Virus record (IMG/VR): IMGVR_UViG_3300031555_010707
Length of the DNA stretch: 64,000 bases
DNA from: a virus
Taxonomy: Duplodnaviria; Heunggongvirae; Uroviricota; Caudoviricetes
Strand: one strand, 5' to 3'
Part shown: piece by piece, positions 1 through 64,000 of the stretch
Layout: each line of letters starts with the position of its first letter
How positions within the stretch are numbered: the stretch's first letter is position 1
The notes under the pieces: generated by a model
Databases searched by the model: none
Told to the model about the DNA's origin: nothing
The model's input: the letters and a program-made list of their open reading frames with translations, nothing else
Program-made: the position numbers and the translations under genes

Positions 1-1685
1 ACGGATACTTTCAGAAGGTCGTTCTTCAGGAAGTGCCCTTCCTCTGCCCAGTGACCATCCATCATACAACAGATGTTGTCGTTAATTCGAATGAGGCCGA
101 TCTGACGGCGAATACTGCCGTCATAAAGAAGATAGCCGCATGGAGCAATGCTCCAAGAGTCTGTGATCCCTCGGTAGTCAGCGGACTTCGTAAAGATTTC
201 CTTGTATTCATCGGAAATATAATCCATGATGTCAATATCATCTTTGAAGTCTTCATCAGCCTGTTTAACGGCTTCCTCATATCGCCTGATCTGTTCAGAA
301 ACCGCATTTGCCTCATCGAATGAAACGCCTTGAGCTTTTGCATAGAGCTTCCATGCTTTAGAAGTCTTCATAGGATGATAAGAAATCATTGGATACGCAT
401 GGTCTTCTCCAAGAATTTCCTGCTGAGCTTTTGCAAAGGTAGGAGGATCGGCCATATTGAGGTCAATATCAGGAAGTGTACCAGCCTGCAGAATTCTTGT
501 GGCAGTCATAAAGCGGTCAGGATACATCTTGACCTTTGCAGCAATTCTGTCTACTTCGGTAAAACCAAGAAGCATATTGGTAATGAAACTTACAGCGCTG
601 CCTCTGCCTGTTTTCGTAAGCAGACCGCCCATTTCTTTTCCTCTTTTGACAATCTCATGGTCAATAAGGAAGTAATCTGCCATATGACATTCTTTAACAG
701 AATCAATCTCACTCTGAATTTCTGATTCATAGTGAGCATGAAGCTCTTCAGGCACACTTGGCTTGTATTTTTCCCAGCCTTGCCATACGGTTCGCTCATA
801 TGCTTCGTCTCTTTGTTCCTGTGTCCAACCCTTCATTCTCGGAAGGGTTGGCAGCTTTAGACTCGTATCGAAAATCTCTGAATCATATGTCTCAACGTCC
901 ATGAATACGTTTGTATTGGACATTGCTTCATCGATTTGCGCAGCCGTAAGAACACCCTGTTGTAGGAAACGGTTATACGCCTCATCTCCATCTGGATAAT
1001 CAAGGAACCACCCTTCTTCATCCTCGTAGCTAATGCCCTTCGAGAGGAGGAAATCGTCTCTATCTTGACTTTGCTGCGGAAGAATGTAGTGAGAGTCACA
1101 TCCCATGATAATAGGAATCTTCAGTCTTTCACGAACTTGAAGAATTCGTTGGTTGAGTTGCTTCTGGGCGTCTGTCAAATGGTACTGCACTTCCAGAAAA
1201 AAGTTCTTTCCGAAGTGCTGCGACAGTTCTGCAATGATGTTTTCAATGTCAGCATATTTCCAGAAGGCAACGCAAGCACTGGTAACAATGACATCGTTCT
1301 TCGGCAGCGATAGGAGCAATGGAATATCGATTCTTGGGCGCTTGTAGAAGCCCGTCAGATTTGCCTCAGACAGGATGTCATTGATGCACTGGCGGCCATT
1401 TTCATTTCGAGCTCCGATATAAATATGGCCGTTTGTTGGATCGGGCAGAGTCCTGTCTTTGACCCAATAGGCTTCAGCACCAAAGACAAACTTCAGATTG
1501 TGTTGCTGAGCCAGATTGTAACCTTCAATGTAACATCCCTGATTTCCATGTTCCATGGTAGAGATAATTCCATGGCCGAGCTCCAATGCTCGTTTGGCAT
1601 AGTCTTCATTTGAAACCGTGGAATCAGGAACTACTACATTCGTTTTGTATGTATGACGATGGTAGTTCTGAAAAATGCGAGCTAT
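1..1685 (-). CDS. dnaE: DNA polymerase III alpha (DnaE-like), N-terminal PHP domain and start of the polymerase core. Partial: the ORF runs off the window start. The start codon is unresolved; there is no ATG/GTG/TTG between the upstream in-frame TGA at 1724 and the PHP motif. An ATA sits 8 nt after AAGGAGG at 1685-1683, and the first in-frame ATG is at 1556
   Basis: My translation of the minus strand gives an uninterrupted frame from ~1724 to position 1. The PHP motifs NYHRHTY and ...TMEHGN...GAEAYW are present. GRGSAVSFITNMLLGFTEVD matches the Pol III alpha GRGSAAGSLV motif, and PDIDLNM matches PDIDIDF. It is absent from the ORF track only because it has no stop within the window. Confidence 0.7.
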   Translation of the reverse strand, partial: MARIFQNYHRHTYKTNVVVPDSTVSNEDYAKRALELGHGIISTMEHGNQGCYIEGYNLAQQHNLKFVFGAEAYWVKDRTLPDPTNGHIYIGARNENGRQCINDILSEANLTGFYKRPRIDIPLLLSLPKNDVIVTSACVAFWKYADIENIIAELSQHFGKNFFLEVQYHLTDAQKQLNQRILQVRERLKIPIIMGCDSHYILPQQSQDRDDFLLSKGISYEDEEGWFLDYPDGDEAYNRFLQQGVLTAAQIDEAMSNTNVFMDVETYDSEIFDTSLKLPTLPRMKGWTQEQRDEAYERTVWQGWEKYKPSVPEELHAHYESEIQSEIDSVKECHMADYFLIDHEIVKRGKEMGGLLTKTGRGSAVSFITNMLLGFTEVDRIAAKVKMYPDRFMTATRILQAGTLPDIDLNMADPPTFAKAQQEILGEDHAYPMISYHPMKTSKAWKLYAKAQGVSFDEANAVSEQIRRYEEAVKQADEDFKDDIDIMDYISDEYKEIFTKSADYRGITDSWSIAPCGYLLYDGSIRRQIGLIRINDNICCMMDGHWAEEGHFLKNDLLKVS

Positions 1686-2683
1686 GACAAGCGCCTCCTT
1701 TCGCTGTAGAGCTTTTTGAATACTTCAAGTCCTTGGTCAGTAGGAGAGTCTTTATCTGGCAGCAAATTTCCGATGTTTTTCACCCATTCAACGCGGGCAT
1801 ATTGAGCCAGCTTCATAATGTTCTTATCCTTGGTGATGTCTACGTCGGAATCCAAGGCAAAGACGATCCGAATCCCATGCCACGAACTCAGCTTCAACAA
1901 AAATTGATATTGATTTGGGCTAAGATGTGAGGTGAGGATCGCAGATGTATTCAAATATCCCCACCCGGCCATCTTCAGACAGCTCTTTGCGCCTTCAAAC
2001 AAGATGATTTCCTTGGATTGCATGATGGCATCTTTGTTATCTGAAAACCCGTAAAGAGTATCAACAGTACCAATTTCTTGAAAGTATGTATACTTCCGAA
2101 TTTTCTTCGCTTTGAAATCCGGATCGCAGGTTCGACCGCAAACGCTGATGATATTGCCGTCATAATCTCTGATAGGATATACAATACGGTTATCAAAAGC
2201 ATCGTATCGGATACTGTATTTACGCATGATGTCCCAGCTGATACCTTCATCTGCCCATATCTTGAGCTTGTCTTTACGAAACTCGTACCGATCCATATAG
2301 TTCGGAGGCAAAGGCTTGGCCGTCGCAATTGCCCGTGGCTTTACTCGATTGCGGTATTGCCTGGCGATTCTTGTTGCTTCCAGCCGGTGAGCAATTGTTC
2401 CATCCTGCTCGGATATGTTTGCGTACTTTCTCAAAATATTGACTGCGCCTTTTACCGAGACATTTTCATGTCTCATGACGAAATCAATAAGGTTTCCCCC
2501 AACCCCTGCGCTGAAGTCATACCAGAATCCTTTCTCGGGATTCAATGAAAATGAAGGAGTGTTTTCATCCTTAAATGGACTCAATCCCCACAGTTCGCCG
2601 CCTTTCTCTTCGAGATCGACGAACTGGGATATATATTCTGCAATGTCGATAGCCTCGATAATATCGGCGACTTCCATAGGCAT
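1682..2683 (-). CDS. dnaG: DnaG-like DNA primase with a Toprim domain; the zinc-binding motif is degenerate
   Basis: LSPFKDENTPSFSLNPEKGFWYDFSAGVGGNLIDFVM aligns to the E. coli DnaG [36 protein letters not shown], with all four zinc ligands substituted. The Toprim segment is EIILFEGAKSCLK...IVFALDSDVD. Confidence 0.8.
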   Translation of the reverse strand: MPMEVADIIEAIDIAEYISQFVDLEEKGGELWGLSPFKDENTPSFSLNPEKGFWYDFSAGVGGNLIDFVMRHENVSVKGAVNILRKYANISEQDGTIAHRLEATRIARQYRNRVKPRAIATAKPLPPNYMDRYEFRKDKLKIWADEGISWDIMRKYSIRYDAFDNRIVYPIRDYDGNIISVCGRTCDPDFKAKKIRKYTYFQEIGTVDTLYGFSDNKDAIMQSKEIILFEGAKSCLKMAGWGYLNTSAILTSHLSPNQYQFLLKLSSWHGIRIVFALDSDVDITKDKNIMKLAQYARVEWVKNIGNLLPDKDSPTDQGLEVFKKLYSERRRLS

Positions 2684-2690
2684 AACCTCC

Positions 2691-4040
2691 TTAGAACGGA
2701 CTTACGGGACTGTGTTGCTGTGCTTCTTCATAGAGAACGATGTCGCCTCTGAACATCATATCGATATATTCTCCGTCGCTCATCTGAGCGCCGTTTCGAT
2801 TAAACTTCACAACCAACTTCTTGTTTCCACATGCTTCTCCGTCAGACGCTAATTCCTCTGGAGCTTTATCCTGAAGCATGATGATAGTGGAAGCATTTCT
2901 GGCAATTTTAGCACTGTCTGCCAATTTGCCAGTTGAAGTTGCCTGCGCTGCGCCGATGCCGGCAATGTTCATATCGCCACAAACTTTGTTCTTTATCATA
3001 TCTACTAATCCACCAAGAGACTGATAGGTGGCAAAAGCCTCTTTATCGTCTCCGCCTTTGAAATAGTCGATGATGAGAACGTCAATTCCCTGTGTGTGAT
3101 AAACCTTTTTGATAGTGGTATAGATGCTTTGCTCATCGAAGATGGGCATATAGATGTGGGTAAAATCCCTCGTCTTAAGCCATGCGATTGCTTCATCAAT
3201 CTTTCTGGATTCTTCTTCGTCGTAGCGTCCAGATCGGACTCTGCGAAATTCAATACCCGTAAGATGGGAAATCATTCGGCAAGTAAACAAACGAGAATTC
3301 AATTCGCTGTCCAGATAAAGGACTTTGTGTCCGTTTTTCATAAGATCAACGGCACAGTTAAGCAACAACATACTCTTGCCTTGCTTTTGTTCTGCACCAA
3401 AGATAACAAGCTCGCCACGTTCAATCATGACATAATCATTCAGATGTTGAAATTTGAAAGGAAAAACTCCCGCTGCTCCGGGAGTTTGACGAGCTTTTAT
3501 TTCATCGTAGTATTTTTCAACTACATCTCCATATCGGGGAATCTCTGATGCAGTTGAAAACTCCATCATTACACCATCGAGCGTGGCATAAATCTGTTGC
3601 TCAATGCACCCCTCTGTTCCTTGAACACAGAGACGTTCACATTCAACGAGTTTTTCATATGTATGTCTGCGGAAAGCCGAATCGAGCACTGCATCAACGA
3701 TAACCTTATACGCTTCTGGACTCGACCGCGCAATCAATTTGGCGTCTTCGATTAGTTCCTGCAGAGATTGTGCGGTAATAATGGCATTTACATCGTCGCC
3801 AACATGCTGAGTACCTTTCTTCATATTGAGGAAATTGATGATACTGTAAGCGTCTACCGTTTCGACATTCCGCTTTGCCAATTCTCGAACCGCATAATAA
3901 ACATATGCGTTCTGAGGATTTGTGAAATGATTGGGCTGGAGCTGTTCTGAATGGAACGTCAGCTCTGGCTTGAGCAAAACTGACGCCACAGCGCCAGCCT
4001 CAGCCTCAATATTCCTGATGTCCTTTGCATTCATTGTCAC
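2691..4040 (-). CDS. dnaB: DnaB-like replicative DNA helicase
   Basis: RecA-like core with the Walker A motif GAEQKQGKSMLLLN. It has the N-terminal DnaB-like helical domain and is 449 aa, positioned immediately upstream of the primase. Confidence 0.8.
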   Translation of the reverse strand: MTMNAKDIRNIEAEAGAVASVLLKPELTFHSEQLQPNHFTNPQNAYVYYAVRELAKRNVETVDAYSIINFLNMKKGTQHVGDDVNAIITAQSLQELIEDAKLIARSSPEAYKVIVDAVLDSAFRRHTYEKLVECERLCVQGTEGCIEQQIYATLDGVMMEFSTASEIPRYGDVVEKYYDEIKARQTPGAAGVFPFKFQHLNDYVMIERGELVIFGAEQKQGKSMLLLNCAVDLMKNGHKVLYLDSELNSRLFTCRMISHLTGIEFRRVRSGRYDEEESRKIDEAIAWLKTRDFTHIYMPIFDEQSIYTTIKKVYHTQGIDVLIIDYFKGGDDKEAFATYQSLGGLVDMIKNKVCGDMNIAGIGAAQATSTGKLADSAKIARNASTIIMLQDKAPEELASDGEACGNKKLVVKFNRNGAQMSDGEYIDMMFRGDIVLYEEAQQHSPVSPF

Positions 4041-4073
4041 AGTGCCTCCGTGAGATGCAAAAGCTCACTGATT

Positions 4074-4847
4074 TTAGCTTTGCATCGCGTAATATTCGCA
4101 ACTGTCATGGACATCACAAATGTGCTTACAGAAGTAATAGTCCATGTTCGGGCTAAAATCATCAGCGTGAATGATTTTTTCAATAGATTGATTTGCCCAG
4201 TCTTTTGCTGCCTGGAAAGCAGCGGAAGAGAAAGGTTCACGAATAACCGTACCCGTGCGATAACAGTTAAACATGAGATATGAGGGCAAAACACCGTAGA
4301 TTTGTTCTACGGGGATTGAATACAGGTAGAGCTGTCTGAGATAGCGATCCAATTCTTCATCCGACTTTGTGTATTTGCCTCGTGTACTGCGTGTTTTCAA
4401 AGATCTGGACTTGTGATCCAGAATGGTTATATCTCCGTTTTCTTCATCCTGAAGAAGCAGATCGATATATCCGATAAAGGGATAGCCTCCCACCTGAAAG
4501 GAAACATGGTTTTCTACGCCAAGAATGTTTTGCTTTGGTTTGACCAAGCCTTTCAGATGGGATAAGCCCTGTTGAAAATAATTGCTGAAAATCTTTTGAT
4601 CGGGTGCCTTTCCTACAACATGACTTCTGAACCCCGTCAGATATTCTCTGATGACTTCCTCCTTCGTTCTCTGGCCACTATAATAAGCAGCAAGCAATTC
4701 ATGAATAAAGCTGCCGTACCCCGAGAAGAACTGAGGAATCTTATCACATGGGTCAATGTACGTCAGGAAAAACTTGTATGGGCAACTATTGAAAGATGAA
4801 ATCCTCGAATAGCTCCATGTCATCCCCGAAGTTATCAGCGAGTACAT
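4074..4847 (-). CDS. PD-(D/E)XK nuclease, Cas4/RecB-like, with a C-terminal Cys cluster
   Basis: DLLLQD...ILDHKS looks like a D-E-K motif. The C-terminal CKHICDVHDSCEYY is typical of Cas4-like Fe-S nucleases. Confidence 0.55.
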   Translation of the reverse strand: MYSLITSGMTWSYSRISSFNSCPYKFFLTYIDPCDKIPQFFSGYGSFIHELLAAYYSGQRTKEEVIREYLTGFRSHVVGKAPDQKIFSNYFQQGLSHLKGLVKPKQNILGVENHVSFQVGGYPFIGYIDLLLQDEENGDITILDHKSRSLKTRSTRGKYTKSDEELDRYLRQLYLYSIPVEQIYGVLPSYLMFNCYRTGTVIREPFSSAAFQAAKDWANQSIEKIIHADDFSPNMDYYFCKHICDVHDSCEYYAMQS

Positions 4848-4850
4848 TGA

Positions 4851-5222
4851 TTAGAAGGGAGGCTCGCCTTCGTCGTTCTCTCCCTCAATCGGATTACTGG
4901 CTACTTGGCCGCCAGCTGGCTTAGCGGAACCAGCAGCATCTGCCATTTCAAAGTCAAACACCTTGAAGTTGACATATTCCTTCTGCTTGTCCTTGTCGTA
5001 GGAATTGCTGACATCAACATCGCCCAGTTTGATACGATCCTTTTCCTTCAGGCGAGCCGCCTTGGCGTGTGCCTGAGAAATGAAGGTACAGTAGCCGGCG
5101 AAATCTTGTTCGTACTGACCATCCTTATTCTTACGGCTGATAGACAGACGAACCTTGGTGAAATTGCCCTTACCGGGCTCAACTGACCAGACTGATGCAA
5201 ATGCACCATTTCGGAAACCCAT
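4851..5222 (-). CDS. Single-stranded DNA-binding protein-like, OB fold with an acidic C-terminal tail
   Basis: OB-like core. The C-terminus ...NDEGEPPF resembles the SSB DDDIPF tail. Confidence 0.5.
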   Translation of the reverse strand: MGFRNGAFASVWSVEPGKGNFTKVRLSISRKNKDGQYEQDFAGYCTFISQAHAKAARLKEKDRIKLGDVDVSNSYDKDKQKEYVNFKVFDFEMADAAGSAKPAGGQVASNPIEGENDEGEPPF

Positions 5223-5349
5223 AGCTGAATTCTCCTTTTATGTATTTATTTTCCACCCATGCCGACCCAAACACCCAATAGGAAGTAGGCCGACATCATG
5301 AGAAGGAACCATAGAAAATCCCAGTCGCTTTTCTTCATGCGCAAGAGGA

Positions 5350-6066
5350 TCACCCTTTACACAAGGCAGTGAGTTCCTCCAGCAACTTGCCAGCCGCGAC
5401 GGGATCGGTGATGAAATTGTAGTTGACGGAAGCCTTACCCTTGGAATCCTTGGCGTACTTCTTGGTGATGTCATAGATCTTCTGACGGTCTTCTTCATGA
5501 CTGGCGATATGTTCGGAAACCATAGCGTGTACTTGCTCAATGATCGACTTGGCAATTTCACGATTCTCGGTTTCCTCTGCTTCCTTCTGCAGAGAACGCC
5601 AGTTATCGGGATCATCATCAGAGGTTGCAACGTTGAAATACTTCAGCATGAAGTAACGCGCAGAATAGGACAGGCCAGAACCAAACGCCTGAGAAGCGTC
5701 ACCCTGCTGCCCGACCAGCGTCCACGGGACGATGATGCGGTCGGTAGGATTGTCGTTATTGACCCAGTGCCATTCCATGTCTGCCTTGATAAGGATTTCG
5801 TTGACCTTTTCTTCGAAAACCTTGCCATCCTTGGTGGTTTTTGTTTTCGTGTAGCCATACGGATGAACCTCAGTGCTTCCATGAACAATGTTCGGAATGA
5901 GGGAAACACCATATTTCTCCATCAGGCCAGTGATTTTTGCCAGGATCAGATCTTCGGTGACATACCGATAGCCGTAGCCAGCTTTATTCTTCTGAAGAAT
6001 CTCAACGGGCTTTCTGATCTTGGCGAGCTTTTGATAGATATTCATCTGTTCAGTATGCTCTGCCAT
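5350..6066 (-). CDS. ERF-family single-strand annealing protein
   Basis: MNIYQKLAKIRKPVEILQKNKAGYGYRYVTEDLILAKI is an ERF signature. AAAGGAG lies 7 nt upstream of the ATG at 6066. Confidence 0.65.
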   Translation of the reverse strand: MAEHTEQMNIYQKLAKIRKPVEILQKNKAGYGYRYVTEDLILAKITGLMEKYGVSLIPNIVHGSTEVHPYGYTKTKTTKDGKVFEEKVNEILIKADMEWHWVNNDNPTDRIIVPWTLVGQQGDASQAFGSGLSYSARYFMLKYFNVATSDDDPDNWRSLQKEAEETENREIAKSIIEQVHAMVSEHIASHEEDRQKIYDITKKYAKDSKGKASVNYNFITDPVAAGKLLEELTALCKG

Positions 6067-6076
6067 ATGTACTCCT

Positions 6077-6352
6077 TTACTCAACAGCAAGCAATGACTT
6101 GAAGTTGTCAATGACTCGCTGATTTTTACCCTGAGCTGCTACCAATCCATCCTTGGTAGCATCAAGCTCTTTCTGATAGTCATCGATTTCGCCGATGGTT
6201 CTCTGGATATTCGCATCGAGCGCACTCAGACTGTCGATGGTCGAAGTAACCAGAGATACGGCTTTGTCAAACTGAGAGGTGTATGAAGCCAATGCCTTGC
6301 GCTTTTGCTCAAGAACATCCTTGGCTTCAAGTTTCTTTGCAGCCAATGCCAT
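6077..6352 (-). CDS. Hypothetical coiled-coil protein
   Basis: 91-aa ORF tightly packed in the operon. Confidence 0.35.
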   Translation of the reverse strand: MALAAKKLEAKDVLEQKRKALASYTSQFDKAVSLVTSTIDSLSALDANIQRTIGEIDDYQKELDATKDGLVAAQGKNQRVIDNFKSLLAVE

Positions 6353-6356
6353 TTAC

Positions 6357-6920
6357 TCACTTCCCTTCAATTAAAAATGACGCTGCCTCGTCGGCAACGT
6401 GAACCAACCATGCAAGCGGATATTGTTCATAGGCATCCCGGACGTAAGTGTTCCCGTCCCAGCTGCCCATATGGCAGTTGATAGCAACCGCCTCTTCCGC
6501 AGTAAGCCTGATGAAGCGTTCAATGAGGAACACAGATTTGCTCCCGTGTCCGCCGTAATGGAATTTTTCTTCGATTGTATAGCAAGGAACACTTGTCCAT
6601 TTGCCATCCACCTTTACATTCCTCGCATCCTGCTTATACATTCCAATTTTGCAGAAATCGTGGAAGAGGGAAACAATCGCAATAGATTCATTGCTGAATT
6701 TGTCTTCCAGCTCATAAGCCTTTACAAGTCTGCAGAGCTCATCGTATACATTGAGGGAATGCTGAAGCAATCCTCCCGATTCTGAGAGGTGGAATCTGGT
6801 GCTCGCAGGTGCAATATAGAAGTCATTCTTTTCAAGAGCTTCCAGAAGAGCATTGATGCCCTCACGATGAATATGCTCGCGGCAAATTGCCAGGAATCTC
6901 TCTTTATTCGTTTCCGACAT
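6357..6920 (-). CDS. HD-domain phosphohydrolase
   Basis: H...HD motif in SLFHDFCK, and further conserved His residues. Confidence 0.55.
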   Translation of the reverse strand: MSETNKERFLAICREHIHREGINALLEALEKNDFYIAPASTRFHLSESGGLLQHSLNVYDELCRLVKAYELEDKFSNESIAIVSLFHDFCKIGMYKQDARNVKVDGKWTSVPCYTIEEKFHYGGHGSKSVFLIERFIRLTAEEAVAINCHMGSWDGNTYVRDAYEQYPLAWLVHVADEAASFLIEGK

Positions 6921-7452
6921 CGGAGCCCTCCTTGTCTTCCTTATTTGGAATCTCTTCTCTGGAACCGTATATATTAAGCGCCTCTCTCAAAAGGAGTTGA
7001 ATGGCGCGTGCAACAGTAGTACGCCTGATTTCGTACCGTTCTCCATTCAAGTGGAGTGGCAAGGCGTAAGCATATTTACGGGTGGCAATGCCGACATAAA
7101 CTGTACCCACGGGAATTTCGTCAGTTCCTCCGCCCGGCCCGGCCAAACCAGTGGCTGATACGCCAATATCTGCACCGGACTTTTTCTGGGCGCTTTGAGC
7201 CATTTCGATAGCTACCTTGGCACTGACAACATCGAAATGTTTAATAATTTTCGGATCTATATCAAGAAGCGCCGTCTTCATTTCCGTCTGGTAGGTTACA
7301 AAGCCGCCGCGAATTACTTCGGATGCACCGGGAATATCAACCAGAGTTGCAGCAATCAAGCCGCCGGTCAAACTTTCCGCAGTGACAACAGTGAGTTCGG
7401 ACATCTTAAGCGCATCCACAGTCGTTTGCGCCAAGCAGTACAGATCAACCAT
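6904..7452 (-). CDS. pncC: CinA C-terminal domain / PncC-like NMN deamidase
   Basis: TAESLTGGLIAATL matches the CinA TAESCTGG motif; 182 aa. Confidence 0.65.
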   Translation of the reverse strand: MVDLYCLAQTTVDALKMSELTVVTAESLTGGLIAATLVDIPGASEVIRGGFVTYQTEMKTALLDIDPKIIKHFDVVSAKVAIEMAQSAQKKSGADIGVSATGLAGPGGGTDEIPVGTVYVGIATRKYAYALPLHLNGERYEIRRTTVARAIQLLLREALNIYGSREEIPNKEDKEGSDVGNE

Positions 7453-7472
7453 ATCAGAAAACCCTTTCTGAG

Positions 7473-8549
7473 TTACTCGTCGTGTTGGATCAAGAAGAGA
7501 GGGTCAACAGCCTTGAAACTCTTTCTGCCATCCTGAGAACGGAAAACAATACCCTCACGAAGAGTATCGTGTAGGCTACTCTTTCCGTGGGCATATTCAA
7601 GAACTTCATCAACCGTCTTAGGAAGCTGCACGGCTGTATCGATAATGGGCACAAATTCAAGGCCATGCAGTCCAACTACAGTCTTGGCATAAAGAGAATC
7701 CAATCTTCCCTTCGGATAGATCAGGTTAAAGACGTAAAGACCAAAGTCTGGAACTTTGTACTTATTGCCTTGGATCTTCGGGCCGATGCACTCTCCCTGA
7801 ATGGCAACCCATTCCCATTCGCCAATCATTCCTTTTAGAGCATCCTCGATATGGTATTTATCAGCTACTTGCCAATAAGAGGAATTATCTCTGACCGGAA
7901 GCTGACGATTGCGAGAGCAAACGATGAAATCAAACTTATCCTTGCAGAAAGGCCATTTTGACTTCTTTCTTACCAAGGCAAAAGTACCAGACTGGCCATC
8001 GATCTTCTCGGTCGCAATCCACTTTTCATCAGATTCCAGTATAAAAGGAATGTTTTGTATGCGTGTCTCATCTGTCTTGCTCAAAAACGACGGGAAGCCT
8101 CCCGCCGTCTTTTTAGGCAAAACCAGATTGCGGAACCATTTCATCCGCATGAGAAATCTCGGATACTTCCGAGCAGGCTTAGCTTCAGGAACAACAGGAT
8201 CAACATCCATTGTTCCCTCATACTGTTTGACCCCAATGAGCTCAGTGACATCTTGGTCGTTTTTGTATTCACCAGGAGGAAGGATGCTCATCGGGAAACA
8301 AATTCCCTGAGAGACGACGTTGCCCATCTTCATCGTCTTGATTCGGAAATTCTTGCTCCGCAGGAATTCGAATTCAGGTTTCTCAGGCAGAACAGAGTCA
8401 ATCTCTATGTATACGCACTGATCGCCGATTTCGTAATCGCCCTTGCGAACAATGACATGCCAGCCATCTACGGTGGCCAGAACGATGCGGTCTTTACCCT
8501 CGATGGGCTGAAGACCAGCAATCGTTTTAACGCTGGCAAGATTACGCAT
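7473..8549 (-). CDS. ATP-dependent RNA ligase, Rnl5/DraRnl-like, with an N-terminal OB domain
   Basis: Nucleotidyltransferase motif I TEKIDGQSGTF (KxDG). The N-terminal module is MRNLASVKTIAGLQPIEGKDRIV... Confidence 0.65.
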   Translation of the reverse strand: MRNLASVKTIAGLQPIEGKDRIVLATVDGWHVIVRKGDYEIGDQCVYIEIDSVLPEKPEFEFLRSKNFRIKTMKMGNVVSQGICFPMSILPPGEYKNDQDVTELIGVKQYEGTMDVDPVVPEAKPARKYPRFLMRMKWFRNLVLPKKTAGGFPSFLSKTDETRIQNIPFILESDEKWIATEKIDGQSGTFALVRKKSKWPFCKDKFDFIVCSRNRQLPVRDNSSYWQVADKYHIEDALKGMIGEWEWVAIQGECIGPKIQGNKYKVPDFGLYVFNLIYPKGRLDSLYAKTVVGLHGLEFVPIIDTAVQLPKTVDEVLEYAHGKSSLHDTLREGIVFRSQDGRKSFKAVDPLFLIQHDE

Positions 8550-8997
8550 CTTGCTCCACCGCCGTTTCGTCAGCCTTCTTGGCCTTCTTGACCGGCTCTG
8601 GCTGGACTACCTTTCGTGCGTCCATGTAGCGAATAGCCGCCTTTGAAGAACCGAAGAGACGCTTGAGTACAGCCGCAGCAAAACCGCCATACTCGTCGAA
8701 TTCCTGACCGTCGATACAACCGACAGTCGTTTTCACGCCATCAGCCCATTCGATTGTGGTATGCTTGTTGTTGAAATAGATTTTCTTGATCTCGGGAATC
8801 GCTCTCACAGGAATACCGTGATAGATTCCAAAGATACCGTTCGCTTCAGGAAGGCGCACCGGACGAGTCGGAAACATGTCTGAGAGAATTGCATTGAACA
8901 GCGCATCTCCCGCCTTCCTTGTGGCACTCGGGTCATAGCCCCTTTCGTTTGCTTGCATTCTGGTCTTTCCTTTCTTCTTGTTGAAGTATTTCATCAA
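8542..8997 (-). CDS. Hypothetical protein
   Basis: 151-aa ORF in the operon. Confidence 0.35.
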   Translation of the reverse strand: MMKYFNKKKGKTRMQANERGYDPSATRKAGDALFNAILSDMFPTRPVRLPEANGIFGIYHGIPVRAIPEIKKIYFNNKHTTIEWADGVKTTVGCIDGQEFDEYGGFAAAVLKRLFGSSKAAIRYMDARKVVQPEPVKKAKKADETAVEQDA

Positions 8998-9508
8998 GTG
9001 TAACAGGCTCGTAGTTGCGAACCATGCAGCCTACATTGAACATGTTGCACTTAATATCAAGTTGCTGGAGCTCGAACTTGTGATTCTCGGTCATGTTCCA
9101 CTCATGAGAATTATGAACGTGACCGTAGAGCATAAAGGCTCCATAATGGTGACGGTTGAAGAATACGATAGGATAATGACAAAGAATCACATGAACATTG
9201 CCGGGAAGATTGATTTCTTTGTAGAAGCAAATTTCCTCAAAGCAATCTTTGATCTTGCCATCAACCTTATCGTGGTTGCCCTGAATGAGAATCTTTCTGC
9301 CTCGAAGCTGAGAGAAGATTTCATAGGTCTTCTGGTCATCATACCAGCTAATATCGCCCAGAATATAGACGGTATCTTCATCCGTCACTTTGTTATTCCA
9401 GCGTTCGATCAGTACCTTATCCATTTCTTCAACGCTCGTAAACGGGCGATTGTCGAAGCGAATAATATTCTTGTGACCGAAGTGGAGATCGGAAGTGAAG
9501 TAAATCAT
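8933..9508 (-). CDS. Calcineurin-like metallophosphoesterase
   Basis: Motifs SDLHFGH, YILGDI and GNHD. Confidence 0.6.
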   Translation of the reverse strand: MIYFTSDLHFGHKNIIRFDNRPFTSVEEMDKVLIERWNNKVTDEDTVYILGDISWYDDQKTYEIFSQLRGRKILIQGNHDKVDGKIKDCFEEICFYKEINLPGNVHVILCHYPIVFFNRHHYGAFMLYGHVHNSHEWNMTENHKFELQQLDIKCNMFNVGCMVRNYEPVTLDEILQQEERKDQNASKRKGL

Positions 9509-9834
9509 GAAACAGACCTTCTTTCGTCAGTAGTCGTCATGCCGACAACACAACCCTGTCCAGCACGAGTGAGGCCGGAAACAAGGGCATCAAGAACGTC
9601 CTGAGACTCATCGACAAGGTATTCTCTGTATGTATGGGTTCCGTAGAGCTTTCCGCCCAGAAGCTCGTTGGCAATGATCGGCGTCGGAATATAGTATCCG
9701 TAATGCCGTGCCATATCAAGGATGTGTCTTCTGTGAGATTCGTTCACGCAGATGATGGGAGCGTTTCTGAACTCACTGATTGCAAGAAGTCTGGTGGTTT
9801 TACCACCGCCGCGCCGAAGAATCAGGTTTCTCAT
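9505..9834 (-). CDS. Hypothetical small protein with a P-loop-like RRGGGKTT motif
   Basis: ORF; motif only. Confidence 0.3.
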   Translation of the reverse strand: MRNLILRRGGGKTTRLLAISEFRNAPIICVNESHRRHILDMARHYGYYIPTPIIANELLGGKLYGTHTYREYLVDESQDVLDALVSGLTRAGQGCVVGMTTTDERRSVS

Positions 9835-10053
9835 GTTGCCCTCCTATATGATGTTAGATCGAATAGCGCCTACACTGTGTTGACACCCAGGGCGTTACCC
9901 TGAGTTTCTGAAAGGTTTTTACCTTCTGCTCAAAATAGACTGTTAAAAGAAGCCCAAGGAGACTATCGCTATGCGTGTCTCTTTGGACTTCTAAGAACAG
10001 CCGTCGAGTTGGCCAGTACCAAAGTTTCATGGTTCTACCTCAAATATGGGTAC

Positions 10054-10080
10054 AAAAAAGCAGCGGTGTGTGCCGCTGCT
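10054..10080 (-). terminator. Rho-independent terminator after the 10093..11130 gene
   Basis: On the minus strand, GCAGCGG CACACA CCGCTGC is followed by TTTTTT. Confidence 0.6.
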
Positions 10081-10092
10081 TCGGTGGTGAGT

Positions 10093-11130
10093 TTAACTGA
10101 AAACGCTCTTCCAGTTATCGTAGTCCTGTTCCATGTCTCGGATCAGGATATTGAGGAGCTTTCGCTCGGTGTAGTTGCGGGAAAAGTTTGATGCCTTAGC
10201 ATTCCGTCTTTCATCAAGGACAATATCGCTGAAATTCGGAGGAATACCCATTCGTTCGCGTTCGTATGTTCGGTAGAAAACACCGGACATGTAGACATGT
10301 TTGAAGGTCAGCTTTAGGCTGAGCTCAACTGGAACTTCGATGCCTTGATCTGCAAACTTGTCGAACGCCGCCTTAAAGGCTCGACTGATCGTGGGACGAA
10401 AAGTAAGGTCAACGGCCTCTGCAAGAGTCCGCTTGCTCTCTTTTCCTCGGAGGATTTCTTTTCCCGCAGCTCGCGGCTTCTTTATCCCTTTCTTGCCACG
10501 AGGCTCTTCAAATTCTGTAAGTCCAACCGCTTTTCGTAAATCTTGCACTGCTTCCGGATAGATGAGGAGATATTTCTTTTTCTCCTTCTTTTCTGAATCC
10601 TGCTCAACCTTCGGGAATAGGTTCGGGTCTTGAAAATATGTCAGGTGCATTTTATCAAAATCCAGATGATCCGCTGTGACCTTAATAGCTTCAGACGATT
10701 GAAGACCCATGAAGCCAAGCCACAAAAATGAACGATAGATATACTCTATCTCGTTCTTATCCGGGTTAGGGAAGGCTTCATTCAGAGACTTCAATAGATG
10801 TTCCGGGGATGCAACGTAACTCTCGCGGAGTTTGTCGTGAACGTCAATCCGCAGTTCCTGGATGGCTTTAGTGGCCGGATAGCCATTGGCCACGCACCAT
10901 CTGACATATGCTTTCAGGATCATCAAGATGGAGCTTGCTCCATTCACCTTGGTTCCAGAGACACAGCTGAACGTCTCCTGAGCCTGTTCGGCATCCATCT
11001 CATAGAAGTCCTTGCCGTACCGCTCCTCAATATCCTTAGTGCCGTCGAAGATGTGCCGGAGCAGCTTTTTTGTCTGTTTGCTGTCCGTGTACTTCTCGAT
11101 GAAGGCTAACTTGACTTGCTCGTTATACAT
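10093..11130 (-). CDS. Hypothetical protein
   Basis: 345-aa ORF; no confident motif. Confidence 0.4.
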   Translation of the reverse strand: MYNEQVKLAFIEKYTDSKQTKKLLRHIFDGTKDIEERYGKDFYEMDAEQAQETFSCVSGTKVNGASSILMILKAYVRWCVANGYPATKAIQELRIDVHDKLRESYVASPEHLLKSLNEAFPNPDKNEIEYIYRSFLWLGFMGLQSSEAIKVTADHLDFDKMHLTYFQDPNLFPKVEQDSEKKEKKKYLLIYPEAVQDLRKAVGLTEFEEPRGKKGIKKPRAAGKEILRGKESKRTLAEAVDLTFRPTISRAFKAAFDKFADQGIEVPVELSLKLTFKHVYMSGVFYRTYERERMGIPPNFSDIVLDERRNAKASNFSRNYTERKLLNILIRDMEQDYDNWKSVFS

Positions 11131-11143
11131 CCGTGACTCCTCC

Positions 11144-11581
11144 TCATGCCGCCATGCTGAGCTTGGCAGATTTTCTCTTAATCTCCTGAAACGATTCTTG
11201 ATCGAGAAGATCCAGAGCGGATGTGGCGAGGAGGCTGGCGATAGCGATCTTGGCCATGTATTCCTTGGGGAGCTTCGTAATGTAGACGCCGAGCTTATCC
11301 TTGGAAACCGATACGGGGTTCTCGCAAATCACCATACTATCCCGACGCAACCCGGTATCCTCCGCCTTTACGACCACATGGGTCGGCATATCCATCCTTT
11401 TAAGATTGGACGTTAGCGGGAGAACGATGACGTTAGGGCTATACGCATTGCCGACGTTGTTCTGGAAAATGACAGCAGGCCGCCAACCGGATTGCTCGCT
11501 GCCAGTTCCTTCGAAGCGACAGTTATAGACCTCGCCCCACTTCGGAGCAGGGGCTACTCTCTTGGCGTTGTTGGCTTCCAT
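11144..11581 (-). CDS. MazF/PemK-family endoribonuclease toxin-like, with a C-terminal extension
   Basis: WGEVYNCRFEGTGSEQSGWRPAVIFQNN...VIVLPLTSN aligns to the E. coli MazF GDLIWVDFDPTKGSEQAGHRPAVVLS...CVPCTTQ. Confidence 0.6.
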   Translation of the reverse strand: MEANNAKRVAPAPKWGEVYNCRFEGTGSEQSGWRPAVIFQNNVGNAYSPNVIVLPLTSNLKRMDMPTHVVVKAEDTGLRRDSMVICENPVSVSKDKLGVYITKLPKEYMAKIAIASLLATSALDLLDQESFQEIKRKSAKLSMAA

Positions 11582-11717
11582 GGCTTCTTGACCTCGTTTC
11601 TGGATATTTATTCTTGATCGACGAGTTCACAATACCATAAAAAGTCGGACTTGTCAAGAGGGTTTTCTGCAAATAGGCGGACTTCGGGTGAGCAAAAGGA
11701 TAAATTTTACGAGATAT

Positions 11718-12005
11718 TTACTGTTGCGGGCAGTCGAAGTGAACGGTGACGCAGGTTCGAAGCTCATCATTGTCACCGCAGATGATGTTGTAATGGTCGC
11801 CTTCGAGCTCAATAGACTGAATCTGAGTGAGCTGCATCCTATTGATGCCATCGGTAAACAAAATGACCGCCGGGAACTCTTCCACAGCGATCACTTCGGA
11901 GATATGTAACGTTGCCTGCACCGGCAACGCTTTGTCTTCTTCGCCAAGAGAGGCGTAGCGACAAGTTCGTGATGCAATATCACGCTTAAAATCATTGATG
12001 GTCAT
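11718..12005 (-). CDS. Hypothetical protein upstream of the MazF-like gene; possible cognate partner
   Basis: Start MTINDF; overlaps the end of the upstream gene. Confidence 0.3.
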   Translation of the reverse strand: MTINDFKRDIASRTCRYASLGEEDKALPVQATLHISEVIAVEEFPAVILFTDGINRMQLTQIQSIELEGDHYNIICGDNDELRTCVTVHFDCPQQ

Positions 12006-13146
12006 GATCGGCCTCCTTGTGAGCCTTGAAGATGTACTTTGGATAATCGAAGAAAGAGCCTTCTTTGCCAATTGCTTTCCCTACACTGTTAAGTCCATTC
12101 CAGAGCGCAACGAAGTTATACTTTTGCGGCTGACAGGCAAAGTCCTTATCAAGTAAACCATTATAGGTTTTTAGCAACGCTGGGAAAATCTCCTCACTTG
12201 ACAGATTGCGTTTTTCTCGAATAGCAGGGAGGCAAGTTACTTGAAATTCCTCGACTTTCAGCCATTCGTCTTGCTCTTTTCTTGCCATGGGAATCTGTGC
12301 CAGAACATGAACTATCTTTGGCAGGAGAGAAACCCTAACTGCAATAACGTCATCCTGCATCCAGTGCAATGTCCAGTCGGATGATTTGTTATATGACTCC
12401 AGCATAATCGGATATAGTGTTTCCTCCGTAAGAGGAATAGATTTGTCGATCATTCCTCTAACTTTTCTGAAAAATTTAGGTTGATTAAGCCATTGAAGTT
12501 TGATCTTTACAGCAAGCTGTTCTACGGCTTTACGGAAAACTTCAGTATAGCTGATTACTTCCGATTCTTCAGAATTGTTGGCGGACAGTTCAAAGAATTT
12601 CATTTCCGATAATTCCCTATCTCCAAATATGCGCTTCCGTTCTTGCGAATGGATGCCATTCTTTGAATAATAAATCCAAGCAGCTTGCATATCTCTGAAA
12701 TGATTTGCATCCAGCGGAGGCGTTGTCGTATTTGCTTCAGCTTTGCGTAGCATTACACGATATTCCAGTTGCTGTTGACTTGGCTCTTCTGTATAGAGAA
12801 TATCGTCAATGAATTCAGTCATCTGAGAAAGAGTTGGCATAGGTAAGTCATTTCGAATGATTCGAATTTCGAACAGTTCTTCTTGCCTTGCTTGTTGCCG
12901 CTTTTTTGCTTGTTTATTGCTTGCAAAAGCCCAAATAGGAATGCTAAAAACTCCTACAAAAGCTAAAATGCCAGCAAGCTCCTCAGAAAAGTTTGCAATG
13001 GTGGCAAATAGAGTAACAAAAAACACAACAAAAAAGACGCAGCCGATGCCTCCCAGTTTTCCTAAGTTGAATTCCTCTTCGCCGATTTTGTAAACAACGT
13101 ACAAGACGCCGAGAACAACCCATCCAATACCAGCTAAGATACCCAC
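11992..13146 (-). CDS. Membrane protein with two N-terminal TM helices, unknown function
   Basis: Hydrophobic N-terminus GILAGIGWVVLGVLYVVY...VFFVVFFVTLFATI, then a 300-aa soluble domain. Confidence 0.45.
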   Translation of the reverse strand: MGILAGIGWVVLGVLYVVYKIGEEEFNLGKLGGIGCVFFVVFFVTLFATIANFSEELAGILAFVGVFSIPIWAFASNKQAKKRQQARQEELFEIRIIRNDLPMPTLSQMTEFIDDILYTEEPSQQQLEYRVMLRKAEANTTTPPLDANHFRDMQAAWIYYSKNGIHSQERKRIFGDRELSEMKFFELSANNSEESEVISYTEVFRKAVEQLAVKIKLQWLNQPKFFRKVRGMIDKSIPLTEETLYPIMLESYNKSSDWTLHWMQDDVIAVRVSLLPKIVHVLAQIPMARKEQDEWLKVEEFQVTCLPAIREKRNLSSEEIFPALLKTYNGLLDKDFACQPQKYNFVALWNGLNSVGKAIGKEGSFFDYPKYIFKAHKEADHDHQ

Positions 13147-13162
13147 CTCTCACGCACCAACC

Positions 13163-13396
13163 TTATCCACTTCGTGCGCAGTCAATGTGTTCCATAGCAT
13201 CGTTGATGGAATCGATGGCCGTCTGGAGTTCATCGATGGCTTCTTCCATTATCTCTCCTCGTTCGCTACTTTGGAGATTTTCAGGAAGATTATCAAAACT
13301 ATCTTGCTCTTCATCCTTGGCACGTTCCACGATAGAAACGGCTCTGCCAAGGAGCGAATGAGCTTCTGATAATCTTGCTCGTCTTTGCTTATTCAC
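13163..13396 (-). CDS. Hypothetical small protein
   Basis: ORF. Confidence 0.3.
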   Translation of the reverse strand: MNKQRRARLSEAHSLLGRAVSIVERAKDEEQDSFDNLPENLQSSERGEIMEEAIDELQTAIDSINDAMEHIDCARSG

Positions 13397-13440
13397 TCAT
13401 TGCCGCACCTACCTAATTATAGAATATATCGGCTGGAAAA

Positions 13441-14103
13441 TCAACCCATCGAAATGACGAGTTTGTGTTCCAGAAGGTAGGAGCTCTTCTCGACTTTGGT
13501 TACGACAACAGGAGACGGGCCGAACTTGGTGTCCGCAATGACGGTAGAACCTGCCCGAACGAACTCATACAGGTCGTAAGGAACACGCCAAGAGAATTCC
13601 TGCCCATCAGCGCTGTGCTTGCCATAGGCATACAGGAAATACGGCTCGTGCATCTCTTGGATTTTGCGAAGCTCATCAATTTGCTTGGTGAGAATCTTGA
13701 CCTGCTCCTCATGGTGTTGCATCTTCCTCTGAACACACTCCAGATTATGCAAAGCGGCTTTGCGAGACAACTGGAGAGCACCAACTTTAGACTCGATGCA
13801 AACCTTGGCCGCCAACATATCTGTCTTAGGCGAAACGCTTAGAACGGACGGCTGGATATTTGCTGGAATAACACAGACAACATAGAAAGGCTTCGTTGGA
13901 TCTTCGTTGCGCTGAGATTCATCGACCATCGAAGGCTCAATGGTCATTTCGCTGACACGATTCTGATCGACAAGATGGAACTTCGTCTTTCCATCACTGC
14001 CCTTGAGCTTGAGGAACCAGCCACCATCCTTGCCGAGGAGTTCAGAAAAAGCGGGATCTCGGTTCTCGTGAACCTGAATCTTACAAAGCTGACCTTGGTA
14101 CAT
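13441..14103 (-). CDS. Hypothetical protein
   Basis: 220-aa ORF with AAGGAGA upstream. Confidence 0.4.
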   Translation of the reverse strand: MYQGQLCKIQVHENRDPAFSELLGKDGGWFLKLKGSDGKTKFHLVDQNRVSEMTIEPSMVDESQRNEDPTKPFYVVCVIPANIQPSVLSVSPKTDMLAAKVCIESKVGALQLSRKAALHNLECVQRKMQHHEEQVKILTKQIDELRKIQEMHEPYFLYAYGKHSADGQEFSWRVPYDLYEFVRAGSTVIADTKFGPSPVVVTKVEKSSYLLEHKLVISMG

Positions 14104-14144
14104 GACTACATCTCCTTATCTTCTTATAGGTATTGGGCTGAAAA

Positions 14145-14166
14145 CGAACCGCCCTTTTCAAGGCTG
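14145..14166. repeat. Left arm of a 22-nt imperfect inverted repeat (partner at 14543..14564)
   Basis: cgaaccgcccttttcaaggctg versus the reverse complement of the right arm, cgaaccgccctcttcagggctg. They bracket about 376 nt of noncoding DNA. Confidence 0.5.
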
Positions 14167-14542
14167 ATAGATGGAACAAGGAACATTACCCGAAACATTA
14201 AATACATACAGAATTTGTTCTTTCAAACAAGTGCTTACGAAGCGATGAGTGAATTGTGAATGACGATTCTGACGAAATCATGTCGATAGAGCGATAGTCC
14301 GATTGATGACACTGGCGAAAGCGACTATAGATGAGCGAAAACTTTAATTAGACGTAATCAGCGTCTCTTCTATTGTTACTTGAAGTCAACTTAGTGGTGT
14401 TGACAGCCAGCGGAAAACCGCAGATGCGATCAGCGCTCTGCCCCGAAACCAACGGCTTCTGGTCACACTGCTGATTGCGAACTCGCAGGCCATACTTCGC
14501 TGCGAAAGAAGTGGTAATATCTGTTGTCCCATTTTGTTTATC

Positions 14543-14564
14543 AGCCCTGAAGAGGGCGGTTCGA
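14543..14564. repeat. Right arm of the inverted repeat
   Basis: See left arm. Confidence 0.5.
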
Positions 14565-14574
14565 AATTCATGGG

Positions 14575-15222
14575 TTAAACGGCGTGGCGTTCAATTTTCT
14601 TTTGTGCCGCAAAAGCCTCCAGGGCATCTTCGACAGAATCAGAAACATTGAAGGACGGGAAGAAATCCACATTGACATCAATCATGCAGCGGTCAAGTGC
14701 AGAGGAAGCCTCGTCTGCTTCTCTGGCAAGATTTTTTGCCAGTCTCTTAACACCGTTGCGATCAAAGTCGATAGTGGTAATTTCCTTGATGTCGTAGAAG
14801 TAACGCACCTGATCGCCTGTTGCATTGAATTTGAAGTCGCTGCCCTGAGTTTTACATTCAGATGGCTTGATGGCGCAAACATGCTCCAGAGTTGCAGCCA
14901 TACCTCGACGCAGTGAGTTATGTGCGGCTTCTGCATCAATATCAATGGCGCAACCTGCCTTGGCCTTGCCAATAGCAATGGCAAGTGCGTGCTTTTCTTC
15001 CATGACAGCCTTCATGAACTCAATGATAGTGCCATTGCTCTGAGCGTATGCTCTTTCCTTAGTGGCATCCACAGTCTCATCCTGAGCTTCTGGATTCGCA
15101 CTCTTTCGAAGATGTTCCTGTTTGACGCAAACCAGGTTACGTCTGTCGTTGAGGTACGCGGAGATCGAGGTGAACAGCATAGCCAAGTAGTTCTGGTATC
15201 GGAAGGATTCCTTGAGATTCAT
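14575..15222 (-). CDS. Hypothetical protein
   Basis: ORF. Confidence 0.4.
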   Translation of the reverse strand: MNLKESFRYQNYLAMLFTSISAYLNDRRNLVCVKQEHLRKSANPEAQDETVDATKERAYAQSNGTIIEFMKAVMEEKHALAIAIGKAKAGCAIDIDAEAAHNSLRRGMAATLEHVCAIKPSECKTQGSDFKFNATGDQVRYFYDIKEITTIDFDRNGVKRLAKNLAREADEASSALDRCMIDVNVDFFPSFNVSDSVEDALEAFAAQKKIERHAV

Positions 15223-15228
15223 GCGTTT

Positions 15229-15699
15229 TCATTCCTTTCTTTCGGTATTCATCAGCATATCCACAGCATATTGTATATGCTTGGTTTCCAAACCCCACCC
15301 ATAGAATGAAGTGTGAACTAAATGTGGAAGATGCACATTCATATCACTATCGTCATCGAGAATGACGTAGGATTCAACGGAAATATCCCTATGGTGATTA
15401 AACCATGCGGAAATATCATCGCCGCGTTCCTTGCCCGTATAGGGTGTATCGGAGTGAATGGACAGCCCGTATTCAGCAAGCTGCTGGACGAGGTGAGCCC
15501 TTGCTTTCGGGATTTTTCTCCATGATGAAGATAGAACAATCGTCGCGCCTGTCGCACTAACGATTTGCTTTAGGCAGGCAATCGCTCGTTTATCCAAGAT
15601 GTCTTCGTAGAAAACGCGGACGCCTTGCTCGCTAAACATCTTTTCGGCAAACGAATTACTGTTCAACACACCGTCAACGTCCAGAAAAATCACGCGCAT
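15229..15699 (-). CDS. HAD-superfamily phosphatase
   Basis: MRVIFLDVDGVLNS is HAD motif I. GGAGGG sits 6 nt upstream of the ATG at 15699. Confidence 0.5.
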   Translation of the reverse strand: MRVIFLDVDGVLNSNSFAEKMFSEQGVRVFYEDILDKRAIACLKQIVSATGATIVLSSSWRKIPKARAHLVQQLAEYGLSIHSDTPYTGKERGDDISAWFNHHRDISVESYVILDDDSDMNVHLPHLVHTSFYGWGLETKHIQYAVDMLMNTERKE

Positions 15700-15890
15700 G
15701 TCTGACCCTCCACACATTCCTGCGGCAATGTGAAAGTCGGTTTCCAGATAGCGACAATCGTTCTGGATTTCTGATCCACAAAACCGATGCCACCATCGTA
15801 GAGTGTCATATTCAAGTCATGCTTAGCACACGCAGCCTGAATATCTGCTACCAAAGCGGAGACTTTTTTCTGGATTTCAGTTGTTTCCAT
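15690..15890 (-). CDS. Hypothetical small protein
   Basis: ORF. Confidence 0.25.
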   Translation of the reverse strand: METTEIQKKVSALVADIQAACAKHDLNMTLYDGGIGFVDQKSRTIVAIWKPTFTLPQECVEGQTCA

Positions 15891-15903
15891 AGCTATAACC
15901 CCC

Positions 15904-16674
15904 TCAATCGATGGTTTTCAGACCCGGATCGTAACTTGGCGGCATCGAGAGCTTGAAAAGGTTGGCTCGATGCAAACGGTCAATTCGGTTCTTTGTAATC
16001 TGGCTTTCGCATTTACCAGTACGGATATAGGTATCCAGCTCGGCATAGGTAAAACCAAGGTTATCCTCGTCCGTCTTTCCACAGAGTCCGTCACTGGGAA
16101 CCTTGTCTACCAGCTCAGGCGGCAAACCGCATTCGTAGCCAACCGCCTTTACCTCTTCAACAGTGAGCTTCGCCAGAGGGCAGAAGTCTCCGGCGCTATC
16201 ACCGTAGCGTGTAGAGTAACCTACCCAATCCTCCGACAGATTGCAAGTGTTGGCTACTCGGCCATTCAAGGACTGAGACACAGCATACAGCGTAGCCATT
16301 CGGATTCGAGGAGGCAGATTCACCATTGTCTGGTCACTCAACGTGATACCAGCGCCTCCAATAGCATTGAGTACGTCACTCACAGCCAAGGTGACAGGCA
16401 CCATAAAGTGCTTAATTCCCAGGTGTTCGCAGAGTTTGAAGCTATCATCGATGTCCAGCTGCGCCAGATTTGGCATCAGGACGCCAATGACCCGCTCTCC
16501 TCCGAGGGCTTCCTTGCACAAAGTAGCAACGATATTGCTATCCTTGCCTCCAGAAATGCCGATGACAGCATTGCAGTCTTTGCCATTGGATTCAAACCAC
16601 TCTCGAATCCACTGTACAATTTCTTCTTTTATTTTCTTGGCATCAAACTTGTTCATGTTTACCCCATACTTCAT
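15904..16674 (-). CDS. nadE: NH3-dependent NAD+ synthetase
   Basis: PP-loop VIGISGGKDS. Collinear with B. subtilis NadE: PRIRMATLY, TRYGDSAGDFCPLAKLT and LGFTYAELDTYIRTGK match. Confidence 0.7.
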   Translation of the reverse strand: MKYGVNMNKFDAKKIKEEIVQWIREWFESNGKDCNAVIGISGGKDSNIVATLCKEALGGERVIGVLMPNLAQLDIDDSFKLCEHLGIKHFMVPVTLAVSDVLNAIGGAGITLSDQTMVNLPPRIRMATLYAVSQSLNGRVANTCNLSEDWVGYSTRYGDSAGDFCPLAKLTVEEVKAVGYECGLPPELVDKVPSDGLCGKTDEDNLGFTYAELDTYIRTGKCESQITKNRIDRLHRANLFKLSMPPSYDPGLKTID

Positions 16675-17467
16675 CGATAATGTAGTCTCTTGCTTCAGAG
16701 AAAATCGGAATATTCAGATCAGGTGTCCACTTGGATCGTTGTGCGCCATTTACTTCATAGCTGCGTTTGACAATGCAAAGACCGGCCTTTTGATTTATGG
16801 GCAGACTGTGCCAATCAAACCCTTTCTCTTTCATCATCTGCAGCATCTGAGCGCAGTTCTTCTTGTGTAGTTCTTTATGCGAATACATCGATCTTGCACA
16901 AGACTCGACACTATTCCGCACGGCATCTTGCTGGCGCCAAATAAAGTAATTGACGACCTCATGCTCCGGCAACAGGAAAGCTCTGCTATCGAACATAGCC
17001 TGATCGATATTGCGGAAGTAGGTGTTATAGTCCTTCTTGAACTTTTCCTGCTTCTCTTCTGACATAAACTCAAGAGACAAAGGCAAATAGTGATGCTGCT
17101 GAACGTAAGACCGGTAGCTGCGATTGAATGCACGAGTTGCAATTGACGCCGTAACACTGGCAATCTTTTGCAAATTGTTGCCGAACCATGCCTGCGTGGT
17201 AAGCTCATCGTCGTTCCTGAGAACGAGCGAAATCTCGTCGGACTGTGTATAAGCGAGCTTACAGCCCTCCACATTACGGCAAAGTTCAATGGCAACTTCC
17301 TTCATGGGCTCAGAAACAGCGCTGTCAAATGGACGCTTGAACCCCCTGGTAAAAGTATGGAATGCCTTTCCGTCCACACGAACGATGACCGGCATTCTTC
17401 TCGGAAGATAGAATCTATAGGCGTTTTCGTATTCTTTCATACGGTCGCCCAAGGAATCACGAGACAT
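16643..17467 (-). CDS. Thg1-like protein (tRNA-His guanylyltransferase family, 3'-5' nucleotidyltransferase)
   Basis: RMKEYENAYRFYLPRRMPVIVRVDGKAFHTF...AYTQSDEISLVL is a Thg1 signature. AAGGAGG lies 5 nt upstream of the ATG at 17467. Confidence 0.65.
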   Translation of the reverse strand: MSRDSLGDRMKEYENAYRFYLPRRMPVIVRVDGKAFHTFTRGFKRPFDSAVSEPMKEVAIELCRNVEGCKLAYTQSDEISLVLRNDDELTTQAWFGNNLQKIASVTASIATRAFNRSYRSYVQQHHYLPLSLEFMSEEKQEKFKKDYNTYFRNIDQAMFDSRAFLLPEHEVVNYFIWRQQDAVRNSVESCARSMYSHKELHKKNCAQMLQMMKEKGFDWHSLPINQKAGLCIVKRSYEVNGAQRSKWTPDLNIPIFSEARDYIIDEVWGKHEQV

Positions 17468-17861
17468 GATGTCCTCCTTTTCCCGGCCCGCCCATTGGCA
17501 TTCCGGGGAATATTGTTTTTCCTTGATATTCCTTACATTTAGAACCATCAAAGTAATAAGCCCATGTACTGTCGTCCGAACCACGGAAAGTGATATATGA
17601 ACCGGCTTCAACGAATGGAGCAATTTGATTGAACATCGCTTCGATCTCATCGCTGTAAAATTTCTGGTACTCATAGCACATTGAAATGATATTGCCGTGC
17701 TCATCTATTTCTACAGTAAGCCCAAACTCCGTCATAACCTCTGGAAGATCATCTTCCTTTTTGTATTCCGGGTACTTACCATGAAGGGCTTCGAGTGCCT
17801 CTGGAAATTTAATTCGCGGGATGTAGAAATCTGACTGTTCAGAGTTCGCGTAATAACCCAT
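17457..17861 (-). CDS. Hypothetical protein
   Basis: ORF. Confidence 0.35.
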   Translation of the reverse strand: MGYYANSEQSDFYIPRIKFPEALEALHGKYPEYKKEDDLPEVMTEFGLTVEIDEHGNIISMCYEYQKFYSDEIEAMFNQIAPFVEAGSYITFRGSDDSTWAYYFDGSKCKEYQGKTIFPGMPMGGPGKGGHHVS

Positions 17862-17873
17862 ATCAATCTCTCC

Positions 17874-18491
17874 TTAATGCTCGTTGAAGCAAACCGCTTC
17901 CCCATTTTTCAAATCCCAACAGGAACACCCAGACATAACACAGTCCCCGCAATAATTCTGGCATTGGAAGGCGTTTGCCGGTATGCCTGTATTGTCGCCT
18001 TTCTTGAATCTGACATAGGCCATTGGGAGGTTGTGAGGATTTTCGGGAATAAAAGAACCCCACGCACTAAATACCATGCGGAGGTTCTCAGGAAAAACTT
18101 TATGTATGTTGAGATACTCATTGACCATCTCAAATTTCTTGGTGAAGCACAGGAACTTCGTATCAGGAAGCCTCTTCGCGGTATCCACCATCATCTCAAG
18201 GTACTTAATATCGGGAATATCGCCCGAGGAGTGCCAGCGAAAGAAGCGGCTATGGAACGCAGAAATGATGATGTCACGCTGGAACATCGCAGGATCTTCA
18301 TTCCAAATATCGATGTTCTTCTGGAGAAGAGACTTGTTGTGGGAAAAGCACCACCGTCCCTTCCTGGCATAACACTTAGCCACGCACGGAGCATCTGGTC
18401 TGCATGAGCAGACAGGAGGAAGGCTGACGGATGGAATATCTGCGCCGAGCTTCGTTACTCCTTTGGAAATATGAACATGTTCTGTTACCAT
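17874..18491 (-). CDS. Cys-rich hypothetical protein
   Basis: Multiple CxxC-like clusters. Confidence 0.35.
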   Translation of the reverse strand: MVTEHVHISKGVTKLGADIPSVSLPPVCSCRPDAPCVAKCYARKGRWCFSHNKSLLQKNIDIWNEDPAMFQRDIIISAFHSRFFRWHSSGDIPDIKYLEMMVDTAKRLPDTKFLCFTKKFEMVNEYLNIHKVFPENLRMVFSAWGSFIPENPHNLPMAYVRFKKGDNTGIPANAFQCQNYCGDCVMSGCSCWDLKNGEAVCFNEH

Positions 18492-18509
18492 AGCTTACCT
18501 CTTTCTTGA

Positions 18510-19004
18510 TTACATCTTGGGCAATTCGTAGAGCGTTACGTCCAAGCCCCCGAGTTCTTCTTCGATGATTGTATAGACGGTATCCCAGTTGCCGCCTCCT
18601 CGGTCGCAGCCAATTCGATAAGGCAATGCGATTTGAGGTTCTTTGCCCGATTTTTGCCGGATGGCATCAGCAAAAATGCTCAGCTGAGCCAAGCAACTTC
18701 TGAATGCCCCATAGTCCGTATATTGCTTGCCATCATATCCGTACTTATTCTGAGCGAACATATTGGCGATATAAATCCGCTTGCCATCCGGAAGATTCTC
18801 GGATGATAGCTGCGTGTTTCCCAGCAAGCTCTCTGTCTTTCCTTTGACACTTCGGCAAGCACTTTGATAGTTGGCGTATGCGCCTGGAAATAACATCCGA
18901 ACCTGCTTGGCAACGCCGGAACCCATCACTCCCTGGCAATTTACCTGATGAGCAATGATGTCGGCATTACTTGCGAATAAATCTCCGATTTTATGTTGTA
19001 TCAT
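18510..19004 (-). CDS. Macro-domain protein (ADP-ribose binding or processing)
   Basis: IGDLFASNADIIAHQVNCQGVMGSGVAKQV is a MacroD/YmdB-like motif. Confidence 0.6.
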   Translation of the reverse strand: MIQHKIGDLFASNADIIAHQVNCQGVMGSGVAKQVRMLFPGAYANYQSACRSVKGKTESLLGNTQLSSENLPDGKRIYIANMFAQNKYGYDGKQYTDYGAFRSCLAQLSIFADAIRQKSGKEPQIALPYRIGCDRGGGNWDTVYTIIEEELGGLDVTLYELPKM

Positions 19005-19158
19005 TGGACTTCCTCACTCTTCAACAGATGGATTTTTCGCGTCTTTCTCATTTCGTTCGGAATCTCCGCTTGCTTTACAACAGCAATACATGAGAATACC
19101 GGCGAAAAGAACGAGAACCATCGAGATTGCAAACAGCAAAAGTCTTCCTGACATCTAA

Positions 19159-19590
19159 TCACTTCTTTCCGTCTGCGATAATAGAGTTTTCTCCGGCATC
19201 GCAAGCTCGCTTGTAGTAGACGCGACCTTCCATTTTGCTTTCCGCCTTCCTCATCGCTCCAAGACACTGCTTTAGCTGATTGACCGCATTGGTTTGAGAC
19301 GCAATCCAGTTCATCAATGGTGTCAGCGTATCAATAATGTCTTTGGCGACTCGGCGGCGTTGGCGAATTTTTCGAAGCTCCACCGCCGCATGAGCACGTT
19401 CATGATACGTCCACTCGCAAAGTTCAATTTCATGAAGCAGATCCTGCGTCTTTTTATCGCAGTAATCCAATTCATTTTGAGCCATTTTGAGGGACTCATT
19501 AGCCAAAGAAAACATATTCAGTGTCTCTTCAATGGACTGGCTCGTTACTTGAGGAGTGAGCTTATCCAGATCGTCAAGCACTGCGTTCAT
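19159..19590 (-). CDS. Hypothetical protein
   Basis: AGGAGG 7 nt upstream of ATG 19590; overlaps the Pnkp stop by 17 nt. Confidence 0.35.
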   Translation of the reverse strand: MNAVLDDLDKLTPQVTSQSIEETLNMFSLANESLKMAQNELDYCDKKTQDLLHEIELCEWTYHERAHAAVELRKIRQRRRVAKDIIDTLTPLMNWIASQTNAVNQLKQCLGAMRKAESKMEGRVYYKRACDAGENSIIADGKK

Positions 19591-21781
19591 TGACTGCCTC
19601 CTGATAATACTTGTTTCGGAGTTCGACAATGTTGGTAGAAGGATTACTCTCGGCATACTTTCTGACGAAAGCATAGAAATAATTCGTCAACGGAGTTTGC
19701 AAAGCGCCGGTGTTACGGAACTGTCCATAGTTGAATACGCTTTGGGCTACTCCGCGAAGAAGTTTCCATGTGGCGTAATAATCCGTCTTGATCTTGAGCA
19801 TGAATCCGACAGCATCTCTGATGACATATCCTTCAAAGGGAATGGCATCGGGACGGGCAAGAAGATTCTGAGAATTCTGATACAGGGAAAGGAATTCTTC
19901 CCAGTTATTGATGACACAGGCTCTCTTTTTCACTTCCAGTCCAAGCTCTTCTGCGGCACTGACGAGTTGAACATAGCTGCAAGCCGAGAATTCCAGTTGG
20001 TTTTCCACCATGTCCAGAAGATAGAGATGCTTCTCTCGGTATTCAATGATGTGTGGATCATTGACGGGATCAACCGCCTCGAACAGGAGCGTTACATCAT
20101 GTTTCTTCAGGTACTCTGTCAGCCTCTGCTTCTGCTCATCAGTGAACATGGAACGGAAAAGTTCTGCCATCGCACCGTCAACAGAAGACTTGGTGGTCAT
20201 GAACAAGGAGCCCGTAGACTGGTCATAAGAAACCAGCCCGAGGAAACCATTCTCTTTTTCGAAGACTTCAACAGGGAACACGAGTTTCTTCTGAAGCACA
20301 GACAGCTTGGTGTTCTGTCTTTCGTTGACTGCGAAGAATTTTTCATATCCACGAGCCACAACCTTCATGTTGGTGGTGTCGATATACAAACCGCGAGCAC
20401 GAACTGTAAGCGAATTCCACTTCTTATCCATAAAGGCTGCCCGAGTGAAGTTGAAGGAAGAAATATGACCGAAGGACTTTTCATGAATGAGGGGACTCTG
20501 CCGCATCCTCGCAACGAGATCGGAAATGATCTCTCTTTCAGTAGATGCAACGGGTTGCGCATCTTTGGGTGGCTGAACAACGGGCTGTTCGGCGGAGGGA
20601 TAATTAACCACCTTCCAGCCTTCTTCAGACAGGACGACGGTTCTCAGCTCTCCTCCACGTTCTACAGCGCCTTCGAGACAGAAACAATGTTCCGAAACAT
20701 GAGTCGGCAAACCGGAAACATTGCGATGACCGAACACCTGATAATACATGGGCGGAGCGGATTTTTCAAAGGACTCAACACATTCCTCCATCTGCTCGTA
20801 AAAGCCAACGCCGGAAATCATCTGGCAGGCAGGAACAAAGTCGAGATGGCCGAGAGAAGACCAGTCTGAAATACCTCCATGAGTGCAGAGTACAGTGCGA
20901 CCACGATATGTATAATAGGAACACTGTCGGATACGGCGGTAGAATTTTCTTATTTCTACCATGGAAATGCCGGCTGCATCAAGCTGGAATCCAGTCTTCG
21001 AATTGAACTCCCTTGAAGCAGATTGGCGACCGTTCGCCCACTCCCACAGATGAACCTCGTGATTTCCTTCAAGGAAACACACATTGGGGCGTTCTGAAAT
21101 ATCCATGAGGAACTGAAGAACCTTCGGAGAATCCGGGCCGCGATCAGCATAATCTCCGCAGAAAATATAGGCGGTCTTATCATCGATGCCATCCACAGGA
21201 TTTTCCCCGAACACCTTCTGGAGAGTGGAGTAGCATCCGTGAATATCACCGATGTGTACGACCTTATCATATTCGCTCAAATCGAAAGGAGTAGTAAATA
21301 TCTGCTCCCAATCATCGACGGTGATTCTCTTGATTCCGGCTGGAATATTCTGTGTCTGGAAACGTGAGTATACCTTTTCAATGTAGTCCTGTGGAACGAT
21401 TTTGAGCGGAGGCCGCTGGGCGTTACGGCGGAGGGTTTCCTCCAGAGGAATATCCGTCATGTCCAGGCAATAGATCCGATAGCGGTATTGATGCGCCAAT
21501 TCTTTGTAGCGCGTCATTTCGCTCGTCTTGGAATTGCAGGCATCGATAATCGTGAAATCACCGCGCTGCATCCTGCGTTCAAGCATGGCAAACAAGGTAT
21601 CCCAGACAATTCTATCGTTCTTCTGGGATATGACGGGCTTACCTTGTGGATCAAGTGCCGGGGAGGCAAAAAGGGAACGAATCTTATCAGACGAAAGTGC
21701 ATGGTCAGACAGGCCGTTCTTCTCAATCCAAGTGGATTTGCCGCAACCTGGAGCACCGCGCATCAAAATGAGAATTCGCAA
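19574..21781 (-). CDS. pnkp: Trifunctional RNA repair enzyme: polynucleotide 5'-kinase, metallophosphoesterase and ATP-dependent ligase-like (Clostridium thermocellum Pnkp-type architecture)
   Basis: N-terminal P-loop GAPGCGKST. Central GDIHGC, GDYADRG and GNHE calcineurin motifs. C-terminal EKENGFLG KxDG-like adenylyltransferase motif; 735 aa. Confidence 0.75.
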   Translation of the reverse strand: MRILILMRGAPGCGKSTWIEKNGLSDHALSSDKIRSLFASPALDPQGKPVISQKNDRIVWDTLFAMLERRMQRGDFTIIDACNSKTSEMTRYKELAHQYRYRIYCLDMTDIPLEETLRRNAQRPPLKIVPQDYIEKVYSRFQTQNIPAGIKRITVDDWEQIFTTPFDLSEYDKVVHIGDIHGCYSTLQKVFGENPVDGIDDKTAYIFCGDYADRGPDSPKVLQFLMDISERPNVCFLEGNHEVHLWEWANGRQSASREFNSKTGFQLDAAGISMVEIRKFYRRIRQCSYYTYRGRTVLCTHGGISDWSSLGHLDFVPACQMISGVGFYEQMEECVESFEKSAPPMYYQVFGHRNVSGLPTHVSEHCFCLEGAVERGGELRTVVLSEEGWKVVNYPSAEQPVVQPPKDAQPVASTEREIISDLVARMRQSPLIHEKSFGHISSFNFTRAAFMDKKWNSLTVRARGLYIDTTNMKVVARGYEKFFAVNERQNTKLSVLQKKLVFPVEVFEKENGFLGLVSYDQSTGSLFMTTKSSVDGAMAELFRSMFTDEQKQRLTEYLKKHDVTLLFEAVDPVNDPHIIEYREKHLYLLDMVENQLEFSACSYVQLVSAAEELGLEVKKRACVINNWEEFLSLYQNSQNLLARPDAIPFEGYVIRDAVGFMLKIKTDYYATWKLLRGVAQSVFNYGQFRNTGALQTPLTNYFYAFVRKYAESNPSTNIVELRNKYYQEAVNERSA

Positions 21782-23133
21782 GAGAACACCTCCTTGTTTT
21801 CATTCAAGTAATTGACAATATGGACACGTTCATTTTTCAAAGAGCCATCAATTACAGCATCAAGAACCTTGTTCAGAACAAAGCCGACTCTTTTCCCTTC
21901 CGCTATATTGAGCAACTCCATTACATCTTTTCCGCTGATTTCCAAATCTTTCAGACTAAAGCATTGGTTTTGCTCGACAATCTCATAGGCAATAGCTGCC
22001 AGAGATACGCAGCGTTCAATTCGAGACTGCTGAGTGCTCTCCTTATGAGCGAGAATATCAGCCATTCTGATTTCAACCAGTCTTGAAAATTGGAGTTCAC
22101 CGATTTTGTTCAACCATCGGCGCACTGTCTTCGGGGTAGGCTCAATAACGGCATCGTGGAACAACACAAGTTCGAGTACGTCATGCTTGGTTTTGTTGTC
22201 AAAACGCAATCTGTCAAGAACCTTTTCGGCAAGATCTCGACTGTATACTCCGTGACCATAGAAGTGCCCTCCGTTTTCATCCGTGGTATAGCAACATGGC
22301 TTGCCAATATCATGAAGGAATAACGAGAGCTTTATAACAATGTCATTTAATCCGCAGTTTTCTACGGCATGACAAATGTGATCGTATACGGTGTACTCGT
22401 GATACCTGTTATTTTGGTCAAATCCAATGCAGGGACTCATTTCTGGAATGATGACAGAGATAACATCGCTATACTCCAGTAAGATTTGAAGAACTCCTCG
22501 ACCACAGAGCATCTTGCATAGCTCGGTCTGAATTCTCTCTGCTGCAATGTTCAGGAGCTTTTCTTTATTCCTATGGATTGCCTGAGATGTTTTCTCTTCA
22601 ATGGCAAAACCATATGTAGAAGCAAAGCGCATTGCTCTCAGGATTCGAAGCGCATCTTCTCCGAATCTGTCATCTGGATTTCCAACGCATGAAATGATTC
22701 TTCTATTCAGGTCGTCCTGACCATGAAAAGGATCGATAATTCTTTCTCCGTCATAGGCCATTGCATTAACAGTGAAATCACGGCGTGCTAAATCCAGCTC
22801 TATGTTTTTCACGAATTCTACACTATCAGGATGTCGGCTATCAGAATAAAGTCCGTCAATTCTGAAAGTCGTAACCTCATACTGCTCAGAATCCCCGAGA
22901 TTAACCGTGATTGTTCCGTGCTGTAAGCCTGTATCAATCGTCTTGATATTGCGTTTTGCGAAGAAAGCCTTCATTTCAAGAGGAGTGGCTGATGTGCAAA
23001 TATCCCAGTCTTTCGGTTCAAGGTCAAGCAAGCTGTCTCGCACGCATCCACCAACGACATAGGCATCAAACCCGGCCTTGCGCAAATCCTGTATGATGAA
23101 ATTGGCGCCGTGCGGGATTTGGATATTACGCAT
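21763..23133 (-). CDS. cca: CCA-adding tRNA nucleotidyltransferase with a C-terminal HD domain
   Basis: GGCVRDSLLDLEPKDWDICTS is the class II head domain; HDIGK is the HD motif. Confidence 0.75.
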   Translation of the reverse strand: MRNIQIPHGANFIIQDLRKAGFDAYVVGGCVRDSLLDLEPKDWDICTSATPLEMKAFFAKRNIKTIDTGLQHGTITVNLGDSEQYEVTTFRIDGLYSDSRHPDSVEFVKNIELDLARRDFTVNAMAYDGERIIDPFHGQDDLNRRIISCVGNPDDRFGEDALRILRAMRFASTYGFAIEEKTSQAIHRNKEKLLNIAAERIQTELCKMLCGRGVLQILLEYSDVISVIIPEMSPCIGFDQNNRYHEYTVYDHICHAVENCGLNDIVIKLSLFLHDIGKPCCYTTDENGGHFYGHGVYSRDLAEKVLDRLRFDNKTKHDVLELVLFHDAVIEPTPKTVRRWLNKIGELQFSRLVEIRMADILAHKESTQQSRIERCVSLAAIAYEIVEQNQCFSLKDLEISGKDVMELLNIAEGKRVGFVLNKVLDAVIDGSLKNERVHIVNYLNENKEVFSCEFSF

Positions 23134-24148
23134 CGATAGCTCTCCTGTTCACTTCGATAACAAATTCCTCGACCTTCTTCATGTCCGGATGCTTTGGGAG
23201 GTTGGTATTTGCCTTCGCATATTCCAGACGCTTCTCGTATTCGCTCACCATCTCAAAGAATTCAGGCGCATATGAACCGTCTTCGCGCTGAAATTTACCG
23301 TTTCGGATACTGAGCAGAAAATCTCTGTCGTTGTATCGATAGGTGTTGATTTCGCCTTTCTCCAAGATGTCCAGACACAGAAGATAGAGACGAATCAGGT
23401 GCATGGCGTGCTTGTTGAGATGATCGTCGTCCTTCTTATGATTGCGATGGTGCAACTTCTCGTAATCTCGAAGTACACTGGACAGGGTGTTAAGCATGAT
23501 GCTGAACTCTCTGGCAGGATACTTTTCAAGGTGAATGTTGCAGAACACTTCCTTATCAAGATCGTCACGAGAACTCTCGTCGGTAAAGAGGCTGATACAA
23601 CCCTGATCGAAATCGGAATACTTGGAAGCGAATTCCCGAAGGGCTCGTTCCAGTGCCCCTCTGATGTGTTCCTCTTTCTTTGCCTGCGGCAACCTGTCTC
23701 TGGCGAGCGCGTTTTCCAAACGGCGAAGCTGCTGAGTAGCATATCCTCCGAACGAACTGACCGCTCTTTGCGAAAGGAACAGGCTTGCGTTGTCGATCAT
23801 CATGCGGCCTGCATCGGAAACATAAAAATAATGCTCCGGTTTGCAGCCGAGCATTTCAATCGTATTGGGATTGCAGTTCAGAAGCAAGCTGACCAGTTTG
23901 TTGAAGCCATAGATGGTAGTGTCGGTCTGCGTGTTTACGACCTGTTCAAAATTTGAGAGGCCGAGAAGATCACTCTTGCTGTTCATTGCACAGCCTCTTA
24001 CATCTACATCCGATGTTTCAATGTTGGTTCCATAGGCATGACTTCCGCCAAGCGTAAGGAACATAAGTCGGCCTGCGAGGTGAGGATTGGTTCGCAAGAA
24101 GTCATATTCCTCTCCGTTTACCATTTCTTTGATTTGCTCAAGAGTCAT
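23126..24148 (-). CDS. Pol-beta-superfamily nucleotidyltransferase, RlaP-like (RNA-ligase-associated NTase)
   Basis: LGGSHAYGTNIETSDVDVRG is a GS-YG-SDxDxRG signature. Confidence 0.5.
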   Translation of the reverse strand: MTLEQIKEMVNGEEYDFLRTNPHLAGRLMFLTLGGSHAYGTNIETSDVDVRGCAMNSKSDLLGLSNFEQVVNTQTDTTIYGFNKLVSLLLNCNPNTIEMLGCKPEHYFYVSDAGRMMIDNASLFLSQRAVSSFGGYATQQLRRLENALARDRLPQAKKEEHIRGALERALREFASKYSDFDQGCISLFTDESSRDDLDKEVFCNIHLEKYPAREFSIMLNTLSSVLRDYEKLHHRNHKKDDDHLNKHAMHLIRLYLLCLDILEKGEINTYRYNDRDFLLSIRNGKFQREDGSYAPEFFEMVSEYEKRLEYAKANTNLPKHPDMKKVEEFVIEVNRRAIDA

Positions 24149-24160
24149 ATACTCGCTCCT

Positions 24161-24595
24161 TTACCACATCTCATTGCCGATTTTGACACGAGGAATATTC
24201 CGTTGAATAGCTGCAAGCTCGTTCATCAGTAATCCGATCTTCTGGAAAGGGACACAGACAGTGCCCTCTCCTACTTTCATAGTCAGAATGTCTTCGGCAC
24301 AATCCAGAGAATACTCGGCCAAATCTCCCATAAGAGAAACATTGCGGCTCAGAACCGCAAGACATGCTTCCGGTTCCTCTTTTTCATGAATGGGCGCTGC
24401 GTTCATCGGCGCAGCAAAATTGCGAACGGCTGGTTTGCGCAGATTGGAAGGCTGTTTGCCAATCACTCGAAGCACCGTCTGATAGGAAACATCAAGGGCT
24501 TTGGCAATTTCCTGGTTGCTCATTCCATCTTCACGCATGTGGAGCAGTTCGCCAGGGGATACTTCACGCATTAAGCTCATATGCGCTACCTCCAT
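24161..24595 (-). CDS. HTH-domain regulator-like small protein
   Basis: GMSNQEIAKALDVSYQTVLRVIG helix-turn-helix. Confidence 0.4.
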   Translation of the reverse strand: MEVAHMSLMREVSPGELLHMREDGMSNQEIAKALDVSYQTVLRVIGKQPSNLRKPAVRNFAAPMNAAPIHEKEEPEACLAVLSRNVSLMGDLAEYSLDCAEDILTMKVGEGTVCVPFQKIGLLMNELAAIQRNIPRVKIGNEMW

Positions 24596-24605
24596 ATGTA
24601 TTGGT

Positions 24606-26099
24606 TCAGAAATTGCCGAACCACAAGATGTTGCGAATATCCGACAGAGAATACTCTTTCAGCATCTTGCCATCGCGGAAAACAGGAATCAGAAGATTCA
24701 TGGGGTCGTCGTTGTGTTCAGCAAAGGTCAGGCCATCAACGCAGGAAAAATCCTTTCCATCGAAATGCACGGCGCAGCATCCTCGCTGAGATTTCTTGAA
24801 GTGCGCGTTATCCGTCTTGGGATTTTTGAAAATCATGATGGGGGTTCCATTCTCGTCTTCTGCATAAGTTGCCTTAATGGCAATGCCAAAGGTATCACGA
24901 GTAAATGGATCGAAGTGACGGACACCGTTCTGGTCATAATGTTCAAGGCACTGCATTGAGAAAGAGCCGACGCCAAGAGAAACATTATTACATGCAAAAC
25001 CATTCTGCGTCAGGATTTCATAGATCTTTTCGCAGCGTTCCGGTGTAATGGAATCACCGTAAATGGCTTTGACGTGAGGATCAAGAACCTTATAGCCCTT
25101 GGAATTGACCGTACCACCAAACGTTTCCCAAAGATGGAAGACAGTCTGGGTAACAATCTCAACAGGATCACCGCTGTCTCCGCGAACCAGAAGGCATCCA
25201 TCATGATTCATGATCTCATCCTTCAGCTGAGGAAGAATGTTATCCACCAGATTCCAGTAATCATAAGAATCGGATACCATCGAGAAAGAATGATGAGGAT
25301 AGATTTCCGTAAGCAGTCGGCGAACGAAAGTAATTTCGTCTCCATCGACAGCGTAATTTGAACACATTACACTGTGTTCGGTAGAAATCGCGCCGAATGC
25401 AACGGGTTCCTTGGTACAATCGCAGTTGTAATACTTCTCAAGCCATGGAAGAGTCGGAACGGTTGCAGTATTCAGGAACGAAAGGCAGAAACCAGCGCTG
25501 GACATTACCGCACTTTCGATACTCTCCTGACCTCTCATGGAGAAATCACCAAGAGCTTTGGCACGAGGAAAAGAATCATCGACGGTCTTATCGTAATACT
25601 TATTGACGATGTTTCGATACATAACACCAACGTTTGCACTTACCATAGCGTGCCAAAGCGTGGCAGAGATCGCTGATTCAATGGTATTGACCAGCCATGC
25701 AAACTTAGGATGAGTATTGGAAATCTCGAACATAGGAACCTTGATGTTCACACGGCAACCTTCGGGCAGTGCCCGAATCTCAAGAGGCAAATAGCCCAGA
25801 TCGTAAAGCTCCTCGATCTTTTTGAGATTGTAGGAATTCTTTCCGAGGCCGTTGTCAACGATGCGAGCATATTCTGCCAACACCTCATCCTTCGGACGAG
25901 AGAAAAAGAAATCATCAAAGCATTCGATGAGATACGTTTTGATGAATGCCTGCAGGCCAAACATAACGAGCTTATTTTGACCTTCCAGGCGGGACATCCT
26001 GGGCGTAAAATACGATACCAGCTTCGTGACATTCTTAGGGTACATGTCGGAATGTACCACCTTGTACCAGTCACACAGCAAAAGCGGATTAAGTTTCAT
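24606..26099 (-). CDS. nadV: Nicotinamide phosphoribosyltransferase family protein (NadV/NAMPT-like; could be the Namat of a NARP1-type pair)
   Basis: The N-terminus LLCDWYKVVH resembles the NAMPT DSYK motif; 497 aa. Confidence 0.7.
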   Translation of the reverse strand: MKLNPLLLCDWYKVVHSDMYPKNVTKLVSYFTPRMSRLEGQNKLVMFGLQAFIKTYLIECFDDFFFSRPKDEVLAEYARIVDNGLGKNSYNLKKIEELYDLGYLPLEIRALPEGCRVNIKVPMFEISNTHPKFAWLVNTIESAISATLWHAMVSANVGVMYRNIVNKYYDKTVDDSFPRAKALGDFSMRGQESIESAVMSSAGFCLSFLNTATVPTLPWLEKYYNCDCTKEPVAFGAISTEHSVMCSNYAVDGDEITFVRRLLTEIYPHHSFSMVSDSYDYWNLVDNILPQLKDEIMNHDGCLLVRGDSGDPVEIVTQTVFHLWETFGGTVNSKGYKVLDPHVKAIYGDSITPERCEKIYEILTQNGFACNNVSLGVGSFSMQCLEHYDQNGVRHFDPFTRDTFGIAIKATYAEDENGTPIMIFKNPKTDNAHFKKSQRGCCAVHFDGKDFSCVDGLTFAEHNDDPMNLLIPVFRDGKMLKEYSLSDIRNILWFGNF

Positions 26100-26112
26100 A
26101 TTTCCCTTCCTT

Positions 26113-26922
26113 TCATTTGTTCAGGGGGAAAACGGTGATCTTCTCGTGTTCTTTGTGGAAGATACTGTCCGTGGTATAGACATGATCCACAAAATCCGTC
26201 GTCAGCAAATCACCCTCAAAGATTGCATGTTCGCAGTGGGAACAGAAAACCGAAACGCTTTTCGCGCCAAGTTCTTTAAGGGCTTTTGCGGAATGAAAAA
26301 ACGTGCCGCCGCGACAACAGATGTCATCCACGATCAGCACGTTCTTGCCCTTGATGTCGGCATTACAAACAACATCGAGGCCGGTAATCTTTCCAGTTTC
26401 CCAGCAGCGACGTTTAATGCCGAATCCGTATGGAGTTTTAATCATATCAGAATAGCGCTTCATAGCGCCTTCATCCGGGTAGAACAGAAGCAAATCGGGA
26501 TCATCCATATTTCCCATCGCCTTGCGAATATAAGGCTCTGGGGACAGGATCTTGCAGTTGTTGATGAGCGCAGTTGCAACATTGGAATGAGGATCGAGGA
26601 TATACACCGCCTTAAAGCCCAGCATGTTGATAAAGTCGGCAAAATACTTCAGCGTAAAGACTTCATAATCATGATGCGTTCTGTCCATTCTGGCATTCGG
26701 ACAATACGGAAGAACGAGCGAGACGCCCTTAAAAGCGGAATGCTGCCAAAGATGACGGACAATGTAGTAAAGCGCTGTCATTTCATCTTCGCTCTCATAA
26801 TGCCAGCGGATTACTGCCTCGCCTCCATTGTAGGCAACATCGGGGCTGGAAACTCCAAACGCGAAAGTTCCGTCTGGAAACCGGCTGTCCAGCTGGATGC
26901 GGTAATTGTTCAGCCAAATCAT
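26113..26922 (-). CDS. PRPP-synthetase-like phosphoribosyl pyrophosphokinase (Prs; or an Adps-type ADP-ribose pyrophosphate synthetase)
   Basis: PRPP-binding loop VLIVDDICCRGGT. Shorter than canonical Prs at 269 aa. Confidence 0.6.
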   Translation of the reverse strand: MIWLNNYRIQLDSRFPDGTFAFGVSSPDVAYNGGEAVIRWHYESEDEMTALYYIVRHLWQHSAFKGVSLVLPYCPNARMDRTHHDYEVFTLKYFADFINMLGFKAVYILDPHSNVATALINNCKILSPEPYIRKAMGNMDDPDLLLFYPDEGAMKRYSDMIKTPYGFGIKRRCWETGKITGLDVVCNADIKGKNVLIVDDICCRGGTFFHSAKALKELGAKSVSVFCSHCEHAIFEGDLLTTDFVDHVYTTDSIFHKEHEKITVFPLNK

Positions 26923-26937
26923 AGCTAACCCCTCCGT

Positions 26938-27567
26938 TTAGCCGTTGATGATCTTGATGTTACAGGGAGCCATAGCGTCGAGCGCCGTTTTGTGAGATTC
27001 GGGAGATACACAAGCGCAGCAAGCTGCGTCCACGATGATCTCTGCCTCGGGAAGCACAGCGCGAAGCAGCATGGCGTTGCTCAGCACGCAAATGCCCGTA
27101 CAGACTCCGCAAAGAACGATACGGTCATACTGTTCATCGCTTGCTACATTAGAGAGAACAACGCTTCCGAAGGTGGGCTTATTGAGCATGGCGAAAAAAT
27201 GACCAGAGCCAGCACAGTTCATCTTCGAATAGGATTTTTGTACGTCCTCGTTGATCTGCCAACCATCACTGTTCTGAATACAGTGAGGAACCGGGAGCAT
27301 TTTGCCTTCAGCCGTGTCCATGTAGTTGTCTTGGTGCGTGTCTCTGGTCATGATGATGTCGCCCTGCCAGCCTTCGATTTTCTCGCAGACCTTGGGCACG
27401 ATTGCCTTGGCCTCGTCTGTGCCAAGGACACCTGTTACGAAGTCGTTTTGCATGTCAACGACTACAAGAAGTTCCTTCAAATTCCTTTCCTCCTTGATAT
27501 GTTTTAGATGATGTTCGTCATCTATGACCTCGGCTTTTCTTGTCGAAACTGCCAGGGTCATGCCCAA
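26938..27567 (-). CDS. pncA: Nicotinamidase / isochorismatase-family hydrolase
   Basis: LVVVDMQNDF has the catalytic Asp. PHC is a metal-binding motif. CGVCTGICV carries the catalytic Cys. Confidence 0.6.
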   Translation of the reverse strand: MGMTLAVSTRKAEVIDDEHHLKHIKEERNLKELLVVVDMQNDFVTGVLGTDEAKAIVPKVCEKIEGWQGDIIMTRDTHQDNYMDTAEGKMLPVPHCIQNSDGWQINEDVQKSYSKMNCAGSGHFFAMLNKPTFGSVVLSNVASDEQYDRIVLCGVCTGICVLSNAMLLRAVLPEAEIIVDAACCACVSPESHKTALDAMAPCNIKIING

Positions 27568-28080
27568 CGAATCGTGAGGCGAAGCGGCAAATAATAATTC
27601 GGTGCCCTGTGTGCGAGGAACTTAGGGGAAGTTCAGCCTTGGCTGAAGTTCATCCGAAGTTTCGAGCGCACAGCCTGCGGAGGATCTTTGATCCGAAGCA
27701 GGATTTGCCGCGAGCCGAACGAAAGGAGCATTGGGTTTCACTTTCGATTACACCAGAAAGTCACAATCTCCAGAAATTATGTATTCATGTTTACTGGTGA
27801 TTGGTATCTTCATGACGAACTGTGATTGTGAATGCTTCGCAATCTGCATTGTATGGATGAGCTTGAGGATGACAGTGCGGGCCCTGGATACCGGTCGGCG
27901 AAGAGTCGTCAGCTCGTGCTATGACGTGTTGAGATGTCTAACGACCATGCCGGATCTGCTCGGGATGGGCGGATGCTGCAGACTCGACGTTATAAATAGC
28001 GCGATGGCCGCGTTCATCGCCTGATCGCTGAGCGCCTGAAGCCGGGCTGCCGGCTCGCAGGTGCCTCTGGGGCGGGGTAC

Positions 28081-28160
28081 GTCATCCTAACCTTTTGATA
28101 CTCCGGATTACACCTCGAAGCACTTAATCCTTAGAAATAAGAACCAAGTTATACATTGCG
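28081..28160. repeat. Conserved leader element, copy A (a near-identical 50 nt plus ttatacattgc); a second copy lies at 39915..39986
   Basis: gtcatcctaaccttttgatactccggattacacctcgaagcacttaatc versus gtcgtcctgaccttttgttacgccggattacacctcgacgcattcaatc. On the minus strand each copy follows a TGTATAAC/TGTATAAT -10-like box. Confidence 0.6.
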
Positions 28161-28173
28161 AAGTTAAAGGGAA

Positions 28174-28264
28174 TGGCGGAGAGAGTGGGATTCGAACCCA
28201 CGGACGGCGCGGAGCCGTCGGCGGTTTTCAAGACCGCTGCCTTAAGCCGCTCGGCCATCTCTCC
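28174..28264 (-). tRNA. tRNA-Ser(TGA), type II, CCA encoded
   Basis: Cloverleaf folded by hand; anticodon loop CTTGAAA. Confidence 0.75.
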
Positions 28265-28272
28265 ATTACGGG

Positions 28273-28479
28273 TCAGTTTTTTGTAAAAGGTATAACCACT
28301 TCTTTAAGAGCTTGAATTCTATCGAAACGGTCATTGCGGCCATCAACCCAGCGTTCTTTACCACAGCGTTTACAGCGATATTTCCGCATTGAGAATCGAA
28401 CATTGCCGTCAGTAGATTCAAACCAACTTACTTTAACGAACTTATGTCTGCAGAATAATGAGATAAGCCATTTTTTCAT
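28273..28479 (-). CDS. Small zinc-ribbon protein
   Basis: CKRCGK pair. Confidence 0.3.
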   Translation of the reverse strand: MKKWLISLFCRHKFVKVSWFESTDGNVRFSMRKYRCKRCGKERWVDGRNDRFDRIQALKEVVIPFTKN

Positions 28480-28490
28480 ACTGCGTCTCC

Positions 28491-28790
28491 TTAGAACTTT
28501 CCAAGTATAACGGCCTTATCGGATATGTATTCGCCGTTAATGGTATTGAAGTATTGACCGATCGGGCGAACAAGATAGACGATTGGATTTCCTCCGTACT
28601 TAATACAGGCTTTCTTGGCAAATTTCTGAGCAGTAGCAAGAGACGTTGTGAAGAAAACCTTATCTTCGTACTTCTTCCTCCAATGTTCACGCTTGCAATT
28701 CGTGATGATGGGAGGCAAGAGAATTTTGTGAATTTGGAGAGAATCCGTAGTTCCATGATAGAAAACTTTAGTATTCGCCGGAAAATTCAT
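28491..28790 (-). CDS. Small protein resembling the C-terminal NAD-binding lobe of Tpt1/KptA RNA 2'-phosphotransferase (an ART-fold)
   Basis: VFYHGTTDSLQIHKIL matches the KptA LYHGTASRFLDEIK. GGNPIVYLVRP matches HGSPVILTV. Confidence 0.3.
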   Translation of the reverse strand: MNFPANTKVFYHGTTDSLQIHKILLPPIITNCKREHWRKKYEDKVFFTTSLATAQKFAKKACIKYGGNPIVYLVRPIGQYFNTINGEYISDKAVILGKF

Positions 28791-29046
28791 GTTCAATGAC
28801 CTCGCATCCGTGGGCGGCGTCTTCGATGAGCCCAATCAAAAGAGCTTCTACGTCATCAAGAAGGTTTGCATAGGTACTCCCGTAAAGCCCAACCATATTG
28901 TCCGAATCTCTTTCTTCGTCCTCCGGACTGGGGATACGGACATTATGCTGCTCAAGAATTTCTTCGAACATATCGATAATTCTTGCCGCTTCGTCATGCG
29001 TATAGATGGTCTTTCTATCCGAATCAGATTTGACTATACCCGTCAT
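28768..29046 (-). CDS. Hypothetical acidic protein
   Basis: ORF. Confidence 0.3.
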   Translation of the reverse strand: MTGIVKSDSDRKTIYTHDEAARIIDMFEEILEQHNVRIPSPEDEERDSDNMVGLYGSTYANLLDDVEALLIGLIEDAAHGCEVIEHEFSGEY

Positions 29047-29273
29047 CGTACTCCTCCTTGATGATTTCTTGTCCTCTGCATCCTCTTTCGAGTCAAGCGG
29101 CTTGGAACGCTTCTTGCTGCATTACAAGCGGCAGACAGCCCAGTCCTACTATCTGCCGGATGTCCAGCTGTACTGGTTGGAGGGAACGCGATACTCCTGG
29201 CAAGCGCGAGCCTGTCTCCATCAAGCTCGTAAATGCGCTTTCATGCCCTGTCAATAACCAAGTGTATCGCAGC

Positions 29274-29352
29274 AGTGGTCTTCCTGGCGGGACTCGAACC
29301 CGCGACTCCTTGATTAAAAGTCAAGTGCTCTACCAACTGAGCTACAGGAAGG
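29274..29352 (-). tRNA. tRNA-Lys(TTT)
   Basis: Anticodon loop CTTTTAA; CCA encoded. Confidence 0.75.
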
Positions 29353-29355
29353 TAA

Positions 29356-29430
29356 TGGCGGCTCGTCAGGGATTCGAACCCCGAACCTATCGGTTAACAG
29401 CCGAGTGCTCTACCTTTGAGCTAACGAGCC
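29356..29430 (-). tRNA. tRNA-Asn(GTT)
   Basis: Anticodon loop CTGTTAA; CCA encoded. Confidence 0.75.
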
Positions 29431-29468
29431 ATGATGCCACCGCCATTGTCGTAGAGGTGGCAAACAGA

Positions 29469-29660
29469 TTAGAATAACCGCTTTCCGCAAGTCGGGCAGC
29501 GGTAGATGGTGAAATTTCCGATCTTATAATCGGTTCCATTGGTTTTGCAGTTGATCGGAAGATATTCGTTATCCCATTTCAGGCGATGGATTTCTCTTCC
29601 GTTCTTATCGACTTCGGCAACATATGGAACATAGCCTTTCGGATTGCATACACTGCACAT
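29469..29660 (-). CDS. Small zinc-ribbon protein
   Basis: CxxC...CxxC. Confidence 0.3.
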   Translation of the reverse strand: MCSVCNPKGYVPYVAEVDKNGREIHRLKWDNEYLPINCKTNGTDYKIGNFTIYRCPTCGKRLF

Positions 29661-29663
29661 AAA

Positions 29664-29951
29664 TCACGCACCTTCTTCCAGAAGATCGTCTTCAGTCATT
29701 TCATCCATGTCGCTTCTCATCGCCTGAAGTTTTCTCTGATCCGAAATCTTGTTGCTGGACATAGAATTCGGGCTACCTCCCCATGACTTGCGGGGATTGC
29801 ACATACAGCAGGAGCAGTGAATCTTGTTCTTGGAATATTGATGAAGATTGTCATACCAGTCTCCACCCATAATGTTCCTGACGATGGAACGCTTGCGTTT
29901 TGCATGTTTCCAATCCATCTTTCTGGAACGACCTCTGTTATTCGGCTTCAT
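29664..29951 (-). CDS. Hypothetical basic Cys-containing small protein
   Basis: AAGGAG 7 nt upstream of ATG 29951. Confidence 0.3.
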   Translation of the reverse strand: MKPNNRGRSRKMDWKHAKRKRSIVRNIMGGDWYDNLHQYSKNKIHCSCCMCNPRKSWGGSPNSMSSNKISDQRKLQAMRSDMDEMTEDDLLEEGA

Positions 29952-29973
29952 GCTATCACTCCTTGCTAAAGAA

Positions 29974-30066
29974 TGGCGGAAGGTGTGAGATTCGAACTCA
30001 CGGTGCCCGAATTTCAGGCACGCCTGATTAGCAATCAGGTGCATTAAGCCACTCTGCCAACCTTCC
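29974..30066 (-). tRNA. tRNA-Ser(GCT), type II
   Basis: Anticodon loop TTGCTAA; long variable arm. Confidence 0.75.
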
Positions 30067-30069
30067 AGA

Positions 30070-30144
30070 TGGAGCTCCCATTCGGATTTGAACCGAAAAC
30101 CAATCGCTTACGATGCGATTGCTCTGCCGTTGAGCTATAGGAGC
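30070..30144 (-). tRNA. tRNA-Thr(CGT)
   Basis: Anticodon loop ATCGTAA. Confidence 0.7.
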
Positions 30145-30411
30145 ACTTGTGTCTACAATTTCAATCGAACTTCCGATTTCTTCTCCAGCGCCTGCACCAA
30201 CAGAAATCGCAATCCAGATACCCGACACGATGCCCGTCGATTTTGCACACCGAAGAACCATGCGCCACATGTTCTCGATTGCCACAACTTCCGCAGCAGC
30301 GCCCTTCTCTTACGTCGTCTGAAGCGTATACTTTCAGGCCGTTGTTGCTATTGCGAGTATCATAAGAAAGACATATGAGCAACGAGAACACCTCCTAAAA
30401 TGATTGATGAA

Positions 30412-30488
30412 ATGGAGCCGGATATGGGACTCGAACCCATGACCCTGCGCTTACAAAACGCACGCTCTGGCCATCTGAGCTAATCCGG
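30412..30488 (-). tRNA. tRNA-Thr(TGT)
   Basis: Anticodon loop TTTGTAA. Confidence 0.7.
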
Positions 30489-30577
30489 CATGTGTGGTGG
30501 CCTCTGCTGGTAACGATCCAGCCTCCGTAGATTTTCAGTCTACTGCTTTCACCATGTAAGCTAAAAGGCCAAGTAAA

Positions 30578-30654
30578 TGGTGCCGAGGGTGGGACTTGAA
30601 CCCACAAATCGCAGATTTTGAGGCTGCTTCCTATGCCATTTCGGATACCCCGGC
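30578..30654 (-). tRNA. tRNA of uncertain identity: type I structure, canonical register gives anticodon CAA, discriminator A73
   Basis: Acceptor, D and T arms are good. The anticodon stem GCAGC/TCTGC has a loop-proximal C-U mismatch; loop CTCAAAA. Confidence 0.55.
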
Positions 30655-30817
30655 TTGTGTGTTTCCCGCTTAGATTGAACATTGTATCCTTTGGGTCACG
30701 GCTACTCAGATCAAGCCGAACATTTGCAACTGTCCAGTTCCAATGCTTTTCAGCGGACATTTTCATTCTCTGTGAGGAATCCACAACGCTCACATCAGCA
30801 GGGAGCGACCCTGCATT

Positions 30818-30900
30818 TGGTATGGATGAAGGGATTCGAACCCTTACGCTTACGCACTGGGACTTAAAACCAGCGTGCCTGCCAATTACACCACATCCAC
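30818..30900 (-). tRNA. tRNA-Leu(TAA), type II
   Basis: Leu-like D arm and long variable arm. Loop TTTAAGT. G1-U72 first pair. Confidence 0.6.
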
Positions 30901-31176
30901 TTAGTCTATTTTGTTGCGCCATTCATCATAGCTGGGAGGAGACATACCCTCATACTCATCGCTGTTATGGTCAATTGCCCATTGTACGAGGAACAAAAGA
31001 TACCGCTCCCAACGCACGTCATAATCGTCCAGCAATGCACAATTGGTCAACCTCATGCCACTTTGTTCGAGCCATCCGAATTCATGCTCAAGCATTTCTA
31101 TCGGAGGAAGCTCGGCTGTTGGCTCCTCTTGATAATTGATAATTGCAACGAAGGTTCTTTCATCCACCGCTATCAA
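30901..31176 (-). CDS. Hypothetical small protein
   Basis: ORF. Confidence 0.3.
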   Translation of the reverse strand: MIAVDERTFVAIINYQEEPTAELPPIEMLEHEFGWLEQSGMRLTNCALLDDYDVRWERYLLFLVQWAIDHNSDEYEGMSPPSYDEWRNKID

Positions 31177-31243
31177 CCTTTCCTATGGAAAGGCACCCCG
31201 CCACAATGAACGGGGTGCCAAGAGAATATGTGTTTATGTACAA

Positions 31244-32737
31244 TTAGTGCTTGTCGGCAATAGCTCCACCAAGCATACCGGACAGCAGAGCCATCAGATC
31301 CAGACCGGTTGCATCCTTGAAGCCGTCTTGCACCTGCTTCATACCGGTCGTAACCGTGCCGGTCAGATTGGAGGTGCCGCCCTCGTAGATGGTCATGTTG
31401 TCGATGCTTTCCATGGGCTTCGCAATTGCCGCTGCAATGTCCGGCATGGTCTTGACGTATTCCAACGCGACGTCCAGAACCATCTGCTGCTTCGCGGCAT
31501 CGTCGTATTCCTTCATGGCTTCCGCCTTCTTCAGAATACCAACAGCTTCAGCCTCCGCTTTAGCCTGGATGGCTTCGGCTTCAGCGCGACCCTTTGCGGC
31601 AACGCCTGCCGCCTCGTTCTCCATAGCAATACGCTCTGCTTCGGAACGCGCCTTTTCGGCGGCGGCTCTTTGTTCAGCTTCGAACAGCTCAGCGTCTGCC
31701 TTCTTCTGTCGCTGGAAAAGCTCAGCCTCTGATGCCTTCTGAAGTTCGTACAGACGAGCGTCGGCTCTCTGCTGAGCAGCATACTTGTCTGCTTCAGCCT
31801 TCTTCTTGATCTCGGCATCCAGAGCGCGTTCACGGATGGCGACTTCACGTTCCTTCAGCTCAATCTCCTTTTCCAGACGAGCCAAGTTAGCCTCGGCAGT
31901 CTTAGTTTCGATAGAAGCACGCTGTTCCTGCTCCTGAATGGAATAAGCAGCATCGGCTTCTGCTCGCTTGGCATCCTCGATCTTTTTCAGTTCGGCTCTC
32001 TGGATTGCCAATTCGTTCTTGCGCTTAGCAATCTCTTGCTCAGACTTGACCTGAGCTTCGTTGGCAGCCATAGCGGCCTGCGCTCTGGCAATGGCAATTT
32101 CCTTTTCGGCCTGAGCCTTGGAAACAGCCGCATCCTTGGAAATCTGAACCGTGTTTTCCAGACCCAGATTATCAATGACGCCGTTGCGATCCTTGAAGTT
32201 CTGGATGTTGAAGGTGGTCAGCTCCAAGCCCATATCACGCAGATTGGGCGTTACGTTCTCAATGATGCGTTCAGCGAAAGTCTTCTTGTCGCCCTGAATG
32301 AGTTCTTTCAGAGTGGTCTGAGAAATAATTTCGCGGATGTTGCCTTCGAGAACGGGAGTGATGATTTCCTTGATTTGCTCGGGCTTATAGCCAAGGAACT
32401 TGGATGCTGCAATCTTCAGCAGTTCGGGTTCTTTGGAAATCGCCACGTTGGCCACCGCATCAACCATAATATTGATTGCGTCCTTGGTGGGAATCTCATC
32501 GCGGGAAGTAAAGTCGGACTGAATGTTTTCGAGCGACATGTAGTCAACTCGCTGGATAATGGGGATGACAAGAGCGCCCTGACCAATGATGGTTCTCGAA
32601 CCACGCGGGCCGGTGATGACCATTGCAATGTTCGGGGGAGCCTTCTTGTACATAACCTTGCCGATGAAGACAACCAAGAGGACTGCGGCGATGAAACAAC
32701 CAACAAAAACAGCGGCAGACATGATAGATTCGAGCAT
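31244..32737 (-). CDS. SPFH/band-7 flotillin-like membrane protein
   Basis: N-terminal TM, an SPFH core (NIAMVITGPRGSR...), and a long EA-rich coiled coil. Confidence 0.6.
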   Translation of the reverse strand: MLESIMSAAVFVGCFIAAVLLVVFIGKVMYKKAPPNIAMVITGPRGSRTIIGQGALVIPIIQRVDYMSLENIQSDFTSRDEIPTKDAINIMVDAVANVAISKEPELLKIAASKFLGYKPEQIKEIITPVLEGNIREIISQTTLKELIQGDKKTFAERIIENVTPNLRDMGLELTTFNIQNFKDRNGVIDNLGLENTVQISKDAAVSKAQAEKEIAIARAQAAMAANEAQVKSEQEIAKRKNELAIQRAELKKIEDAKRAEADAAYSIQEQEQRASIETKTAEANLARLEKEIELKEREVAIRERALDAEIKKKAEADKYAAQQRADARLYELQKASEAELFQRQKKADAELFEAEQRAAAEKARSEAERIAMENEAAGVAAKGRAEAEAIQAKAEAEAVGILKKAEAMKEYDDAAKQQMVLDVALEYVKTMPDIAAAIAKPMESIDNMTIYEGGTSNLTGTVTTGMKQVQDGFKDATGLDLMALLSGMLGGAIADKH

Positions 32738-32940
32738 TCTGATTCTCCTTTGGTTCTATTTAAGTTCCCGCTGATACCAGCTCCGAGGATCACCCATCGC
32801 CCTGATAAGACTAATGCGAAAACCTTGAATCGGAGATTTGATATAGCTTTAACCCTTGACCCTTAACGCTTGAGCTTTATTGCGTATAAACTTTAATGCC
32901 TAAGCCTTACACTTTGAGCTTTATGCTTTGAGCTTTGAGA

Positions 32941-32967
32941 CAAAAAACAAGCGCTCCTGGCTTGTTT
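32941..32967 (-). terminator. Rho-independent terminator downstream of 33111..33758
   Basis: On the minus strand, stem ACAAGC / GCTTGT followed by TTTTTT. Confidence 0.45.
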
Positions 32968-33110
32968 CTCTATGCTTTGCATAGCATCTTCATATTATAT
33001 CGCAACCCAAATGCGTTTCCCTGTTTACATTTATTTGGCATTCGTCCAAACAGGGGAAAGTGTCGAATGAGCCTATCGTTTAGGGTTTTCAGTAACAGCG
33101 GAATCTTATT

Positions 33111-33758
33111 TTACTTGGTATCGTAGCTGACAGTGATGGTAGTCAGCGCATTGCTTACGCTCAGCGCAGCATCAATTTCAGCATCGAAAGCATCGATCTG
33201 CTCACTGAGCTGTTCGACCTTGGCTTTGATGTCAAGGGGATCGACCATATCCAGAGAGTTCATTTCGATGTATGCTTCACGGGTCTTAATGGCTTCGTCA
33301 CTCTTTGCCTTTTCACTGTTGGCAAACAGGCCGGAAACATAGGCGTCTGCCTTAGCCTGAAGCTCATCTCCGTTGGTGCGCTTGAAGTCCAGCGTTGCGG
33401 CAGCGAACTGCACTGTCATCTGCTTGACAAGCAGACGCAGGTTTTCCATGCCGGTCTTCTTCATCTCAATGGCTTCTGCAACCGTATAGGACTTGCCGCC
33501 AATGGTCACTTTGGTCTGGGCATTGGAGATGGACAGCGCATTACGGATCGCCGCTCTGCGATTGATACGAGCAATGATGCTTTCATAATCGCTCTTCATG
33601 CCATCCTTGTAGTCACCGACAGGCTTGCCGGCAATCTTATCATTAGAATGCTTGTTCGTGGTAATAAAAGTCGTGCCACGAATCTGATTCTGGATTCGAT
33701 CATCCAGAATCTTGAGGGTGCTGAGAGCCTGATGGACAGTCATGGTTTCCGTAGTCAT
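33111..33758 (-). CDS. Hypothetical protein
   Basis: ORF. Confidence 0.35.
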   Translation of the reverse strand: MTTETMTVHQALSTLKILDDRIQNQIRGTTFITTNKHSNDKIAGKPVGDYKDGMKSDYESIIARINRRAAIRNALSISNAQTKVTIGGKSYTVAEAIEMKKTGMENLRLLVKQMTVQFAAATLDFKRTNGDELQAKADAYVSGLFANSEKAKSDEAIKTREAYIEMNSLDMVDPLDIKAKVEQLSEQIDAFDAEIDAALSVSNALTTITVSYDTK

Positions 33759-33786
33759 GTAAATACCCCTTCCTTTTCTTCTGAGT

Positions 33787-33861
33787 TGGCTGTGGCGGTT
33801 GGGTTCGAACCAACGAATGCGGGAGTCAAAGTCCCGTGCCTTACCGCTTGGCTACGCCACA
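33787..33861 (-). tRNA. tRNA-Gln(TTG)
   Basis: U1-A72; loop CTTTGAC. Confidence 0.75.
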
Positions 33862-33864
33862 ATG

Positions 33865-33939
33865 TGGTGGAGGATAAGGGGCTCGAACCCTCAACCTTCC
33901 GCTTGCAAAGCGGATGCTCTACCTTTGAGCTAATCCCCC
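33865..33939 (-). tRNA. tRNA-Ala(TGC)
   Basis: G3-U70 present; loop TTTGCAA. Confidence 0.75.
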
Positions 33940-34220
33940 AGGTTGCACAGCGACCAATCTTCATCTCCAATGTCATGCTGAATTAAGGTGGACATGGAAC
34001 AAGCGTCCTTGCGTGAGCTCCCACAGGCCAAGTGCCATATCTCTCAATGTTCTATTAGCCCTTAATCCCTCTGCGTAATTCGTCTTATGAGTGCATTCCA
34101 TCAGTTAGAAAAACCGATCCTGCGCATGGCGGCTTCTATTCAGTTTTGAAAGGACGTATAAAGCCGCAACGGTAGTCCGTTTTCGCAGCTACGGATGTCT
34201 AATTTGTGCTGCGTCAGCGT

Positions 34221-34294
34221 TGCGCCCGAAGGGAATCGAACCCTTGACCACGCAGTTTCCCCTGCGTGACTCTACCAACTGAGTTACGAGGCGC
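34221..34294 (-). pseudogene. Aberrant tRNA-like gene: good T arm, extra 5' nucleotide, a 6-bp anticodon stem with a 6-nt loop GGGAAA, no encoded CCA
   Basis: T arm AAGGGTTCGATTCCCTT; anticodon arm ACGCAG GGGAAA CTGCGT. Confidence 0.4.
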
Positions 34295-34481
34295 ATAGAA
34301 ACCTCTGATACTTTTTCATCGCTTGTTTTCACAACCCTGAATCAATTAACAGGAAACGGTTTAATGTTATCAGAGGCGAGACGACCTAAGCCTTTTTGCC
34401 GTTAGAAAGCATTATCTTGTCGCCTGGAGGGGCGGATTTTCTCATGCTCCGCCATACAAGGAACCCTGAATCTAACTGGGT

Positions 34482-34558
34482 TGGCAGGGGAAGAAGGATT
34501 TGAACCCTCATCTACATCTGATTTGGAATCAGGAGTTTTTCCGTTAAACTATTCCCCT
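34482..34558 (-). tRNA. tRNA-Trp(CCA)
   Basis: Loop TTCCAAA. Confidence 0.7.
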
Positions 34559-34616
34559 TCGTAAGCGACTGCCGAAACAACCGCTACTTTTGATAGACTT
34601 ACGCCTTTATGATGGC

Positions 34617-34693
34617 TGGCGCACCAAGAGGGACTCGAACCCCCGACACATGGCTTAGAAGGCCAATGCTCTATCCATCTGAGCTACTGGTGC
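34617..34693 (-). tRNA. tRNA-Arg(TCT)
   Basis: Loop CTTCTAA. Confidence 0.7.
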
Positions 34694-34698
34694 AGAAG

Positions 34699-34772
34699 TG
34701 GAGCACCGTGCGGGAATCGAACCCGCGACACATACTTGGAAGGAACGTGTTTTGCCACTAAACTAACGGTGC
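34699..34772 (-). tRNA. tRNA-Gly(TCC), weak anticodon stem
   Basis: Loop CTTCCAA; its 5' end overlaps the HEG stop by 10 nt. Confidence 0.55.
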
Positions 34773-35560
34773 GCAGTTATGATGTCAACCACAGGAATTC
34801 TAAGTTTCCTGCACCATTTTTTAACTGAGTTGCCCGTTACGTTATATTTGCGACCAACTGCGCACAGGCTCTTCAGCTGTAAAATATCTTTAATTAGATC
34901 GTCTCTGGTAGGAATACATCCATTTTTCATTTGTGCAATATGAGAACACTTTATGGAACAATACTTCTGACCTTTGGAGCGACTTTGAAATACTGAAGAA
35001 CACACTCCGCATACTCTTTTACCGCACTGGATATTGCTATCGATTGGCCTCAGTTTGTCTTTACTGACCAACTTTCTATATACGGATTGAGTTCTTATCG
35101 GGTATTCAATGTCATCCATCACCCAGCTATCGCCTCGATTGATCGAACGTACCATACTACCTGAAATGCCAACAATATCGCCAATCTCATCCGTAGAATA
35201 CGAAGTAGTTTTCAGCATATCGACTATTTTGCTGTATAGCTCATTCGTCATAATATTACTGTGGCCATCTTGTCCTCCCGGAGTCGAATTGTAACCATTC
35301 GGAACCATGCTGTTGTAATACGAAATCCAGTATCTTTCCTTTTCATTGAGTTCGGACGTTAAACAGCTTTCTACCACCTCAAACGAGAAATTTTCTATCC
35401 CGTATTTTGCAAAGGCCTTATATAGTGGAAGATGCAGCAATCTTTCTTCATGCGCCGACTTATGATTATTCCATCTTTTTGATATACACCTGGATTGTCC
35501 TATGTATATCTTACCGTTAATCCGATTTTGAATCTTATAGATCCCAATTTCTTTCGCCAT
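34763..35560 (-). CDS. GIY-YIG homing endonuclease with C-terminal DNA-binding Cys motifs
   Basis: GIYKIQNRINGKIYIGQS is the GIY-YIG motif. Confidence 0.7.
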   Translation of the reverse strand: MAKEIGIYKIQNRINGKIYIGQSRCISKRWNNHKSAHEERLLHLPLYKAFAKYGIENFSFEVVESCLTSELNEKERYWISYYNSMVPNGYNSTPGGQDGHSNIMTNELYSKIVDMLKTTSYSTDEIGDIVGISGSMVRSINRGDSWVMDDIEYPIRTQSVYRKLVSKDKLRPIDSNIQCGKRVCGVCSSVFQSRSKGQKYCSIKCSHIAQMKNGCIPTRDDLIKDILQLKSLCAVGRKYNVTGNSVKKWCRKLRIPVVDIITAHR

Positions 35561-35591
35561 TTCGTTATCCTACTCATAATGAATTGCTATT

Positions 35592-35668
35592 TGGTCTGGC
35601 TGACAGGATTTGAACCTGCGACCTCGTGATCCCAAATCACGCCATCTACCAAACTGATATACAGCCAG
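35592..35668 (-). tRNA. tRNA-Pro(TGG)
   Basis: Loop TTTGGGA. Confidence 0.7.
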
Positions 35669-35674
35669 ATACTG

Positions 35675-35759
35675 TGGTGGGCGGAGGTGGATTTGAACCA
35701 CCGCATCCAGAGGAGCCTGATTTACAGTCAGGTGCCTTTGACCGCTCGGCCATCCGCCC
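35675..35759 (-). tRNA. tRNA-Tyr(GTA), type II
   Basis: Loop CTGTAAA. Confidence 0.75.
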
Positions 35760-35772
35760 ATGAATTGCGGTG

Positions 35773-36456
35773 TTACCCGCAAATCTTATTTGTTACAAGG
35801 TCGAAATCAAAAGAATCTCGATGGCCATCCGTGCTACACAGAGATTCATCACCAGTAATAACACGGACAACTTTATGGTCATCGTTCCATGTTTCAGATT
35901 TGAGGAACACCGGGAAAGAATCGAGAATCTTCTTTTCACGAAAGCCGCCATTGCGGTCAACGATTTCACAAATACGGCTTGTATGTCGGGATTCAATATA
36001 CGGGTCAATACGAAGAACGGAAGCGTAACGAATGCTTCTTTTCTTGTGATGAGAAATCCATTCCCGAATCGATGCCAAGTCCTCATACTTTTCAAAGTAA
36101 GAACACTGGAGTTTCTTCTCCATGCCGACTCTTTCATAAGCAATGAAGTTGAATCGACCAGGGTAGTTTTCATCCGTAAAAGGATAATGCATCGAACTCT
36201 GGATGCAGAAGATATACCCTCTGTACATGAAGGTGACATAATAAGTTGCATAGCCTATATGTGTTTCACCTGTCCTGTGGCACACACTGCTATGCCCTAT
36301 CATTTCACAGTTCATATGATGGATGACACGCTTTTCAGGGCAGGTGAGGAGCAAAACTTGAGGATTCTTTTCGAGTTCTCGTATAATGCCGCAAAACTCC
36401 AGATCTTTCTGAAGCATTACATCGCTATAAAAGAGCTGTTTCATGATGTGTTTCAC
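35773..36456 (-). CDS. Hypothetical protein with a His/Cys cluster
   Basis: HHMNCEMIGHSSVCH. Confidence 0.35.
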   Translation of the reverse strand: MKHIMKQLFYSDVMLQKDLEFCGIIRELEKNPQVLLLTCPEKRVIHHMNCEMIGHSSVCHRTGETHIGYATYYVTFMYRGYIFCIQSSMHYPFTDENYPGRFNFIAYERVGMEKKLQCSYFEKYEDLASIREWISHHKKRSIRYASVLRIDPYIESRHTSRICEIVDRNGGFREKKILDSFPVFLKSETWNDDHKVVRVITGDESLCSTDGHRDSFDFDLVTNKICG

Positions 36457-36458
36457 TC

Positions 36459-36857
36459 CTATTCAACCTCAGTCCAACCGTTTCGCTGAATGATGCGTCG
36501 CATGTTTCCCGCACCGACTGGGTTCATACTGTGAATCCTGATGGGATAGTTACGACCAGTTTCTTCGAGCCAGTCAAGGAGCTTGATATAATCTCCCCCA
36601 TTTACGGCAAAAGTGCCCGCATCATGATCTATGTCAATAACTTCGATTTTAAGAAGGTTCTTCAATAATGATAGAGCGTTTGCTCTGTGGAGAGGCGCTT
36701 CCGCGAACATTTCTTTGTGTGCATAAATACCACATTTCGCATATTGAGTTTCTAACTCAATTATTGCTGCCTTTGCAACATTCACGCTTCTGATCCACAA
36801 ATACCCATCTGGAGCAGGACGAGTATCGTCAATCCATAGCTTCATCGGCCATCGCAA
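36459..36857 (-). CDS. Hypothetical protein, possibly receiver-like / CPR-like
   Basis: LWIDDTRPAPDG...IDIDHD pattern; start codon uncertain (TTG). Confidence 0.3.
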   Translation of the reverse strand: MRWPMKLWIDDTRPAPDGYLWIRSVNVAKAAIIELETQYAKCGIYAHKEMFAEAPLHRANALSLLKNLLKIEVIDIDHDAGTFAVNGGDYIKLLDWLEETGRNYPIRIHSMNPVGAGNMRRIIQRNGWTEVE

Positions 36858-37083
36858 CCCCTCTCGAACACCTTTGAATTAACCCCATCGGAAATCAAAA
36901 CCCGAGTTCCTTGGGAGAAAAAGCATTTCTGAGAATTCCATACGGCATCAAGGCTCGTCTCCTTGTCTCCATGCACTTCGTAAGTCGGACACTTGTTTAT
37001 CAGCGAAACTGTAAACTTCTTTTCTTCGTTTACCATACGCATTCTCCTATATAGAATTTCCCTGAAGAGGAGGCGCGGCAACA

Positions 37084-37743
37084 TTAAGTCGCCGCTTCCT
37101 CCTCGGAGCTCTGATTTTTAGATTGGATACGGAAGCCGAAACACACGCCATGCGTGCCGCTCGCGCCGCTGCTGCCGCTGCCGCCACCCGAATGGACAAG
37201 GCCGAAGTTCGCCGTGGAGCCGGTACCCGGAGAACGAAGCCAATAATAACAGTAATCGTTATTATCCACGCCGTATCCCTTTACCCGATTCCGGCGGAGC
37301 TTGTAGATGTCCAGCTGAGTATCTTCAGGCTCCATGTCTTTGATGCGCTGGTTCTTACCGAACATCTGCGTGTAGGACAAGCAAAAGAGCTTGTCTTCGC
37401 ATTCAATGCGTTCACCATTGATACACTGGACAATAGTAGTAGGAATAATGACCGCCTGCAGATCGTCGGGAAGGAGCTCGAAAACCTCCTGGGCATACTT
37501 GCGCATCTTGCAATCACGCCAACCGCCGCGATTGGTATCGCGGTCGTTCATATTGTGAGGTTCTTTCAGACAATCACGGAAAACAATGAACTGTTCTCCC
37601 TTTTCATCATGGGCAACTTCGAGATCGACTCGCTCATCATTCTTGAGCGTAATCGAAATGACGTCTCCGCTCGCAAGAGAATCGAACTCTACGATGTCCG
37701 CCCAAGACACCGTTCTTCCAATCTTGGAAATGACAGAAACCAT
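37084..37743 (-). CDS. Hypothetical protein with a Gly/Ser-rich C-terminus
   Basis: ORF. Confidence 0.4.
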   Translation of the reverse strand: MVSVISKIGRTVSWADIVEFDSLASGDVISITLKNDERVDLEVAHDEKGEQFIVFRDCLKEPHNMNDRDTNRGGWRDCKMRKYAQEVFELLPDDLQAVIIPTTIVQCINGERIECEDKLFCLSYTQMFGKNQRIKDMEPEDTQLDIYKLRRNRVKGYGVDNNDYCYYWLRSPGTGSTANFGLVHSGGGSGSSGASGTHGVCFGFRIQSKNQSSEEEAAT

Positions 37744-37767
37744 TATCCATACCTCCCATTATCAGTA

Positions 37768-38016
37768 TCAGGCGGCAACTACGCGATAGACATCGACAGA
37801 ACTGGGAATAGCACCGCCAGCGTCATTGACGAGGAACATCTCATCATTGAAATCCAGCGCGGCATACATGACGCCAATGATGGACTTGGCGTTGACTCGA
37901 TGATCTCCATTGAAGTTTTCAATGGAAAAATCATCACTGTGACTACACAGAGCCTGAACCAGACCCATAGCGTCATTTTGATTATTCAGTCGAATATGAG
38001 CTCGAATATGAGCCAT
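37768..38016 (-). CDS. HPr-like phosphocarrier-fold protein lacking the catalytic His15
   Basis: LVQALCSHSDDFSIENFNGDHRVNAKSIIGVMYAALDFNDEMFLVNDAGGA aligns to the HPr [35 protein letters not shown]...ISASGAD. AAAGGAGA lies 8 nt upstream of ATG 38016. Confidence 0.5.
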   Translation of the reverse strand: MAHIRAHIRLNNQNDAMGLVQALCSHSDDFSIENFNGDHRVNAKSIIGVMYAALDFNDEMFLVNDAGGAIPSSVDVYRVVAA

Positions 38017-38296
38017 TGAATATCTCTCCTTTATCTGTATGATGGAAATGCGCATATTTCCATCTTTCTTGTATATTAGCAAAAGTGACAGGGGTGCCAA
38101 ACAGATGGAAAAATCGCGCTTTTCAGGCATGGTCAGAATCAAACAGTTGGATTTTTCGCATCAGAAGGACGGTCATCAGGTTGTTCGATATACTCAAGGT
38201 AATCTTGTTCAGATGCAAAGAGGATCATGTTATCCTGAACTCTTCCCATATATCCATGCTGCGTGAAGTATCCGTAAGGCATGATTGCACCTCCGA

Positions 38297-38320
38297 TTTA
38301 GAACCAACTCGGTTCTAAAA
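38297..38320. promoter_or_regulatory. Palindromic operator-like site TTTAGAACC-N6-GGTTCTAAA
   Basis: Perfect 9-bp inverted half-sites; a second copy lies at 54389..54413. Confidence 0.5.
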
Positions 38321-38487
38321 TTGAGTTCTGACACCTCGAAAAGCCTTGAAATACGGGACTTTTCAAGATTTGCCCCGTAAGGAAAAATGGTCACATTTCT
38401 TGTTCCTTTAGTAGACCATAGAAAGCCGAAGTTACGAGCTTCTTATAAGATCGTTTATCCAGCTTTCTTATGGCCAGAAGGAGGAAA

Positions 38488-39630
38488 TCACGGGTCGCCA
38501 CGAAGGTCTGCTCGAATCATTCGGACAAGATTCACCTCGTACTTCTTGTTCAGATGATCGATGACGTAGGTGATGTAGTCCTTCTCGACCATCTTGTAAT
38601 ACGACTTGAGTCCATTTAGTGCGCAGACATCGTGCAGATCCCATTTGATTCCGCGTTTTCTGTCCTGAATGTAATTGGTACACATTGCTTTGAAACGTTT
38701 CTTGGCCTGATACCCTACGGTAATCTGGTTATTCCTGTTCAGCATCAATCCAAGATTCCAGTTACGACCGGAGCTGGAACCGTACCTCGTCTTAGCAGAC
38801 TTGATCTTGAACGGAGCATTGAATCGTGCAAGGGTCGCATCGATTTCCTTCACCATTCCCAAAGGGTCAAATTCGTATCTGCTGGAAATCTGAATATCGT
38901 CTGCGAAACGGGTATAAATAAAGCCCTTCTTGCGAAGAGCGTTGAAAAGGGCATGGTCGATGGGGATCATCATCAGGTTTGTCAGCATTGGAGAAATCGG
39001 AGTGCCTTGCGGAAGACCTCCATTCAGGAAACATAAGTCCATCGCTTTGCTGAGCACCTGCTTTCCCTTTTCGTCCTTCATGATTTCGCTGAAAGGAAAG
39101 ATGATGTCCATCATTCCGAGGATAAACTCGATGGTCGTACTTCCGAAGAAATCGGAGAAGTCTGTCTTTTCGAACCACTTGCTTTCATTCGCCTGATGTT
39201 TCTTCATTGCATCAAGTGTATTGCGATGCTTCACATAGGCAAAAGCGGACGTGTGATACAACGCAAACATCTTATCTTCGAAGATGGACTTGAGTTCCCT
39301 CAGTGCTTCCATCAAAGGTTCATGCGGTGCATTGATCCAGCGAAGGCCGCCAGACTTCTTGGGAATTGGAAAGGTTTCGTAAAGAGAAGCACGCTTTGCG
39401 CCATACAGAGCTTCGTGCTTCTTTACAAACTCCTCTAAGACACGAATCATCGAAGGAATATCCGACCGGCGAACGACATCCTCATTGACTGTTTCATAGA
39501 ACCTGGTGACTGTGGCTGAAACATCCTTTGACTCGGGTGAAATGTTATCGACGTTGACTTCACCCTTCAGGATTTCCTCCAGTGTTATCTGATGGGTTCT
39601 GGGAGTTTGCATTATAGTAATGTAAGGCAA
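38488..39630 (-). CDS. Retron-type reverse transcriptase
   Basis: Collinear with Ec86 RT: HRNTLDAMKKHQANESKWFEKTDFSDFF, GLPQGTPISPMLTNL, YTRFADDIQI and AKTRYGSSSGRNWNLGLML match. TTG start with AAGGAGG 8 nt upstream. Confidence 0.75.
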   Translation of the reverse strand: MPYITIMQTPRTHQITLEEILKGEVNVDNISPESKDVSATVTRFYETVNEDVVRRSDIPSMIRVLEEFVKKHEALYGAKRASLYETFPIPKKSGGLRWINAPHEPLMEALRELKSIFEDKMFALYHTSAFAYVKHRNTLDAMKKHQANESKWFEKTDFSDFFGSTTIEFILGMMDIIFPFSEIMKDEKGKQVLSKAMDLCFLNGGLPQGTPISPMLTNLMMIPIDHALFNALRKKGFIYTRFADDIQISSRYEFDPLGMVKEIDATLARFNAPFKIKSAKTRYGSSSGRNWNLGLMLNRNNQITVGYQAKKRFKAMCTNYIQDRKRGIKWDLHDVCALNGLKSYYKMVEKDYITYVIDHLNKKYEVNLVRMIRADLRGDP

Positions 39631-39965
39631 TGCAAATACCTCCTTTACTCTTCATGATCTGCAATCTAACATATGTGGTGTGCCTGCTGCGCCAGCTGCT
39701 GAGGAGGTGTCTTCCAGGGACTGGGGAGCTTGGGAACTCTGATGCAGGGCGTGCAGGTCTGGGGAGGTCAGGGTTTTGACGTGTCGAGGCGTTCGTTTGC
39801 CTGTGAGATCTTGGTTCTGAGATTGTGCGATGAGCCTCGGGACGTTGTGTGGCGTGAGTGTTCGAGCTGGAGTCGAGCCCTGAAGGCGCCATGGCCACTG
39901 GGAGGCAGGCCTCCGTCGTCCTGACCTTTTGTTACGCCGGATTACACCTCGACGCATTCAATCAA
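39631..39965 (-). ncRNA. Candidate retron ncRNA (msr/msd-like) or structured 5' leader of the RT gene
   Basis: About 330 nt, GC-rich and noncoding, directly upstream of the RT. A TGTATAAT -10 box lies at its upstream end. A candidate a1/a2 pair, gaggtgt ... acacctc, flanks it. Confidence 0.3.
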
Positions 39966-39986
39966 GAGATTGAATTATACATTGCA
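39915..39986. repeat. Conserved leader element, copy B
   Basis: See copy A at 28081..28160. Confidence 0.6.
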
Positions 39987-39996
39987 GATTTAGGTT

Positions 39997-40749
39997 TTAC
40001 TTCAAGAGCTGATGAAGTTCATCAGTAATCTCTTTTACCACTTCTTCAGGCGGAAGAACATAATAGTATCCGTCCAGCGGACTGAATTCAACGGAACACT
40101 CGCCATCGAGACGCAGGAAAGGAACGATGTTGCACTCTGAGGCAGGACAGTGATTAGCGAACCTTCCGCGACGATCTACGGCGCAGAGTCCAGTATTCAC
40201 CGCAGTTCTGAACAGAAGGTTTACAGGTGTAACAGCACCGCGAACGAAAAGAGCCAGCTGTTCGCCCTCGGTCAGATCTTCGCCACCATACAGCTGACTT
40301 CTGGACAGCATACTGACTTTGAGCGTTGTCTTGACCTGTTCCCCATACTTCCGCTTAAATCCGACGGGCACAGAAGTAACGATTTCATGGGGCGTAATCA
40401 TCTTGCGCTCCCATGCTTCGAACAAACTCAGGAAACCGGGGCGATTCTTCAGAGTGTTATCAGCCACATCCGTTTCGTGCTGAGGCTTGAACCAGTCATT
40501 TTCACTGGCATTCAGGAACTGGCAGATATTCGTCTGAGGGAAGAAGTTACTTCCGCGTTCACGGCGGTCACGGCTTTCATTCTCAGGCTCCTGGGCATCA
40601 GCGCAGAACTTTCCAATGCCATCATTCACATAGAAATCGTTCTGCTCAGATGCTTTTCTCCAAAGGAGGTTGATGGGTGTCCGCTCGCCGCTTCGGAGAA
40701 ACTGACCAAAGACCAGATATTCTCCAACGGGAATTTCGGAAATCTTCAT
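39997..40749 (-). CDS. Hypothetical protein
   Basis: 250-aa ORF. Confidence 0.4.
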   Translation of the reverse strand: MKISEIPVGEYLVFGQFLRSGERTPINLLWRKASEQNDFYVNDGIGKFCADAQEPENESRDRRERGSNFFPQTNICQFLNASENDWFKPQHETDVADNTLKNRPGFLSLFEAWERKMITPHEIVTSVPVGFKRKYGEQVKTTLKVSMLSRSQLYGGEDLTEGEQLALFVRGAVTPVNLLFRTAVNTGLCAVDRRGRFANHCPASECNIVPFLRLDGECSVEFSPLDGYYYVLPPEEVVKEITDELHQLLK

Positions 40750-40760
40750 GACTTACCTCC

Positions 40761-41432
40761 TTAAAAAGCGTCGATTGCGTAGCTAAACGCATCGGCCAGG
40801 ATCAGCTTGCGAAGCGGGCCGCCCTTTGCAAAGTTGATAAAGTTGGACACACCCGCCGCTACGATCATTCGAACCGTAGGCGCAACAGACAGGGTGATAT
40901 TGCAGGCGGAAACCGGAGTCTCCTTCTTGGCTTCCTCGTGGGAGAATGCCATAGACTTCAGGAAGGCGTCCACCATTTTTTCATCATTCCATGCGGCAGC
41001 GTAGTGCTGAGCATCGGTCAGACGCATACGGAAATCGAACATGCCTTTGATGAAAGGATTGCCAACGCAAGCCTTGGCGATGTCGCGGCGGAGGTCGATA
41101 TTATCCACACAGAGGAATACATAGCCAGAAAGGCGCTGGTTGGTATAGCCCTTATGTACCAGAACGAGGTCATCCTTCATTTCCGGATTGATCTTGAGCA
41201 GATATTCTGCGACTGCATCAACCTTCATCTTACCAATGTCATCCTGCGTGAACATCTGATTGGCGATATTGTGAGCTTCGACCTTATCGAAGTCGTAAAG
41301 AGTGATCTTCGTCAGGCCAAAGCGAGCCAGGTTTTCAGCGACCGTGGAGCCGATAGCTCCACAGCCGATAATATGAATGCGCTCACGGCACATTTCGGGT
41401 TTGAAGAATTCATAAGACTTGGAAAGATCCAT
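40761..41432 (-). CDS. ThiF/MoeB-family E1-like adenylyltransferase
   Basis: RIHIIGCGAIGSTVAENLARFGLTKITLYDFDKVEAHNIANQ Rossmann fold. GGGAGG 7 nt upstream of ATG 41432. Confidence 0.65.
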   Translation of the reverse strand: MDLSKSYEFFKPEMCRERIHIIGCGAIGSTVAENLARFGLTKITLYDFDKVEAHNIANQMFTQDDIGKMKVDAVAEYLLKINPEMKDDLVLVHKGYTNQRLSGYVFLCVDNIDLRRDIAKACVGNPFIKGMFDFRMRLTDAQHYAAAWNDEKMVDAFLKSMAFSHEEAKKETPVSACNITLSVAPTVRMIVAAGVSNFINFAKGGPLRKLILADAFSYAIDAF

Positions 41433-41445
41433 GACTAAACCTCCC

Positions 41446-41727
41446 TTAGTTTTCTTCGTTGATGATGATACCACCTTGGATGATAACGCGCTTGCCGTTG
41501 ATGTCGAAATATACTTCATCGGTGCTATCGCTAACATCAAACTTGCCCGACCATGATTTAATCATGTCTCCGTCGTAGCTATAGACAGAAACGGTACGAT
41601 TGAGGCCGCCGCCCCAGTTGCTTTCATACGACTTGACAGTGCGCTTCCATCCTTCCGTGCAACCGGTAAGGCAAAAGAGCATCACGATCAGGACGGCAAC
41701 GAGAATGATCTTTTTCATGTGACTCAT
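41446..41727 (-). CDS. Small lipoprotein
   Basis: Signal peptide MKKIILVAVLIVMLFCLTGC with a lipobox. Confidence 0.45.
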   Translation of the reverse strand: MSHMKKIILVAVLIVMLFCLTGCTEGWKRTVKSYESNWGGGLNRTVSVYSYDGDMIKSWSGKFDVSDSTDEVYFDINGKRVIIQGGIIINEEN

Positions 41728-41737
41728 TCCCCTTTTC

Positions 41738-42724
41738 TTAAGTGTCAAATCGATGGTCGCCGAAAATTTCCTTATCCCAGTCTACGGAAGCATTGTTGCC
41801 GCCAAAGTATCCGGGATAGCCCGCCATGCTCATCTGGCTGGGTTCGGCACTGGCCTTTTCGGGATTCTTCGGAGGACGCCCCTTCTTACCCTTGGGCTTC
41901 TCTTCCCCTTTTTCCTTACCCTTGGGCGTGACATTGCCTTTCACGGGCTCGATCTTGGCAGGCTGCTTCACAGGCTCGTCATCATCCATATAGGCCAAAC
42001 GGCTTCCGCCGTAGTTGCCGCCGTAATTACCACCGTAGCTTCCGCCATAGTTTCCTCCATATGCACTGCCCGGAGTATAGGTCTTGCGAGTGACCACATG
42101 GTCGGATTCGGCAATGAAAGATTCGACATCGAATTCATCATTGGCAATGCTGACAACGATGTCCTTATCCTCGTACATGACATTGTTGGCGTAATCGTAA
42201 ATCTTGATGGTGTGATCCAGACGCTTGTTCCAGATCATGAAAATGTAGTAGTCATCATCCTTGAGCTGGGCAAGAATCTGCTGCTGGTGGTTGGTGTCAA
42301 CACCGGAAGGAGAAGTTCCCATGTTGACGTGGGAATGACCCTGCATACGCATGGCGTTATAGTAATCGTCATCCAGAGTCATCATCCACTTCTGATACTC
42401 TTCCTGGTCAGTGTTGACCGTAGAACCGGTGACGGTCTGAGGATAGACCACCACATCGGTAATGATGAAGGTATCTTCGTCTTCGCGCTTAACGGTGCCA
42501 TGCCATGCGACCTCGGAATCGAAATGCTTCAGGAGAGTCAGCATCTTGACATAGGCCATCGGCGTGAAAACCACATATGCCTTCGTATCATCCTCACCGG
42601 TGTAATCAAAGCTCTTGGTAAAGGTAATCTTGCCATCGGACATCTTCGCATCCGTGACATTCTTGCGGAACTCCTCGACCATATTGTCGATATATTCCTT
42701 GGTCAGAAAAATCGGCTTAGACAT
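41738..42724 (-). CDS. JAB/MPN (JAMM) metalloprotease-domain protein with a low-complexity GGNYGG-repeat and Lys-rich C-terminus
   Basis: HSHVNMGTSPSGVD is HxHx7Sx2D. AGGAGG 6 nt upstream of ATG 42724. Confidence 0.6.
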   Translation of the reverse strand: MSKPIFLTKEYIDNMVEEFRKNVTDAKMSDGKITFTKSFDYTGEDDTKAYVVFTPMAYVKMLTLLKHFDSEVAWHGTVKREDEDTFIITDVVVYPQTVTGSTVNTDQEEYQKWMMTLDDDYYNAMRMQGHSHVNMGTSPSGVDTNHQQQILAQLKDDDYYIFMIWNKRLDHTIKIYDYANNVMYEDKDIVVSIANDEFDVESFIAESDHVVTRKTYTPGSAYGGNYGGSYGGNYGGNYGGSRLAYMDDDEPVKQPAKIEPVKGNVTPKGKEKGEEKPKGKKGRPPKNPEKASAEPSQMSMAGYPGYFGGNNASVDWDKEIFGDHRFDT

Positions 42725-44180
42725 TTTCTTCCTCCTTCTTGGCATCCAAGCTGTTGAGATATTCGAGAGCTTCGACAGGAGTCACGTCTCGACCATCGGG
42801 CAGTCGGATGATGCGGTGGGTACTGGTAAATACATCGTTCAGGAAATAGCGGACAGTGTGAGCTTCGGCAAAATTCAAGCTCTTTGCGGAAGCCATGCAC
42901 TGCTCGATGGCACCTATGAGATTTCCGTCCCGGATCATCCTGTTGATGTACGATCTGTAATTACCCAAGCAGGCAAAATGCTGGATATGCGGATTCGGGA
43001 TATAATCGATGAACTCGTCTCCATACTCGTAGAAACGATGGGCCGATGCTTCTCCGCGCAGATCGATAATGTAGTTCGCGCACATCTTAACCTTCAGGAT
43101 GGGTTCGTCCGAGAAAATGGCATCCAGCATCTTGCGTCGAACCGCAATATCCTCAAACTGAGGAAGGTAATCGTACCCGGTGTACAAGCAAGAACCGGTT
43201 TTGCGAATGTAGGTATTGTATTGTTCGGGGTCGAATATTTCGAAGAAGGTTTTGACAGTAAACTCCATCTGACGCCCCCGCACACGAACGGGCATCAGGT
43301 TTCGGTTGCAGACAAAATAGTCGATCAGTTCAGATTCATCAGATGCAGCTTCGATTGCCATTTCCTGGCCGGCCAGACGGATGTTCAAGTCATCGAGCAT
43401 GGTCAGATATTCATGATACCTTCTATTCAGATTATCAATCTGATTCTGGTAATCAGTGATCTGATCTTTAGTGCGCTGCATTTCTTCACGGCGACCGATC
43501 TTATCAAAATCGCCGATAACGTTCTTAATCATGTGCTCACGGAAATCGATTCGATCCGCCAGCAGGGAGAGAATACGCTCATACTCAGTAGCATTACGGA
43601 ATGTAAGCGCATCAAGCAGGGAACCTTCCACTTCATCAAGCGGAATATCGGAGAAAAACCAGGGAAAAAGACGAGGAGTCAGGGACTGGAGGAGATGGAA
43701 GTTACAGAGCGTCAGGCCTTCGCACACAATGAAAGTTTCCTTGTCCTGCTCATTGATGTAAAAGCGGGCATTGAGCTTTCCACGATTCTGTACAAAAACC
43801 TGAAGGTCTTTTGCTTCATGGTAATTAGGGAATACCTTGGTAAAGCCGGATTCAGTGTTATCGTACAGGCTCAGGATGGCGGCATTGTCATTGGACGGGC
43901 CTACAAGATAACGAATCGAGAGGGTGTTGGCACCAAAGGGCACCGGAGAGATGCGCGTAAAAACGCCTGCGAGATTGGTAAAGGTATGCGAACCATATCC
44001 ATAGGAATCGAAACTGCGAATAGACAGGTTTATGTCCGCACCGTTGGAGCGTCTATGAAGCAGGGCTCTCAGCGTTGCCAGAAAAGACCTGTCGTCATTA
44101 AAGTAATCGCCGTGAATCTTAAAGAATTCATTGGCGATACCCCGTACCAACGGAGTCTCTCTGATCTTCTTATTAAACAT
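42717..44180 (-). CDS. Hypothetical protein
   Basis: 487-aa ORF. Confidence 0.45.
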   Translation of the reverse strand: MFNKKIRETPLVRGIANEFFKIHGDYFNDDRSFLATLRALLHRRSNGADINLSIRSFDSYGYGSHTFTNLAGVFTRISPVPFGANTLSIRYLVGPSNDNAAILSLYDNTESGFTKVFPNYHEAKDLQVFVQNRGKLNARFYINEQDKETFIVCEGLTLCNFHLLQSLTPRLFPWFFSDIPLDEVEGSLLDALTFRNATEYERILSLLADRIDFREHMIKNVIGDFDKIGRREEMQRTKDQITDYQNQIDNLNRRYHEYLTMLDDLNIRLAGQEMAIEAASDESELIDYFVCNRNLMPVRVRGRQMEFTVKTFFEIFDPEQYNTYIRKTGSCLYTGYDYLPQFEDIAVRRKMLDAIFSDEPILKVKMCANYIIDLRGEASAHRFYEYGDEFIDYIPNPHIQHFACLGNYRSYINRMIRDGNLIGAIEQCMASAKSLNFAEAHTVRYFLNDVFTSTHRIIRLPDGRDVTPVEALEYLNSLDAKKEEENV

Positions 44181-44278
44181 ATTGCACCCACCTTAATGTA
44201 GCGACTCCCTCCCGACACATCGCCGAGAGGGAGTCTAAATCTATTTGGGGATATGAAGGAAACCCGGAGAGGGAAGGA

Positions 44279-44899
44279 TTACATCACAGTGATGGTGTCG
44301 CTGATGGCCTTCTTCTCTTCCTTGACTTCGGTCAGAGCAGCTTCGAACTGCTTCTCAACCTTGTTCAGGTTCAGAACGGCGACGCCGATATGCTCTTCCG
44401 CCCACTTCTTCGCATCCTCGGTGCCATCGGGGATCATCATGGTGATGGTCGCCTTGCCGTCCTTGGAAGACTGCGGGCCGAAAGCAGCGCCGTAGGCGTT
44501 GATGGAACCGGTGCCCTTCGCGGTAGTACCGATGCGGAAAACCTCCTCCTTCTTGCCGGCTTCACCTTCGAACAGGCTCAGGGTCTTGGGACGATACTTT
44601 TCCAGAGTCTTGATGTCGGCCAGGGAATGAGCAGACTCGATGACACAGGCAGAACCCGCAATCTTGATGTAGGCGGCGTTGTCAGCCTTGACGACGTTCA
44701 ACAGGTAGCACTTCTCGGTGATACCGAAATCAGCGAAGGTCTTGTCCAGATCGCCGGCGCCCAGAGTGGAGCCATCCAGAGAGGTCATGCCGACGGTGTA
44801 GTCGATATTGTTGTTCTCCAGGGCGGTACGCAGGGTGGTGTTTTCGTCGATGATAACAGACTGGCGGGACAGATTGTTGCCGATAGTAACCTTAATCAT
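44279..44899 (-). CDS. Hypothetical protein; the N-terminal 75 aa look beta-grasp-like
   Basis: AAGGAGA upstream; MIKVTIGNN... Confidence 0.4.
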   Translation of the reverse strand: MIKVTIGNNLSRQSVIIDENTTLRTALENNNIDYTVGMTSLDGSTLGAGDLDKTFADFGITEKCYLLNVVKADNAAYIKIAGSACVIESAHSLADIKTLEKYRPKTLSLFEGEAGKKEEVFRIGTTAKGTGSINAYGAAFGPQSSKDGKATITMMIPDGTEDAKKWAEEHIGVAVLNLNKVEKQFEAALTEVKEEKKAISDTITVM

Positions 44900-45275
44900 G
44901 GTGAAATCTCCTTTACTTCATGCAGATTATGTAGTGATGCCCTTCATGGGCTTTAGAGGCAGGGGCAGAACCTTGGGCTGAAAACCGGGCTGGCTGGTGG
45001 GAGAACGAGAACGCTGCTTCATGTCAGTTCCTTTCTGGACATCTTGTCCGTAGATGGAGAAAACAGTGTCGTGATTACAGACGGTGTGGATACCTCTGTA
45101 ACCTTGGCTCTGCGTTTTTCACGGGCTTGCCACCGTCTGCTCATGCAGGCCGCATTAAGGCTGAAAAATCAGAGGGATTCAGCCTGATTGGCGAACCCCT
45201 CTGAACCACAAACGTCATTTATTCATATATACCAGCGGAATAGAGCCGCCAGTTCGCAACAGCAATCTTAGGCAT

Positions 45276-45470
45276 CTACTTGCCAGTAGCCGATACAAAC
45301 CAGCGCATTTTGAAAACCCTACAGGGAGAAAAGCTCTCCACCTGGCGGAAAGGTCGCAGGCTTTCCATGTCCTTGCAGGCATCGAGTCTGTTGATGGCGT
45401 CCGCCCGCCAGCTACAGCCGAAACCATAAGGATCATAAGAATCCCAGCAGAAGCACCAGTTATTTAACAT
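45276..45470 (-). CDS. Small Cys/Trp-rich peptide (64 aa)
   Basis: GGAGG 8 nt upstream of the ATG; CFCWDSYDPYGFGCSW. Confidence 0.25.
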   Translation of the reverse strand: MLNNWCFCWDSYDPYGFGCSWRADAINRLDACKDMESLRPFRQVESFSPCRVFKMRWFVSATGK

Positions 45471-45813
45471 CACGTTCACCTCCCTTCGAATTCTTTTCTC
45501 TCTGCGTTTCACCTGAACTACACCGGCTCGTCCAGGATTTGTTCGGCTTGAGACGAACCTTGGCCGCATTACGAAGGGGTAAGCGAGACGGGAAAACCGC
45601 TTACCCGCTCCCGGTCAATGGAAGAAAGCAACAAAAACCGGGAGGAAGAAAATGACAGCAAGAAACCAGACGGTTCCCAAGAGGGCTTCGCCCGCACATG
45701 CCATCACATGCTTGAAATTCTTACGGAAGAAATACCTCAGATCCATGCGAAAACGCTCCAAAGGCGATGCGCAATAGCGGCGACGATACATGCAATTCAC
45801 AGGAACCTTCCTT

Positions 45814-46188
45814 TCATTCACTGACCTCGTAGAGACTATTGACGATGACTTCATTGCCGTTCGAGTCTTCCACGATTGTGGGACGATGAATGGTAATGCC
45901 ATGATTTGCCAGAACCTCTTCAAACTCGTCTTTCAGAGATTCAAGCTCGTCCTGCAGAGCATAGCCTACCAGATCCTTCTCTTCAGGGGTATCTGCACCG
46001 ACTAAAGCGCAGATGAATTCCGTCATAAGCTCATCGATTTCACCTTCGCGCTGTTCGATGATCTCATAATCAACTTCCTCTTCATGCTTCGGAGGAAGAT
46101 ATGTCGGACGAGGATGAATTTCCTCGGGGATTTCGGGCTGTTGAACTACGGGCTGTGCATCCATAACGATGCTAATTTTTCGTGCCAT
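45814..46188 (-). CDS. Hypothetical acidic protein
   Basis: ORF. Confidence 0.35.
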   Translation of the reverse strand: MARKISIVMDAQPVVQQPEIPEEIHPRPTYLPPKHEEEVDYEIIEQREGEIDELMTEFICALVGADTPEEKDLVGYALQDELESLKDEFEEVLANHGITIHRPTIVEDSNGNEVIVNSLYEVSE

Positions 46189-46281
46189 TGCGTCACCTCC
46201 GTGAAAATTGGCAGAAAAAAGACGCTGTACGAAAATCGTCAGCGTCTTTCCATGAAACTATTCTTTTATTGCGGATTCGGC

Positions 46282-46638
46282 TTACTTGTGAACAAAAACA
46301 TTGGGAACCGTACAGGAGATACAGACATCGCCTTCGGAGGTGGTGTCAATAGTGATGGCGGAGCAAGCCTTCATAACCTCGCAGAACCTCAGAACCTTCT
46401 GATCGTATAGGTCGAAAACCAGGAAAGTTGCGGTAACTCCCCCATGCTCTTCCTTGGGTTTGAGCTTGACCGGCTCAACCTGACCGTCAAGGTCTTTTGC
46501 GGCATCCAGGAAAAACTCCAGGACTGCGATCAGCTTATCCATCTGGGGTTGATTGACAATATAGTCGGTATCCTTTCGGAAGCTGAGAACCTTGTTGTAC
46601 AGGATGTTCAGCCGCTGAATGTATTCTTCGTTGGTCAA
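46282..46638 (-). CDS. Hypothetical protein
   Basis: ORF. Confidence 0.35.
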   Translation of the reverse strand: MTNEEYIQRLNILYNKVLSFRKDTDYIVNQPQMDKLIAVLEFFLDAAKDLDGQVEPVKLKPKEEHGGVTATFLVFDLYDQKVLRFCEVMKACSAITIDTTSEGDVCISCTVPNVFVHK

Positions 46639-46650
46639 AACTTCACCTCC

Positions 46651-47820
46651 TCATGTCGTTGCCGCTGCCATGTTGGCGCGGATCTGCCGTGCAAATCTAT
46701 AGATTGTGCCGTCCGATACACCAAATTCCTTTGCAAGTGTTACGGCTTTGTCGTTTCCGCCGAAGCCGCGCAGACGAGTCTTGATTGCCTCGAAAATCTT
46801 CTCCCTCTTTTCTACATCAATGGGGACAGAAACATTGCCGGAATTATGATGAACCTCGGCATACTTATTGGCGCCGGATTCCTGATCTTTCCTTACCTTG
46901 ATTCTGTGAACCCTTTGACATATTGCATGTCTGGTTAATCCAGTATCATCAGCAATTTTCTGGGCAGTATCACTACCGCCAAAGCGAGAATAGTGAGCTT
47001 CGATATAGGAATCGATTTCTCTGCTCAGTTCAGGAGTTAACTGAGATCGACCTTCTGCGGCAAACCTCGGAACGGCAGCAACAACCGGATTGCGACGCTG
47101 CTTCGGAACCTCAACTACCTTGGGAACCTCGGCAACCTTCGGAATCTCGGGTTCTGCGGACTTAGGAACATCAATCGAAACGCAAGCGCTTTCAGGAACC
47201 TGCAGAACGACTTTCTTCTGAGGAGTCTTGCGTTGCCTGGGCTTGATGGTAAGCGGCTTAGGAACCTTAACCGTCGGCTTGAGACAGTCCTCAAGGTCAG
47301 CGGCCTTAATGAAGAACGCTTCAGCAATGTACTCAGCAAGCTCGCTCGAATGGTGGAAAATGATAGCCAGACGAAGAACCTGTGAAGGACTATAGTAGTT
47401 GGCAGTTCCACCGAGCGGTAACAAACACCAATACCGTTTGTCCACACATTTCTTCACATAGTCGGTTCGGTAAGGAATGGGCTCGATTCTGGTGCTCTTC
47501 TGGACGTATTCTCCAAAGGTTGCGCACCTGTCCATGGAATACCTCATATTGCTCGGCAGATCACCAAACATGAGGTAATTGGCAACTTCTTCCGTCCACA
47601 TCAAACCCATATCAGGAATGAACGGAGCTTCTCTTACGGAGTCGAGAAACTCTTTGCATTCATCTTCGGACATGAGGTCAATGTAGGCAAAAAGTTCTTC
47701 TCGGCAATCTACACCGCTTTTTGCTTGATCTTTCCAAATGGAATTCTGTACCGTGCGCTTACGAAGCGCGGTACGAATCTCTTCCGGGGTGGTCAGGGGA
47801 TAAACTTTCTTAATGCTCAT
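46651..47820 (-). CDS. Hypothetical protein with two C-terminal HTH repeats
   Basis: The RFGGSDTAQKIADDTGLTRHAICQRV and GFGGNDKAVTLAKEFGVSDGTIYRFARQI segments. Confidence 0.4.
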   Translation of the reverse strand: MSIKKVYPLTTPEEIRTALRKRTVQNSIWKDQAKSGVDCREELFAYIDLMSEDECKEFLDSVREAPFIPDMGLMWTEEVANYLMFGDLPSNMRYSMDRCATFGEYVQKSTRIEPIPYRTDYVKKCVDKRYWCLLPLGGTANYYSPSQVLRLAIIFHHSSELAEYIAEAFFIKAADLEDCLKPTVKVPKPLTIKPRQRKTPQKKVVLQVPESACVSIDVPKSAEPEIPKVAEVPKVVEVPKQRRNPVVAAVPRFAAEGRSQLTPELSREIDSYIEAHYSRFGGSDTAQKIADDTGLTRHAICQRVHRIKVRKDQESGANKYAEVHHNSGNVSVPIDVEKREKIFEAIKTRLRGFGGNDKAVTLAKEFGVSDGTIYRFARQIRANMAAATT

Positions 47821-47875
47821 AGAAACCTCAGTGTTGCCAAGCAACATGCGTGTTTAATAACCGCAAACTTTCTCT

Positions 47876-48196
47876 CTATTCCTCTTCCGCCATCGCTTTC
47901 TCAATTTGATGGATTCCTCGGCGAGCAAGAGAATAATTGAAATCAGGTTTTTCGTTGGAATTATCGCGCAAGTGTTCCCACTTCGCATAGATGCGCTTCA
48001 TAGACTCGCACACAACCCGATTATCTATCGCTTCTTTGTTGTCCAACCTGGCAAGCATTTCCGCTTCAAACTCAGGAAGCATCAGCCAATATACCAAGGA
48101 CATCTTAGAAACCGAAATCTTTTTGAACATGAAGTTCAATCTATAATTGACGACTGGCTTGTTTACATCTGTGTTGAAAACCTTTTCGCCTTCCAT
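47876..48196 (-). CDS. Hypothetical protein
   Basis: GGAGG 8 nt upstream of ATG 48196. Confidence 0.3.
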   Translation of the reverse strand: MEGEKVFNTDVNKPVVNYRLNFMFKKISVSKMSLVYWLMLPEFEAEMLARLDNKEAIDNRVVCESMKRIYAKWEHLRDNSNEKPDFNYSLARRGIHQIEKAMAEEE

Positions 48197-48272
48197 GTGG
48201 TACACCTCCAAACTTTTAGCGGTAGGAGTATTATACCACATGGGGAAGAAAAAGTACAGACGAGAACTGACC

Positions 48273-48533
48273 TTAAATGGTCGTGGGAACAGTAAGCGCC
48301 ATGCGCTTCTGAGCTTTGACACTTTCAACCTCCCGCTTCCGGTATTCTTCTTCGGCATCGCGGATAGCGGCAACGACATTTTCATGAGTGACCGCAATTG
48401 CGCATCGGTCGCAGGAAATCCTAACTCCTTTGTTGCAGCAAACCTTGCAGGAATACGCAAAGTTTTTAACGGCTTCAGAAACCGTTCTGGAATCCATCTG
48501 GAATTCACAGCCCCTGCGTTCAAAACCTGTCAT
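48273..48533 (-). CDS. Small Cys-rich (zinc-finger-like) protein
   Basis: AAGGAGA upstream; CKVCC...CDRC. Confidence 0.3.
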   Translation of the reverse strand: MTGFERRGCEFQMDSRTVSEAVKNFAYSCKVCCNKGVRISCDRCAIAVTHENVVAAIRDAEEEYRKREVESVKAQKRMALTVPTTI

Positions 48534-48742
48534 ATGCTCATCTCCTTCTAATGGGATAACCTGCATTAACGTAGCGGTATCCGCGCTTAGGTTGCGGATG
48601 CCGCTTACGTTTGAGCGAATCTTTGGCGAGGCGAGTAATGTTCCGATCAGCCTGCCATTCGGGATCTTCAATGCGCATCAAAACCGCCAACGCGCAGAAC
48701 GTAAGAATAGCCAGGAAGATGAAGGCTTCCATAATCAATTCC

Positions 48743-49081
48743 TCAGATGGTCGGGAAAGCGCCGCTTCTCTGCTTCATGGAAAACCAGCGCTTGAACAGG
48801 CAGGCGATCACGTCTTCGAGCTTCGTGCCATCATCCGGCAACCCGATTTCTTCACACATCTCGGAATCAGCGTAGACAGCCTTCAGGAAAACCGCACCGG
48901 GCTTCACACCAGTGAGATTCGCATGAGAAATAACCACAGCCTTCAGATTGTTGGAATCCTCAAGCCACTCCTTGACGGCGCTCTTGTCATCGAACTCAAT
49001 GCCGAAAACCTTGGGTTCAAAACCCTTCGCATTGTTGCCGCAATCGGCATAGACGACGTGCAGGTAAAAAGCCTTATTCAT
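48743..49081 (-). CDS. Hypothetical protein
   Basis: ORF. Confidence 0.35.
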   Translation of the reverse strand: MNKAFYLHVVYADCGNNAKGFEPKVFGIEFDDKSAVKEWLEDSNNLKAVVISHANLTGVKPGAVFLKAVYADSEMCEEIGLPDDGTKLEDVIACLFKRWFSMKQRSGAFPTI

Positions 49082-49097
49082 TCAGAAGCTCCTTTTC

Positions 49098-49427
49098 TTA
49101 CCGCCAAACCGCCACATCAAAGCGTTCGGCAATATCGTCACAGTAGTTGTTCAAGGGGTCATAAACCATCAGGGAAAGAACCTTATCCCCGATTTCTACA
49201 TCAGAACGAAAACCGATGTACTCACCGTGCTGGTCATATCCAAACTTGTGATCGGGCGAATCAATGCCTTCGACTTCTGAAAAAGCTACATCGACCAGGA
49301 CAAACGGTGCTCTATGCACAATGAGTTCCCATCTGAAAACCCCTATGGAAACCAGAAGGGAAAGCGCCATTGAAATCAGGATATACCCGATCACAATGGC
49401 GCGGAAAGTGCGGCTCACGACCTTCAT
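49098..49427 (-). CDS. Hypothetical membrane-anchored protein
   Basis: N-terminal TM segment. Confidence 0.35.
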   Translation of the reverse strand: MKVVSRTFRAIVIGYILISMALSLLVSIGVFRWELIVHRAPFVLVDVAFSEVEGIDSPDHKFGYDQHGEYIGFRSDVEIGDKVLSLMVYDPLNNYCDDIAERFDVAVWR

Positions 49428-49436
49428 CGAAAAACC

Positions 49437-50390
49437 TTAAGCAACCTCATCGGCAGGAATCTCGTCGATGGCGGGAAGCTCCTCATTGACTTCGGGAGCA
49501 GAAACCTCAACGGGTTCAGCTTCAGCCTTCTTCCGGGCAGGGCGCGGAATGGAAACCGTTTCACCTTCGGAAGCCACGAGCTTCTTGCCCTTCTTGGGCG
49601 CAGTGGCTTCTGCATTCTTGGCTTCGGTGGGCTCTTCCTTGCGCATCTGATACTTCAGATCGTAGGTGGCGCCGGTCACGATGCGGTGCATCACGTCCAT
49701 CACCAGGCGGTGAACGAAGGAGTTCTTGGCGACCTCGATAGTCAGCTTCTTCTTGCCATTCCTCTTGGTGTAAGCCATCAGGAGGTAAGCCACATCATGA
49801 GAGTTACAGCGGTACTTGGACTTGCCGGTTTCGGCATCCAGGGGCAGAACCGCGTCGATCACCTGCTGGAGCAGCTTCACGATCTGGTTGTTGGAAGTGG
49901 GAACCGTGCCCATATCTTCCTTGCGGGACAGAGCATTGCAGTAGTACAGGCGTTCGATCTGCTTGATCTGGGCATCAGACCATCCCAGCTCTTTAGCAGC
50001 CCTCATGCAGAGCAGGTTGCCGAACTTCTCAACCTTGTACTCCCACAGGTGGGCGATACCGAGAGCCTTGCACAGCTTCACCAGGTCGATCTGCTTGGTG
50101 CGATCTTCAACCAGCACCATTTCGGTAACGACGCCCTCTTCGCGGTTCAGGCGATGGGCAAGAACCGGGTAATCATACCGCTCAACGGCATAGAGAATGG
50201 GATGAGGCCACTTCTTGCACTCGTCAAAGACTTCGCGCATCTGCTGTTCGGCATAAGCCGCTTCAGCATCCCGGATTTCACCTTCAAGCCGGTTCATTTC
50301 GGCAAAGTCGCCCTTCTTGGCGATCAGACCGTTGTACGCATTGATGCGCACTTCAATGTCTTTACGCAGACTTTCAAGCACCTTAGACAT
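49437..50390 (-). CDS. Hypothetical protein with a Lys/Glu-rich C-terminus
   Basis: GGAGGG 7 nt upstream of ATG 50390. Confidence 0.4.
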   Translation of the reverse strand: MSKVLESLRKDIEVRINAYNGLIAKKGDFAEMNRLEGEIRDAEAAYAEQQMREVFDECKKWPHPILYAVERYDYPVLAHRLNREEGVVTEMVLVEDRTKQIDLVKLCKALGIAHLWEYKVEKFGNLLCMRAAKELGWSDAQIKQIERLYYCNALSRKEDMGTVPTSNNQIVKLLQQVIDAVLPLDAETGKSKYRCNSHDVAYLLMAYTKRNGKKKLTIEVAKNSFVHRLVMDVMHRIVTGATYDLKYQMRKEEPTEAKNAEATAPKKGKKLVASEGETVSIPRPARKKAEAEPVEVSAPEVNEELPAIDEIPADEVA

Positions 50391-51263
50391 TGACATTCCC
50401 TCCATGTTTCTTGATTTATGGACTTGAGCCCATACTACACGGCACCTGCCCTTCAGCCGATGCCGTGGGTGTATGGGTTCAAAAAGGACGCACACACCTT
50501 GCGGCATATGCGTCCTGGAACTTCTATTCTTTTCACGTCTACAAACCTTCAAGATAAGCCCATCAAAGTGCATTTCCTCTCCATTGGAGCACCCATGCCA
50601 TTACCCTTCAGCCCATTACATACCTTCATTGAAGGCTACGCAATGTTTGTGGCTTAAGGCAATGTTTTGCGGCACCTTTTGGGCACCTTCTAAGCCGCAC
50701 CATTCAGCTTGCTTTCGCATATCTCCTGCCTAAGAGCATTCGACCGTCACTCCCGGTAAAGAGTGCATCTGTTGCCGTCCTATACGCCCGGCACGCCGTC
50801 CGTCTACACCAGACGACACCACCCATACTTGTCTTGCTTCGCTCAAGGGTTCCTCATGGAGTCTGCAAGAGTCCTTTGGGTAACTGGCGTCCACATTTAG
50901 AGTGTGGCACTCCCATCTGCGTTTGCACAGGCTTTGGACTGTTTCGTGCGATCACTCACACGAAGCCGCATTAGAGTAATGGGCGGAAATTTTGCTCGCT
51001 TCGCCTTCGCTCAGTCGTGCCGATGCCGCCCTTCACCGGCTAACCGAATGAAGGTTGTAGCACATCCGATATGGTGCCTTACGCACACTCAAGCAGTACG
51101 CGCATCAGGTGTACCCAGGTTGCCCCTCAAGGGGTTGAGGCTCACCCTTCAGGACGATCACGAAAAGTTACACCGGAGGAGATGGACAGCCCATCGCAAC
51201 TGCGGGTTACTGCATCCATCAATGCTTGGGGGTGGTCGTTCGTGCCGTTCCTGTGTTGGGCGG

Positions 51264-51470
51264 CGTTGCCGTCCTACCGCCTTATGAGCGGCGGCGTTGT
51301 GTCGTGACGGCTTGCCGTGGGGCGCGTGTGCGCCGTGGGGCGTTGCCGTCCTACCGCCTTATGAGCGGCGGCGTTGTGTCGTGACGGCTTGCCGTGGGGC
51401 GCGTGTGCGCCGTGGGGCGTTGCCGTCCTACCGCCTTATGAGCGGCGGCGTTGTGTCGTGACGGCTTGCC
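51264..51470. repeat. About 2.6 copies of a 78-nt GC-rich tandem repeat
   Basis: gttgccgtcctaccgccttatgagcggcggcgttgtgtcgtgacggcttgccgtggggcgcgtgtgcgccgtggggc repeats with period 78; the third copy is truncated. Confidence 0.8.
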
Positions 51471-51503
51471 GCCCACGTTCGCCGCGCCCTGTGTCCAGAC
51501 ACA

Positions 51504-51537
51504 CAAAAAAAGGACGGCGGCGCGGTTGCGCCGTCCG
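51504..51537 (-). terminator. Strong Rho-independent terminator downstream of the sigma-like gene
   Basis: On the minus strand, GGACGGCG caaccgcg CGCCGTCC followed by TTTTTTT. Confidence 0.6.
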
Positions 51538-51567
51538 TCCGTGGTTTATGCCGTTGTCGTGGTCTGT

Positions 51568-52593
51568 TTATCCGTTCTGTTGTGCCGCCTTGCGTTCACG
51601 GTAACGCCGTGCGCGTTCTGCCTGCGTTGCCTTATCCTGTGCCGCCTTGCGTTCTGCGCCTGCCGCCGTTCTGCCGCCGTTCGCCGCGCCCTGTGCCGCC
51701 GCCGCCGTTTCTGCCGTGCGGATAAGCTGCACAAATTCGGGGGAATGTTCGCGGATGTATTCGGCAATCTTGCCGCGCATGATCGCAATATTGCGGTTGA
51801 CGGTTGCCAATTCGCGCCCCATGTTTTCCGCGATTTGCCGCTGTGAATAGCCGCGCCCCAACAATTCCGCGATTCTGCGCTGTGTAGGCGTTACAATGCG
51901 CATAGCGTCCGCGATTGCCGCGCCCAAACGCGCCGCCGTTGCGGCGTCCATTTCGCCGCCGTCCGTGGGCGTCCATTTTTCGCCGCCGCGAATGATGGCA
52001 GAAATAGCGGTATTGATTGCAACCAGGTCGCCGCCGCCGTCCGTCAAAAATTCGGTACTGATTTCATATTCCGTTGCCGCCCGCTGTGAATGAATGTAGG
52101 CATTCAGCGCAATAAATGCCGTGTGATATTGTTCGCCAATGGTCGCGCCGTCAACCAGTCCGTTATAATGAACTGTTTCGTGTGTGCGCTTGTCCGTGTG
52201 GTCATAGCCTGTTATGAGCGCGGTTTTGGCAATGCTGTAAAAATCCTGCGTGTCGGCGGAATAGTCTGCGATAACGGCGTTAATCCGTTCGGGCGTTTCC
52301 GCGCCCACCAAACGCGCATTGATAGCTGCAAATTCGCGTTCGATTCTGTGCTGTGTGGGCGTTCCCTGTCGCTTGATTGCGTTAATTGCGGTACGCCGTC
52401 CCACCATAACCGCGCCGCGCATGATTCCGGCGGCGGTTGCCGTGGACGGATATACACGAACGGTTGCGCCGTGGGGCTTGTTGATTTCGGCGGCGTTGTG
52501 CGCCGTCCGTGCGTCCGTTGCGTTGATGGTGTATTCCGTGGTGGTCTGGTTGCCGTCTGCGTCCGTGGTGGTAATGGTATAGATGTATTCCAT
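51568..52593 (-). CDS. Protein with a C-terminal sigma-70 region-4-like HTH; Thr-rich N-terminus; GC-rich codon usage foreign to the rest of the window
   Basis: TPTQRRIAELLGRGYSQRQIAENMGRELATVNRNI. GGAAGGA 6 nt upstream of ATG 52593. Confidence 0.4.
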   Translation of the reverse strand: MEYIYTITTTDADGNQTTTEYTINATDARTAHNAAEINKPHGATVRVYPSTATAAGIMRGAVMVGRRTAINAIKRQGTPTQHRIEREFAAINARLVGAETPERINAVIADYSADTQDFYSIAKTALITGYDHTDKRTHETVHYNGLVDGATIGEQYHTAFIALNAYIHSQRAATEYEISTEFLTDGGGDLVAINTAISAIIRGGEKWTPTDGGEMDAATAARLGAAIADAMRIVTPTQRRIAELLGRGYSQRQIAENMGRELATVNRNIAIMRGKIAEYIREHSPEFVQLIRTAETAAAAQGAANGGRTAAGAERKAAQDKATQAERARRYRERKAAQQNG

Positions 52594-53167
52594 GGTGTTT
52601 CCTTCCTGCCGCCGTGGGCGGCTATACGTTGTTTGTGTGGGACAACGTAAGCCCATGATGTTTGATGGATAATTCCACCATGAACATTGTATCACAGGGA
52701 ACGGCAAAATGCAATAGTTGAATCAAGAATTGTTTTCCTGTGTGGTGAAAAATGGTGTTAAATGTGTTTTACGTCAATTCACAATTTTGCAATATTTCCA
52801 CCGACACAACGCCGCGCCCCACATGCCGCCGTTGTACAGGTTGCCGCCGTGGGCGTTGATCGCAACGCCGCCGCCGTGGTGCAATTCCTATGTTACAATT
52901 CGGCACTATGTCACATGGGGGCGTATTTCCATCTTTTCAAGCCCCCACGCCGCACCATTTTCTTGAAGTTGATTCATCTCCCAGACCCATTCTTTTTCTC
53001 ACCGAGCCTTCTCTCAACCAACCTGGAGCAACAGCTTTTCCTTTCGAGAGAGTCTGCTGAAATGCTGACGATCTCAATCAAGATTTTTAGTGGATCATCA
53101 ACGTGTCCAGAAGACGAAGAATAAATGCAGATTTCAAAAGAAATTTAATAATTCACACAATTTCCTA

Positions 53168-53196
53168 TTGACTTTTACTGACTTATATGCTATTCT
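53168..53196 (+). promoter_or_regulatory. Candidate sigma70 promoter for the recombinase gene
   Basis: TTGACT, a 17-nt spacer, then TATTCT (weak -10). Confidence 0.25.
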
Positions 53197-53240
53197 ATAT
53201 GAGGATGAATCAAGAATAAATAGCTACGGAGGCGAGGTTC

Positions 53241-54056
53241 ATGGCAGAGATCATCCGAGTAGACTTCACGAAGGGAAAGCAGGACGCAGTAATCGATGTA
53301 ACGAAGATCAGTTCTTCCCGACGCAAGCTGGAGTGTGGATTGATCCAGCCGGCAACCGAGGACGTTGTTCCCGAGCTTGCAGAAGAGCATTCCTCTGAAC
53401 CGATTAAGAGCACCGAGGACATCGCTCGCATCTCAGCCTACTTGATTGAGCAGAAGCGCTACCGCGACAACATGCTCTTCATCGTAGGCATCAACTTCGG
53501 ACTCCGCGTCAGTGATCTGATTCAACTGAGGTTCAGCAACCTGATCGACGAGAGCTTCTCCTTCAAGACTACCTTCCCGGTACTGGAGAAGAAGACCAAG
53601 AAGACCCGCAAGGTTCAGAAGAACCGCTACATCACGATTAACGAAGCCGTGATGGACGCCGTGGAACTGTACCTGCAGCACACCCCCCGGAAGCTCGACG
53701 ACTACATGTTCAGGAGCGAAAGCAACCGAGGTAGTAACGAGAACAAGCCTATGAGTCGGATGTCCGTAGATCGGATGCTGAAGGAGGTTGCTCAGACTCT
53801 GGGCATCGAAGCAAGGGTCGCAACCCATACGCTGAGAAAGACCTTCGGTTATCACCAGATGGTGATGAGCGGCAATGATCCCCGCAAGCTCCTGCTCCTC
53901 CAGAAGATATTCGGACACTCCTCCTCCGTACAGACCCTGGACTACATCGGTATCACCCAGGAGGAGATTGAAGACGCTTACCTCGGCCTGAACCTCGGCA
54001 GCAAGAATTGCTATAAGCGGTTCGGTCAGATCGGCGAAGTGAAGGCCGAGGCGTAA
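53241..54056 (+). CDS. Small tyrosine recombinase (phage-integrase family)
   Basis: ATHTLRKTF (HxxR) and LGHSSSVQTLDYIGIT (the catalytic Tyr region). Confidence 0.65.
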   Translation: MAEIIRVDFTKGKQDAVIDVTKISSSRRKLECGLIQPATEDVVPELAEEHSSEPIKSTEDIARISAYLIEQKRYRDNMLFIVGINFGLRVSDLIQLRFSNLIDESFSFKTTFPVLEKKTKKTRKVQKNRYITINEAVMDAVELYLQHTPRKLDDYMFRSESNRGSNENKPMSRMSVDRMLKEVAQTLGIEARVATHTLRKTFGYHQMVMSGNDPRKLLLLQKIFGHSSSVQTLDYIGITQEEIEDAYLGLNLGSKNCYKRFGQIGEVKAEA

Positions 54057-54388
54057 CCAGTCCATACGAACCTTGACAACTGCACATTACGGAACACCGA
54101 GGTATGAAACCAGAGCGCCGGGCGGCAACTGTGCGACGATATGAGCGCAGGCAAGGCCAGTGTGGTCGGTCTACACGGTTACTTGAGACGCGAAGCACGT
54201 TATGAACACGAACGAAATTCCTATTCTGGACATTCAGGGAAGATGAACTACACGCTTGTTAGTCCTATATGTGAGTAAGACCCAACAGGTTTCTTTATAC
54301 GTCCTAACAAGAAATGTGTCTATTTTTCCTTACGGGCGCATTTTTAAGAACCTCCATTTTTCGCTCTTTTCGGGCATCGATTTTTCGA

Positions 54389-54413
54389 TTTTAGAACCGG
54401 TTTGGTTCTAAAT
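54389..54413. promoter_or_regulatory. Second copy of the TTTAGAACC-N5-GGTTCTAAA palindrome, embedded in a longer ~41-bp palindrome (54382..54422)
   Basis: tttagaaccggtttggttctaaa. The arms extend to ttttcga ... tcgaaaa. Confidence 0.5.
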
Positions 54414-54449
54414 TTTCGAAAAGGGGGGGTTTGCCCGGGGTATTCCCCT

Positions 54450-55766
54450 ATGTCCTTACCTACAAAAAGAAAGAAGGTGAAGCAGATAGCTATCATGGTA
54501 TGTGATGCTATCATGGGCTCTGGCAAAAGTAGTGCGGTTATCAACTACATGAATGCCAACCCAGATAAGCTCTATATATACATAACTCCATTTCTGGAAG
54601 AAGCCAAACGAATTCGCCAAGCATGTGAAGCGCTTCGGTTTGTTGAGCCCAGTGATAAGCTGCCGGAGTTTGGTTTCAATAAATATAATCATCTGGTGCA
54701 GCTGCTGAAGGATGGTCGCAATATTGCCAGCACCCATCAGATGTTCCGCCATTTCAAAAATGACATCCTTGATCTCATTCGTTCTGGCCACTATACCCTG
54801 ATTATTGATGAGGCCGTTGATGTGTTTCAGGAGCTGGTTCTGAAAAAGAGCGACCTCGACATCGTGACAATGATGGGCTGGGTTGATCGAAATGGAGAGA
54901 ATAATGTTACCAAGGAAACGCCAGTGTATCAAGGCGACCGCTTCAGAGACGTTTTTGATCTGGCTCAGAATGGCAACTTTGCTATTGTAAGCGAAAGCGG
55001 AGATACATATTATTGGGTTATGTCGCGGGGGTTCTTTGATGTCTTTGAAGACGTATACATCCTGACATACCTCTTTCCCGCACAGACCTTGAAATACTAT
55101 TTCGATATGAACGGTATTGAATTCCGGTATATCGGCATTGAGCATCCTGAACCGGGTGTTTATCGTTTTTCAGACGATTGCTTCTATATTCCCGATTATG
55201 TAGGGACGCTATCAGATAAGATACATATTTTCAACAACGCTAAGCTGAATGCCATTGGCAATAGAGAGACGGCGTTGTCCTGCAATTGGTTTGCTCGGAG
55301 AAAGAGTTCCGGCAATGCAGACATGGAAACTCTTCGTTGTAATGTGAAGAACTTCTTTATCAACTACATGGGCGACCATGATTCAGAACTCCGCTTGTGG
55401 AGCACTTACAAAGAATACATCGGCAATATTCGCGGCAAAGGCTTTTATAAGAGTTGCCTTGCCTATAATTCGAAAGCCACCAATGCCTATAAGGATAGGC
55501 GCGTATTGGCTTATTGTGTGAATATCTTCATGAAGCCTGATGAGAAGAGATACTTCCTCGCACATAATGTCGAAGTACGAGAAGATGAAGCCGCTTTGTC
55601 CACAATGATTCAGTGGATCTGGAGATCGGCTATTCGAGACGGCGAAGAAATATGGATATACATTCCCAGCAAGAGAATGCGGGAGTTGCTTATAAATTGG
55701 ATCAAGTGCGTCGAACATCAATACGACGAATATCAACAGAAAAGAACGGTGGTGAATCCACAATGA
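54450..55766 (+). CDS. Walker A/B P-loop ATPase, function unresolved (terminase-like ATPase or replication initiator are candidates); start uncertain
   Basis: GSGKSS (Walker A), LIIDEA (Walker B); the ORF is open from the TTG at 54402. Confidence 0.45.
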   Translation: MSLPTKRKKVKQIAIMVCDAIMGSGKSSAVINYMNANPDKLYIYITPFLEEAKRIRQACEALRFVEPSDKLPEFGFNKYNHLVQLLKDGRNIASTHQMFRHFKNDILDLIRSGHYTLIIDEAVDVFQELVLKKSDLDIVTMMGWVDRNGENNVTKETPVYQGDRFRDVFDLAQNGNFAIVSESGDTYYWVMSRGFFDVFEDVYILTYLFPAQTLKYYFDMNGIEFRYIGIEHPEPGVYRFSDDCFYIPDYVGTLSDKIHIFNNAKLNAIGNRETALSCNWFARRKSSGNADMETLRCNVKNFFINYMGDHDSELRLWSTYKEYIGNIRGKGFYKSCLAYNSKATNAYKDRRVLAYCVNIFMKPDEKRYFLAHNVEVREDEAALSTMIQWIWRSAIRDGEEIWIYIPSKRMRELLINWIKCVEHQYDEYQQKRTVVNPQ

Positions 55767-55948
55767 ATGAACAAAGTTCCACCTGCGAAGGGTGCTATTG
55801 GAAAGATACCTGTGGCCATACAAGCCCATGTGAATATTATTATTCGCCCGGAATGGAATACGATGATGCGGTAATTCAGGCGTATATCGAAGAAGAACGC
55901 GATAAATATCGTAGGGAATGGTACAGATACATACGAGATTTTGAATGA
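55763..55948 (+). CDS. Small Cys-rich protein, apparently translationally coupled via an ATGA overlap
   Basis: The stop TGA of the upstream gene overlaps the ATG; CEGCYWKDTCGHTSPCEYY. Confidence 0.35.
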   Translation: MNEQSSTCEGCYWKDTCGHTSPCEYYYSPGMEYDDAVIQAYIEEERDKYRREWYRYIRDFE

Positions 55949-56013
55949 ATCTCTCAAAGGTTCTATTTTTTTACCCACATGAATCAATATTAAATAGCGA
56001 CAAGGAGACGAAT

Positions 56014-58827
56014 ATGGCAAAGCAATTAGCGGCGCAGAAATATATCCTGAAGATAAGCACCGCACGACTCCGTAGGGCAAAGTGGGATTTGACACTGCCC
56101 ATTTCGGAAGCGAGAAAAAATGATGAGCTTATCTCGTTGAATGACAGCCAGATGCTCCGCTGGATAGATGAGCTGAATGGAGTAGGAGACGTGGAAGATC
56201 GGGTTCGCTATATCAAGTCGCAAATCAGAGCGACCAAGAAACTCGAAAACTCTACTCAGAACAGGCGGCGTATTCGTAGCCTGTACGATGAGCTGGATGC
56301 TCTCCAGTTCAAGCCTGACTACCTGCATCTGGTCATTGATAAAGACAAAGACCTCCACCGAGCCTGCAAGGGCTTTAAGGTGAATGGCATTCGGTATGCC
56401 CGACTCCTTGGCACAAACGGCGGCGTTAAGGAGTCTACTATCGTCTTCGTTAGTGAGCGGTTAGTCACTGAACTGAGAGAGCGAATTGATAATGGACGAA
56501 ACACTTTGGTACATCAGATCCCCGCGAAGCTGGAAGCATATCGCGCATTGACATGTAGCGGATCAATTCCGGTTTCGATGCCCAAGGGGATTCTTGTAGT
56601 CCCGGACTGCGAGACAACCTTCAAGGAAGACATTATTATGTTGAATGATGAAGGTTGCATTGAGCCGAAGATGGAGTACGTCAAGGATGCTGAAATAACG
56701 CTTGATGAATCCGACGGCTATGGCTTGATGATGCCATCCCTTGCGGAACGCTGGTCACAGGAGCTCCATCTGGACTATGTTGCCAGCGGTATGAATACTC
56801 GCTTCTCTTGGGAAAAGGGAATGGTTTTTACGTTCGATTTCCAGGATTTCGCAGAGAAAGTTGCTGGCAAGTATATTGTAAAAGACGCTTGGGGCAACGA
56901 CGTAGACATTAGAAATGTTGAACTTATTCTGACAACTTCTATGGTCAAGTTGTGGGCTTGCTACGAAAGCCTTGAGCATTATCTTAGCTGTTGTGAAGCC
57001 AATCATTATACATTTGGTATCGCTAAGACTTGTCCGGAGGAGCTTGAGCGGGTTCGCAGTCTGAATTATCAGTTCATCCAAAGCTATAACCTGACCGATG
57101 AACAGATTGACGAGTTGGTTCAGCCAACGATTGATGAGATTAAAGATGTTCTCGGTGGTGATTACAGGAAGGCTATTCTGTTTTTACGCGGTACGCACAT
57201 TACTGAAGAAAACGTAGAGGCAAATATTGACCATGTTGTGTCATCGCTGATGGTTGAACCGAAAATGATGGATGACCCCCATGTGAAGCGTCGCATTTAT
57301 CACATGATCGAGCGACGTATTCGTGACGCCAAGATTGGCGTTGTTGATGTACACGGCAATTATTCTATTATTTGCGGCGATCCCTATGCCCTATGTCAAA
57401 ACATCTTCGAACTGCCGGTTACTGGATTGCTTCGTGCCGGCCAGCTTTACAACAGATATTGGTCTGATGTTGGAGCTACTCATGTTGCGTGTTTCCGTGC
57501 TCCCATGACTTGTCACAACAATATTAGAAAAATGGAAGTGGCGAACACGGAAGAAATGGCTTATTGGTATCAGTATATGACGACATGTACAATGCTGAAT
57601 GCCTGGGACACGACAACACAGGCGCTGAATGGAGCCGATAAGGACGGAGATTTGATCTTTCTGACTGACAACAGAGTTCTTGTAGAAAACATCCGCCCCA
57701 CCCCCACCATTTTCTGCGTCCAGAGAAAAGGCGCAAAGATTGATGTGCTGGAAGATGATTTGATTCGCTCTAATATTGCCAGCTTTGGTGATGACATTGG
57801 TCGAACGACAAACTGGATCACATCCATGTTTGATGTTCAGGCACAATATCCGGCTGGAAGCGTTGAATATGAGATGCTCGATTATCGTATTAAGTGCGGA
57901 CAGCTATATCAGCAGAATGCTATCGATAAGGCAAAAGGCATTGTTTGTAAGCCGATGCCAAGAGCTTGGTACGACTTTCACGCAAATAAGTTGCCGGATA
58001 ATCCTTCGGAAGAAGATTGCAACCGCAGGGAACTTGGATTGAAGATCCTTGCCGACAAGAAGCCCTACTTTATGAGGTATATCTACCCTGCGTTGATGAA
58101 GGATTACAATACATACATAAAAAACACAAATGTCAAGTGCCTGCGTGAATTCCGAATGGACTTGAAGGATTTACTTGAAGCAGACGAGGATTCGCTTTCA
58201 GATCGCCAGAAGGAATTCATTCGGTACTATCATAGCCGTATGCCTGTTGGTATGAATGACTGTGTTATGAATAGGATTTGCCGACGCTTCGAGGCAGAGT
58301 TCGATGGATACCTTAAGCTGCACGCATCAAAGGAAGATTTCGATTATTCGATTCTGAAGAACGAAGACGCTGAGTACACCAAGACTCAGTATTATACTGT
58401 AGCAAAACTTTACGCACAGCACAATGAGTGGCTGCAGGCATATCGTCAGATGCAGAAAAAGCTGCGCCTTGATAATTCTGAAAGCCGCGATGCCGATGCG
58501 CAAAATATGAATCGGGTATTTGAACAGGAATATTTCCGCGTTTGCAGCAATGCGTCTGTTCTGTGCAACATTGTTGTCGATATGTGCTACAGAAAGATTG
58601 GCTCGCAACAGTTTGCTTGGGATGTTTGCGGATCTGAGATTTTCCACAATTTGCTCAAGCGCAACGACTATATGCTCTATTTCCCCGTTCGTGACCCCGA
58701 GGGAGATATTACATACTGTGGTCACAGGTTCAGTATGAAAGGAATGAAAAGTCAATATGGCAGAGATTGTTCTGAACGAGAAGCAATGGATCGAGGATGC
58801 GATTCAGAATGCCTCGCTGGGGAATAA
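56014..58827 (+). CDS. Large protein (937 aa) with an NGADKDGD motif reminiscent of the RNAP beta-prime NADFDGD metal site (YonO-like or crAss gp66-like candidate)
   Basis: AAGGAGA 5 nt upstream of ATG 56014. ALNGADKDGDLIFLTDN. Confidence 0.5.
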   Translation: MAKQLAAQKYILKISTARLRRAKWDLTLPISEARKNDELISLNDSQMLRWIDELNGVGDVEDRVRYIKSQIRATKKLENSTQNRRRIRSLYDELDALQFKPDYLHLVIDKDKDLHRACKGFKVNGIRYARLLGTNGGVKESTIVFVSERLVTELRERIDNGRNTLVHQIPAKLEAYRALTCSGSIPVSMPKGILVVPDCETTFKEDIIMLNDEGCIEPKMEYVKDAEITLDESDGYGLMMPSLAERWSQELHLDYVASGMNTRFSWEKGMVFTFDFQDFAEKVAGKYIVKDAWGNDVDIRNVELILTTSMVKLWACYESLEHYLSCCEANHYTFGIAKTCPEELERVRSLNYQFIQSYNLTDEQIDELVQPTIDEIKDVLGGDYRKAILFLRGTHITEENVEANIDHVVSSLMVEPKMMDDPHVKRRIYHMIERRIRDAKIGVVDVHGNYSIICGDPYALCQNIFELPVTGLLRAGQLYNRYWSDVGATHVACFRAPMTCHNNIRKMEVANTEEMAYWYQYMTTCTMLNAWDTTTQALNGADKDGDLIFLTDNRVLVENIRPTPTIFCVQRKGAKIDVLEDDLIRSNIASFGDDIGRTTNWITSMFDVQAQYPAGSVEYEMLDYRIKCGQLYQQNAIDKAKGIVCKPMPRAWYDFHANKLPDNPSEEDCNRRELGLKILADKKPYFMRYIYPALMKDYNTYIKNTNVKCLREFRMDLKDLLEADEDSLSDRQKEFIRYYHSRMPVGMNDCVMNRICRRFEAEFDGYLKLHASKEDFDYSILKNEDAEYTKTQYYTVAKLYAQHNEWLQAYRQMQKKLRLDNSESRDADAQNMNRVFEQEYFRVCSNASVLCNIVVDMCYRKIGSQQFAWDVCGSEIFHNLLKRNDYMLYFPVRDPEGDITYCGHRFSMKGMKSQYGRDCSEREAMDRGCDSECLAGE

Positions 58828-59509
58828 GCCGTCCGAAACTCTCGGGCGGCTTGCTCGTTATTATCGTGAACTGGGCTATAAAAAGAATGAAATCATGAAA
58901 ATGCTTGAAGAATTCATGATTCGATGCGATCCAACTATTAACGTGATTCGTTGGCAGCTCGTCATTGAAAACAGTATCAAGTATGCCCAGAAAGGAAATC
59001 TGATTAACATTCAGCCAATTTCCATAACGAAGAAAGAGTTGGATATGATTGGCGAGCTACCCGGTCTTCTGCTACAGCGCCTGATGTTTACGCTGCTGTG
59101 CTTATCCAAATATGGAAACGCGGTTAACCCTAAAAACAATTCTTGGGTTAATCGAGATGTGAGAGAGATTCTTTCTCTGGCCAACGTGAAGGTTACGGTC
59201 AAACGTCAGTCTTTGCTGTTTAATGACCTGTGGAATGCTGGATACATTGGCTTTAGCAATATTATTGATAATATCAACGTAAATGTGAAGATCATCGATG
59301 ATTCTAACGAAGAAGTTACAATGCAGATTGATGACTTTCGCAATCTTGGCAATCAGTACATGATGCACATTGGAGACGGATATATGGTATGCAAGCACTG
59401 CGGGGCAGTTGTTAAACGCAATGCGCCCAATCAAAAGTATTGCAAGGAATGTGCAGTGGACATCAATATTCAGAAGACCATTGAGAACAGAGCGCCAAAT
59501 GCGGCTTAA
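58757..59509 (+). CDS. Hypothetical protein with a C-terminal zinc ribbon
   Basis: CKHCG...CKEC. Confidence 0.4.
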   Translation: MAEIVLNEKQWIEDAIQNASLGNKPSETLGRLARYYRELGYKKNEIMKMLEEFMIRCDPTINVIRWQLVIENSIKYAQKGNLINIQPISITKKELDMIGELPGLLLQRLMFTLLCLSKYGNAVNPKNNSWVNRDVREILSLANVKVTVKRQSLLFNDLWNAGYIGFSNIIDNINVNVKIIDDSNEEVTMQIDDFRNLGNQYMMHIGDGYMVCKHCGAVVKRNAPNQKYCKECAVDINIQKTIENRAPNAA

Positions 59510-59637
59510 TTCTTAAAATGTTTGATTCTGGACATGCCCGAACAGATGGATTTTTCGCTACGCTCAGACCCCCTGTCACTTTCACTAATATGTAAGAAAA
59601 CAGATCGCACGTCGTGCGATAAAAGGGGGTCAATTCT

Positions 59638-60042
59638 ATGAATGCGTTTTACGGCGAAATTGCAAGTGGCATTCTCCAGATCGTGTGCGCCCTGATTGGT
59701 ATCCTTCTGACTGCGGTTGTTGTGCCATGGCTCAAGACCAGTGCGATTCCGTGGATGAAGGAAAAGCAGCTCTATGGCCTTGTGAAGAAATTTGTCCAGG
59801 CCGCTGAGAAGCTGGCCGAGACTGGTGCTCTGGAACGTGGCGAAAAGAAGGATTATGTGGTAAATCTGCTTGAACAAAAGGGCTACCACATGAATGCCGA
59901 GACTGAAGCCTTCATTGAAAGTGCCGTTAAGGAACTGGATATGGCTGTAGAGGCTGGTTGGGGCGAGATTCTCGAAACGTTCGAGGAAGAGGTTGATGCT
60001 GATCCTGAAGACACGGAGGCCACCGAGGAGGTGGTCGGCTAA
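59638..60042 (+). CDS. Putative holin
   Basis: N-terminal TM helix, a charged C-terminus, directly upstream of the endolysin; AAGGGGG RBS. Confidence 0.55.
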   Translation: MNAFYGEIASGILQIVCALIGILLTAVVVPWLKTSAIPWMKEKQLYGLVKKFVQAAEKLAETGALERGEKKDYVVNLLEQKGYHMNAETEAFIESAVKELDMAVEAGWGEILETFEEEVDADPEDTEATEEVVG

Positions 60043-61124
60043 TGTTCAAAGCATCTGAACTGGTAGCTTTCTGTCTATCAATGATTGGAATGCCGTATTG
60101 GTACGGCACATGTGTGTATAACTGTACGGCTTCTCTGCGAAGCCGCAAGGCAAAACAATATCCCTCTCATTACGCCAGTTCCAGAACTTCTCGCTATAAC
60201 TCTGATATTTCCAAGAAATTAGTCTGTATGGACTGTGTTGGAATGATTAAAGGGTTTTTCTGGACAAATGGTGGCGTTGGCGTAAAAGAGGCAATTGGCA
60301 CCGGCAAAACCATTTCAAGCAAATACGGCGGAAATGGATGTCCAGACAAGAGTGCAAACGGTATGCTGACATGGTGTAAGTCCAAGGGCGCTAAGAATGG
60401 TAAGATTGCAGATCTTCCTGATGTACCAGGAGTCCTGCTCTTTTCTTCGGGACACGTTGGAGTGTACATTGGTGACGGCTATGCTGTTGAAGCGCGTGGG
60501 TTCAATTATGGCGTAGTCAAGACGAAAGTATCTGCTCGCAGTTGGACTTCATGGGCGTATATGCCTGATTCTGTTTTGGAATACGATACGGCCAATGGAT
60601 ACATTCCTCCAGCTGAAGACATCTCTAAGAACGAAGAGGCTACTCAAATCACGCCTTCTGTTACCAATCCTGAAAAGAAGTACAAACTCGGCGACCGTAT
60701 TATTAAGCGTGGCGCCAAGGGCGATGATGTAGCAGAACTTCAGGAGGCTTTGGTGAAGCTGGGATATGATCTTGGTACATATGGAACCAAAGAAAATGGC
60801 GTTGATGGCGATTGTGGTTCCAAGACTGTACAGGCCATCAAGGATTTCCAAACGGCACATGGTCTTGAGATTGATGGCGAGTACGGCAAAAAGAGCCATG
60901 CTGCTATGCAGGAAGCACTTAAGAACATTGTTACCGAATTCACTATCAAGGTGAAGAGCTGGTCTGTCAATGTTCGTAATGCACCCAATACATATACCGG
61001 TAAGGTGATGCGCGTTGTTCGTATGAATACACTGCTGACTGCTGTTGGCGTTGATCCTGCAACCGGATGGTATAAGTTGTCTGACGGCAACTATATCAGT
61101 AACAAATACACCGTAAAGGTGTAA
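60042..61124 (+). CDS. Endolysin: NlpC/P60 (CHAP-like) peptidase, a PG_binding_1 domain and an SH3b domain
   Basis: The catalytic Cys region CMDCVGMIKGFFW; GHVGVYIGDGYAVEARG; the PG-binding repeat LKRGAKGDDVAELQEALVKLGY...; and a C-terminal SH3-like WYKLSDGNYIS. Confidence 0.75.
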   Translation: MFKASELVAFCLSMIGMPYWYGTCVYNCTASLRSRKAKQYPSHYASSRTSRYNSDISKKLVCMDCVGMIKGFFWTNGGVGVKEAIGTGKTISSKYGGNGCPDKSANGMLTWCKSKGAKNGKIADLPDVPGVLLFSSGHVGVYIGDGYAVEARGFNYGVVKTKVSARSWTSWAYMPDSVLEYDTANGYIPPAEDISKNEEATQITPSVTNPEKKYKLGDRIIKRGAKGDDVAELQEALVKLGYDLGTYGTKENGVDGDCGSKTVQAIKDFQTAHGLEIDGEYGKKSHAAMQEALKNIVTEFTIKVKSWSVNVRNAPNTYTGKVMRVVRMNTLLTAVGVDPATGWYKLSDGNYISNKYTVKV

Positions 61125-61197
61125 TCAACTCTACAAATGGCGGGGAGAGAAGCGATCCTCTCTCCCCGTACTCTATGAAGAACGAAGGGGTATAACA

Positions 61198-61359
61198 ATG
61201 ATTCAAATTTCTAAGGATGAAGCCAAACTGATTCGCAACAAGATGCCTGGTGTGCCGATCAAGAGAACGGTTCACAAGTATTACGCAGAAGAGCGACCTG
61301 CCGTAATGAAGCTGCTTGGACGCACTCCGCAACGCAAGGAAGTGAGACGATATTGCTGA
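61198..61359 (+). CDS. Small 53-aa ORF not in the ORF track (below its length cut-off)
   Basis: AGGGGT 6 nt upstream of the ATG; its stop overlaps the TTG start of the next gene. Confidence 0.25.
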   Translation: MIQISKDEAKLIRNKMPGVPIKRTVHKYYAEERPAVMKLLGRTPQRKEVRRYC

Positions 61360-62546
61360 ACAGAAAGCCGAACGAGAGTGATGTGAATTACCATCGCAGA
61401 CTCGTTTACGGAAAGCTGGTGGATAAAACGCTTTCCGATGTTGACTATTCGGAGTTGGCGCAATACGTCTACGGGCAGGAATACAGTTCAGATGTGGCTC
61501 GCAGAATGATGTACGGTAGTTGCAAAACGCTTCAGATGATTGATAAGGAGCGTCAGGATACCGTTACAGATAACCAGCTTTTGAGCGAAATCGATGCAAA
61601 AATTCTGGAGTTCAAGAAAGAGCAACAGAGATTCTTCGACCAGCGCACTGCTTTTAACAAGATTGTTAGAGAGCGTGCCAGACAGGAAGAGCTCAACGAC
61701 ATTATTACCAGACAGGTCAACAGCGGTGCGTTACCGACACTTGATTATGTGAGGCATGAAGTTATTCCATCTGATAACGACCTGTTGGTAAGCCTCAATG
61801 ATATTCACTTTGGTGCAGTAGTGTCGAATTACTGGTGCGAGTATAATTCTGAAATTTGCGCTGCTATGATGCGCAATTATTTGGATCGAATTCTGGAGAT
61901 TGCAAAGACGCATAACTCCGAAAACTGCATTGTGTTTGCCAATGGTGATTTGATTAGTGGCTCAATCCACCATCAGATTGCTGTTTCGAATAAAGAGAAT
62001 CTTATTGAACAGATCATGGGCGTATCAGAGCTGATTGCTGAATTCTTATCTGCTCTCAGCTATCACTTCAATGAAGTGCGCTTCGTGAGTGTTGCTGGAA
62101 ATCATTCACGGCTTGACCAGAAGGATCGAGCCATTCAGCAAGAGCGCCTTGATGATCTGACTGAGTGGTATCTGCTCGCTCGAATGAGTGGGCATAAGAA
62201 TGTCATTATCGGTTATGGAGATAAGATTGATGCCACGATGTACGTTATGGATATTCGAGGAAAGAATTATGTAGGCGTCCATGGAGACTATGACCCTACC
62301 CCATCTCATATTCAAGCGCTTCAAACAATGGTTGGAAAGCCCGTTTACGCAGTTTTGCTTGGGCATAAACATCATTGCTGCACAGACAATATTCAAGGAA
62401 TCAGGACAGTTATGGCCGGAAGTTTCCTTGGAATAGATGATTACTGTGTATCGAAGCGTCTTTACGGACAGCCAGAACAGTTGGTTTGCGTATGCGACGA
62501 GTCTGGCATCCGGTGTACATACGGAATTGAGCTAACAAAAGACTAA
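61353..62546 (+). CDS. Calcineurin-like metallophosphoesterase with a 130-aa N-terminal extension
   Basis: SLNDIHFG, GDLISGS, GNHSR, GHKHH motifs. Confidence 0.5.
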   Translation: MLNRKPNESDVNYHRRLVYGKLVDKTLSDVDYSELAQYVYGQEYSSDVARRMMYGSCKTLQMIDKERQDTVTDNQLLSEIDAKILEFKKEQQRFFDQRTAFNKIVRERARQEELNDIITRQVNSGALPTLDYVRHEVIPSDNDLLVSLNDIHFGAVVSNYWCEYNSEICAAMMRNYLDRILEIAKTHNSENCIVFANGDLISGSIHHQIAVSNKENLIEQIMGVSELIAEFLSALSYHFNEVRFVSVAGNHSRLDQKDRAIQQERLDDLTEWYLLARMSGHKNVIIGYGDKIDATMYVMDIRGKNYVGVHGDYDPTPSHIQALQTMVGKPVYAVLLGHKHHCCTDNIQGIRTVMAGSFLGIDDYCVSKRLYGQPEQLVCVCDESGIRCTYGIELTKD

Positions 62547-62636
62547 TTTCATATCATATGACAGATCCCGCCACGCCTCTGGAGTTTATCTATGCGCAAT
62601 CAGGCGGGACTTTCTATAATCACGGAGGTGAGTACG

Positions 62637-63659
62637 ATGGCACGCAAGACGAAGCGCAACAGCATCACCGATAGTGAGTCGCTGGCTGCGATCAATCCTG
62701 AGAATGCTCGGCTCATCTCGGATTTTATGGAGTATTTGCACTCCACGCAGAAGAGCGAAACGACGATTGCCGTATACCTGAATGATCTTCAGATTGCTAT
62801 GGTATGGTGCCTGAAGTATAACAACAACAAGTTCTTTGTCAAGTGGACAAAGCGCGATATTATTTCATTTCAGAATTGGCTGGTCAATGAAAATGAAAAT
62901 AGCCCGGCCAGAGTGAGACGAATCAAGGCTACCCTCTCTTCTATGAGCAATTATATTGAGGCAGTCTGCGATGACGACTATCCGGATTTCCGCAATATCA
63001 TTCATAAAGTAGAGAGCCCCGTGGCGCAGCCGGTAAGAGAAAAGACGGTGCTGAATGACGAACAGCTGAACGAGCTTTTGAAGACGCTGAGCAACGATGG
63101 TGAGCATGAGAAAGCATGTATGCTGGCGCTTGCAATGTGTTCAGGGCGACGTAAGTCCGAACTTGTTCGATTCAAAGCAAATTACTTCGACGACAAGAAC
63201 ATCATTTATGGCTCTTTGTACAAGACGCCGGAAACGGTTAAGACCAAAGGGCGCGGCAAGGGTAAGTTCTTGCATTGCTATACTCTTGCGAAAAAGTTCA
63301 AGCCATATTTTGAGGCTTGGATGAATCAGCGCAAAGAGAATGGCATTGAGAGCGAATGGCTCTTCCCATTAAAGAGTGATTCAACGCAACATATGAACGC
63401 TCAGACTTTGAACAGCTGGGCACAGACATTTACGCGGCTGTTGGGCGTGGATTTCTATTGGCACTCTTTGAGACATTTCTTCACAACCGATCTCGTGCGA
63501 AGCGGATTGCCAGATGGGGTTATCCAAGACATTATCGGTTGGAGTTCTGCAGATATGCTGAGACTCTATACTGACATTCCAGTTGATGAGCAGCTCGGCA
63601 AATACTTTGATGAAAATGGCATCAAAGCAAATCAACAAACGAACATTTCAAATCTTTAA
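62637..63659 (+). CDS. int: Tyrosine integrase (phage-integrase family)
   Basis: HSLRHFFTT, GWSSADMLRLYTD. GGAGGTGA 5 nt upstream of ATG 62637. Confidence 0.75.
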   Translation: MARKTKRNSITDSESLAAINPENARLISDFMEYLHSTQKSETTIAVYLNDLQIAMVWCLKYNNNKFFVKWTKRDIISFQNWLVNENENSPARVRRIKATLSSMSNYIEAVCDDDYPDFRNIIHKVESPVAQPVREKTVLNDEQLNELLKTLSNDGEHEKACMLALAMCSGRRKSELVRFKANYFDDKNIIYGSLYKTPETVKTKGRGKGKFLHCYTLAKKFKPYFEAWMNQRKENGIESEWLFPLKSDSTQHMNAQTLNSWAQTFTRLLGVDFYWHSLRHFFTTDLVRSGLPDGVIQDIIGWSSADMLRLYTDIPVDEQLGKYFDENGIKANQQTNISNL

Positions 63660-63678
63660 GTAGAAAGGGATAAATACA

Positions 63679-63966
63679 ATGAATAAAAGTGAATTTATTG
63701 ACCGTTTGGCTCAAAAAGGATATACGAAAAAGTCAGCCAGTGAGATCGTGGATGATGTGATCCAGACTATCAGTGAGGTGCTGGTGGAGGGTGAATCCAT
63801 CCAGTTCTATGGCTTTGGCACGTTCTCTGTGCGTGAGTCCGCAGAGCGTGAGGCGGTCGATTTCCAGACGAAGGAGCGAATCACCATCCCTGGTCACAAG
63901 ACTCCTAAGTTTGTTCCTGGCAAGTTGCTGAAACGTGCTGTCAAGGAGGGCATCCTCCGGGAGTAA
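63679..63966 (+). CDS. hup: HU/IHF-family DNA-binding protein
   Basis: MNKSEFIDRLAQ...GFGTFSVRESAEREA...PKFVPGKLLK is the HU signature. Confidence 0.75.
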   Translation: MNKSEFIDRLAQKGYTKKSASEIVDDVIQTISEVLVEGESIQFYGFGTFSVRESAEREAVDFQTKERITIPGHKTPKFVPGKLLKRAVKEGILRE

Positions 63967-64000
63967 TTCTCTCGGAGGCATCCAATGCCTAAAGTCAGTA

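Follow-up and report, generated by a model that had tools for sequence, protein, structure and literature searches.

A family of structured RNA units in gut phages, probably retron-like and linked to a single phage reverse transcriptase

Two segments of about 50 nt in a stretch of Caudoviricetes DNA (IMG/VR record IMGVR_UViG_3300031555_010707; the whole stretch of 64,000 nucleotides that was analysed is called the window below) are 86% identical over 50 nt (28080-28129 and 39914-39963), and each lies 11-18 nt from an exact copy of the box GCAATGTATAA (28149-28159 and 39975-39985, both on the minus strand). The question raised by this locus is what the duplicated element is; the earlier note, which had pointed out both the repeat and the box, considered a promoter with a conserved leader motif or the conserved 5' end of two related noncoding RNAs (ncRNAs). 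Here we report that the element is the 5' module of a closed, covarying RNA on the gene strand, and that the units to which it belongs, several per reverse transcriptase (RT), form a multi-copy family tied exclusively to this RT. The units are probably retron-like msr-msd ncRNAs, several per phage and served by one phage RT, with putative cDNA synthesis. Retrons are bacterial anti-phage systems that consist of one RT, one ncRNA and an effector.

A search of the rest of the window, suggested by the earlier note, located the element in these two places only, and a degenerate 34-nt core with up to three mismatches occurred at exactly two sites of the window (0.00 expected, as estimated with 100 shuffles). 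Copy A is flanked by tRNA-Ser and the PncA/Prs/NAMPT operon, and copy B by a 250-aa open reading frame (ORF) and the RT gene; all genes in this region are on the minus strand. Both copies head a noncoding leader on that strand, as had been described, but the leader of PncA measures about 600 nt to the real start of the gene at 27480, the 510 nt given previously being the distance to the start of the longest ORF (27567). The leader of the RT measures about 283 nt from copy B to the RT start at 39630. The elevated G + C content that had been noted was also found (0.56 at 27800-28099 versus about 0.47 in the surroundings, and 0.60-0.61 in the unit bodies), with more C than G on the transcribed strand.

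Two features had been missed on first reading: the PncA leader is made up of two tandem units, and the terminal arm of each unit is complementary to the sequence just 5' of the box. Because this adjacent 5' sequence pairs about 300 nt downstream, the box can be resolved into the end of a 5' arm, an invariant G and a linker. The 50-nt element comprises the 3' half of hairpin 1, hairpin 2 and a tail. A comparison with Rfam returned only 17 tRNAs above the gathering score in the window, and nothing credible in either leader at E values up to 10. The element finds its explanation in the protein that had been named only 'the RT', because this enzyme is of the retron type.

The window contains three units, one upstream of the RT (wB) and two in tandem upstream of PncA/Prs/NAMPT (wA1 and wA2), whose parts are listed in Table 1. 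The arms and both hairpins form in the minimum-free-energy folds of wB and wA1, which match covariance model R1 with 64.4 bits (39898-39986) and 62.9 bits (28064-28160), respectively, and their hairpin-2 stems differ by a compensatory pair (GCGTC/GGCGT in wB, GCTTC/GGAGT in wA1). Unit wA2, which ends 32 nt before the TTG start codon of PncA, gave a local match on hairpin 2 only (14.6 bits, E = 0.16). The closest relative, L013, has a corresponding second unit at this position (about 2673-2960, arms AAACCCATTGT/ACAATGGGTTT); there, the tandem pair upstream of PncA is kept and PncA is 57% identical. The spacing between each unit and the upstream tRNA-Ser or ORF is 8-10 nt, and the 5' end of wA1 could partly be set by 3' processing of tRNA-Ser. 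The genes of the downstream operon were assigned with Pfam (Isochorismatase, Pribosyltran, NAPRTase/NAMPT_N). Besides PncA, the Prs-like protein and NAMPT (24606-27480), an NAD synthetase is encoded at 15904-16674 (minus strand), giving a fuller NAD+ reconstitution set than the three genes named earlier.

Table 1. Coordinates of the three units of the window, of their parts, and of the genes discussed with them.
Feature	Position	Strand	Description
Unit wB	39657-39989	-	333 nt; next to the RT on its upstream side; 26 nt to the RT start
wB 5' arm	39981-39989	-	ATCTGCAAT
wB invariant G	39980	-	
wB linker	39975-39979	-	TATAA
wB hairpin 1	39957-39974	-	
wB hairpin 2	39934-39955	-	apex GGTGTAATCC
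wB tail	39914-39933	-	AACAAAAGGTCAGGACGACG; followed by the A/C-rich body
wB 3' arm	39657-39665	-	ATTGCAGAT; preceded by TAG
Unit wA1	27835-28163	-	329 nt; orphan unit, 10 nt downstream of tRNA-Ser
wA1 5' arm	28155-28163	-	CTTCGCAAT
wA1 invariant G	28154	-	
wA1 linker	28149-28153	-	
wA1 hairpin 1	28123-28148	-	
wA1 hairpin 2	28100-28121	-	apex GGTGTAATCC, as in wB
wA1 tail	28080-28099	-	
wA1 3' arm	27835-27843	-	ATTGCGAAG; preceded by CAG
Unit wA2	27513-27820	-	308 nt; second orphan unit, divergent; follows wA1 in tandem at a distance of 14 nt
wA2 5' arm	27812-27820	-	GTTCGTCAT
wA2 invariant G	27811	-	
wA2 hairpin 2	27740-27761	-	ACTTTC TGGTGTAATC GAAAGT
wA2 3' arm	27513-27521	-	ATGACGAAC; preceded by TAG
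Retron-type RT	38488-39630	-	380 aa; TTG start; catalytic FADD
tRNA-Ser(UGA)	28174-28264	-	last gene of the tRNA array; 3' end 10 nt from the wA1 5' arm
PncA	26938-27480	-	first gene of the operon downstream of the two orphan units
Prs-like	26113-26922	-	same operon
NAMPT	24606-26099	-	same operon
Erf-like ssDNA-annealing protein	5350-6111	-	PHROG 155, 1.1e-29; PHROG 1218, 1.6e-19; outside the units
Exonuclease	4074-4847		listed with the Erf-like protein

A scan of viral contigs with the exact motif of the window gave no match, and the family was reached through homologues of the RT and of PncA, which led to relatives with the same architecture upstream of their RTs. In four of these (L001, L002, L003 and L013) the arms are 10-13 nt long. 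Arm sequences differ in every unit yet stay complementary, i.e. the arm pairing covaries. A metagenome scan added 80 RT loci, and in about 36 of 55 RT loci an arm search identified a unit of the form arm-G...AG-arm, the end of which lay 9-40 nt from the RT on its upstream side; with the covariance model, most RT loci had a unit that was contiguous with the RT, upstream of it and on the same strand. The model (R1), whose construction the earlier note had recommended together with a search of related metagenomic phages, recovered the known copies of the window and hairpin 2 of wA2, and nothing else there. In related gut-phage contigs it identified 186 further copies (126 matches from 61 sources, and another 60), all of them on the RT-sense strand.

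Exact Watson-Crick arms of at least 7 nt that abut the G were present in 86 of the 116 usable model matches (4-10 in controls with a shifted anchor or shuffled sequences), and arms of at least 9 nt in 59 (0-0.4 in the controls). The closing arms are perfect inverted repeats of 7-14 nt without G.U pairs, about 300 bp apart, with the core GYAAT...ATTRC. In 67 of the 89 armed units, the triplet before the 3' arm is TAG or CAG; the G directly after the 5' arm is present in 89 of 89 by construction, as the arm search required it, and the same column is near-invariant in an alignment of 35 sequences. The units have a median length of 293 nt (typically about 290-330 nt). An unanchored scan of the whole genome for arm-G...AG-arm found 6 instances versus 4.7 expected, which is not significant, so that the arms gain significance only when they are anchored on the conserved 5' module.

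In the 35-sequence alignment, 88.4% of the cells in the two hairpins are paired (62.5% in shuffles; 35-52% in slid controls) and 138 cells carry double changes (44 in shuffles), and none of 500 shuffles reached the observed values. Over the 126 matches, 93.8% of the cells are paired. Hairpin 2 is closed by a conserved G.U pair (97 GU, 22 AU), which places the structure in the RNA of the gene strand. Across the family, the box takes the form arm-G-N-A-T-W-W, with GTAT, GAAT, GCAT and GGAT about equally common. Of the readings offered earlier, the conserved 5' end of two related ncRNAs was essentially right: covarying hairpins and closing arms define units of about 330 nt. A pairing of the hairpin-2 loop (TGTAATC) with GATTACA near the ribosome-binding site (RBS) was rejected, as GATTACA is the 3' arm and the loops of other phages mismatch.

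The best 25 matches of the RT in PADLOC are all retron RT types (RT_II-A, 1.1e-42, over 24-301 of 304), and the best 13 among solved structures (PDB) are all retron RTs, with Ec83, Ec67, Ec78, Kva2 and Ec86 among the best. In NCBIfam, retron_St85_RT is the best match (3e-46, 158 bits), and as this score falls short of the 235-bit cutoff, the RT represents a divergent branch; other classes scored 65 bits (group II RT) and 41 bits (Drt2, cutoff 390). No fused domain was found. Retron RTs carry the signatures NAXXH in region X and VTG in region Y, in which H and G are the most conserved residues (PMC7736814). When the RT is aligned to that of Ec83, NAKIH corresponds to AMKKH and VTG to NLG, and the family consensus in these positions is DAVKxH and NLG; the signatures are degenerate, with only the most conserved H and G retained. 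Identity to classical retron RTs is only 24-28%. Judged by these matches, the phage RT belongs to the clade of retron and retron-like RTs.

When the search was started from the RNA, with a 16-mer from the tail as query, an RT was present in 26 of 30 model-positive loci, the other four contigs ending where it would lie, and in none of 19 model-negative loci (chance matches). No unit was matched in 79 PncA loci that had no RT in the locus. In many loci the RT is preceded by one unit and followed by at least two, and some relatives have tandem arrays of 6-9 units (six after the RT in L099, at least eight in L110). Other units lie 12-37 nt before the starts of non-RT genes, among them those for a macro-domain protein, a metallophosphoesterase and PncA. 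The apex of hairpin 2 is common to the units of one genome (GGTGTAATCC in the window, TATTGTAAAT in L002, L003 and L093, CGCCAAAGGC in L103); hairpin 2 is 76% identical within a genome versus 55% between genomes, and its stems covary. Such sharing within a genome is what recognition by a cognate RT predicts. The metagenome scan matched at least 600 stretches from human gut, rumen and termite gut, at least 551 of which encode a relative of the RT. Members on contigs of metagenome-assembled genomes (loci L173-L242) are labelled mostly Clostridia/Oscillospiraceae, but also Bacteroides, Alistipes, Prevotella and an 'archaeon'; this mixture of many unrelated taxa is consistent with phage contigs having been carried along into bins, and the labels therefore do not reveal the host.

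No retron effector was recognized among the neighbours of the RT, which are a conserved upstream block and variable downstream genes. The block, directly upstream of the RT in 102-123 of 149 RT loci (L093-L242 among the related loci), comprises a beta-grasp/ubiquitin-like protein of about 79 aa, a protein of about 475 aa, a protein of about 294 aa with the JAMM motif HSHVNMGVTPSGVD, and a ThiF/E1-like protein; the window holds its last three members (42717-44180, 41738-42745 and 40761-41540, minus strand). As predicted from sequence, the block is a phage-borne ubiquitin-like conjugation set. An RNase HI-like gene of 149 aa lies just downstream of the RT in 15 related loci (cluster c7; e.g. at about 7959 in L240), and none was seen beside the RT of the window. 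An integrase-like gene lies downstream of the RT in 17 related loci; the tyrosine-recombinase/integrase-like genes of the window are at 10093-11130 (minus strand), 53241-54056 and 62592-63659 (both plus strand).

Downstream of the RT, the sequences 38065-38148 and 38296-38404 recur in inverted orientation (75-90% identical) at 59516-59599 and 54306-54413, upstream of plus-strand genes, and include the palindrome TTTTAGAACCGnnTTGGTTCTAAA. They were examined as the repeats of a diversity-generating retroelement (DGR) and rejected: the inverted repeats (38065-38404 versus 54306-54413 and 59516-59599) share the palindrome and mismatch at all bases, and are for this reason ordinary intergenic repeats rather than a TR/VR pair. 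They are probably shared regulatory or terminator elements. The window also encodes a large RNA-repair and tRNA set on the minus strand (7473-8549, 16643-17704, 19574-24148 and 28174-35759), with a Pnkp-like kinase/phosphatase/ligase, a second RNA ligase, a CCA-adding enzyme, an RlaP nucleotidyltransferase and a Thg1-like tRNA-His guanylyltransferase. Among its 17 tRNAs, one is irregular and was assigned no anticodon (34219-34295). This set is suggestive of a role in countering tRNA-cleaving defences. Three tandem copies of a 77-nt G + C-rich repeat, two of them identical and the third 82% identical, are located at 51262-51492, with a related 35-nt piece at 51661-51695.

Between their conserved ends, the units contain bodies of about 200 nt that are A/C-rich and weakly folded (mean folding z-score -0.9, 16% below -2). 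No long stable msd stem-loop was found in the bodies, and the duplex of tail and 3' flank expected of an 'msd stem' gave no signal above shuffles. Beyond local helices, the body has a covarying long-range helix in one cluster; as the pairing of some helices is preserved by double changes, the bodies cannot be regarded as junk. A 101-aa ORF spans wB, and wA1 and wA2 have 2-6 stops in every sense frame; a coding leader was rejected because no frame is open across units on either strand, and hence there is no endless ORF of the DRT2 kind. A further candidate, a body copied from phage sequence as a donor or spacer, was rejected because the bodies resemble neither other parts of the window nor one another within a genome, and GenBank phages gave no similar sequence. 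A conserved mid-body island, CTCnACACGTCAnA, is present in wA1 (about 27905-27920) and wB (about 39770-39785); it is also given as ACACGTCA or TGTCAAG, reads (A/T)TGTCAAG in the g1 and g2 clusters of relatives, and might mark a stop site of reverse transcription or a protein contact.

In near-identical phages, the bodies diverge 5-10 times faster than the synonymous sites of the RT. In one such cluster the body is 50-82% identical, compared with nucleotide identities of 95.6-98.7% for the RT (90-96% at its third codon positions), 93-97% for the upstream flank and 87-98% for the 5' module. Three further clusters are 95-100% identical everywhere except in the body of each unit (60-85%), including two units downstream of the RT. 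The pair L119/L120 shows a mild drop (body 89%, third positions of the RT 92%). The borders of the variable stretch are sharp, about 20-25 nt inside the conserved ends, and the substitutions are of all 12 types, with no A bias. In the lineage of the window itself, five contigs with identical RTs differ by one change in the wB body versus nine in the 750-nt upstream gene, i.e. the hypervariation is not visible at very short distance.

The reading that we consider probable, that of retron-like ncRNAs, suggests the following mechanism. Each unit consists of a 5' arm of 7-14 nt, a G, two msr-like hairpins, a short conserved tail, a template-like body of about 200 nt, (T/C)AG and a 3' arm. The invariant G after the 5' arm has the position of the priming or branching G of retrons, and in an experimental census of retrons the branching base was most often G, as was the first copied base (PMC10849725). 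The hairpin-2 module that the units of one genome have in common is most likely what the RT of that genome recognizes; priming would take place on the G, and every unit would have its body copied into single-stranded DNA. One RT would in this way serve several templates, its own upstream unit and orphan units in the leaders of accessory genes or in the tandem arrays of relatives; in the window, the orphans occupy the 5' leader of the NAD-salvage operon. Engineered tandem msr-msd arrays are functional with a single RT (PMC10370050).

The hypervariability of the bodies could arise if error-bearing cDNA were annealed back into its own locus by the Erf-like protein and the exonuclease; the former could anneal RT-made single-stranded DNA into the genome. 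Recombination of msDNA into its own msd gene has been demonstrated experimentally (PMC11624263). Re-annealing of cDNA is a plausible source of the variation, and diversifying selection or the exchange of cassettes are possible sources as well. The full proposal, a natural multi-template retron whose bodies are continuously diversified by Erf-type re-annealing and whose variable single-stranded DNA or RNA serves in the arms race between phage and host or between phages, as decoys or as switches of the accessory genes that follow, is tentative and somewhat doubtful.

An unlikely alternative is that the units are cis-acting modules of 5' untranslated regions that act independently of the RT, in processing, stability or control of translation, and that travel with the RT gene but are never reverse transcribed. 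Their ends do lie 12-37 nt before the RBS and start of the RT, PncA, macro-domain, metallophosphoesterase and other genes, the bodies have no classical msd hairpin, and the loci all belong to a single group of related gut phages, so that the co-occurrence with the RT may partly reflect shared ancestry. Arrays of 6-9 units without intervening genes (L099, L110), however, make little sense as leaders, and the arrangement arm-G...YAG-arm directly upstream of a retron-type RT is the layout of a retron. The apex of hairpin 2 co-varies with the genome, i.e. with the RT, and variation confined to the bodies needs a local source of mutation. A site for put/nut antitermination or a Rho rut site, considered because of the C-rich leader, was dropped after the closing arms and the link to the RT had emerged.

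The promoter considered in the earlier note, with TGTATAAY as the -10 element of a phage-specific promoter and a leader motif for antitermination, a riboswitch or a processing site, has become very improbable. The TATAAC/TATAAT core preceded by TG resembles a -10 element, and the element stands upstream of operons on the correct strand; but the box overlaps a closing arm, since bases within it and just upstream of it form a helix with the 3' arm, at a distance of about 320 nt, and 86 of 116 family members show covariation of this helix. A transcript that starts from the box as -10 would lack the 5' arm, which disfavours a promoter at this place. TATAAT is not kept in the family, a scan with the sigma-70 consensus calls no minus-strand promoter at either box, and there is no -35 element and a spacer of only 8-10 nt to the upstream gene. 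Nor is a riboswitch or antitermination leader supported: conservation is limited to about 85 nt at the 5' end and about 40 nt at the 3' end, the middle is hypervariable, unlike an aptamer, and no family in Rfam matches. Hardly credible at all is an element that acts as DNA, either an inverton flipped by a phage tyrosine recombinase or a MITE-like mobile element, to which perfect inverted repeats of 7-14 bp without G.U, about 300 bp apart, and three tyrosine-recombinase-like genes in the window could point. With respect to the RT and to the genes that follow them, none of the 186 copies is reversed; orientation also agrees among five independent assemblies of the window locus, and the units keep a constant position with respect to start codons. 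Covariation is seen in the internal hairpins, whose G.U pairs occur on one strand only, and within a genome the arms differ and the bodies are unrelated, unlike the copies of a MITE.

The retron-like reading would place the RNA-protein logic of retrons inside large gut phages, with one RT, several templates and sometimes arrays, and with templates built into the leaders of genes of the anti-defence type (NAD salvage, macro domain and others) and bodies that outpace neutral sites by far. If the units are indeed reverse transcribed, they would reveal the use of a retron to a virus, would set a natural precedent for the multiplexed retron arrays that are now built by hand for genome editing, and would point to a new route to local sequence diversity. 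If the cDNA is also re-annealed, this would be a counterpart of DGR diversification that is noncoding and not specific for adenine. The family is abundant and a working covariance model exists, which makes these predictions directly testable.

Like bacterial retrons (PMC7736814), the system has an RT that best matches retron RTs, an ncRNA directly upstream on the same strand, terminal inverted repeats that close the RNA, a G next to each arm on its inner side, and msr-type hairpins, of which retrons have one to three and the units two that covary strongly. It differs from them in its location, which is in large gut phages with tRNA arrays and not in a bacterial defence island, in the several units per RT, present as dispersed orphans and tandem arrays, in a body of about 200 nt that is A/C-rich, weakly structured and hypervariable instead of a long msd hairpin, in the degenerate NAXXH and VTG signatures, and in having no recognizable effector. 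Stand-alone (msr-msd)-RT cassettes are known (PMC7736814). Multitrons share the tandem msr-msd on one transcript with a single RT, each yielding its own RT-DNA in their case, but are man-made (PMC10370050). In the type VI hyRNA of Retron-Vpa2, the template RNA is likewise joined to a downstream coding sequence, whose translation is derepressed by reverse transcription (bioRxiv 10.1101/2025.10.22.683967); that system has one unit, with a small toxin and an HTH partner in bacterial defence, whereas the genes downstream of the phage units are ordinary accessory or anti-defence-type genes and their regulation is putative. DRT2, which produces rolling-circle cDNA and a neo gene (PMC12039810), also combines an RT with a structured upstream ncRNA in which a stem joins the ends of the template, but the phage RT scores 41 bits against the Drt2 cutoff of 390, and no stop-free frame runs through the units on either strand.

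Searches of the accessible literature returned no natural arrays of retron ncRNAs, no such phage retrons and no hypervariable msd; in one very recent preprint (10.64898/2026.09.22.753630), the term 'ncRNA array' occurs 10 times alongside reverse transcriptase and cDNA, and the terms 'msDNA', 'hypervariable' and 'prophage' are absent. With DGRs, the system has in common a phage-borne RT and a sharply bounded hypervariable stretch, but there is no pair of template and variable repeats, the substitutions are not adenine-specific, the RT is not of the DGR type, and the variable stretch is noncoding and lies within the putative template itself. Compared with all of these, the system is, to judge from its sequence features, a retron-like one that is set apart by the absence of a classical msd hairpin and of an effector, by being phage-borne and multi-template, and by the hypervariability of its templates.

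Follow-up and report, generated by a model that had tools for sequence, protein, structure and literature searches.

The phage genome IMGVR_UViG_3300031555_010707 encodes a reverse transcriptase (RT) of the retron clade together with two structured noncoding RNA (ncRNA) genes, which share a handle but carry different cargo sequences. The window, which is the whole stretch of 64,000 nucleotides analysed here, is part of a genome of ~147 kb. It is SPbeta-like and carries an integrase, so that the location of the RT in a phage genome, as proposed in a first-pass annotation of the same DNA, is confirmed; the phage is probably a temperate SPbeta-like phage of gut Clostridia. The RT and its RNA genes were compared with those of ~140 related phage and MAG loci, 88 of which are viral loci, and all of the loci compared belong to one phage lineage. 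In this lineage one RT is accompanied by many ncRNA genes, the handle is specific to the genome, and each element has private arms and a unique cargo. We interpret this system as probably a new phage-borne retron variant, effector-less and multi-template, which is carried by SPbeta-like phages of gut Clostridia and in which the RT would synthesize cDNA on the cargos.

Results

The RT belongs to the retron lineage

The RT gene (38488..39630, minus strand) encodes a protein of 380 amino acid residues (Pfam RVT_1, 1.8e-16). It starts with a TTG codon, and a ribosome-binding site, AAGGAGG, can be read from the sequence at 39639..39645 (minus strand), between the 3' arm of the upstream RNA element and the start codon. 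The N-terminal sequence MPYIT is invariant among relatives. The assignment as a retron-type RT, made earlier from sequence motifs, is borne out by retron HMMs, by PDB sequence neighbours and by Foldseek. The best PADLOC profile is that of the retron RT_II-A (1.1e-42, 144.5 bits), closely followed by those of I-A, XII and III-A. The NCBIfam profiles retron_St85_RT and Ec67 give 158 bits (cut-off 235) and 107 bits (cut-off 450) respectively, and the protein stays under every curated family cut-off. The nearest PDB sequences are the retron RTs Ec83, Ec67 and Ec78. When an AF2 model of the RT (pLDDT 84.8) is compared with the PDB by Foldseek, the top 12 matches are all retron RTs, with TM values of 0.67–0.74. 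The likeness to retron RTs, both in sequence and in predicted fold, spans the full length including the thumb. The protein shares no more than 30% identity with classical retron RTs, as compared to at least 36% within its own family.

The DFF box, QGxxxSP and YTRFADD motifs, on which the earlier assignment was based, are present as DFSDFF, QGTPISP and YTRFADD. The last of these is the catalytic motif (Y239-T-R-F-A-D244-D245), whose catalytic residues are the same in all relatives. The SQ signature of the RTs of diversity-generating retroelements (DGRs) is missing, as had been stated, the motif being QGTPISP. The VTG segment had been identified as ITVG, but this is the wrong position; VTG of Ec83 aligns to N292-L293-G294, of which L293 and G294 are invariant in the family. 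Likewise, the NAXXH position of retrons aligns to AMKKH (residues 141–145), in which H145 is invariant and N and A are not kept. As compared to retron RTs, NAXXH and VTG are reduced to H and G, and a family-specific N-terminal extension of ~75 residues is added.

Profiles of other RT classes match the protein more weakly than retron profiles. A group II intron was considered and rejected, because TIGR04416 gives 65 bits against a cut-off of 300 and the Rfam search detects no intron RNA. Drt2 and Drt3a give 41 bits (cut-off 390) and 28 bits (cut-off 200) respectively. By fold, the DGR RT 8ub7 ranks 36th (E 1.5e-8), after retron, group II and DRT9 RTs, and the DRT2 structure ranks 38th. These sequence and model comparisons support that the RT belongs to the retron lineage, rather than to group II, Abi/DRT or DGR RTs. 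Judged by its sequence, the RT fits no named retron type (types I–XIII of Mestre et al. 2020; NCBIfam St85, Ec67 and TIR). The proposal that the locus may represent a new retron type agrees with this result.

Element A is a structured RNA gene directly upstream of the RT gene

The RT gene is preceded by a leader of 366 nt without a credible open reading frame. Its GC content is 0.52–0.60, as compared to ~0.44–0.48 in the surrounding regions, which agrees with the GC-rich noncoding stretch described in the first-pass annotation, and C and A strongly predominate on its coding strand. This leader contains element A (39657..39989, minus strand; CM R1 61.9 bits, E 1.3e-13), a retron-like ncRNA gene of 333 nt, which is located directly upstream of the RT gene on the same strand and consists of a handle, a cargo and a closing stem. 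The 5' arm of the closing stem, ATCTGCAAT (39981..39989, minus strand), is a1/a2-like and forms a perfect 9-bp pairing with 39665..39657. The 3' arm, ATTGCAGAT (39657..39665, minus strand), ends 26 nt before the RT start. A conserved G (39980, minus strand) directly follows the 5' arm and is, by its position, a candidate for the branching guanosine that provides the 2'-OH for priming. An opposing G (39666, minus strand), which is invariant in alignment A3, is located immediately 5' of the 3' arm. The handle contains, in this order, hairpin P1 (39956..39975, minus strand), hairpin P2 (39934..39955, minus strand) and GTAACAAnnGG. The sequence of P1 differs between elements and covaries. P2 is likewise defined by covariation; a bulge separates its lower stem (5 bp) from its upper stem (3 bp), which carries a loop of 3 nt. 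The apical part of P2, GAGGTGTAATCC, is genome-specific. The cargo (39667..39919, minus strand), which is presumed to be the cDNA template, is a C/A-rich unique sequence of ~250 nt. The MFE fold of element A yields the closing stem, P1 and P2 de novo. Element A is a conserved structured RNA gene with retron-like anatomy.

The strings that had been singled out in the leader all exist (TGTATAAT at 39981..39974, cgaggtgt at 39951..39944 and acacctcc at 39710..39703), but not in the roles given to them. TGTATAAT, taken for a promoter box, has no −35 partner, and its G at 39980 is the conserved G after the real 5' arm. The pair cgaggtgt/acacctcc, taken for a1/a2, is not a terminal stem: cgaggtgt represents the 5' strand and loop of the covarying P2, and a second element of the window keeps cgaggtgt without an acacctc partner. 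Hence, the expectation of terminal pairing and of a branching G in the leader is supported, but the pair named for the terminal stem is not, since the real stem is 39989..39981/39665..39657. Folding and covariation, which had been suggested as checks, show that the structure is conserved, that its ends pair and that a conserved G occupies the branch position. The Rfam search, also suggested, gives no match to retron or msr models; at gathering thresholds it detects tRNAs and nothing else, and the further matches at E-values up to 10 are noise.

Element B is a second complete ncRNA gene beside a tRNA array

A second complete ncRNA gene, element B (27835..28163, minus strand; 329 nt; CM R1 52.5 bits, E 3e-11), is located 11.5 kb downstream of element A, and no RT gene adjoins it. 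It has the same handle as element A, with an identical P2 apex, but a different cargo. Its private arms are CTTCGCAAT and ATTGCGAAG, its conserved G is at 28154, and its assignment is also supported by folding. A 39-nt motif occurs in two copies in the window, as compared to zero expected. Element B is found at the same relative position in the relatives L183 and L185. A possible degenerate third handle (27738..27781, minus strand; CM R1 15.6 bits, E 0.1), consisting of P1 and P2 only, follows element B in tandem, and an arm search detects no matching 3' arm for it.

The gene for tRNA-Ser(UGA) (28174..28264, minus strand), which is detected by ARAGORN and Rfam, ends 10 nt upstream of element B and closes an array of 17 tRNAs, detected by the same two methods. 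In relatives, several elements directly adjoin tRNA genes. Element B is probably co-transcribed with tRNA-Ser(UGA), in which case tRNA processing would release its 5' end.

The structure is conserved among relatives, with 1–8 copies per locus

An unbiased search for a long-range terminal stem detects such a stem at 62 of 84 loci, as compared to 10 of 84 shuffles. The stem is followed by G at 57 of the 62 loci and never in the shuffled controls. The arms of the closing stem are represented by 20 distinct sequences, with 99.3% of the cells paired and all 8 pairs covarying. When the whole structure is aligned, 88.8% of the cells are paired, as compared to 36–46% in slid controls, and compensatory changes are found in 21 of 22 pairs. 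P1 shows double-sided changes at all 6 pairs. In P2 (36 sequences), 90.9% of the cells are paired, and compensatory changes affect 7 of 8 pairs. Of 134 elements, 130 carry a G after the 5' arm, and alignment A4 shows no other base at this position. Of the same 134 elements, 100 have a private 3' arm that is perfect, as compared to 20 when the arms are shuffled. Before the 3' arm, 109 of 127 elements carry G, and the preceding TAG/CAG is conserved as well.

The handle matches 206 times in the 88 viral loci and 96 times in the MAG loci, always on the RT strand. The MAG loci, which form an independent set, show the same multi-element pattern as the viral loci. No handle is detected in the loci of classical retrons. 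The number of copies per locus ranges from 1 to 8 and is at least two in 46 of the 54 loci analysed, and 45 upstream-adjacent elements are found among these 54 loci. In the RT-adjacent elements of relatives, the 3' arm lies 10–35 nt before the start codon. The identity of P2 is 0.83 within a locus, as compared to 0.52 between loci. A P2 apex that is specific to the genome would be expected if a co-evolving protein recognized it.

These results bear on the possibility that the elements are phage small RNAs independent of the RT (regulatory RNAs, sponges or processing signals), that their linkage to the RT is synteny within one lineage, and that the RT uses another template or none. The elements are located in tRNA zones and may be distant from the RT, as element B is here, and their cargo is unstructured and A/C-rich, as is the case for some protein-sponge RNAs. 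All loci are from a single lineage, so that the RT and the elements may in principle be linked through shared ancestry and not function. The account by shared ancestry is disfavoured, however, because P2 is genome-specific. An RT-independent role is also difficult to reconcile with an anatomy that is specifically retron-like (terminal stem, G after the 5' arm and opposing G), with the element directly upstream of the RT at a short distance from its start codon, with a handle that is absent from the opposite strand and from the loci of other retrons, and with the invariant catalytic residues of the RT. We consider such a role unlikely.

The elements may also be a selfish, SINE-like family of non-autonomous units, which are copied and reinserted by the RT without benefit to the phage. 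This would account for 1–8 copies and for their insertion next to tRNAs. The copies of some relatives are in tight tandem, with gaps of 5–31 nt, others adjoin tRNA genes, and a possible degenerate remnant lies beside element B, all as such a family might leave them. However, the copies do not share cargo and are therefore not recent duplicates. They keep the strand of the RT and stay near it or in the tRNA zone, and the position of element B is conserved in relatives. A non-exhaustive search identifies neither target-site duplications nor an integrase-like activity for them. This explanation is quite unlikely.

The cargo is long, weakly structured and variable

The cargos are ~240 nt long, A/C-rich and weakly structured, and each of them is unique. 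The MFE of their core has a mean z of −0.65 with respect to dinucleotide shuffles, and mid-cargo positions pair with the same probability as in shuffles. A further GC-rich hairpin is often present at the cargo start. According to folding and helix tests, the elements lack the canonical long msd hairpin. A long-range helix that would enclose the cargo, proposed from enriched motifs such as GGCGCCT, CTTCAGG and GAAGAC, was considered and discarded: it gives −33.6 kcal/mol, as compared to −33.3 kcal/mol for non-cognate pairs, and is also unsupported against shuffled controls. A −35-like motif, TTGTCAAG, was discarded as well, since no more than 10 of 94 cargos contain it and no −10 partner accompanies it consistently.

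BLAST detects no similarity of the cargos elsewhere in the window or in the loci outside orthologous elements, and no cargo matches are found in 50,697 phage records. The copies within one genome show no cargo similarity to each other. Given the lack of matches in these loci and phage records, the idea that the cargos target, or derive from, other DNA was rejected. In close relatives, the cargo diverges faster than the RT. Its rate of evolution is close to neutral, indels occur and no reading frame is conserved; the differences between relatives are mainly transitions, with no adenine bias. Hypermutation of the cargo was rejected, because the overall divergence fits near-neutral evolution. One striking pair of cargos, from the loci L027 and L031, may be due to recombination.

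The coding properties of the cargo are relevant to a DRT2-like gene synthesis, in which cDNA, possibly concatenated, would be converted to double-stranded DNA encoding a new protein. The terminal stem joins the ends of the template, and the sense strand of the cargo is fully stop-free in 34 of 100 elements, as compared to 20 of 100 composition-matched shuffles, both of which are compatible with this mechanism. However, the antisense frames are no more open than those of shuffles, the near-neutral evolution with indels conserves no frame, and no consistent promoter-like junction is found. In addition, the RT is not of the UG/DRT2 lineage, as judged from the Drt2 score and the fold ranking given above. 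DRT2-like gene synthesis is thus extremely unlikely.

A DGR-type variable region near the RT appears to be a separate system

The gene located 750 nt downstream of the RT gene encodes a DUF6273 protein of 219 residues and contains a genuine DGR-type variable region (VR, at about 37151..37227), in whose 77 nt 27 sites vary, all at first or second codon positions. If the cargo were a template repeat (TR), the RT would mutagenize the flanking DUF6273 proteins in their C-terminal variable regions. The proximity of the VR, the A/C-rich composition of the cargo, which resembles that of many template repeats, and the absence of any other RT from the window are all in favour of this relationship. However, neither cargo resembles the VR: a comparison of the cargo with the 3' ends of DUF6273 genes gives no match, even when mismatches at template A are free. 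A comparison of the VR with the whole window on both strands reveals no template, and self-BLAST of the window reveals no TR/VR pair. Neither L183 nor L188 contains a VR-like sequence, a 10-kb extension of the search is likewise negative, and an A-biased repeat pair is found in none of ~170 RT loci. Searches for the template of the VR give no match among viral contigs by exact pattern and only two chance matches in metagenomes; no DUF6273 relatives are found in viral contigs. In relatives, DUF6273 homologues show no positional linkage to the RT, the RT is of the retron clade, and the cargo, unlike conserved TRs, varies between relatives without the adenine bias of a DGR. It is very unlikely that the RT and the cargo form a DGR, and the variable region of the DUF6273 gene appears to be a system separate from the RT/ncRNA module.

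The RT has conserved neighbours but no known retron effector

A block of genes (40761..44899, minus strand), co-oriented with the RT gene, is located upstream of it in 76–82 of the 88 loci. It consists of a ThiF/E1-like gene (40761..41540; ThiF 4.2e-27), a JAB/RPN11-like gene (41738..42745; RPN11 1.9e-4), p487 (42717..44180) and p206 (44279..44899), all on the minus strand. These are the sole conserved neighbours of the RT and include no known retron effector; the block seems to be context only. A search made on the linkage of ThiF to the RT yields 8 relatives, all of them close. The neighbourhood downstream of the RT gene is not kept among the 88 loci, and PADLOC detects no defence effector among the neighbours. 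A NARP1-like pair (NAD+-reconstitution operon) is also present in the neighbourhood of the elements in the window.

The first-pass annotation described the locus as the classic layout of promoter, msr/msd and RT, and named the 250-residue protein (39997..40749), an HPr-like protein and the 219-residue protein as candidate effectors. These genes are not conserved next to the RT, and the 219-residue protein is the DGR-type hypervariable protein described above. In a canonical defence retron, a single msr/msd leader with a promoter of its own would be combined with the RT and an adjacent effector, and the system would function in superinfection exclusion or abortive infection. The retron clade of the RT, the terminal pairing and conserved G of the ncRNA, and the integrase, which makes a prophage-encoded defence plausible, are consistent with this. 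However, the HPr-like gene is present in 2 of the 88 loci, cREC is present in one, and homologues of the 219-residue protein are found elsewhere. Moreover, the ncRNAs form a set, with two in the window, rather than a single leader, and have neither a long msd hairpin nor a promoter at TGTATAAT. We therefore regard a canonical defence retron as improbable and favour the effector-less, multi-template variant.

Discussion

Retrons are understood as tripartite bacterial defence systems, which consist of one ncRNA, one RT and one effector. The system described here resembles retrons such as Ec86/Eco1, Ec78/Eco7, Ec83 and Ec67/Eco2 in the relatedness of the RT, in a contiguous ncRNA located upstream on the same strand, in terminal inverted repeats that pair, in a G after the 5' arm with an opposing G, in two short msr-like hairpins, and in a ribosome-binding site and RT start that follow the 3' arm. 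It differs from them in several respects. Retrons have one ncRNA per RT, whereas this genome has two and related ones have as many as eight, of which some lie kilobases from the RT; to our knowledge, each of the known retrons has one template RNA gene. Retrons contain a long msd stem-loop with a stem of 10–50 bp, whereas the elements contain a weakly structured A/C-rich cargo of ~240 nt, and we know of no msd of this length. Retrons are associated with an effector gene or domain, whereas the phage module is associated with no known retron effector. Finally, retrons are located in bacterial defence islands, whereas the present system is located in SPbeta-like phages of Clostridia.

DGRs resemble the module in that a phage-borne RT is accompanied by an adjacent A-rich noncoding template RNA, and their cDNA synthesis is also self-primed from RNA. 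They differ in having a TR/VR relationship, a DGR-clade RT and Avd, none of which is identified for the phage RT/ncRNA module, and in that their template repeats are conserved, whereas the cargo is itself variable. DRT2, DRT9 and other UG-type RTs likewise use a template supplied by a structured upstream ncRNA, but they belong to another RT lineage and to bacterial defence loci, with a single ncRNA. The closest parallel in organization is a synthetic one. Engineered retron arrays, termed multitrons, have been constructed for multiplexed genome editing (10.1101/2023.07.17.549397, PMC10370050). In these arrays, as in the phage module, one RT is combined with several ncRNAs that have a common RT-recognition structure and different cargo. 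No description of a natural counterpart is found in the searchable literature; a 2026 preprint (10.64898/2026.09.22.753630) makes mention of 'ncRNA arrays', in a context centred on DRTs.

On the basis of these likenesses, the module may function as follows. The elements would be processed from transcripts that they share with upstream genes or tRNAs. The RT would recognize the P2 apex of every element in its own genome, and the terminal stem would place the 2'-OH of the conserved G beside the end of the template, so that this group may prime synthesis. The RT would then copy the cargo from 3' to 5' toward the handle. The predicted products are several different branched, RNA-linked single-stranded DNAs (ssDNAs), which would be G/T-rich and up to ~240 nt long.

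As a best guess, these products have a role in conflict between phage and host or between phages, for example as decoy or sensor ssDNAs. This guess is based on the neighbourhood of the elements, because they are located among tRNA arrays and a NARP1-like operon and no abortive-infection effector is attached. More tentatively, it is possible that the module is a natural 'multiplexed retron', in which a handle-guided RT converts 2–8 unrelated, fast-evolving cargos into long unstructured ssDNAs in the course of infection. In contrast to every characterized retron, these would act without a toxic effector, for example as decoys or guides in conflict, and the module would represent an undescribed family that is abundant in large SPbeta-like phages of gut Clostridia.

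Retrons are also a major tool of genome engineering, in which short, hairpin-constrained templates and the use of one donor per RT are limits. If one RT indeed serves many templates with hairpin-free cargos of ~240 nt and without an effector, both pictures of retrons, as a tripartite defence and as a tool with these limits, would change. Retron-type reverse transcription would then also act on the virus side of the conflict, and the phage module would provide a natural scaffold for multiplexed long ssDNA, with the P2 apex as a swappable recognition handle. It would also raise the testable question of what use several abundant, fast-evolving ssDNAs are to a phage.

Classification of the RT

The RT ORF, located at 38488..39630 on the minus strand, encodes 380 aa, starts with TTG and is preceded by AAGGAGG. 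Its product matches RVT_1 of Pfam (1.8e-16), and its catalytic and finger/palm residues show no change among relatives of 55-82% identity, indicating that the ORF proposed in the first-pass annotation is real. When the RT is compared with PADLOC models, the top models are all those for retron RTs (RT_II-A, 1.1e-42; I-A, 2.5e-36; then XII and III-A). Its top NCBIfam model is also a retron model, retron_St85_RT, but the score of 158 bits is below the cut-off of 235. Group II intron maturase (65 bits, cut-off 300), Drt2 (41 bits, cut-off 390), Drt3a and AbiA are far below retron_St85_RT. The closest solved structures by sequence are the retron RTs Ec83 (6.5e-20), Ec67, Ec78, Ec86 and Kva2, and the alignment reaches through the thumb. 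When the AlphaFold2 model of the RT (pLDDT 84.8) is searched against the PDB with Foldseek, matches 1-12 are retron RTs with target-normalised TM scores of 0.67-0.74, followed by RTs of group II (7.7e-12), DRT9 (6e-11), DGR (diversity-generating retroelement; 1.5e-8) and DRT2 (1.8e-8).

Retron RTs are defined by two motifs, NAXXH and VTG (PMC7736814). Each is half kept in the alignment: the NAXXH position is AMKKH, with H145 invariant, and the VTG position is NLG, with G294 invariant. ITVG, previously taken as the VTG segment, is therefore not its counterpart. At E<=1e-20, the scored candidates include 4,828 proteins of the RT family, all left unnamed in their sources. Many members are encoded on contigs of 100-300 kb, and within GTDB genomes the family is confined to gut MAGs, most of them binned to Clostridia. 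Between the family, with at least 36% identity to the RT, and classical retron RTs, with at most 30%, there is a sharp drop. The HMM ranks, structural neighbours and this identity gap indicate that the RT is of the retron clade, as first annotated, yet forms a distinct clade outside every described type.

Structure of the RNA upstream of the RT gene

The RT gene is separated from the upstream 250-aa ORF by 366 nt. This gap is noncoding and C/A-rich on the coding strand, and its GC content reaches 0.60, as compared with about 0.45-0.48 nearby, in agreement with the GC-rich noncoding stretch noted before. When 13 viral loci were compared over the gap that precedes the RT, the 5' and 3' arms were complementary within each locus and different across loci. 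The 460 nt preceding the RT in 84 dereplicated loci were then searched without bias for the best long-range stem, and a common stem geometry was found in 62, with a span of 230-380 nt and a distance of 5-45 nt from the end of the 3' arm to the RT start codon. In 57 of these 62 loci, the base next after the 5' arm is a G. Shuffled controls gave a stem in 10 of the 84 loci, none with the G. An explicit structure, consisting of the closing stem and hairpins P1 and P2, was then examined for covariation on a compact alignment of 36 sequences: 88.8% of the cells are paired, as compared with 36-46% for slid partners used as a control, and 21 of the 22 pairs show compensatory changes. P2 had no role in sequence selection, and is paired in 90.9% of the cells. 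The closing stem, P1 and P2 are all recovered de novo in the MFE folds of the window elements.

In the window, this RNA, termed element A (39989..39657, minus strand), consists of the 5' arm (39989..39981), conserved G (39980), P1 (39975..39956), P2 (39955..39934), cargo (39919..39667), opposing G (39666) and 3' arm (39665..39657), and is followed by the ribosome-binding site of the RT gene (39645..39639), all on the minus strand. P1, P2 and the GTAACAAnnGG that follows them constitute the handle. An Rfam search gave no family matching element A. Element A is likely to be co-transcribed with the upstream gene, because it begins only 7 nt past the stop codon of this gene. The first-pass annotation proposed a retron-like ncRNA leader, and the covarying terminal stem, conserved G and hairpins support this proposal. 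The three strings cited for it are present roughly where they were placed, but were mislabelled: TGTATAAT, read as a promoter, has no -35 partner and its G is the conserved G at 39980, and cgaggtgt, read as the terminal a1 strand, belongs to P2, of which it forms the 5' strand and loop.

Several ncRNA genes for one RT

The main new finding is that several ncRNA genes accompany a single RT. The window contains two copies of a 39-nt part of the handle, as compared with 0 expected. The second copy heads element B (28163..27835), a complete element of 329 nt, in which the arms are CTTCGCAAT and ATTGCGAAG, distinct from those of element A, the G is at 28154 and the P2 apex is as in element A. The cargos of the two elements are unrelated. 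Element B begins 10 nt after the end of a tRNA-Ser gene, which closes an array of 17 tRNA genes, and keeps the same relative position in relatives with a 97%-identical RT. A scan of the window with a covariance model of the handle detects exactly elements A and B, plus a weak remnant (27781..27738) without a 3' arm. The same model gives 206 matches in 88 viral loci, and MAG contigs, used as an independent set, give 96 more. Every match is on the RT strand, and classical retron loci give none. In viral loci, the RT usually has one element on its upstream side and between one and seven on its downstream side, and at least two copies are present within 6 kb on either side in 46 of 54 loci. Some elements follow one another closely in tandem, with 5-31 nt between them, and others are found on either side of the RT or directly adjoin tRNA genes.

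Among 134 elements analysed (median length 296 nt), 130 have the G after the 5' arm, and 100 have a perfect private 3' arm (8/8), as compared with 20 when the arms are shuffled. The opposing G is present in 109 of 127. All elements of one genome have a common apical part of P2 but differ in arms, lower stems and cargo. The identity of P2 is 0.83 for elements at one locus, as compared with 0.52 for elements of different loci. Such likeness within a genome is the pattern predicted for recognition by one co-evolving protein.

Properties of the cargo

The cargo is about 200-250 nt long and rich in A (.30) and C (.28). G accounts for.22, and for only.16 in the middle, and T for.20; the same-strand background has C.21 and T.25. 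It shows no excess of structure over shuffles (mean z -0.65), and no enclosing helix cognate to it was found. The elements thus lack the canonical long msd hairpin, which is a defining feature of retrons. Each cargo is unique within its locus and matches nothing beyond orthologous elements, nor any of 50,697 phage records; its coding potential is not convincing. Close relatives have an invariant handle and an invariant final stretch of ~60 nt, and the middle has changed about as fast as expected for unconstrained sequence, mostly by transitions without adenine bias. A more extreme case is that of two related phages, L027 and L031, which have identical RT genes (1134/1134 nt), identical handles and flanks of 98-99% identity, but in cargo 1 (element 1, L027:5632-5975) differ by 47 changes, most of them transitions, leaving an identity of only 84%. 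This divergence may have arisen when recombination within the conserved ends exchanged alleles, or from diversification specific to the cargo.

Relationship to a DGR

Two observations raise the question of whether the RT and its ncRNAs constitute a DGR. Both flanking proteins match DUF6273, and the gene for the 219-aa one (37084..37743, minus strand) contains a genuine DGR-type variable region: as compared with relatives with a 97%-identical RT, 27 sites vary within 77 nt (about 37227..37151), only at codon positions 1 and 2 and with NNC/NNT-encodable residues. Residues 1-172 of the protein are identical and about 12 of the next 27 differ. However, neither cargo matches this region even when template-A mismatches are scored free, about 170 loci contain no A-biased repeat pair, the cargo varies between relatives whereas template repeats do not, and the RT is outside the DGR clade in the fold ranking. 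From these results, we conclude that the variable region probably belongs to a separate DGR. Neither its template nor a second RT was found in the window, 21 kb of a relative or a 10-kb extension, and both would lie in the roughly 73 kb of genome beyond the searched sequence.

Neighbouring genes and the phage

The adjoining proteins were previously regarded as effector candidates. They match no defence model and are not conserved beside the RT: among 88 loci, the HPr-like protein is next to it in two and cREC in one, and homologues of the 219-aa protein are located elsewhere. The cREC_REC protein, a small cyclic-phosphate-processing receiver (1.9e-15), is encoded near the RT at 36459..36857 (minus strand). 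A block co-oriented with and upstream of the RT is conserved in 76-82 of the 88 loci (~90%) and encodes p206, p487, a JAB/RPN11-like protein and a ThiF/E1-like protein. This ubiquitin-like-conjugation-type block is located at 40761..44899 (minus strand); its JAB/RPN11-like protein has a JAMM motif, HSHVNMGTSPSGVD, and of the 487-aa and 206-aa proteins the latter has a possibly beta-grasp-like N-terminus. Because all loci are of one phage lineage, linkage of the RT to its neighbours may be functional or may reflect inherited synteny.

A 147.6-kb contig, 100% identical to the window across the overlap, encodes a YonO-type RNA polymerase (PF05183), YonB/D/G/V homologues, an integrase, HU, a holin and an endolysin. 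SPbeta-like features are seen at 60042..63659 (plus strand), including a tyrosine integrase (62592..63659), and in locus L188. By gene content, the phage is SPbeta-like, and these genes suggest a temperate phage of ~147 kb with its own RNA polymerase. The contig ends near position 51349, inside a perfect tandem repeat (51262..51471; 77-nt period, ~2.7 copies), which may mark an assembly break or genome terminus.

The 17 tRNA genes (28174..35759) are all on the minus strand. One of them (34219..34295) has an unusual anticodon loop, to which ARAGORN could not assign an anticodon, and an ORF between tRNAs (34763..35560) has a GIY-YIG-like N-terminus as judged by eye. Directly downstream of element B (24606..27567, minus strand) are genes for NAMPT-like (24606..26099), PRPS-like (26113..26922) and isochorismatase/PncA-like (26938..27567) proteins. 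The NAMPT-like and PRPS-like genes resemble a published counter-defence pathway of phages, NARP1 (Namat and Adps), which reconstitutes NAD+. In 20-23 of the 88 loci, homologues of PncA and Prs are again encoded, ~6 kb downstream of the RT. Downstream of the RT, a noncoding region (38065..38404) where relatives have further ncRNA elements gives no handle match in the window. It contains a diverged repeat, 74-75% identical over 84-110 nt to intergenic copies on the opposite strand (54306..54413 and 59516..59599). The repeat includes the inverted repeat AGAACC-N-GGTTCT and may serve the phage as a promoter, operator or terminator.

Proposed mechanism and role

The best-supported reading of the RT and its elements is a multi-template variant of a retron, for which the anatomy, one-to-many arrangement and handle specificity are observed. 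The RT would bind the common handle of each element, and the private terminal stem would present the 2'-OH of the conserved G, from which we infer priming; the cargo would then be copied into RNA-linked ssDNA, the cDNA synthesis and product extent being likewise predicted. In the searchable literature, neither natural arrays of retron-type ncRNAs nor this phage family were found described, with the caveat that a 2026 preprint refers to 'ncRNA arrays' in a DRT-centred setting. The only 'retron arrays' found in this literature are engineered (PMC10370050). The elements may, tentatively, function in phage-host or phage-phage conflict. This role is favoured because no abortive-infection effector is attached and because the elements are located amid tRNA arrays and NAD+-reconstitution genes.

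What the first reader, a model, noticed from the sequence alone, without database searches (positions are those of the whole stretch)
40761..42724. ThiF-like E1 plus JAB/MPN metalloprotease gene pair in a phage, with no recognisable ubiquitin-like partner and a prion-like GGNYGG tail
A minimal E1 (Rossmann GCGAIGS, 223 aa) and a JAMM protease (HSHVNMGTSPSGVD) are separated only by a small lipoprotein gene. E1 plus JAB pairs operate in ubiquitin-like conjugation and deconjugation (Bil and CBASS Cap2/Cap3-like systems) and in sulfur-carrier pathways (CysO/Mec, TtuBCD). No nearby ORF ends in GG. Either the Ubl is encoded as a precursor that the JAB processes, or the substrate is a host Ubl, or the Ubl lies elsewhere; the N-terminal beta-grasp-like 75 aa of 44279..44899 is a weak candidate. 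The JAB protein ends in a GGNYGG x4 low-complexity segment followed by a KGKEKGEEKPKGKKGRPPK tract, which is unusual for JAB enzymes. This is a candidate anti-defence deubiquitinase or deconjugase (for example reversing Bil-type tail-fibre modification or CBASS cGAS-target conjugation) or a novel phage Ubl system.
Basis: partly seen in the sequence, partly recalled or inferred. Interest (0 to 1): 0.7.

Follow-up and report, generated by a model that had tools for sequence, protein, structure and literature searches.

The report
Phage ubiquitin-like cassette joined to retron
The E1 and JAB genes are real and belong to a conserved gut-phage gene cassette that does encode its own ubiquitin-like protein (with an unusual ...Asp-Asn-Ala tail instead of Gly-Gly), plus a probable E2-like protein, and that is always linked to a retron-like reverse transcriptase, a combination not described before.

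Summary
There is a 223-aa ThiF/E1 gene (40761-41432, -) and a JAMM/MPN+ gene (41738-42724, -) with an invariant E...HxHx7Sx2D motif, separated by a lipoprotein gene.

The claim of "no ubiquitin-like partner" is wrong. Residues 1-75 of the 44279-44899 product fold as a ubiquitin/SUMO-like beta-grasp. In about 85% of 120 related loci this domain is a separate 75-aa gene that ends ...KADNA.

The conserved order is Cdom - Ubl - 487-aa protein - JAB - E1 - structured ncRNA - reverse transcriptase. The Ubl/487-aa/JAB/E1 core has the same order as bacterial BilABCD. The 487-aa protein is coiled-coil, has weak UBC/RWD-like fold hits and carries an invariant N-x7-C-L motif. The lipoprotein gene is a local insertion, and the GGNYGG tail is a variable low-complexity spacer.

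The RT's upstream RNA looks like a retron msr/msd: a covarying a1/a2 stem followed by an invariant G.

Most likely this is a phage-encoded Bil-like Ubl conjugation pathway. JAB would mature and remove the Ubl, a UBA5-like E1 would activate it, and the E2-like protein would carry it. The pathway is genetically coupled to a retron.

Target and biological role are unknown. A role in phage-host conflict is inferred only from neighbouring RNA-repair and NAD-salvage genes. The family is large, unannotated and uncultured.

The parts
44675..44899 (-). Ubiquitin-like domain (residues 1-75 of the 206-aa product of 44279-44899). Its tail is ...VVKADNA.
   Evidence: AF2 model, mean pLDDT 90, with beta-beta-alpha-beta-beta topology over residues 1-70. 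Foldseek against PDB hits SUMO/Smt3, ISG15, ubiquitin, NEDD8 and B. fragilis ubiquitin, with target TM 0.55-0.67 over about 72 columns and probability 1.0. It is a stand-alone 73-78-aa ORF in 73/85 loci, and 50 of those end VKADNA. Weak Pfam hits to DUF2604 (9/22 members) and TUG-UBL1 (3/22).
44279..44674 (-). Partner domain 'Cdom' (residues 76-206, plus the stop codon), fused here to the Ubl. In most relatives it is a separate gene of about 130 aa lying just upstream of the Ubl gene.
   Evidence: A76 of the fusion corresponds to A2 of the stand-alone Cdom (MAKITIAG...). No match in Pfam, PHROGs or PDB. The K-Y-R-P motif (K101-P104) is nearly invariant.
42717..44180 (-). 487-aa protein (p487), the E2-like candidate. 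It has an N-terminal alpha/beta domain, a 65-residue coiled-coil helix (213-278), and a C-terminal alpha/beta domain with invariant N396, H398, C404 and G406 (motif PNPHIQxxxCLGNY).
41738..42724 (-). JAMM/MPN+ metalloprotease (328 aa from M8). The catalytic core is about residues 50-215. It is followed by a G/Y-rich spacer, a K-rich AT-hook-like KGRPPK segment, and a conserved C-terminal D-(Y/W)D...IFG..RFDT peptide.
41446..41748 (-). Small lipoprotein gene. It is an insertion at the JAB-E1 junction and is not part of the conserved cassette.
   Evidence: phrog_2316 at 3.7e-20 and weak DUF5052. Found in 0/85 related loci. Other genomes have nothing there, or a different small gene.
40761..41432 (-). 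Minimal ThiF-type E1 (223 aa). Its closest solved relative is UBA5.
   Evidence: Pfam ThiF at 3.2e-27. A profile of 24 orthologues against PDB finds UBA5 at 3.7e-16, then Uba1, Uba6, MoeB, TcdA, MccB, ThiF and Cap2. Invariant residues: G23-C-G25..G28, D47, D49, N55, N58-Q59, K70, D110, S175-A-C177.
39997..40749 (-). 250-aa protein with a weak DUF6273/Hoc-like match. It is a variable occupant of the E1-to-ncRNA interval.
   Evidence: Present in 43/85 loci at 22-61% identity.
39657..39989 (-). Retron-like ncRNA of about 333 nt. a1 is ATCTGCAAT (39989-39981), followed by an invariant G (39980). Two conserved hairpins follow, then a variable region, then a2 ATTGCAGAT (39665-39657), which ends 26 nt upstream of the RT start codon.
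   Evidence: Not matched by Rfam.
38488..39630 (-). Retron-like reverse transcriptase (380 aa).
   Evidence: Pfam RVT_1 at 1.8e-16. NCBIfam retron St85 RT at 3.1e-46, 158 bits, below the 235-bit cut-off. PADLOC RT_II-A at 1.1e-42. Present next to the cassette in 84/85 loci and inside it in L116.

Best explanation
The E1 and JAB genes are two parts of a conserved phage cassette that encodes a complete ubiquitin-like (Ubl) modification pathway of the Bil type. The cassette is genetically joined to a retron-like element.

Shown here:
- The gene set and its order.
- The Ubl fold.
- The intact JAMM motif.
- ThiF membership of the E1.
- The non-Gly tail.
- The fusion/split relationship between the Ubl and Cdom.
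- The covarying RNA stem upstream of the RT.

Inferred, step by step:
1. In this genome the Ubl is translated as a Ubl-Cdom fusion. The JAB protease cuts between Ala75 and Ala76. This releases a 75-residue Ubl ending ...Lys-Ala-Asp-Asn-Ala and a Cdom whose N-terminus matches that of the stand-alone protein. In genomes where the Ubl is a separate gene, JAB trims the occasional extra residues (A, R, TSK).
2. The minimal UBA5-like E1, presumably a homodimer, adenylates the Ubl C-terminus. It may hold the Ubl as a thioester on the invariant Cys177.
3. The Ubl passes to Cys404 of the 487-aa protein. That protein's C-terminal domain has UBC-like topology and an Asn-x7-Cys-Leu motif like the HPN...C motif of E2 enzymes. 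Its N-terminal domain and coiled coil would select the target.
4. The Ubl is attached to one or a few protein targets. Cdom is the leading candidate for a partner or target.
5. JAB also reverses the conjugation.
6. The adjacent RT and its msr/msd-like RNA make a branched RNA-DNA product. This product either senses or controls when the cascade acts, as in retron systems where RT-msDNA controls an effector, or is itself regulated by the cascade.

The biological role is most likely phage-host or phage-phage conflict. This is inferred only from the neighbourhood.
For: Cassette conservation. tblastn of the window proteins against 85 loci found p487, JAB and E1 in 85/85, RT in 84/85 and the Ubl/Cdom protein in 81/85, all co-oriented and in one order. 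The same holds in 35 MAG loci, wherever they are long enough. This persists although p487 diverges to 24-30% identity. The flanking genes are not conserved: p398, p118 and p124 occur in 3-7 loci and the lipoprotein in 0.

Ubl. K71, D73, N74, A75 and A76 are invariant in fused forms. Stand-alone genes end ...DNA, with occasional extra residues.

JAB. The motif is invariant and aligns to Rpn11.

E1. It passes the Pfam ThiF cut-off. UBA5 is the best solved relative, and Cys177 lies within about 2 residues of where UBA5's SLPTTMG segment places its catalytic Cys (the position of UBA5 Cys250 is from my own knowledge).

Precedents. The order Ubl-E2-JAB-E1 is that of BilABCD, where JAB pre-processes the Ubl (PMC10557695; PMC11601596). 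A Ubl fused to a partner and released by the operon's own JAB is shown for BubAB.

Retron linkage. The a1/a2 stem shows many compensatory changes and is followed by an invariant G. Hairpin 2 has compensatory changes in 7/7 pairs. The RT scores best against retron models. In L116 the ncRNA+RT module lies between JAB and E1.

Conflict-type neighbourhood. The window also carries Pnkp/RNA ligase, RlaP, Thg1, a second RNA ligase, a CCA-adding enzyme, 17 tRNAs, NAMPT, a Prs-like gene and an isochorismatase.
Against: - No biochemical step was tested.
- The E1 has Asn58 where MoeB, ThiF and UBA5 have the phosphate-binding Arg of the N-x-x-R motif. Its adenylation chemistry may therefore differ.
- No Ubl known to be conjugated by an E1 ends in Asp-Asn-Ala. 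It is also open whether Ala75 or Asn74 is the reactive end.
- All 120 loci come from one broad group of uncultured phages of about 100-130 kb. Part of the synteny, the RT linkage in particular, could be inherited gene order rather than functional coupling. The E1-to-RT distance varies from 0.3 to 2.6 kb, and it is about 6.7 kb in L095.
- A second, orphan copy of the ncRNA lies 11.8 kb away. This suggests the RT also has a life of its own.
- No target was identified.
Confidence: 0.6

Rival explanations
1. Sulfur-carrier pathway. The beta-grasp protein is thiocarboxylated by the E1, in the manner of ThiS/ThiF, MoaD/MoeB, CysO/Mec+ or TtuB/TtuC. It would donate sulfur, for example to thiolate the phage's many tRNAs. 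JAB would act only as a maturation protease.
For: The E1 is small and scores against ThiF, MoeB and TcdA models. JAB plus sulfur-carrier pairs are known (PMC1779556). The phage carries 17 tRNAs and many tRNA-repair genes.
Against: - There is no Gly-Gly tail.
- The cassette and its 8-kb flanks contain no ThiG/ThiH/MoaE/CysM, rhodanese, or TtuA/ThiI-type gene.
- The fold matches are to ubiquitin, SUMO and ISG15, and none of the top 50 is ThiS or MoaD.
- The best E1 relative is UBA5, not ThiF or MoeB.
- A conserved 487-aa protein with an invariant Cys is unexplained by this model.
Confidence: 0.08
2. Stand-alone counter-defence deconjugase. JAB exists to strip host Bil-type Ubl or CBASS cGAS conjugates. 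The E1 and the other genes would be unrelated or decoys.
For: The JAB active site is intact. The neighbourhood is rich in counter-defence-type genes. Host Ubl-based defences exist (PMC10557695, PMC10097602).
Against: - JAB is never found without its own Ubl, p487 and E1 in 120 loci.
- In this genome its most obvious substrate is the phage's own Ubl-Cdom fusion.
- It has no detectable similarity to Cap3/BilC models in PADLOC.
- The two roles are not mutually exclusive.
Confidence: 0.1
3. Non-conjugating E1 chemistry on a C-terminal Asn, in the manner of MccB. JAB removes Ala75 and exposes Asn74. The E1 then converts it via a succinimide to a nucleotide-linked or otherwise modified end. The Ubl could become linked to a nucleotide or nucleic acid, such as the retron product, rather than to a lysine.
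For: Asn at position -2 is the most conserved tail residue. MccB is among the E1 hits at 2.9e-12. The canonical Arg is replaced by Asn58. The JAB tail is basic and AT-hook-like. An RT-ncRNA is always next door.
Against: - Ala75 is itself almost invariant, and 50 of 73 stand-alone Ubls end exactly at it.
- The fusion junction reproduces both native termini if the cut falls after Ala75.
- The MccB N-terminal peptide-clamp domain is absent from this 223-aa protein.
- UBA5 scores better than MccB.
- There is no direct evidence for any nucleic-acid link.
Confidence: 0.07
4. Two independent systems that merely sit side by side. One is a Ubl cassette of any function. The other is a separate phage retron-like element whose neighbourhood is inherited lineage synteny.
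For: - All loci belong to one broad phage group.
- Variable genes and distances separate E1 and RT.
- In L095 the RT is about 6.7 kb away.
- The window has a second ncRNA copy far from the cassette.
- The 13 retron types of PMC7736814 contain no ThiF, JAB or ubiquitin term.
Against: - The linkage survives divergence of p487 to about 25% identity and turnover of all flanking genes.
- In L116 the ncRNA+RT module has moved to between JAB and E1 rather than away.
Confidence: 0.15

Closest known systems
BilABCD (bacterial ISG15-like) anti-phage operons, types I and II
   Same: Both have four components in the same order: Ubl, E2, JAB peptidase, E1. In both, the JAB pre-processes a Ubl that can carry extra C-terminal residues. 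Neither has an E3 gene. In both, the Ubl is structurally closer to ubiquitin/SUMO than to ThiS/MoaD (PMC10557695; PMC11601596).
   Different: - This cassette is encoded by phages, not found in bacterial defence islands.
- It gives no hit to PADLOC models other than the Rossmann part of Cap2 E1-E2 models.
- The E1 is a 223-aa single adenylation domain. BilD has an inactive adenylation, active adenylation and Cys-domain architecture.
- The E2 candidate is 487 aa with a coiled coil and lacks the CEHH residues.
- The Ubl tail is D-N-A, not a conserved Gly.
- It has two extra conserved partners, Cdom and a retron-like RT+ncRNA.
Type I Bub (6E.1) operons: BubAB Ubl-E2 fusion cut by the JAB domain of BubCD
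   Same: The Ubl is translated fused to a pathway partner and is released by the operon's own JAB peptidase, exactly at the end of the Ubl tail. The Ubl-Cdom fusion in this window has that logic.
   Different: - The cut in Bub follows a conserved Gly.
- The fusion partner in Bub is the E2.
- In Bub the JAB is fused to the E1.
- Bub works through oxyester intermediates and has a DUF6527 serine protease.
- None of these features is seen here. Cys177 and Cys404 are invariant instead.
UBA5-UFM1 (eukaryotic minimal E1)
   Same: UBA5 is the best solved relative of the E1 (3.7e-16). Both are short E1s consisting of a single adenylation domain. In both, the candidate catalytic Cys lies inside the adenylation domain, just before the S-x-x-T-T segment (UBA5 Cys250 is from my own knowledge).
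   Different: Only residues 18-90 align significantly. There is no UFM1-interacting or UFC1-binding tail. The Arg of the NxxR motif is replaced by Asn. The Ubl and the E2 candidate are unrelated in sequence to UFM1 and UFC1.
Retrons (RT + msr/msd ncRNA + effector), closest to type II-A / St85-like RTs
   Same: - The RT scores best against retron models.
- A structured RNA of about 330 nt lies upstream, closed by a covarying a1/a2 stem with an invariant G directly after a1. That is where retrons place the branching G (PMC7736814).
- The RT+ncRNA is linked to a set of accessory genes.
   Different: - It lies below every curated RT cut-off (158 against 235 bits).
- The Rfam msr model does not match.
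- The VTG triplet reads NLG, and NAxxH reads DAxxxH with the H kept.
- It is phage-borne.
- The accessory genes are a Ubl cascade, which is not among the 13 described types.
- There is a second, orphan ncRNA.
- msDNA production has not been shown.
Type II CBASS Cap2 (E1-E2) / Cap3 (JAB)
   Same: Both use E1-type adenylation together with a JAB that reverses or matures. The E1 Rossmann region scores against Cap2 models.
   Different: There is no CD-NTase. E1 and E2 are not fused. A dedicated Ubl is present. The hits cover only about 70 residues of the nucleotide-binding fold.
Lambda/T1 tail-assembly TAPI (Ubl) with TAPK (JAB + NlpC/P60)
   Same: This is the only previously described phage pairing of a beta-grasp Ubl, fused to a C-terminal domain, with a JAB peptidase predicted to release it (PMC1779556).
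   Different: That system has no E1 and lies in a tail module. Its JAB is fused to NlpC/P60 and its Ubl ends in Gly. The present cassette has an E1 and a candidate E2, and it sits among early or accessory genes.

Membership tests
JAMM/MPN+ metalloproteases | Catalytic motif E ... H-x-H-x7-S-x2-D | tested here: met
   E78, H137, H139, S147 and D150 are invariant in 20 homologues. The motif aligns with that of Rpn11.
JAMM/MPN+ metalloproteases | Significant match to a curated JAB model (Pfam JAB PF01398 or Prok-JAB PF14464) | tested here: not met
   No hit at default thresholds. Only sub-threshold hits: Prok-JAB in 3/20 members, best E=0.016, and JAB in 2/20. Rpn11 by phmmer at E=1.9e-4.
ThiF/E1 adenylyltransferases | Match to Pfam ThiF above the gathering score, with the GxGxxG nucleotide loop and the Mg-binding Asp | tested here: met
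   95.7 bits against a cut-off of 28.1. G23-C-G25-x-x-G28, D47 and D110 are invariant.
ThiF/E1 adenylyltransferases | Phosphate-binding Arg of the N-x-x-R(Q) motif | tested here: not met
   This position is an invariant Asn58 (HNIANQ), where UBA5 has NMNR. MoeB has NLQRQ (from my own knowledge).
Thioester-forming E1 (UBA5-like) | Catalytic Cys in the adenylation domain | tested here: inconclusive
   Cys177 is invariant (S-A-C) and lies 5 residues before the segment that HMMER aligns to UBA5 SLPTTMGVVAG. The exact register is uncertain by about 2 residues.
Ubiquitin-like beta-grasp modifiers | Beta-grasp fold of about 75 residues with a flexible C-terminal tail | tested here: met
   The tail is residues 70-75, where pLDDT drops to about 69.
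Ubiquitin-like beta-grasp modifiers | C-terminal Gly (Gly-Gly) as the activated residue | tested here: not met
   The tail is K-A-D-N-A. No Gly occurs in the last 6 residues of any of 73 stand-alone homologues.
UBC/E2 enzymes (for the 487-aa protein) | UBC fold | tested here: inconclusive
UBC/E2 enzymes (for the 487-aa protein) | HPN motif about 8-10 residues before the catalytic Cys | tested here: inconclusive
   P395-N396-P397-H398 and C404-L405 are invariant or nearly so. The spacing from N396 to C404 is 8 residues, as from N77 to C85 in UBE2D2 (UBE2D2 numbering is from my own knowledge). The profile comparison was not significant.
BilABCD | Four genes Ubl-E2-JAB-E1 in one operon | tested here: met
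   The order is the same in 120 loci, if p487 is accepted as the E2.
BilABCD | Sequence membership (defence-system HMMs), multidomain E1, conserved Gly in the Ubl | tested here: not met
   PADLOC gave no hit for Ubl, p487 or JAB. The E1 hits only Cap2-type E1-E2 models, over about 70 residues. The E1 is 223 aa. The tail lacks Gly.
Sulfur-carrier systems (ThiS/ThiF, MoaD/MoeB, CysO/Mec+) | Gly-Gly tail and neighbouring sulfur-transfer or biosynthetic genes | tested here: not met
Retrons | RT of the retron clade | tested here: inconclusive
   The best NCBIfam model is retron St85 RT at 158 bits, below the 235-bit cut-off. PADLOC RT_II-A scores 1.1e-42. The conserved G of region Y and the H of region X are kept, but neither VTG nor NAxxH is present literally.
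Retrons | Adjacent ncRNA closed by a1/a2 inverted repeats, with a conserved branching G after a1 | tested here: met
   There are 19 distinct stems, 99% paired over 8 positions, with 3-6 pair types per position. With shuffled partners the mean is 72% and the maximum 82%. G follows a1 in 31/31. The stems were located by complementarity, so the paired fraction is partly circular. Their fixed position next to the conserved hairpins and the RT start is not circular.
Retrons | Production of branched msDNA | not testable with these tools
   This needs expression and nucleic-acid analysis.
Diversity-generating retroelements | Template/variable repeat pair near the RT | tested here: not met
   No such repeat was found in 36-47 kb or in the whole window. 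The only repeat of the ncRNA region is the second msr-like copy.

The most novel reading that the evidence does not exclude
The cassette is one machine, a new class of retron system carried by phages. Its effector arm would be a ubiquitin-like conjugation cascade with a non-glycine (Asp-Asn-Ala) tail. The RT-msDNA complex would gate, or be tagged by, Ubl conjugation. In the most extreme version the E1 would link the Ubl to the nucleic-acid product itself. Phages would use it to disarm host immunity or to exclude rival phages.
Probability: 0.3. Interest if true: 0.92.

Novelty: new variant of a known kind. Interest (0 to 1): 0.8.

Why it matters
Ubiquitin-like conjugation in prokaryotes has so far been tied to bacterial anti-phage defence (type II CBASS, Bil, Bub). 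If this cassette works as proposed, the following would follow.

- It would be a complete Ubl pathway on the virus side of the conflict.
- It is widespread in animal and human gut viromes. The 487-aa protein has about 2,500 clusters at 50% identity and the JAB has about 2,300 clusters at 90% identity. It is absent from annotated phage genomes, occurring in 1 of 50,697 GenBank records, and that record is unannotated.
- It would widen the chemistry of Ubl activation to a tail without glycine.
- It would add a very small E1 and an unusually large E2-like protein to the known repertoire.
- It would give retrons a new kind of partner.
- It makes several clean predictions that can be tested with recombinant proteins: the cleavage site, the reactive cysteines and the branching G.

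Tried and rejected
1. Family searches. Pfam, NCBIfam, PHROGs and PADLOC scans of JAB, p487 and the 206-aa protein found nothing at default thresholds. Permissive scans of whole alignments gave only weak hints for the Ubl and JAB, and nothing for p487.

2. Sequence searches against solved structures. Profile searches of PDB sequences with the Ubl-Cdom, p487 and Cdom alignments returned only coiled-coil or chance hits.

3. Fold search for p487. Foldseek against PDB with the full-length p487 model gave no match better than E=0.4.

4. Profile comparisons with hhalign:
The local alignment did put PNPH..C on HPN..C.
   - p487 N-terminal against C-terminal domain, Cdom against p487, and Ubl against Cdom: no relationship.

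5. Representative-library search. The search with the p487 profile listed only full-length family members, so it gave family size but no bridge to a known family.

6. Alternative RT types.
   - DGR was rejected because there is no TR/VR repeat.
   - DRT2 or group II intron RT was rejected because retron models score far higher and the RNA has an a1/a2 stem plus G.

7. Plasmid or ICE origin (PRTRC-type cassette) was rejected. The PRTRC ThiF model scores only 34 bits against a cut-off of 145. There is no match in PLSDB. Relatives are IMG/VR viral contigs of 50-130 kb.

8. The lipoprotein as a system component was rejected (0/85 loci).

9. The 'prion-like' tail as a defining feature was rejected. 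It varies in length and composition, and several homologues have a much shorter tail with no G/Y-rich repeats.

10. Literature searches for any described link between retron/RT and ThiF/JAB/Ubl found none.

Full report
**1. What is at the coordinates**

All genes in 38.4-45 kb lie on the minus strand.

- **E1.** The gene is 40761-41432 (223 aa, starting MDLSK, contains GCGAIGS). It passes the Pfam ThiF cut-off (E=3.2e-27, 95.7 bits against 28.1).
- **JAB.** The ORF is 41738-42745. It has no hit in Pfam, NCBIfam, PHROGs or PADLOC at default thresholds. phmmer against PDB sequences finds Rpn11 (E=1.9e-4), with HSHVNMGTSPSGVD laid on HSHPGFGCWLSSVD. In 20 homologues of 45-83% identity, E78, H137, S138, H139, S147 and D150 are invariant, which is the complete JAMM motif.
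- **Lipoprotein.** Between the two lies a small lipoprotein gene (41446-41748; phrog_2316).
- **JAB tail.** It contains G/Y-rich repeats and then a Lys-rich stretch, as described.

**2. The setting**

The window looks like part of a large phage genome. It has:

- 17 tRNA genes;
- a tail-fibre PHROG and an integrase PHROG;
- DnaB and primase;
- an RdRP-like 960-aa protein;
- a dense set of RNA-repair genes: Pnkp/RNA ligase, RlaP, Thg1, a second RNA ligase and a CCA-adding enzyme;
- NAD-salvage genes: NAMPT, a Prs-like gene and an isochorismatase.

Relatives are IMG/VR viral contigs of 50-130 kb. They also occur as MAG contigs from human, ruminant, rabbit and termite guts, mostly binned with Clostridia, and none comes from an isolate. 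There is no match in PLSDB plasmids. Only one unannotated faecal contig among 50,697 GenBank phage records matches.

**3. The pair belongs to a conserved cassette**

Contigs carrying JAB homologues of 53-54% identity already show the array: a protein of about 205-235 aa, one of about 482-491 aa, JAB, E1, and a 380-aa RT.

I ran tblastn with the window's proteins against 85 loci. The results were as follows:

| Component | Loci with a hit |
|---|---|
| 487-aa protein (p487), JAB, E1 | 85/85 |
| RT | 84/85 (the exception is a truncated locus) |
| 206-aa protein | 81/85 |
| 250-aa protein | 43/85 |
| Upstream genes of this window | 3-7/85 |
| Lipoprotein | 0/85 |

Thirty-five further MAG loci give the same picture wherever they are long enough. 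The order persists while p487 diverges to 24-30% identity and the flanks turn over completely. So this is a discrete module. The lipoprotein gene is a local insertion at the JAB-E1 junction, a site that holds other small genes in other genomes.

**4. The missing Ubl is there**

The AF2 model of the 206-aa protein has mean pLDDT 90. It shows a beta-beta-alpha-beta-beta unit in residues 1-70, a less confident linker at about 71-76, and a second domain in residues 77-206.

Foldseek against PDB returns SUMO/Smt3, ISG15, ubiquitin, NEDD8, Caldiarchaeum ubiquitin and the Bacteroides fragilis ubiquitin. These hits span about 72 columns with target-normalised TM 0.55-0.67 and probability 1.0. None of the top 50 is ThiS or MoaD.

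In 37 homologues, K71, D73, N74, A75 and A76 are invariant, directly after the last strand.

The gene structure in the related loci is decisive:

- In 73 of 85, the beta-grasp is a separate ORF of 73-78 aa.
- Fifty of those end exactly ...VKADNA. The rest end KADNAA, KADNAR, DNATSK, KTSNA, KLDNA and similar.
- The second domain (Cdom, about 130 aa, starting MAKITIAG...) is a separate gene immediately upstream.

The window's lineage (the window plus 5 loci) instead has the order Ubl-Cdom, fused in frame. The junction ...KADNA|AYIKIAG equals the full stand-alone Ubl followed by the stand-alone Cdom minus its initiator Met. A cut between A75 and A76 would therefore recreate both native ends.

The occasional extra residues after ...NA in other genomes are what Ubl precursors look like. 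JAB pre-processing of such precursors is documented for BilA, and for the BubAB fusion.

The Ubl is ubiquitin-sized, and its tail KADNA sits where ubiquitin has LRLRGG (my own knowledge). No Gly occurs in the tail of any homologue. That is why a search for GG-ending ORFs fails.

**5. The E1**

A profile of 24 orthologues finds UBA5 as the best solved relative (3.7e-16). It is followed by Uba1, Uba6, MoeB, TcdA, Uba7, MccB, ThiF and Cap2.

Invariant residues include the nucleotide loop, D47, D49, N55, K70 and D110.

Two points stand out:

- The Arg of the N-x-x-R motif (NMNR in UBA5) is an invariant Asn58.
- An invariant S-A-C177 lies five residues before the segment that HMMER aligns with UBA5 SLPTTMGVVAG. 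That places it within about two residues of where UBA5 has its catalytic Cys250 (position from my own knowledge).

The E1 is thus a minimal, single-domain, UBA5-like enzyme that may form a thioester. Its phosphate-binding site is not canonical.

**6. The 487-aa protein**

It is always between Ubl and JAB. In this window its stop overlaps the JAB start by 8 nt.

The family is large and unannotated: 2,474 clusters at 50% identity with E<=1e-3, and the best 150 are all full-length.

The AF2 model (pLDDT 91) has an N-terminal alpha/beta domain, a 65-residue helix, and a C-terminal alpha/beta domain.

Fold evidence is weak:

- Foldseek found nothing.
- Pfam found nothing in 45 members.
- hhalign against four human E2s was not significant.

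In the C-terminal domain the secondary-structure order is helix, four strands, a loop with invariant P-N396-P-H398, invariant C404-L, and then three helices. N396 lies 8 residues before the Cys, as N77 does before C85 in UBE2D2 (numbering from my own knowledge).

I treat p487 as a probable E2-like carrier, at about even odds.

With that reading, the core order Ubl-E2-JAB-E1 is the order of BilABCD.

**7. The JAB tail**

The G/Y-rich repeats differ in number and sequence among homologues and are nearly absent from some. They are a spacer, not a conserved 'prion-like' element.

After the spacer comes a basic segment that reads (K/R)GRPPK in this sublineage. Three of 20 members give weak AT_hook hits.

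The tail ends in a conserved peptide, D-(Y/W)-D...IFG..R-F-D-T. This is likely a docking motif.

**8. The RT and its RNA**

The 380-aa RT scores best against retron models. NCBIfam St85 RT gives 3.1e-46 and 158 bits, below the 235-bit cut-off. PADLOC RT_II-A gives 1.1e-42. It scores much lower against group II, Drt2, Drt3 and AbiA models.

Upstream lies an ORF-free stretch of about 330 nt. Its 5' end (ATCTGCAAT, 39989-39981) pairs with its 3' end (ATTGCAGAT, 39665-39657).

Across loci:

- The same two positions always pair, but with different sequences: CTGCAAT/ATTGCAG, CTGTAAC/GTTACAG, CTGTATT/AATACAG, CTGCGAT/ATCGCAG, AAACAGT/ACTGTTT and others.
- There are 19 distinct stems, 99% paired over 8 positions, with 3-6 pair types per position. 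With shuffled partners the mean is 72% and the maximum 82%.
- A G follows the 5' arm in 31 of 31 cases, and a G precedes the 3' arm.
- The stems were located by complementarity, so the paired fraction is partly circular. Their fixed position, directly before two conserved hairpins and about 35 nt before the RT start, is not circular.
- Hairpin 2 has 7 of 7 pairs with compensatory changes.

This is the retron layout of a1/a2 repeats with the branching G after a1 (PMC7736814).

Against literal membership: Rfam's msr model does not match, and the literal VTG and NAxxH motifs read NLG and DAxxxH, with the most conserved G and H kept.

DGR is excluded because there are no TR/VR repeats.

**9. Is the retron part of the system?**

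For:

- The linkage holds in 119 of 120 loci despite variable intervening genes.
- In L116 the ncRNA+RT module lies between JAB and E1.

Against:

- All loci come from one broad phage group.
- The distance from E1 to RT ranges from 0.3 to 2.6 kb, and is about 6.7 kb in L095.
- The window carries a second, RT-less copy of the ncRNA at 27835-28163. It has its own matching a1/a2 (CTTCGCAAT/ATTGCGAAG) and its own G.

I put functional coupling at about 0.6.

**10. Mechanism proposed**

JAB releases or trims the Ubl to ...DNA. The E1 adenylates it and perhaps holds it on C177. p487 C404 carries it to a target, with Cdom as the prime candidate for partner or target. JAB reverses the conjugation. The RT-msDNA either controls the cascade or is controlled by it.

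The role in conflict is inferred only from the neighbourhood of RNA-repair and NAD-salvage genes.

Rivals considered: a sulfur-carrier pathway, a stand-alone deconjugase, MccB-like chemistry on Asn74, and two unrelated neighbouring systems. They are weighed in their own section of this report.

**11. Comparison and novelty**

The cassette works like Bil, and like Bub in the use of a fusion precursor. It fails sequence membership of either family. It differs in the tail, the E1 architecture, the size of the E2 candidate, the extra Cdom, its phage location and the retron.

No paper in the searchable library connects retrons or RTs with ThiF, JAB or Ubl genes.

I rate it a new variant of a known kind. 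There is a substantial chance (about 0.3) that the retron-Ubl combination is a new class of system.

Noticed in passing
window 27835-28163 (-): There is a second, RT-less copy of the retron-like ncRNA. Its msr-like 5' module is 86% identical over 50 nt to 39914-39963. It has its own a1 (CTTCGCAAT) followed by G (28154), and a matching a2 (ATTGCGAAG, 27843-27835). The middle region differs from copy 1. It lies in a 600-nt ORF-free gap between tRNA-Ser and an isochorismatase gene, next to NAMPT and a Prs-like gene.
   Followed up: partly
window 45102-45161 (-); L001 5605-5663; L017 5579-5633 and 5274-5328; L006 314-382: There are type-P1 twister ribozyme-like matches of 37.5-51.3 bits. All are below the gathering score of 67.2, but E-values reach 8e-9 and the core nucleotides are conserved. 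In the window, L001 and L017, the match lies about 200 nt upstream of the Ubl-Cdom gene. This suggests processing of the cassette transcript.
   Followed up: partly
L116 8900-11650: The gene order here is rearranged. The ncRNA (a1 GGTTGTAAC plus G, a2 GTTACAACC) and the RT (9279-10436) lie between JAB (which ends at 8906) and E1 (10969-11646).
   Followed up: yes
window 41738-42050 (-), JAB residues about 235-335: The basic part of the JAB tail reads KGKKGRPPK, which is AT-hook-like. Three of 20 homologues give weak Pfam AT_hook hits. The extreme C-terminus is a conserved D-(Y/W)D...IFG..RFDT peptide.
   Followed up: partly
window 1682-27567: There is an unusually complete RNA-repair and NAD-salvage set: Pnkp-RNA ligase fusion (19574-21781), CCA-adding enzyme (21763-23133), RlaP (23126-24148), Thg1-like (16643-17704), a second RNA ligase (7473-8549), NAMPT (24606-26099), a Prs-like PRTase (26113-26922) and an isochorismatase (26938-27567). 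In addition, 17 tRNA genes lie at 28-36 kb.
   Followed up: partly
window 51262-51492: Three tandem copies of a GC-rich 77-nt unit (100%, 100% and 82% identity) lie downstream of the sigma/HTH-like gene 51568-52707 (-), in the most GC-rich part of the window.
   Followed up: no
window 34219-34295 (-): ARAGORN reports a tRNA-like gene with an aberrant anticodon loop (a two-base 'ga' anticodon). Rfam tRNA scores it only 34.9 bits.
   Followed up: no
window 39997-40749 (-) and 37084-37743 (-): Two paralogous proteins with weak DUF6273 / Hoc-like (phrog_10993) matches flank the RT. Relatives of the second occur at varying positions on either side of the cassette in 48/85 loci.
   Followed up: partly
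L004 6412-6495: A tRNA gene sits upstream of the p487 gene, about 0.9 kb downstream of the Ubl gene, in this relative.
   Followed up: no
L120 6959-9150: Short fragments of Cdom, Ubl, p487, JAB, E1 and RT are packed into about 2 kb of a 244-kb contig. This looks like a heavily deleted remnant of the cassette.
   Followed up: no
L001 12328-12388; L004 509-579: RAGATH-18 (52.7 bits) and RAGATH-16 (69.2 bits) RNA motifs occur above their gathering scores near the cassette in relatives. RAGATH-18 is known as the guide RNA of IS607 TnpB (PMC11061315). It is not present in the window.
   Followed up: no
window 53241-54056 (+): A tyrosine-integrase-like gene (phrog_216, 4.8e-43) lies at the point where gene orientation switches.
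   Followed up: no
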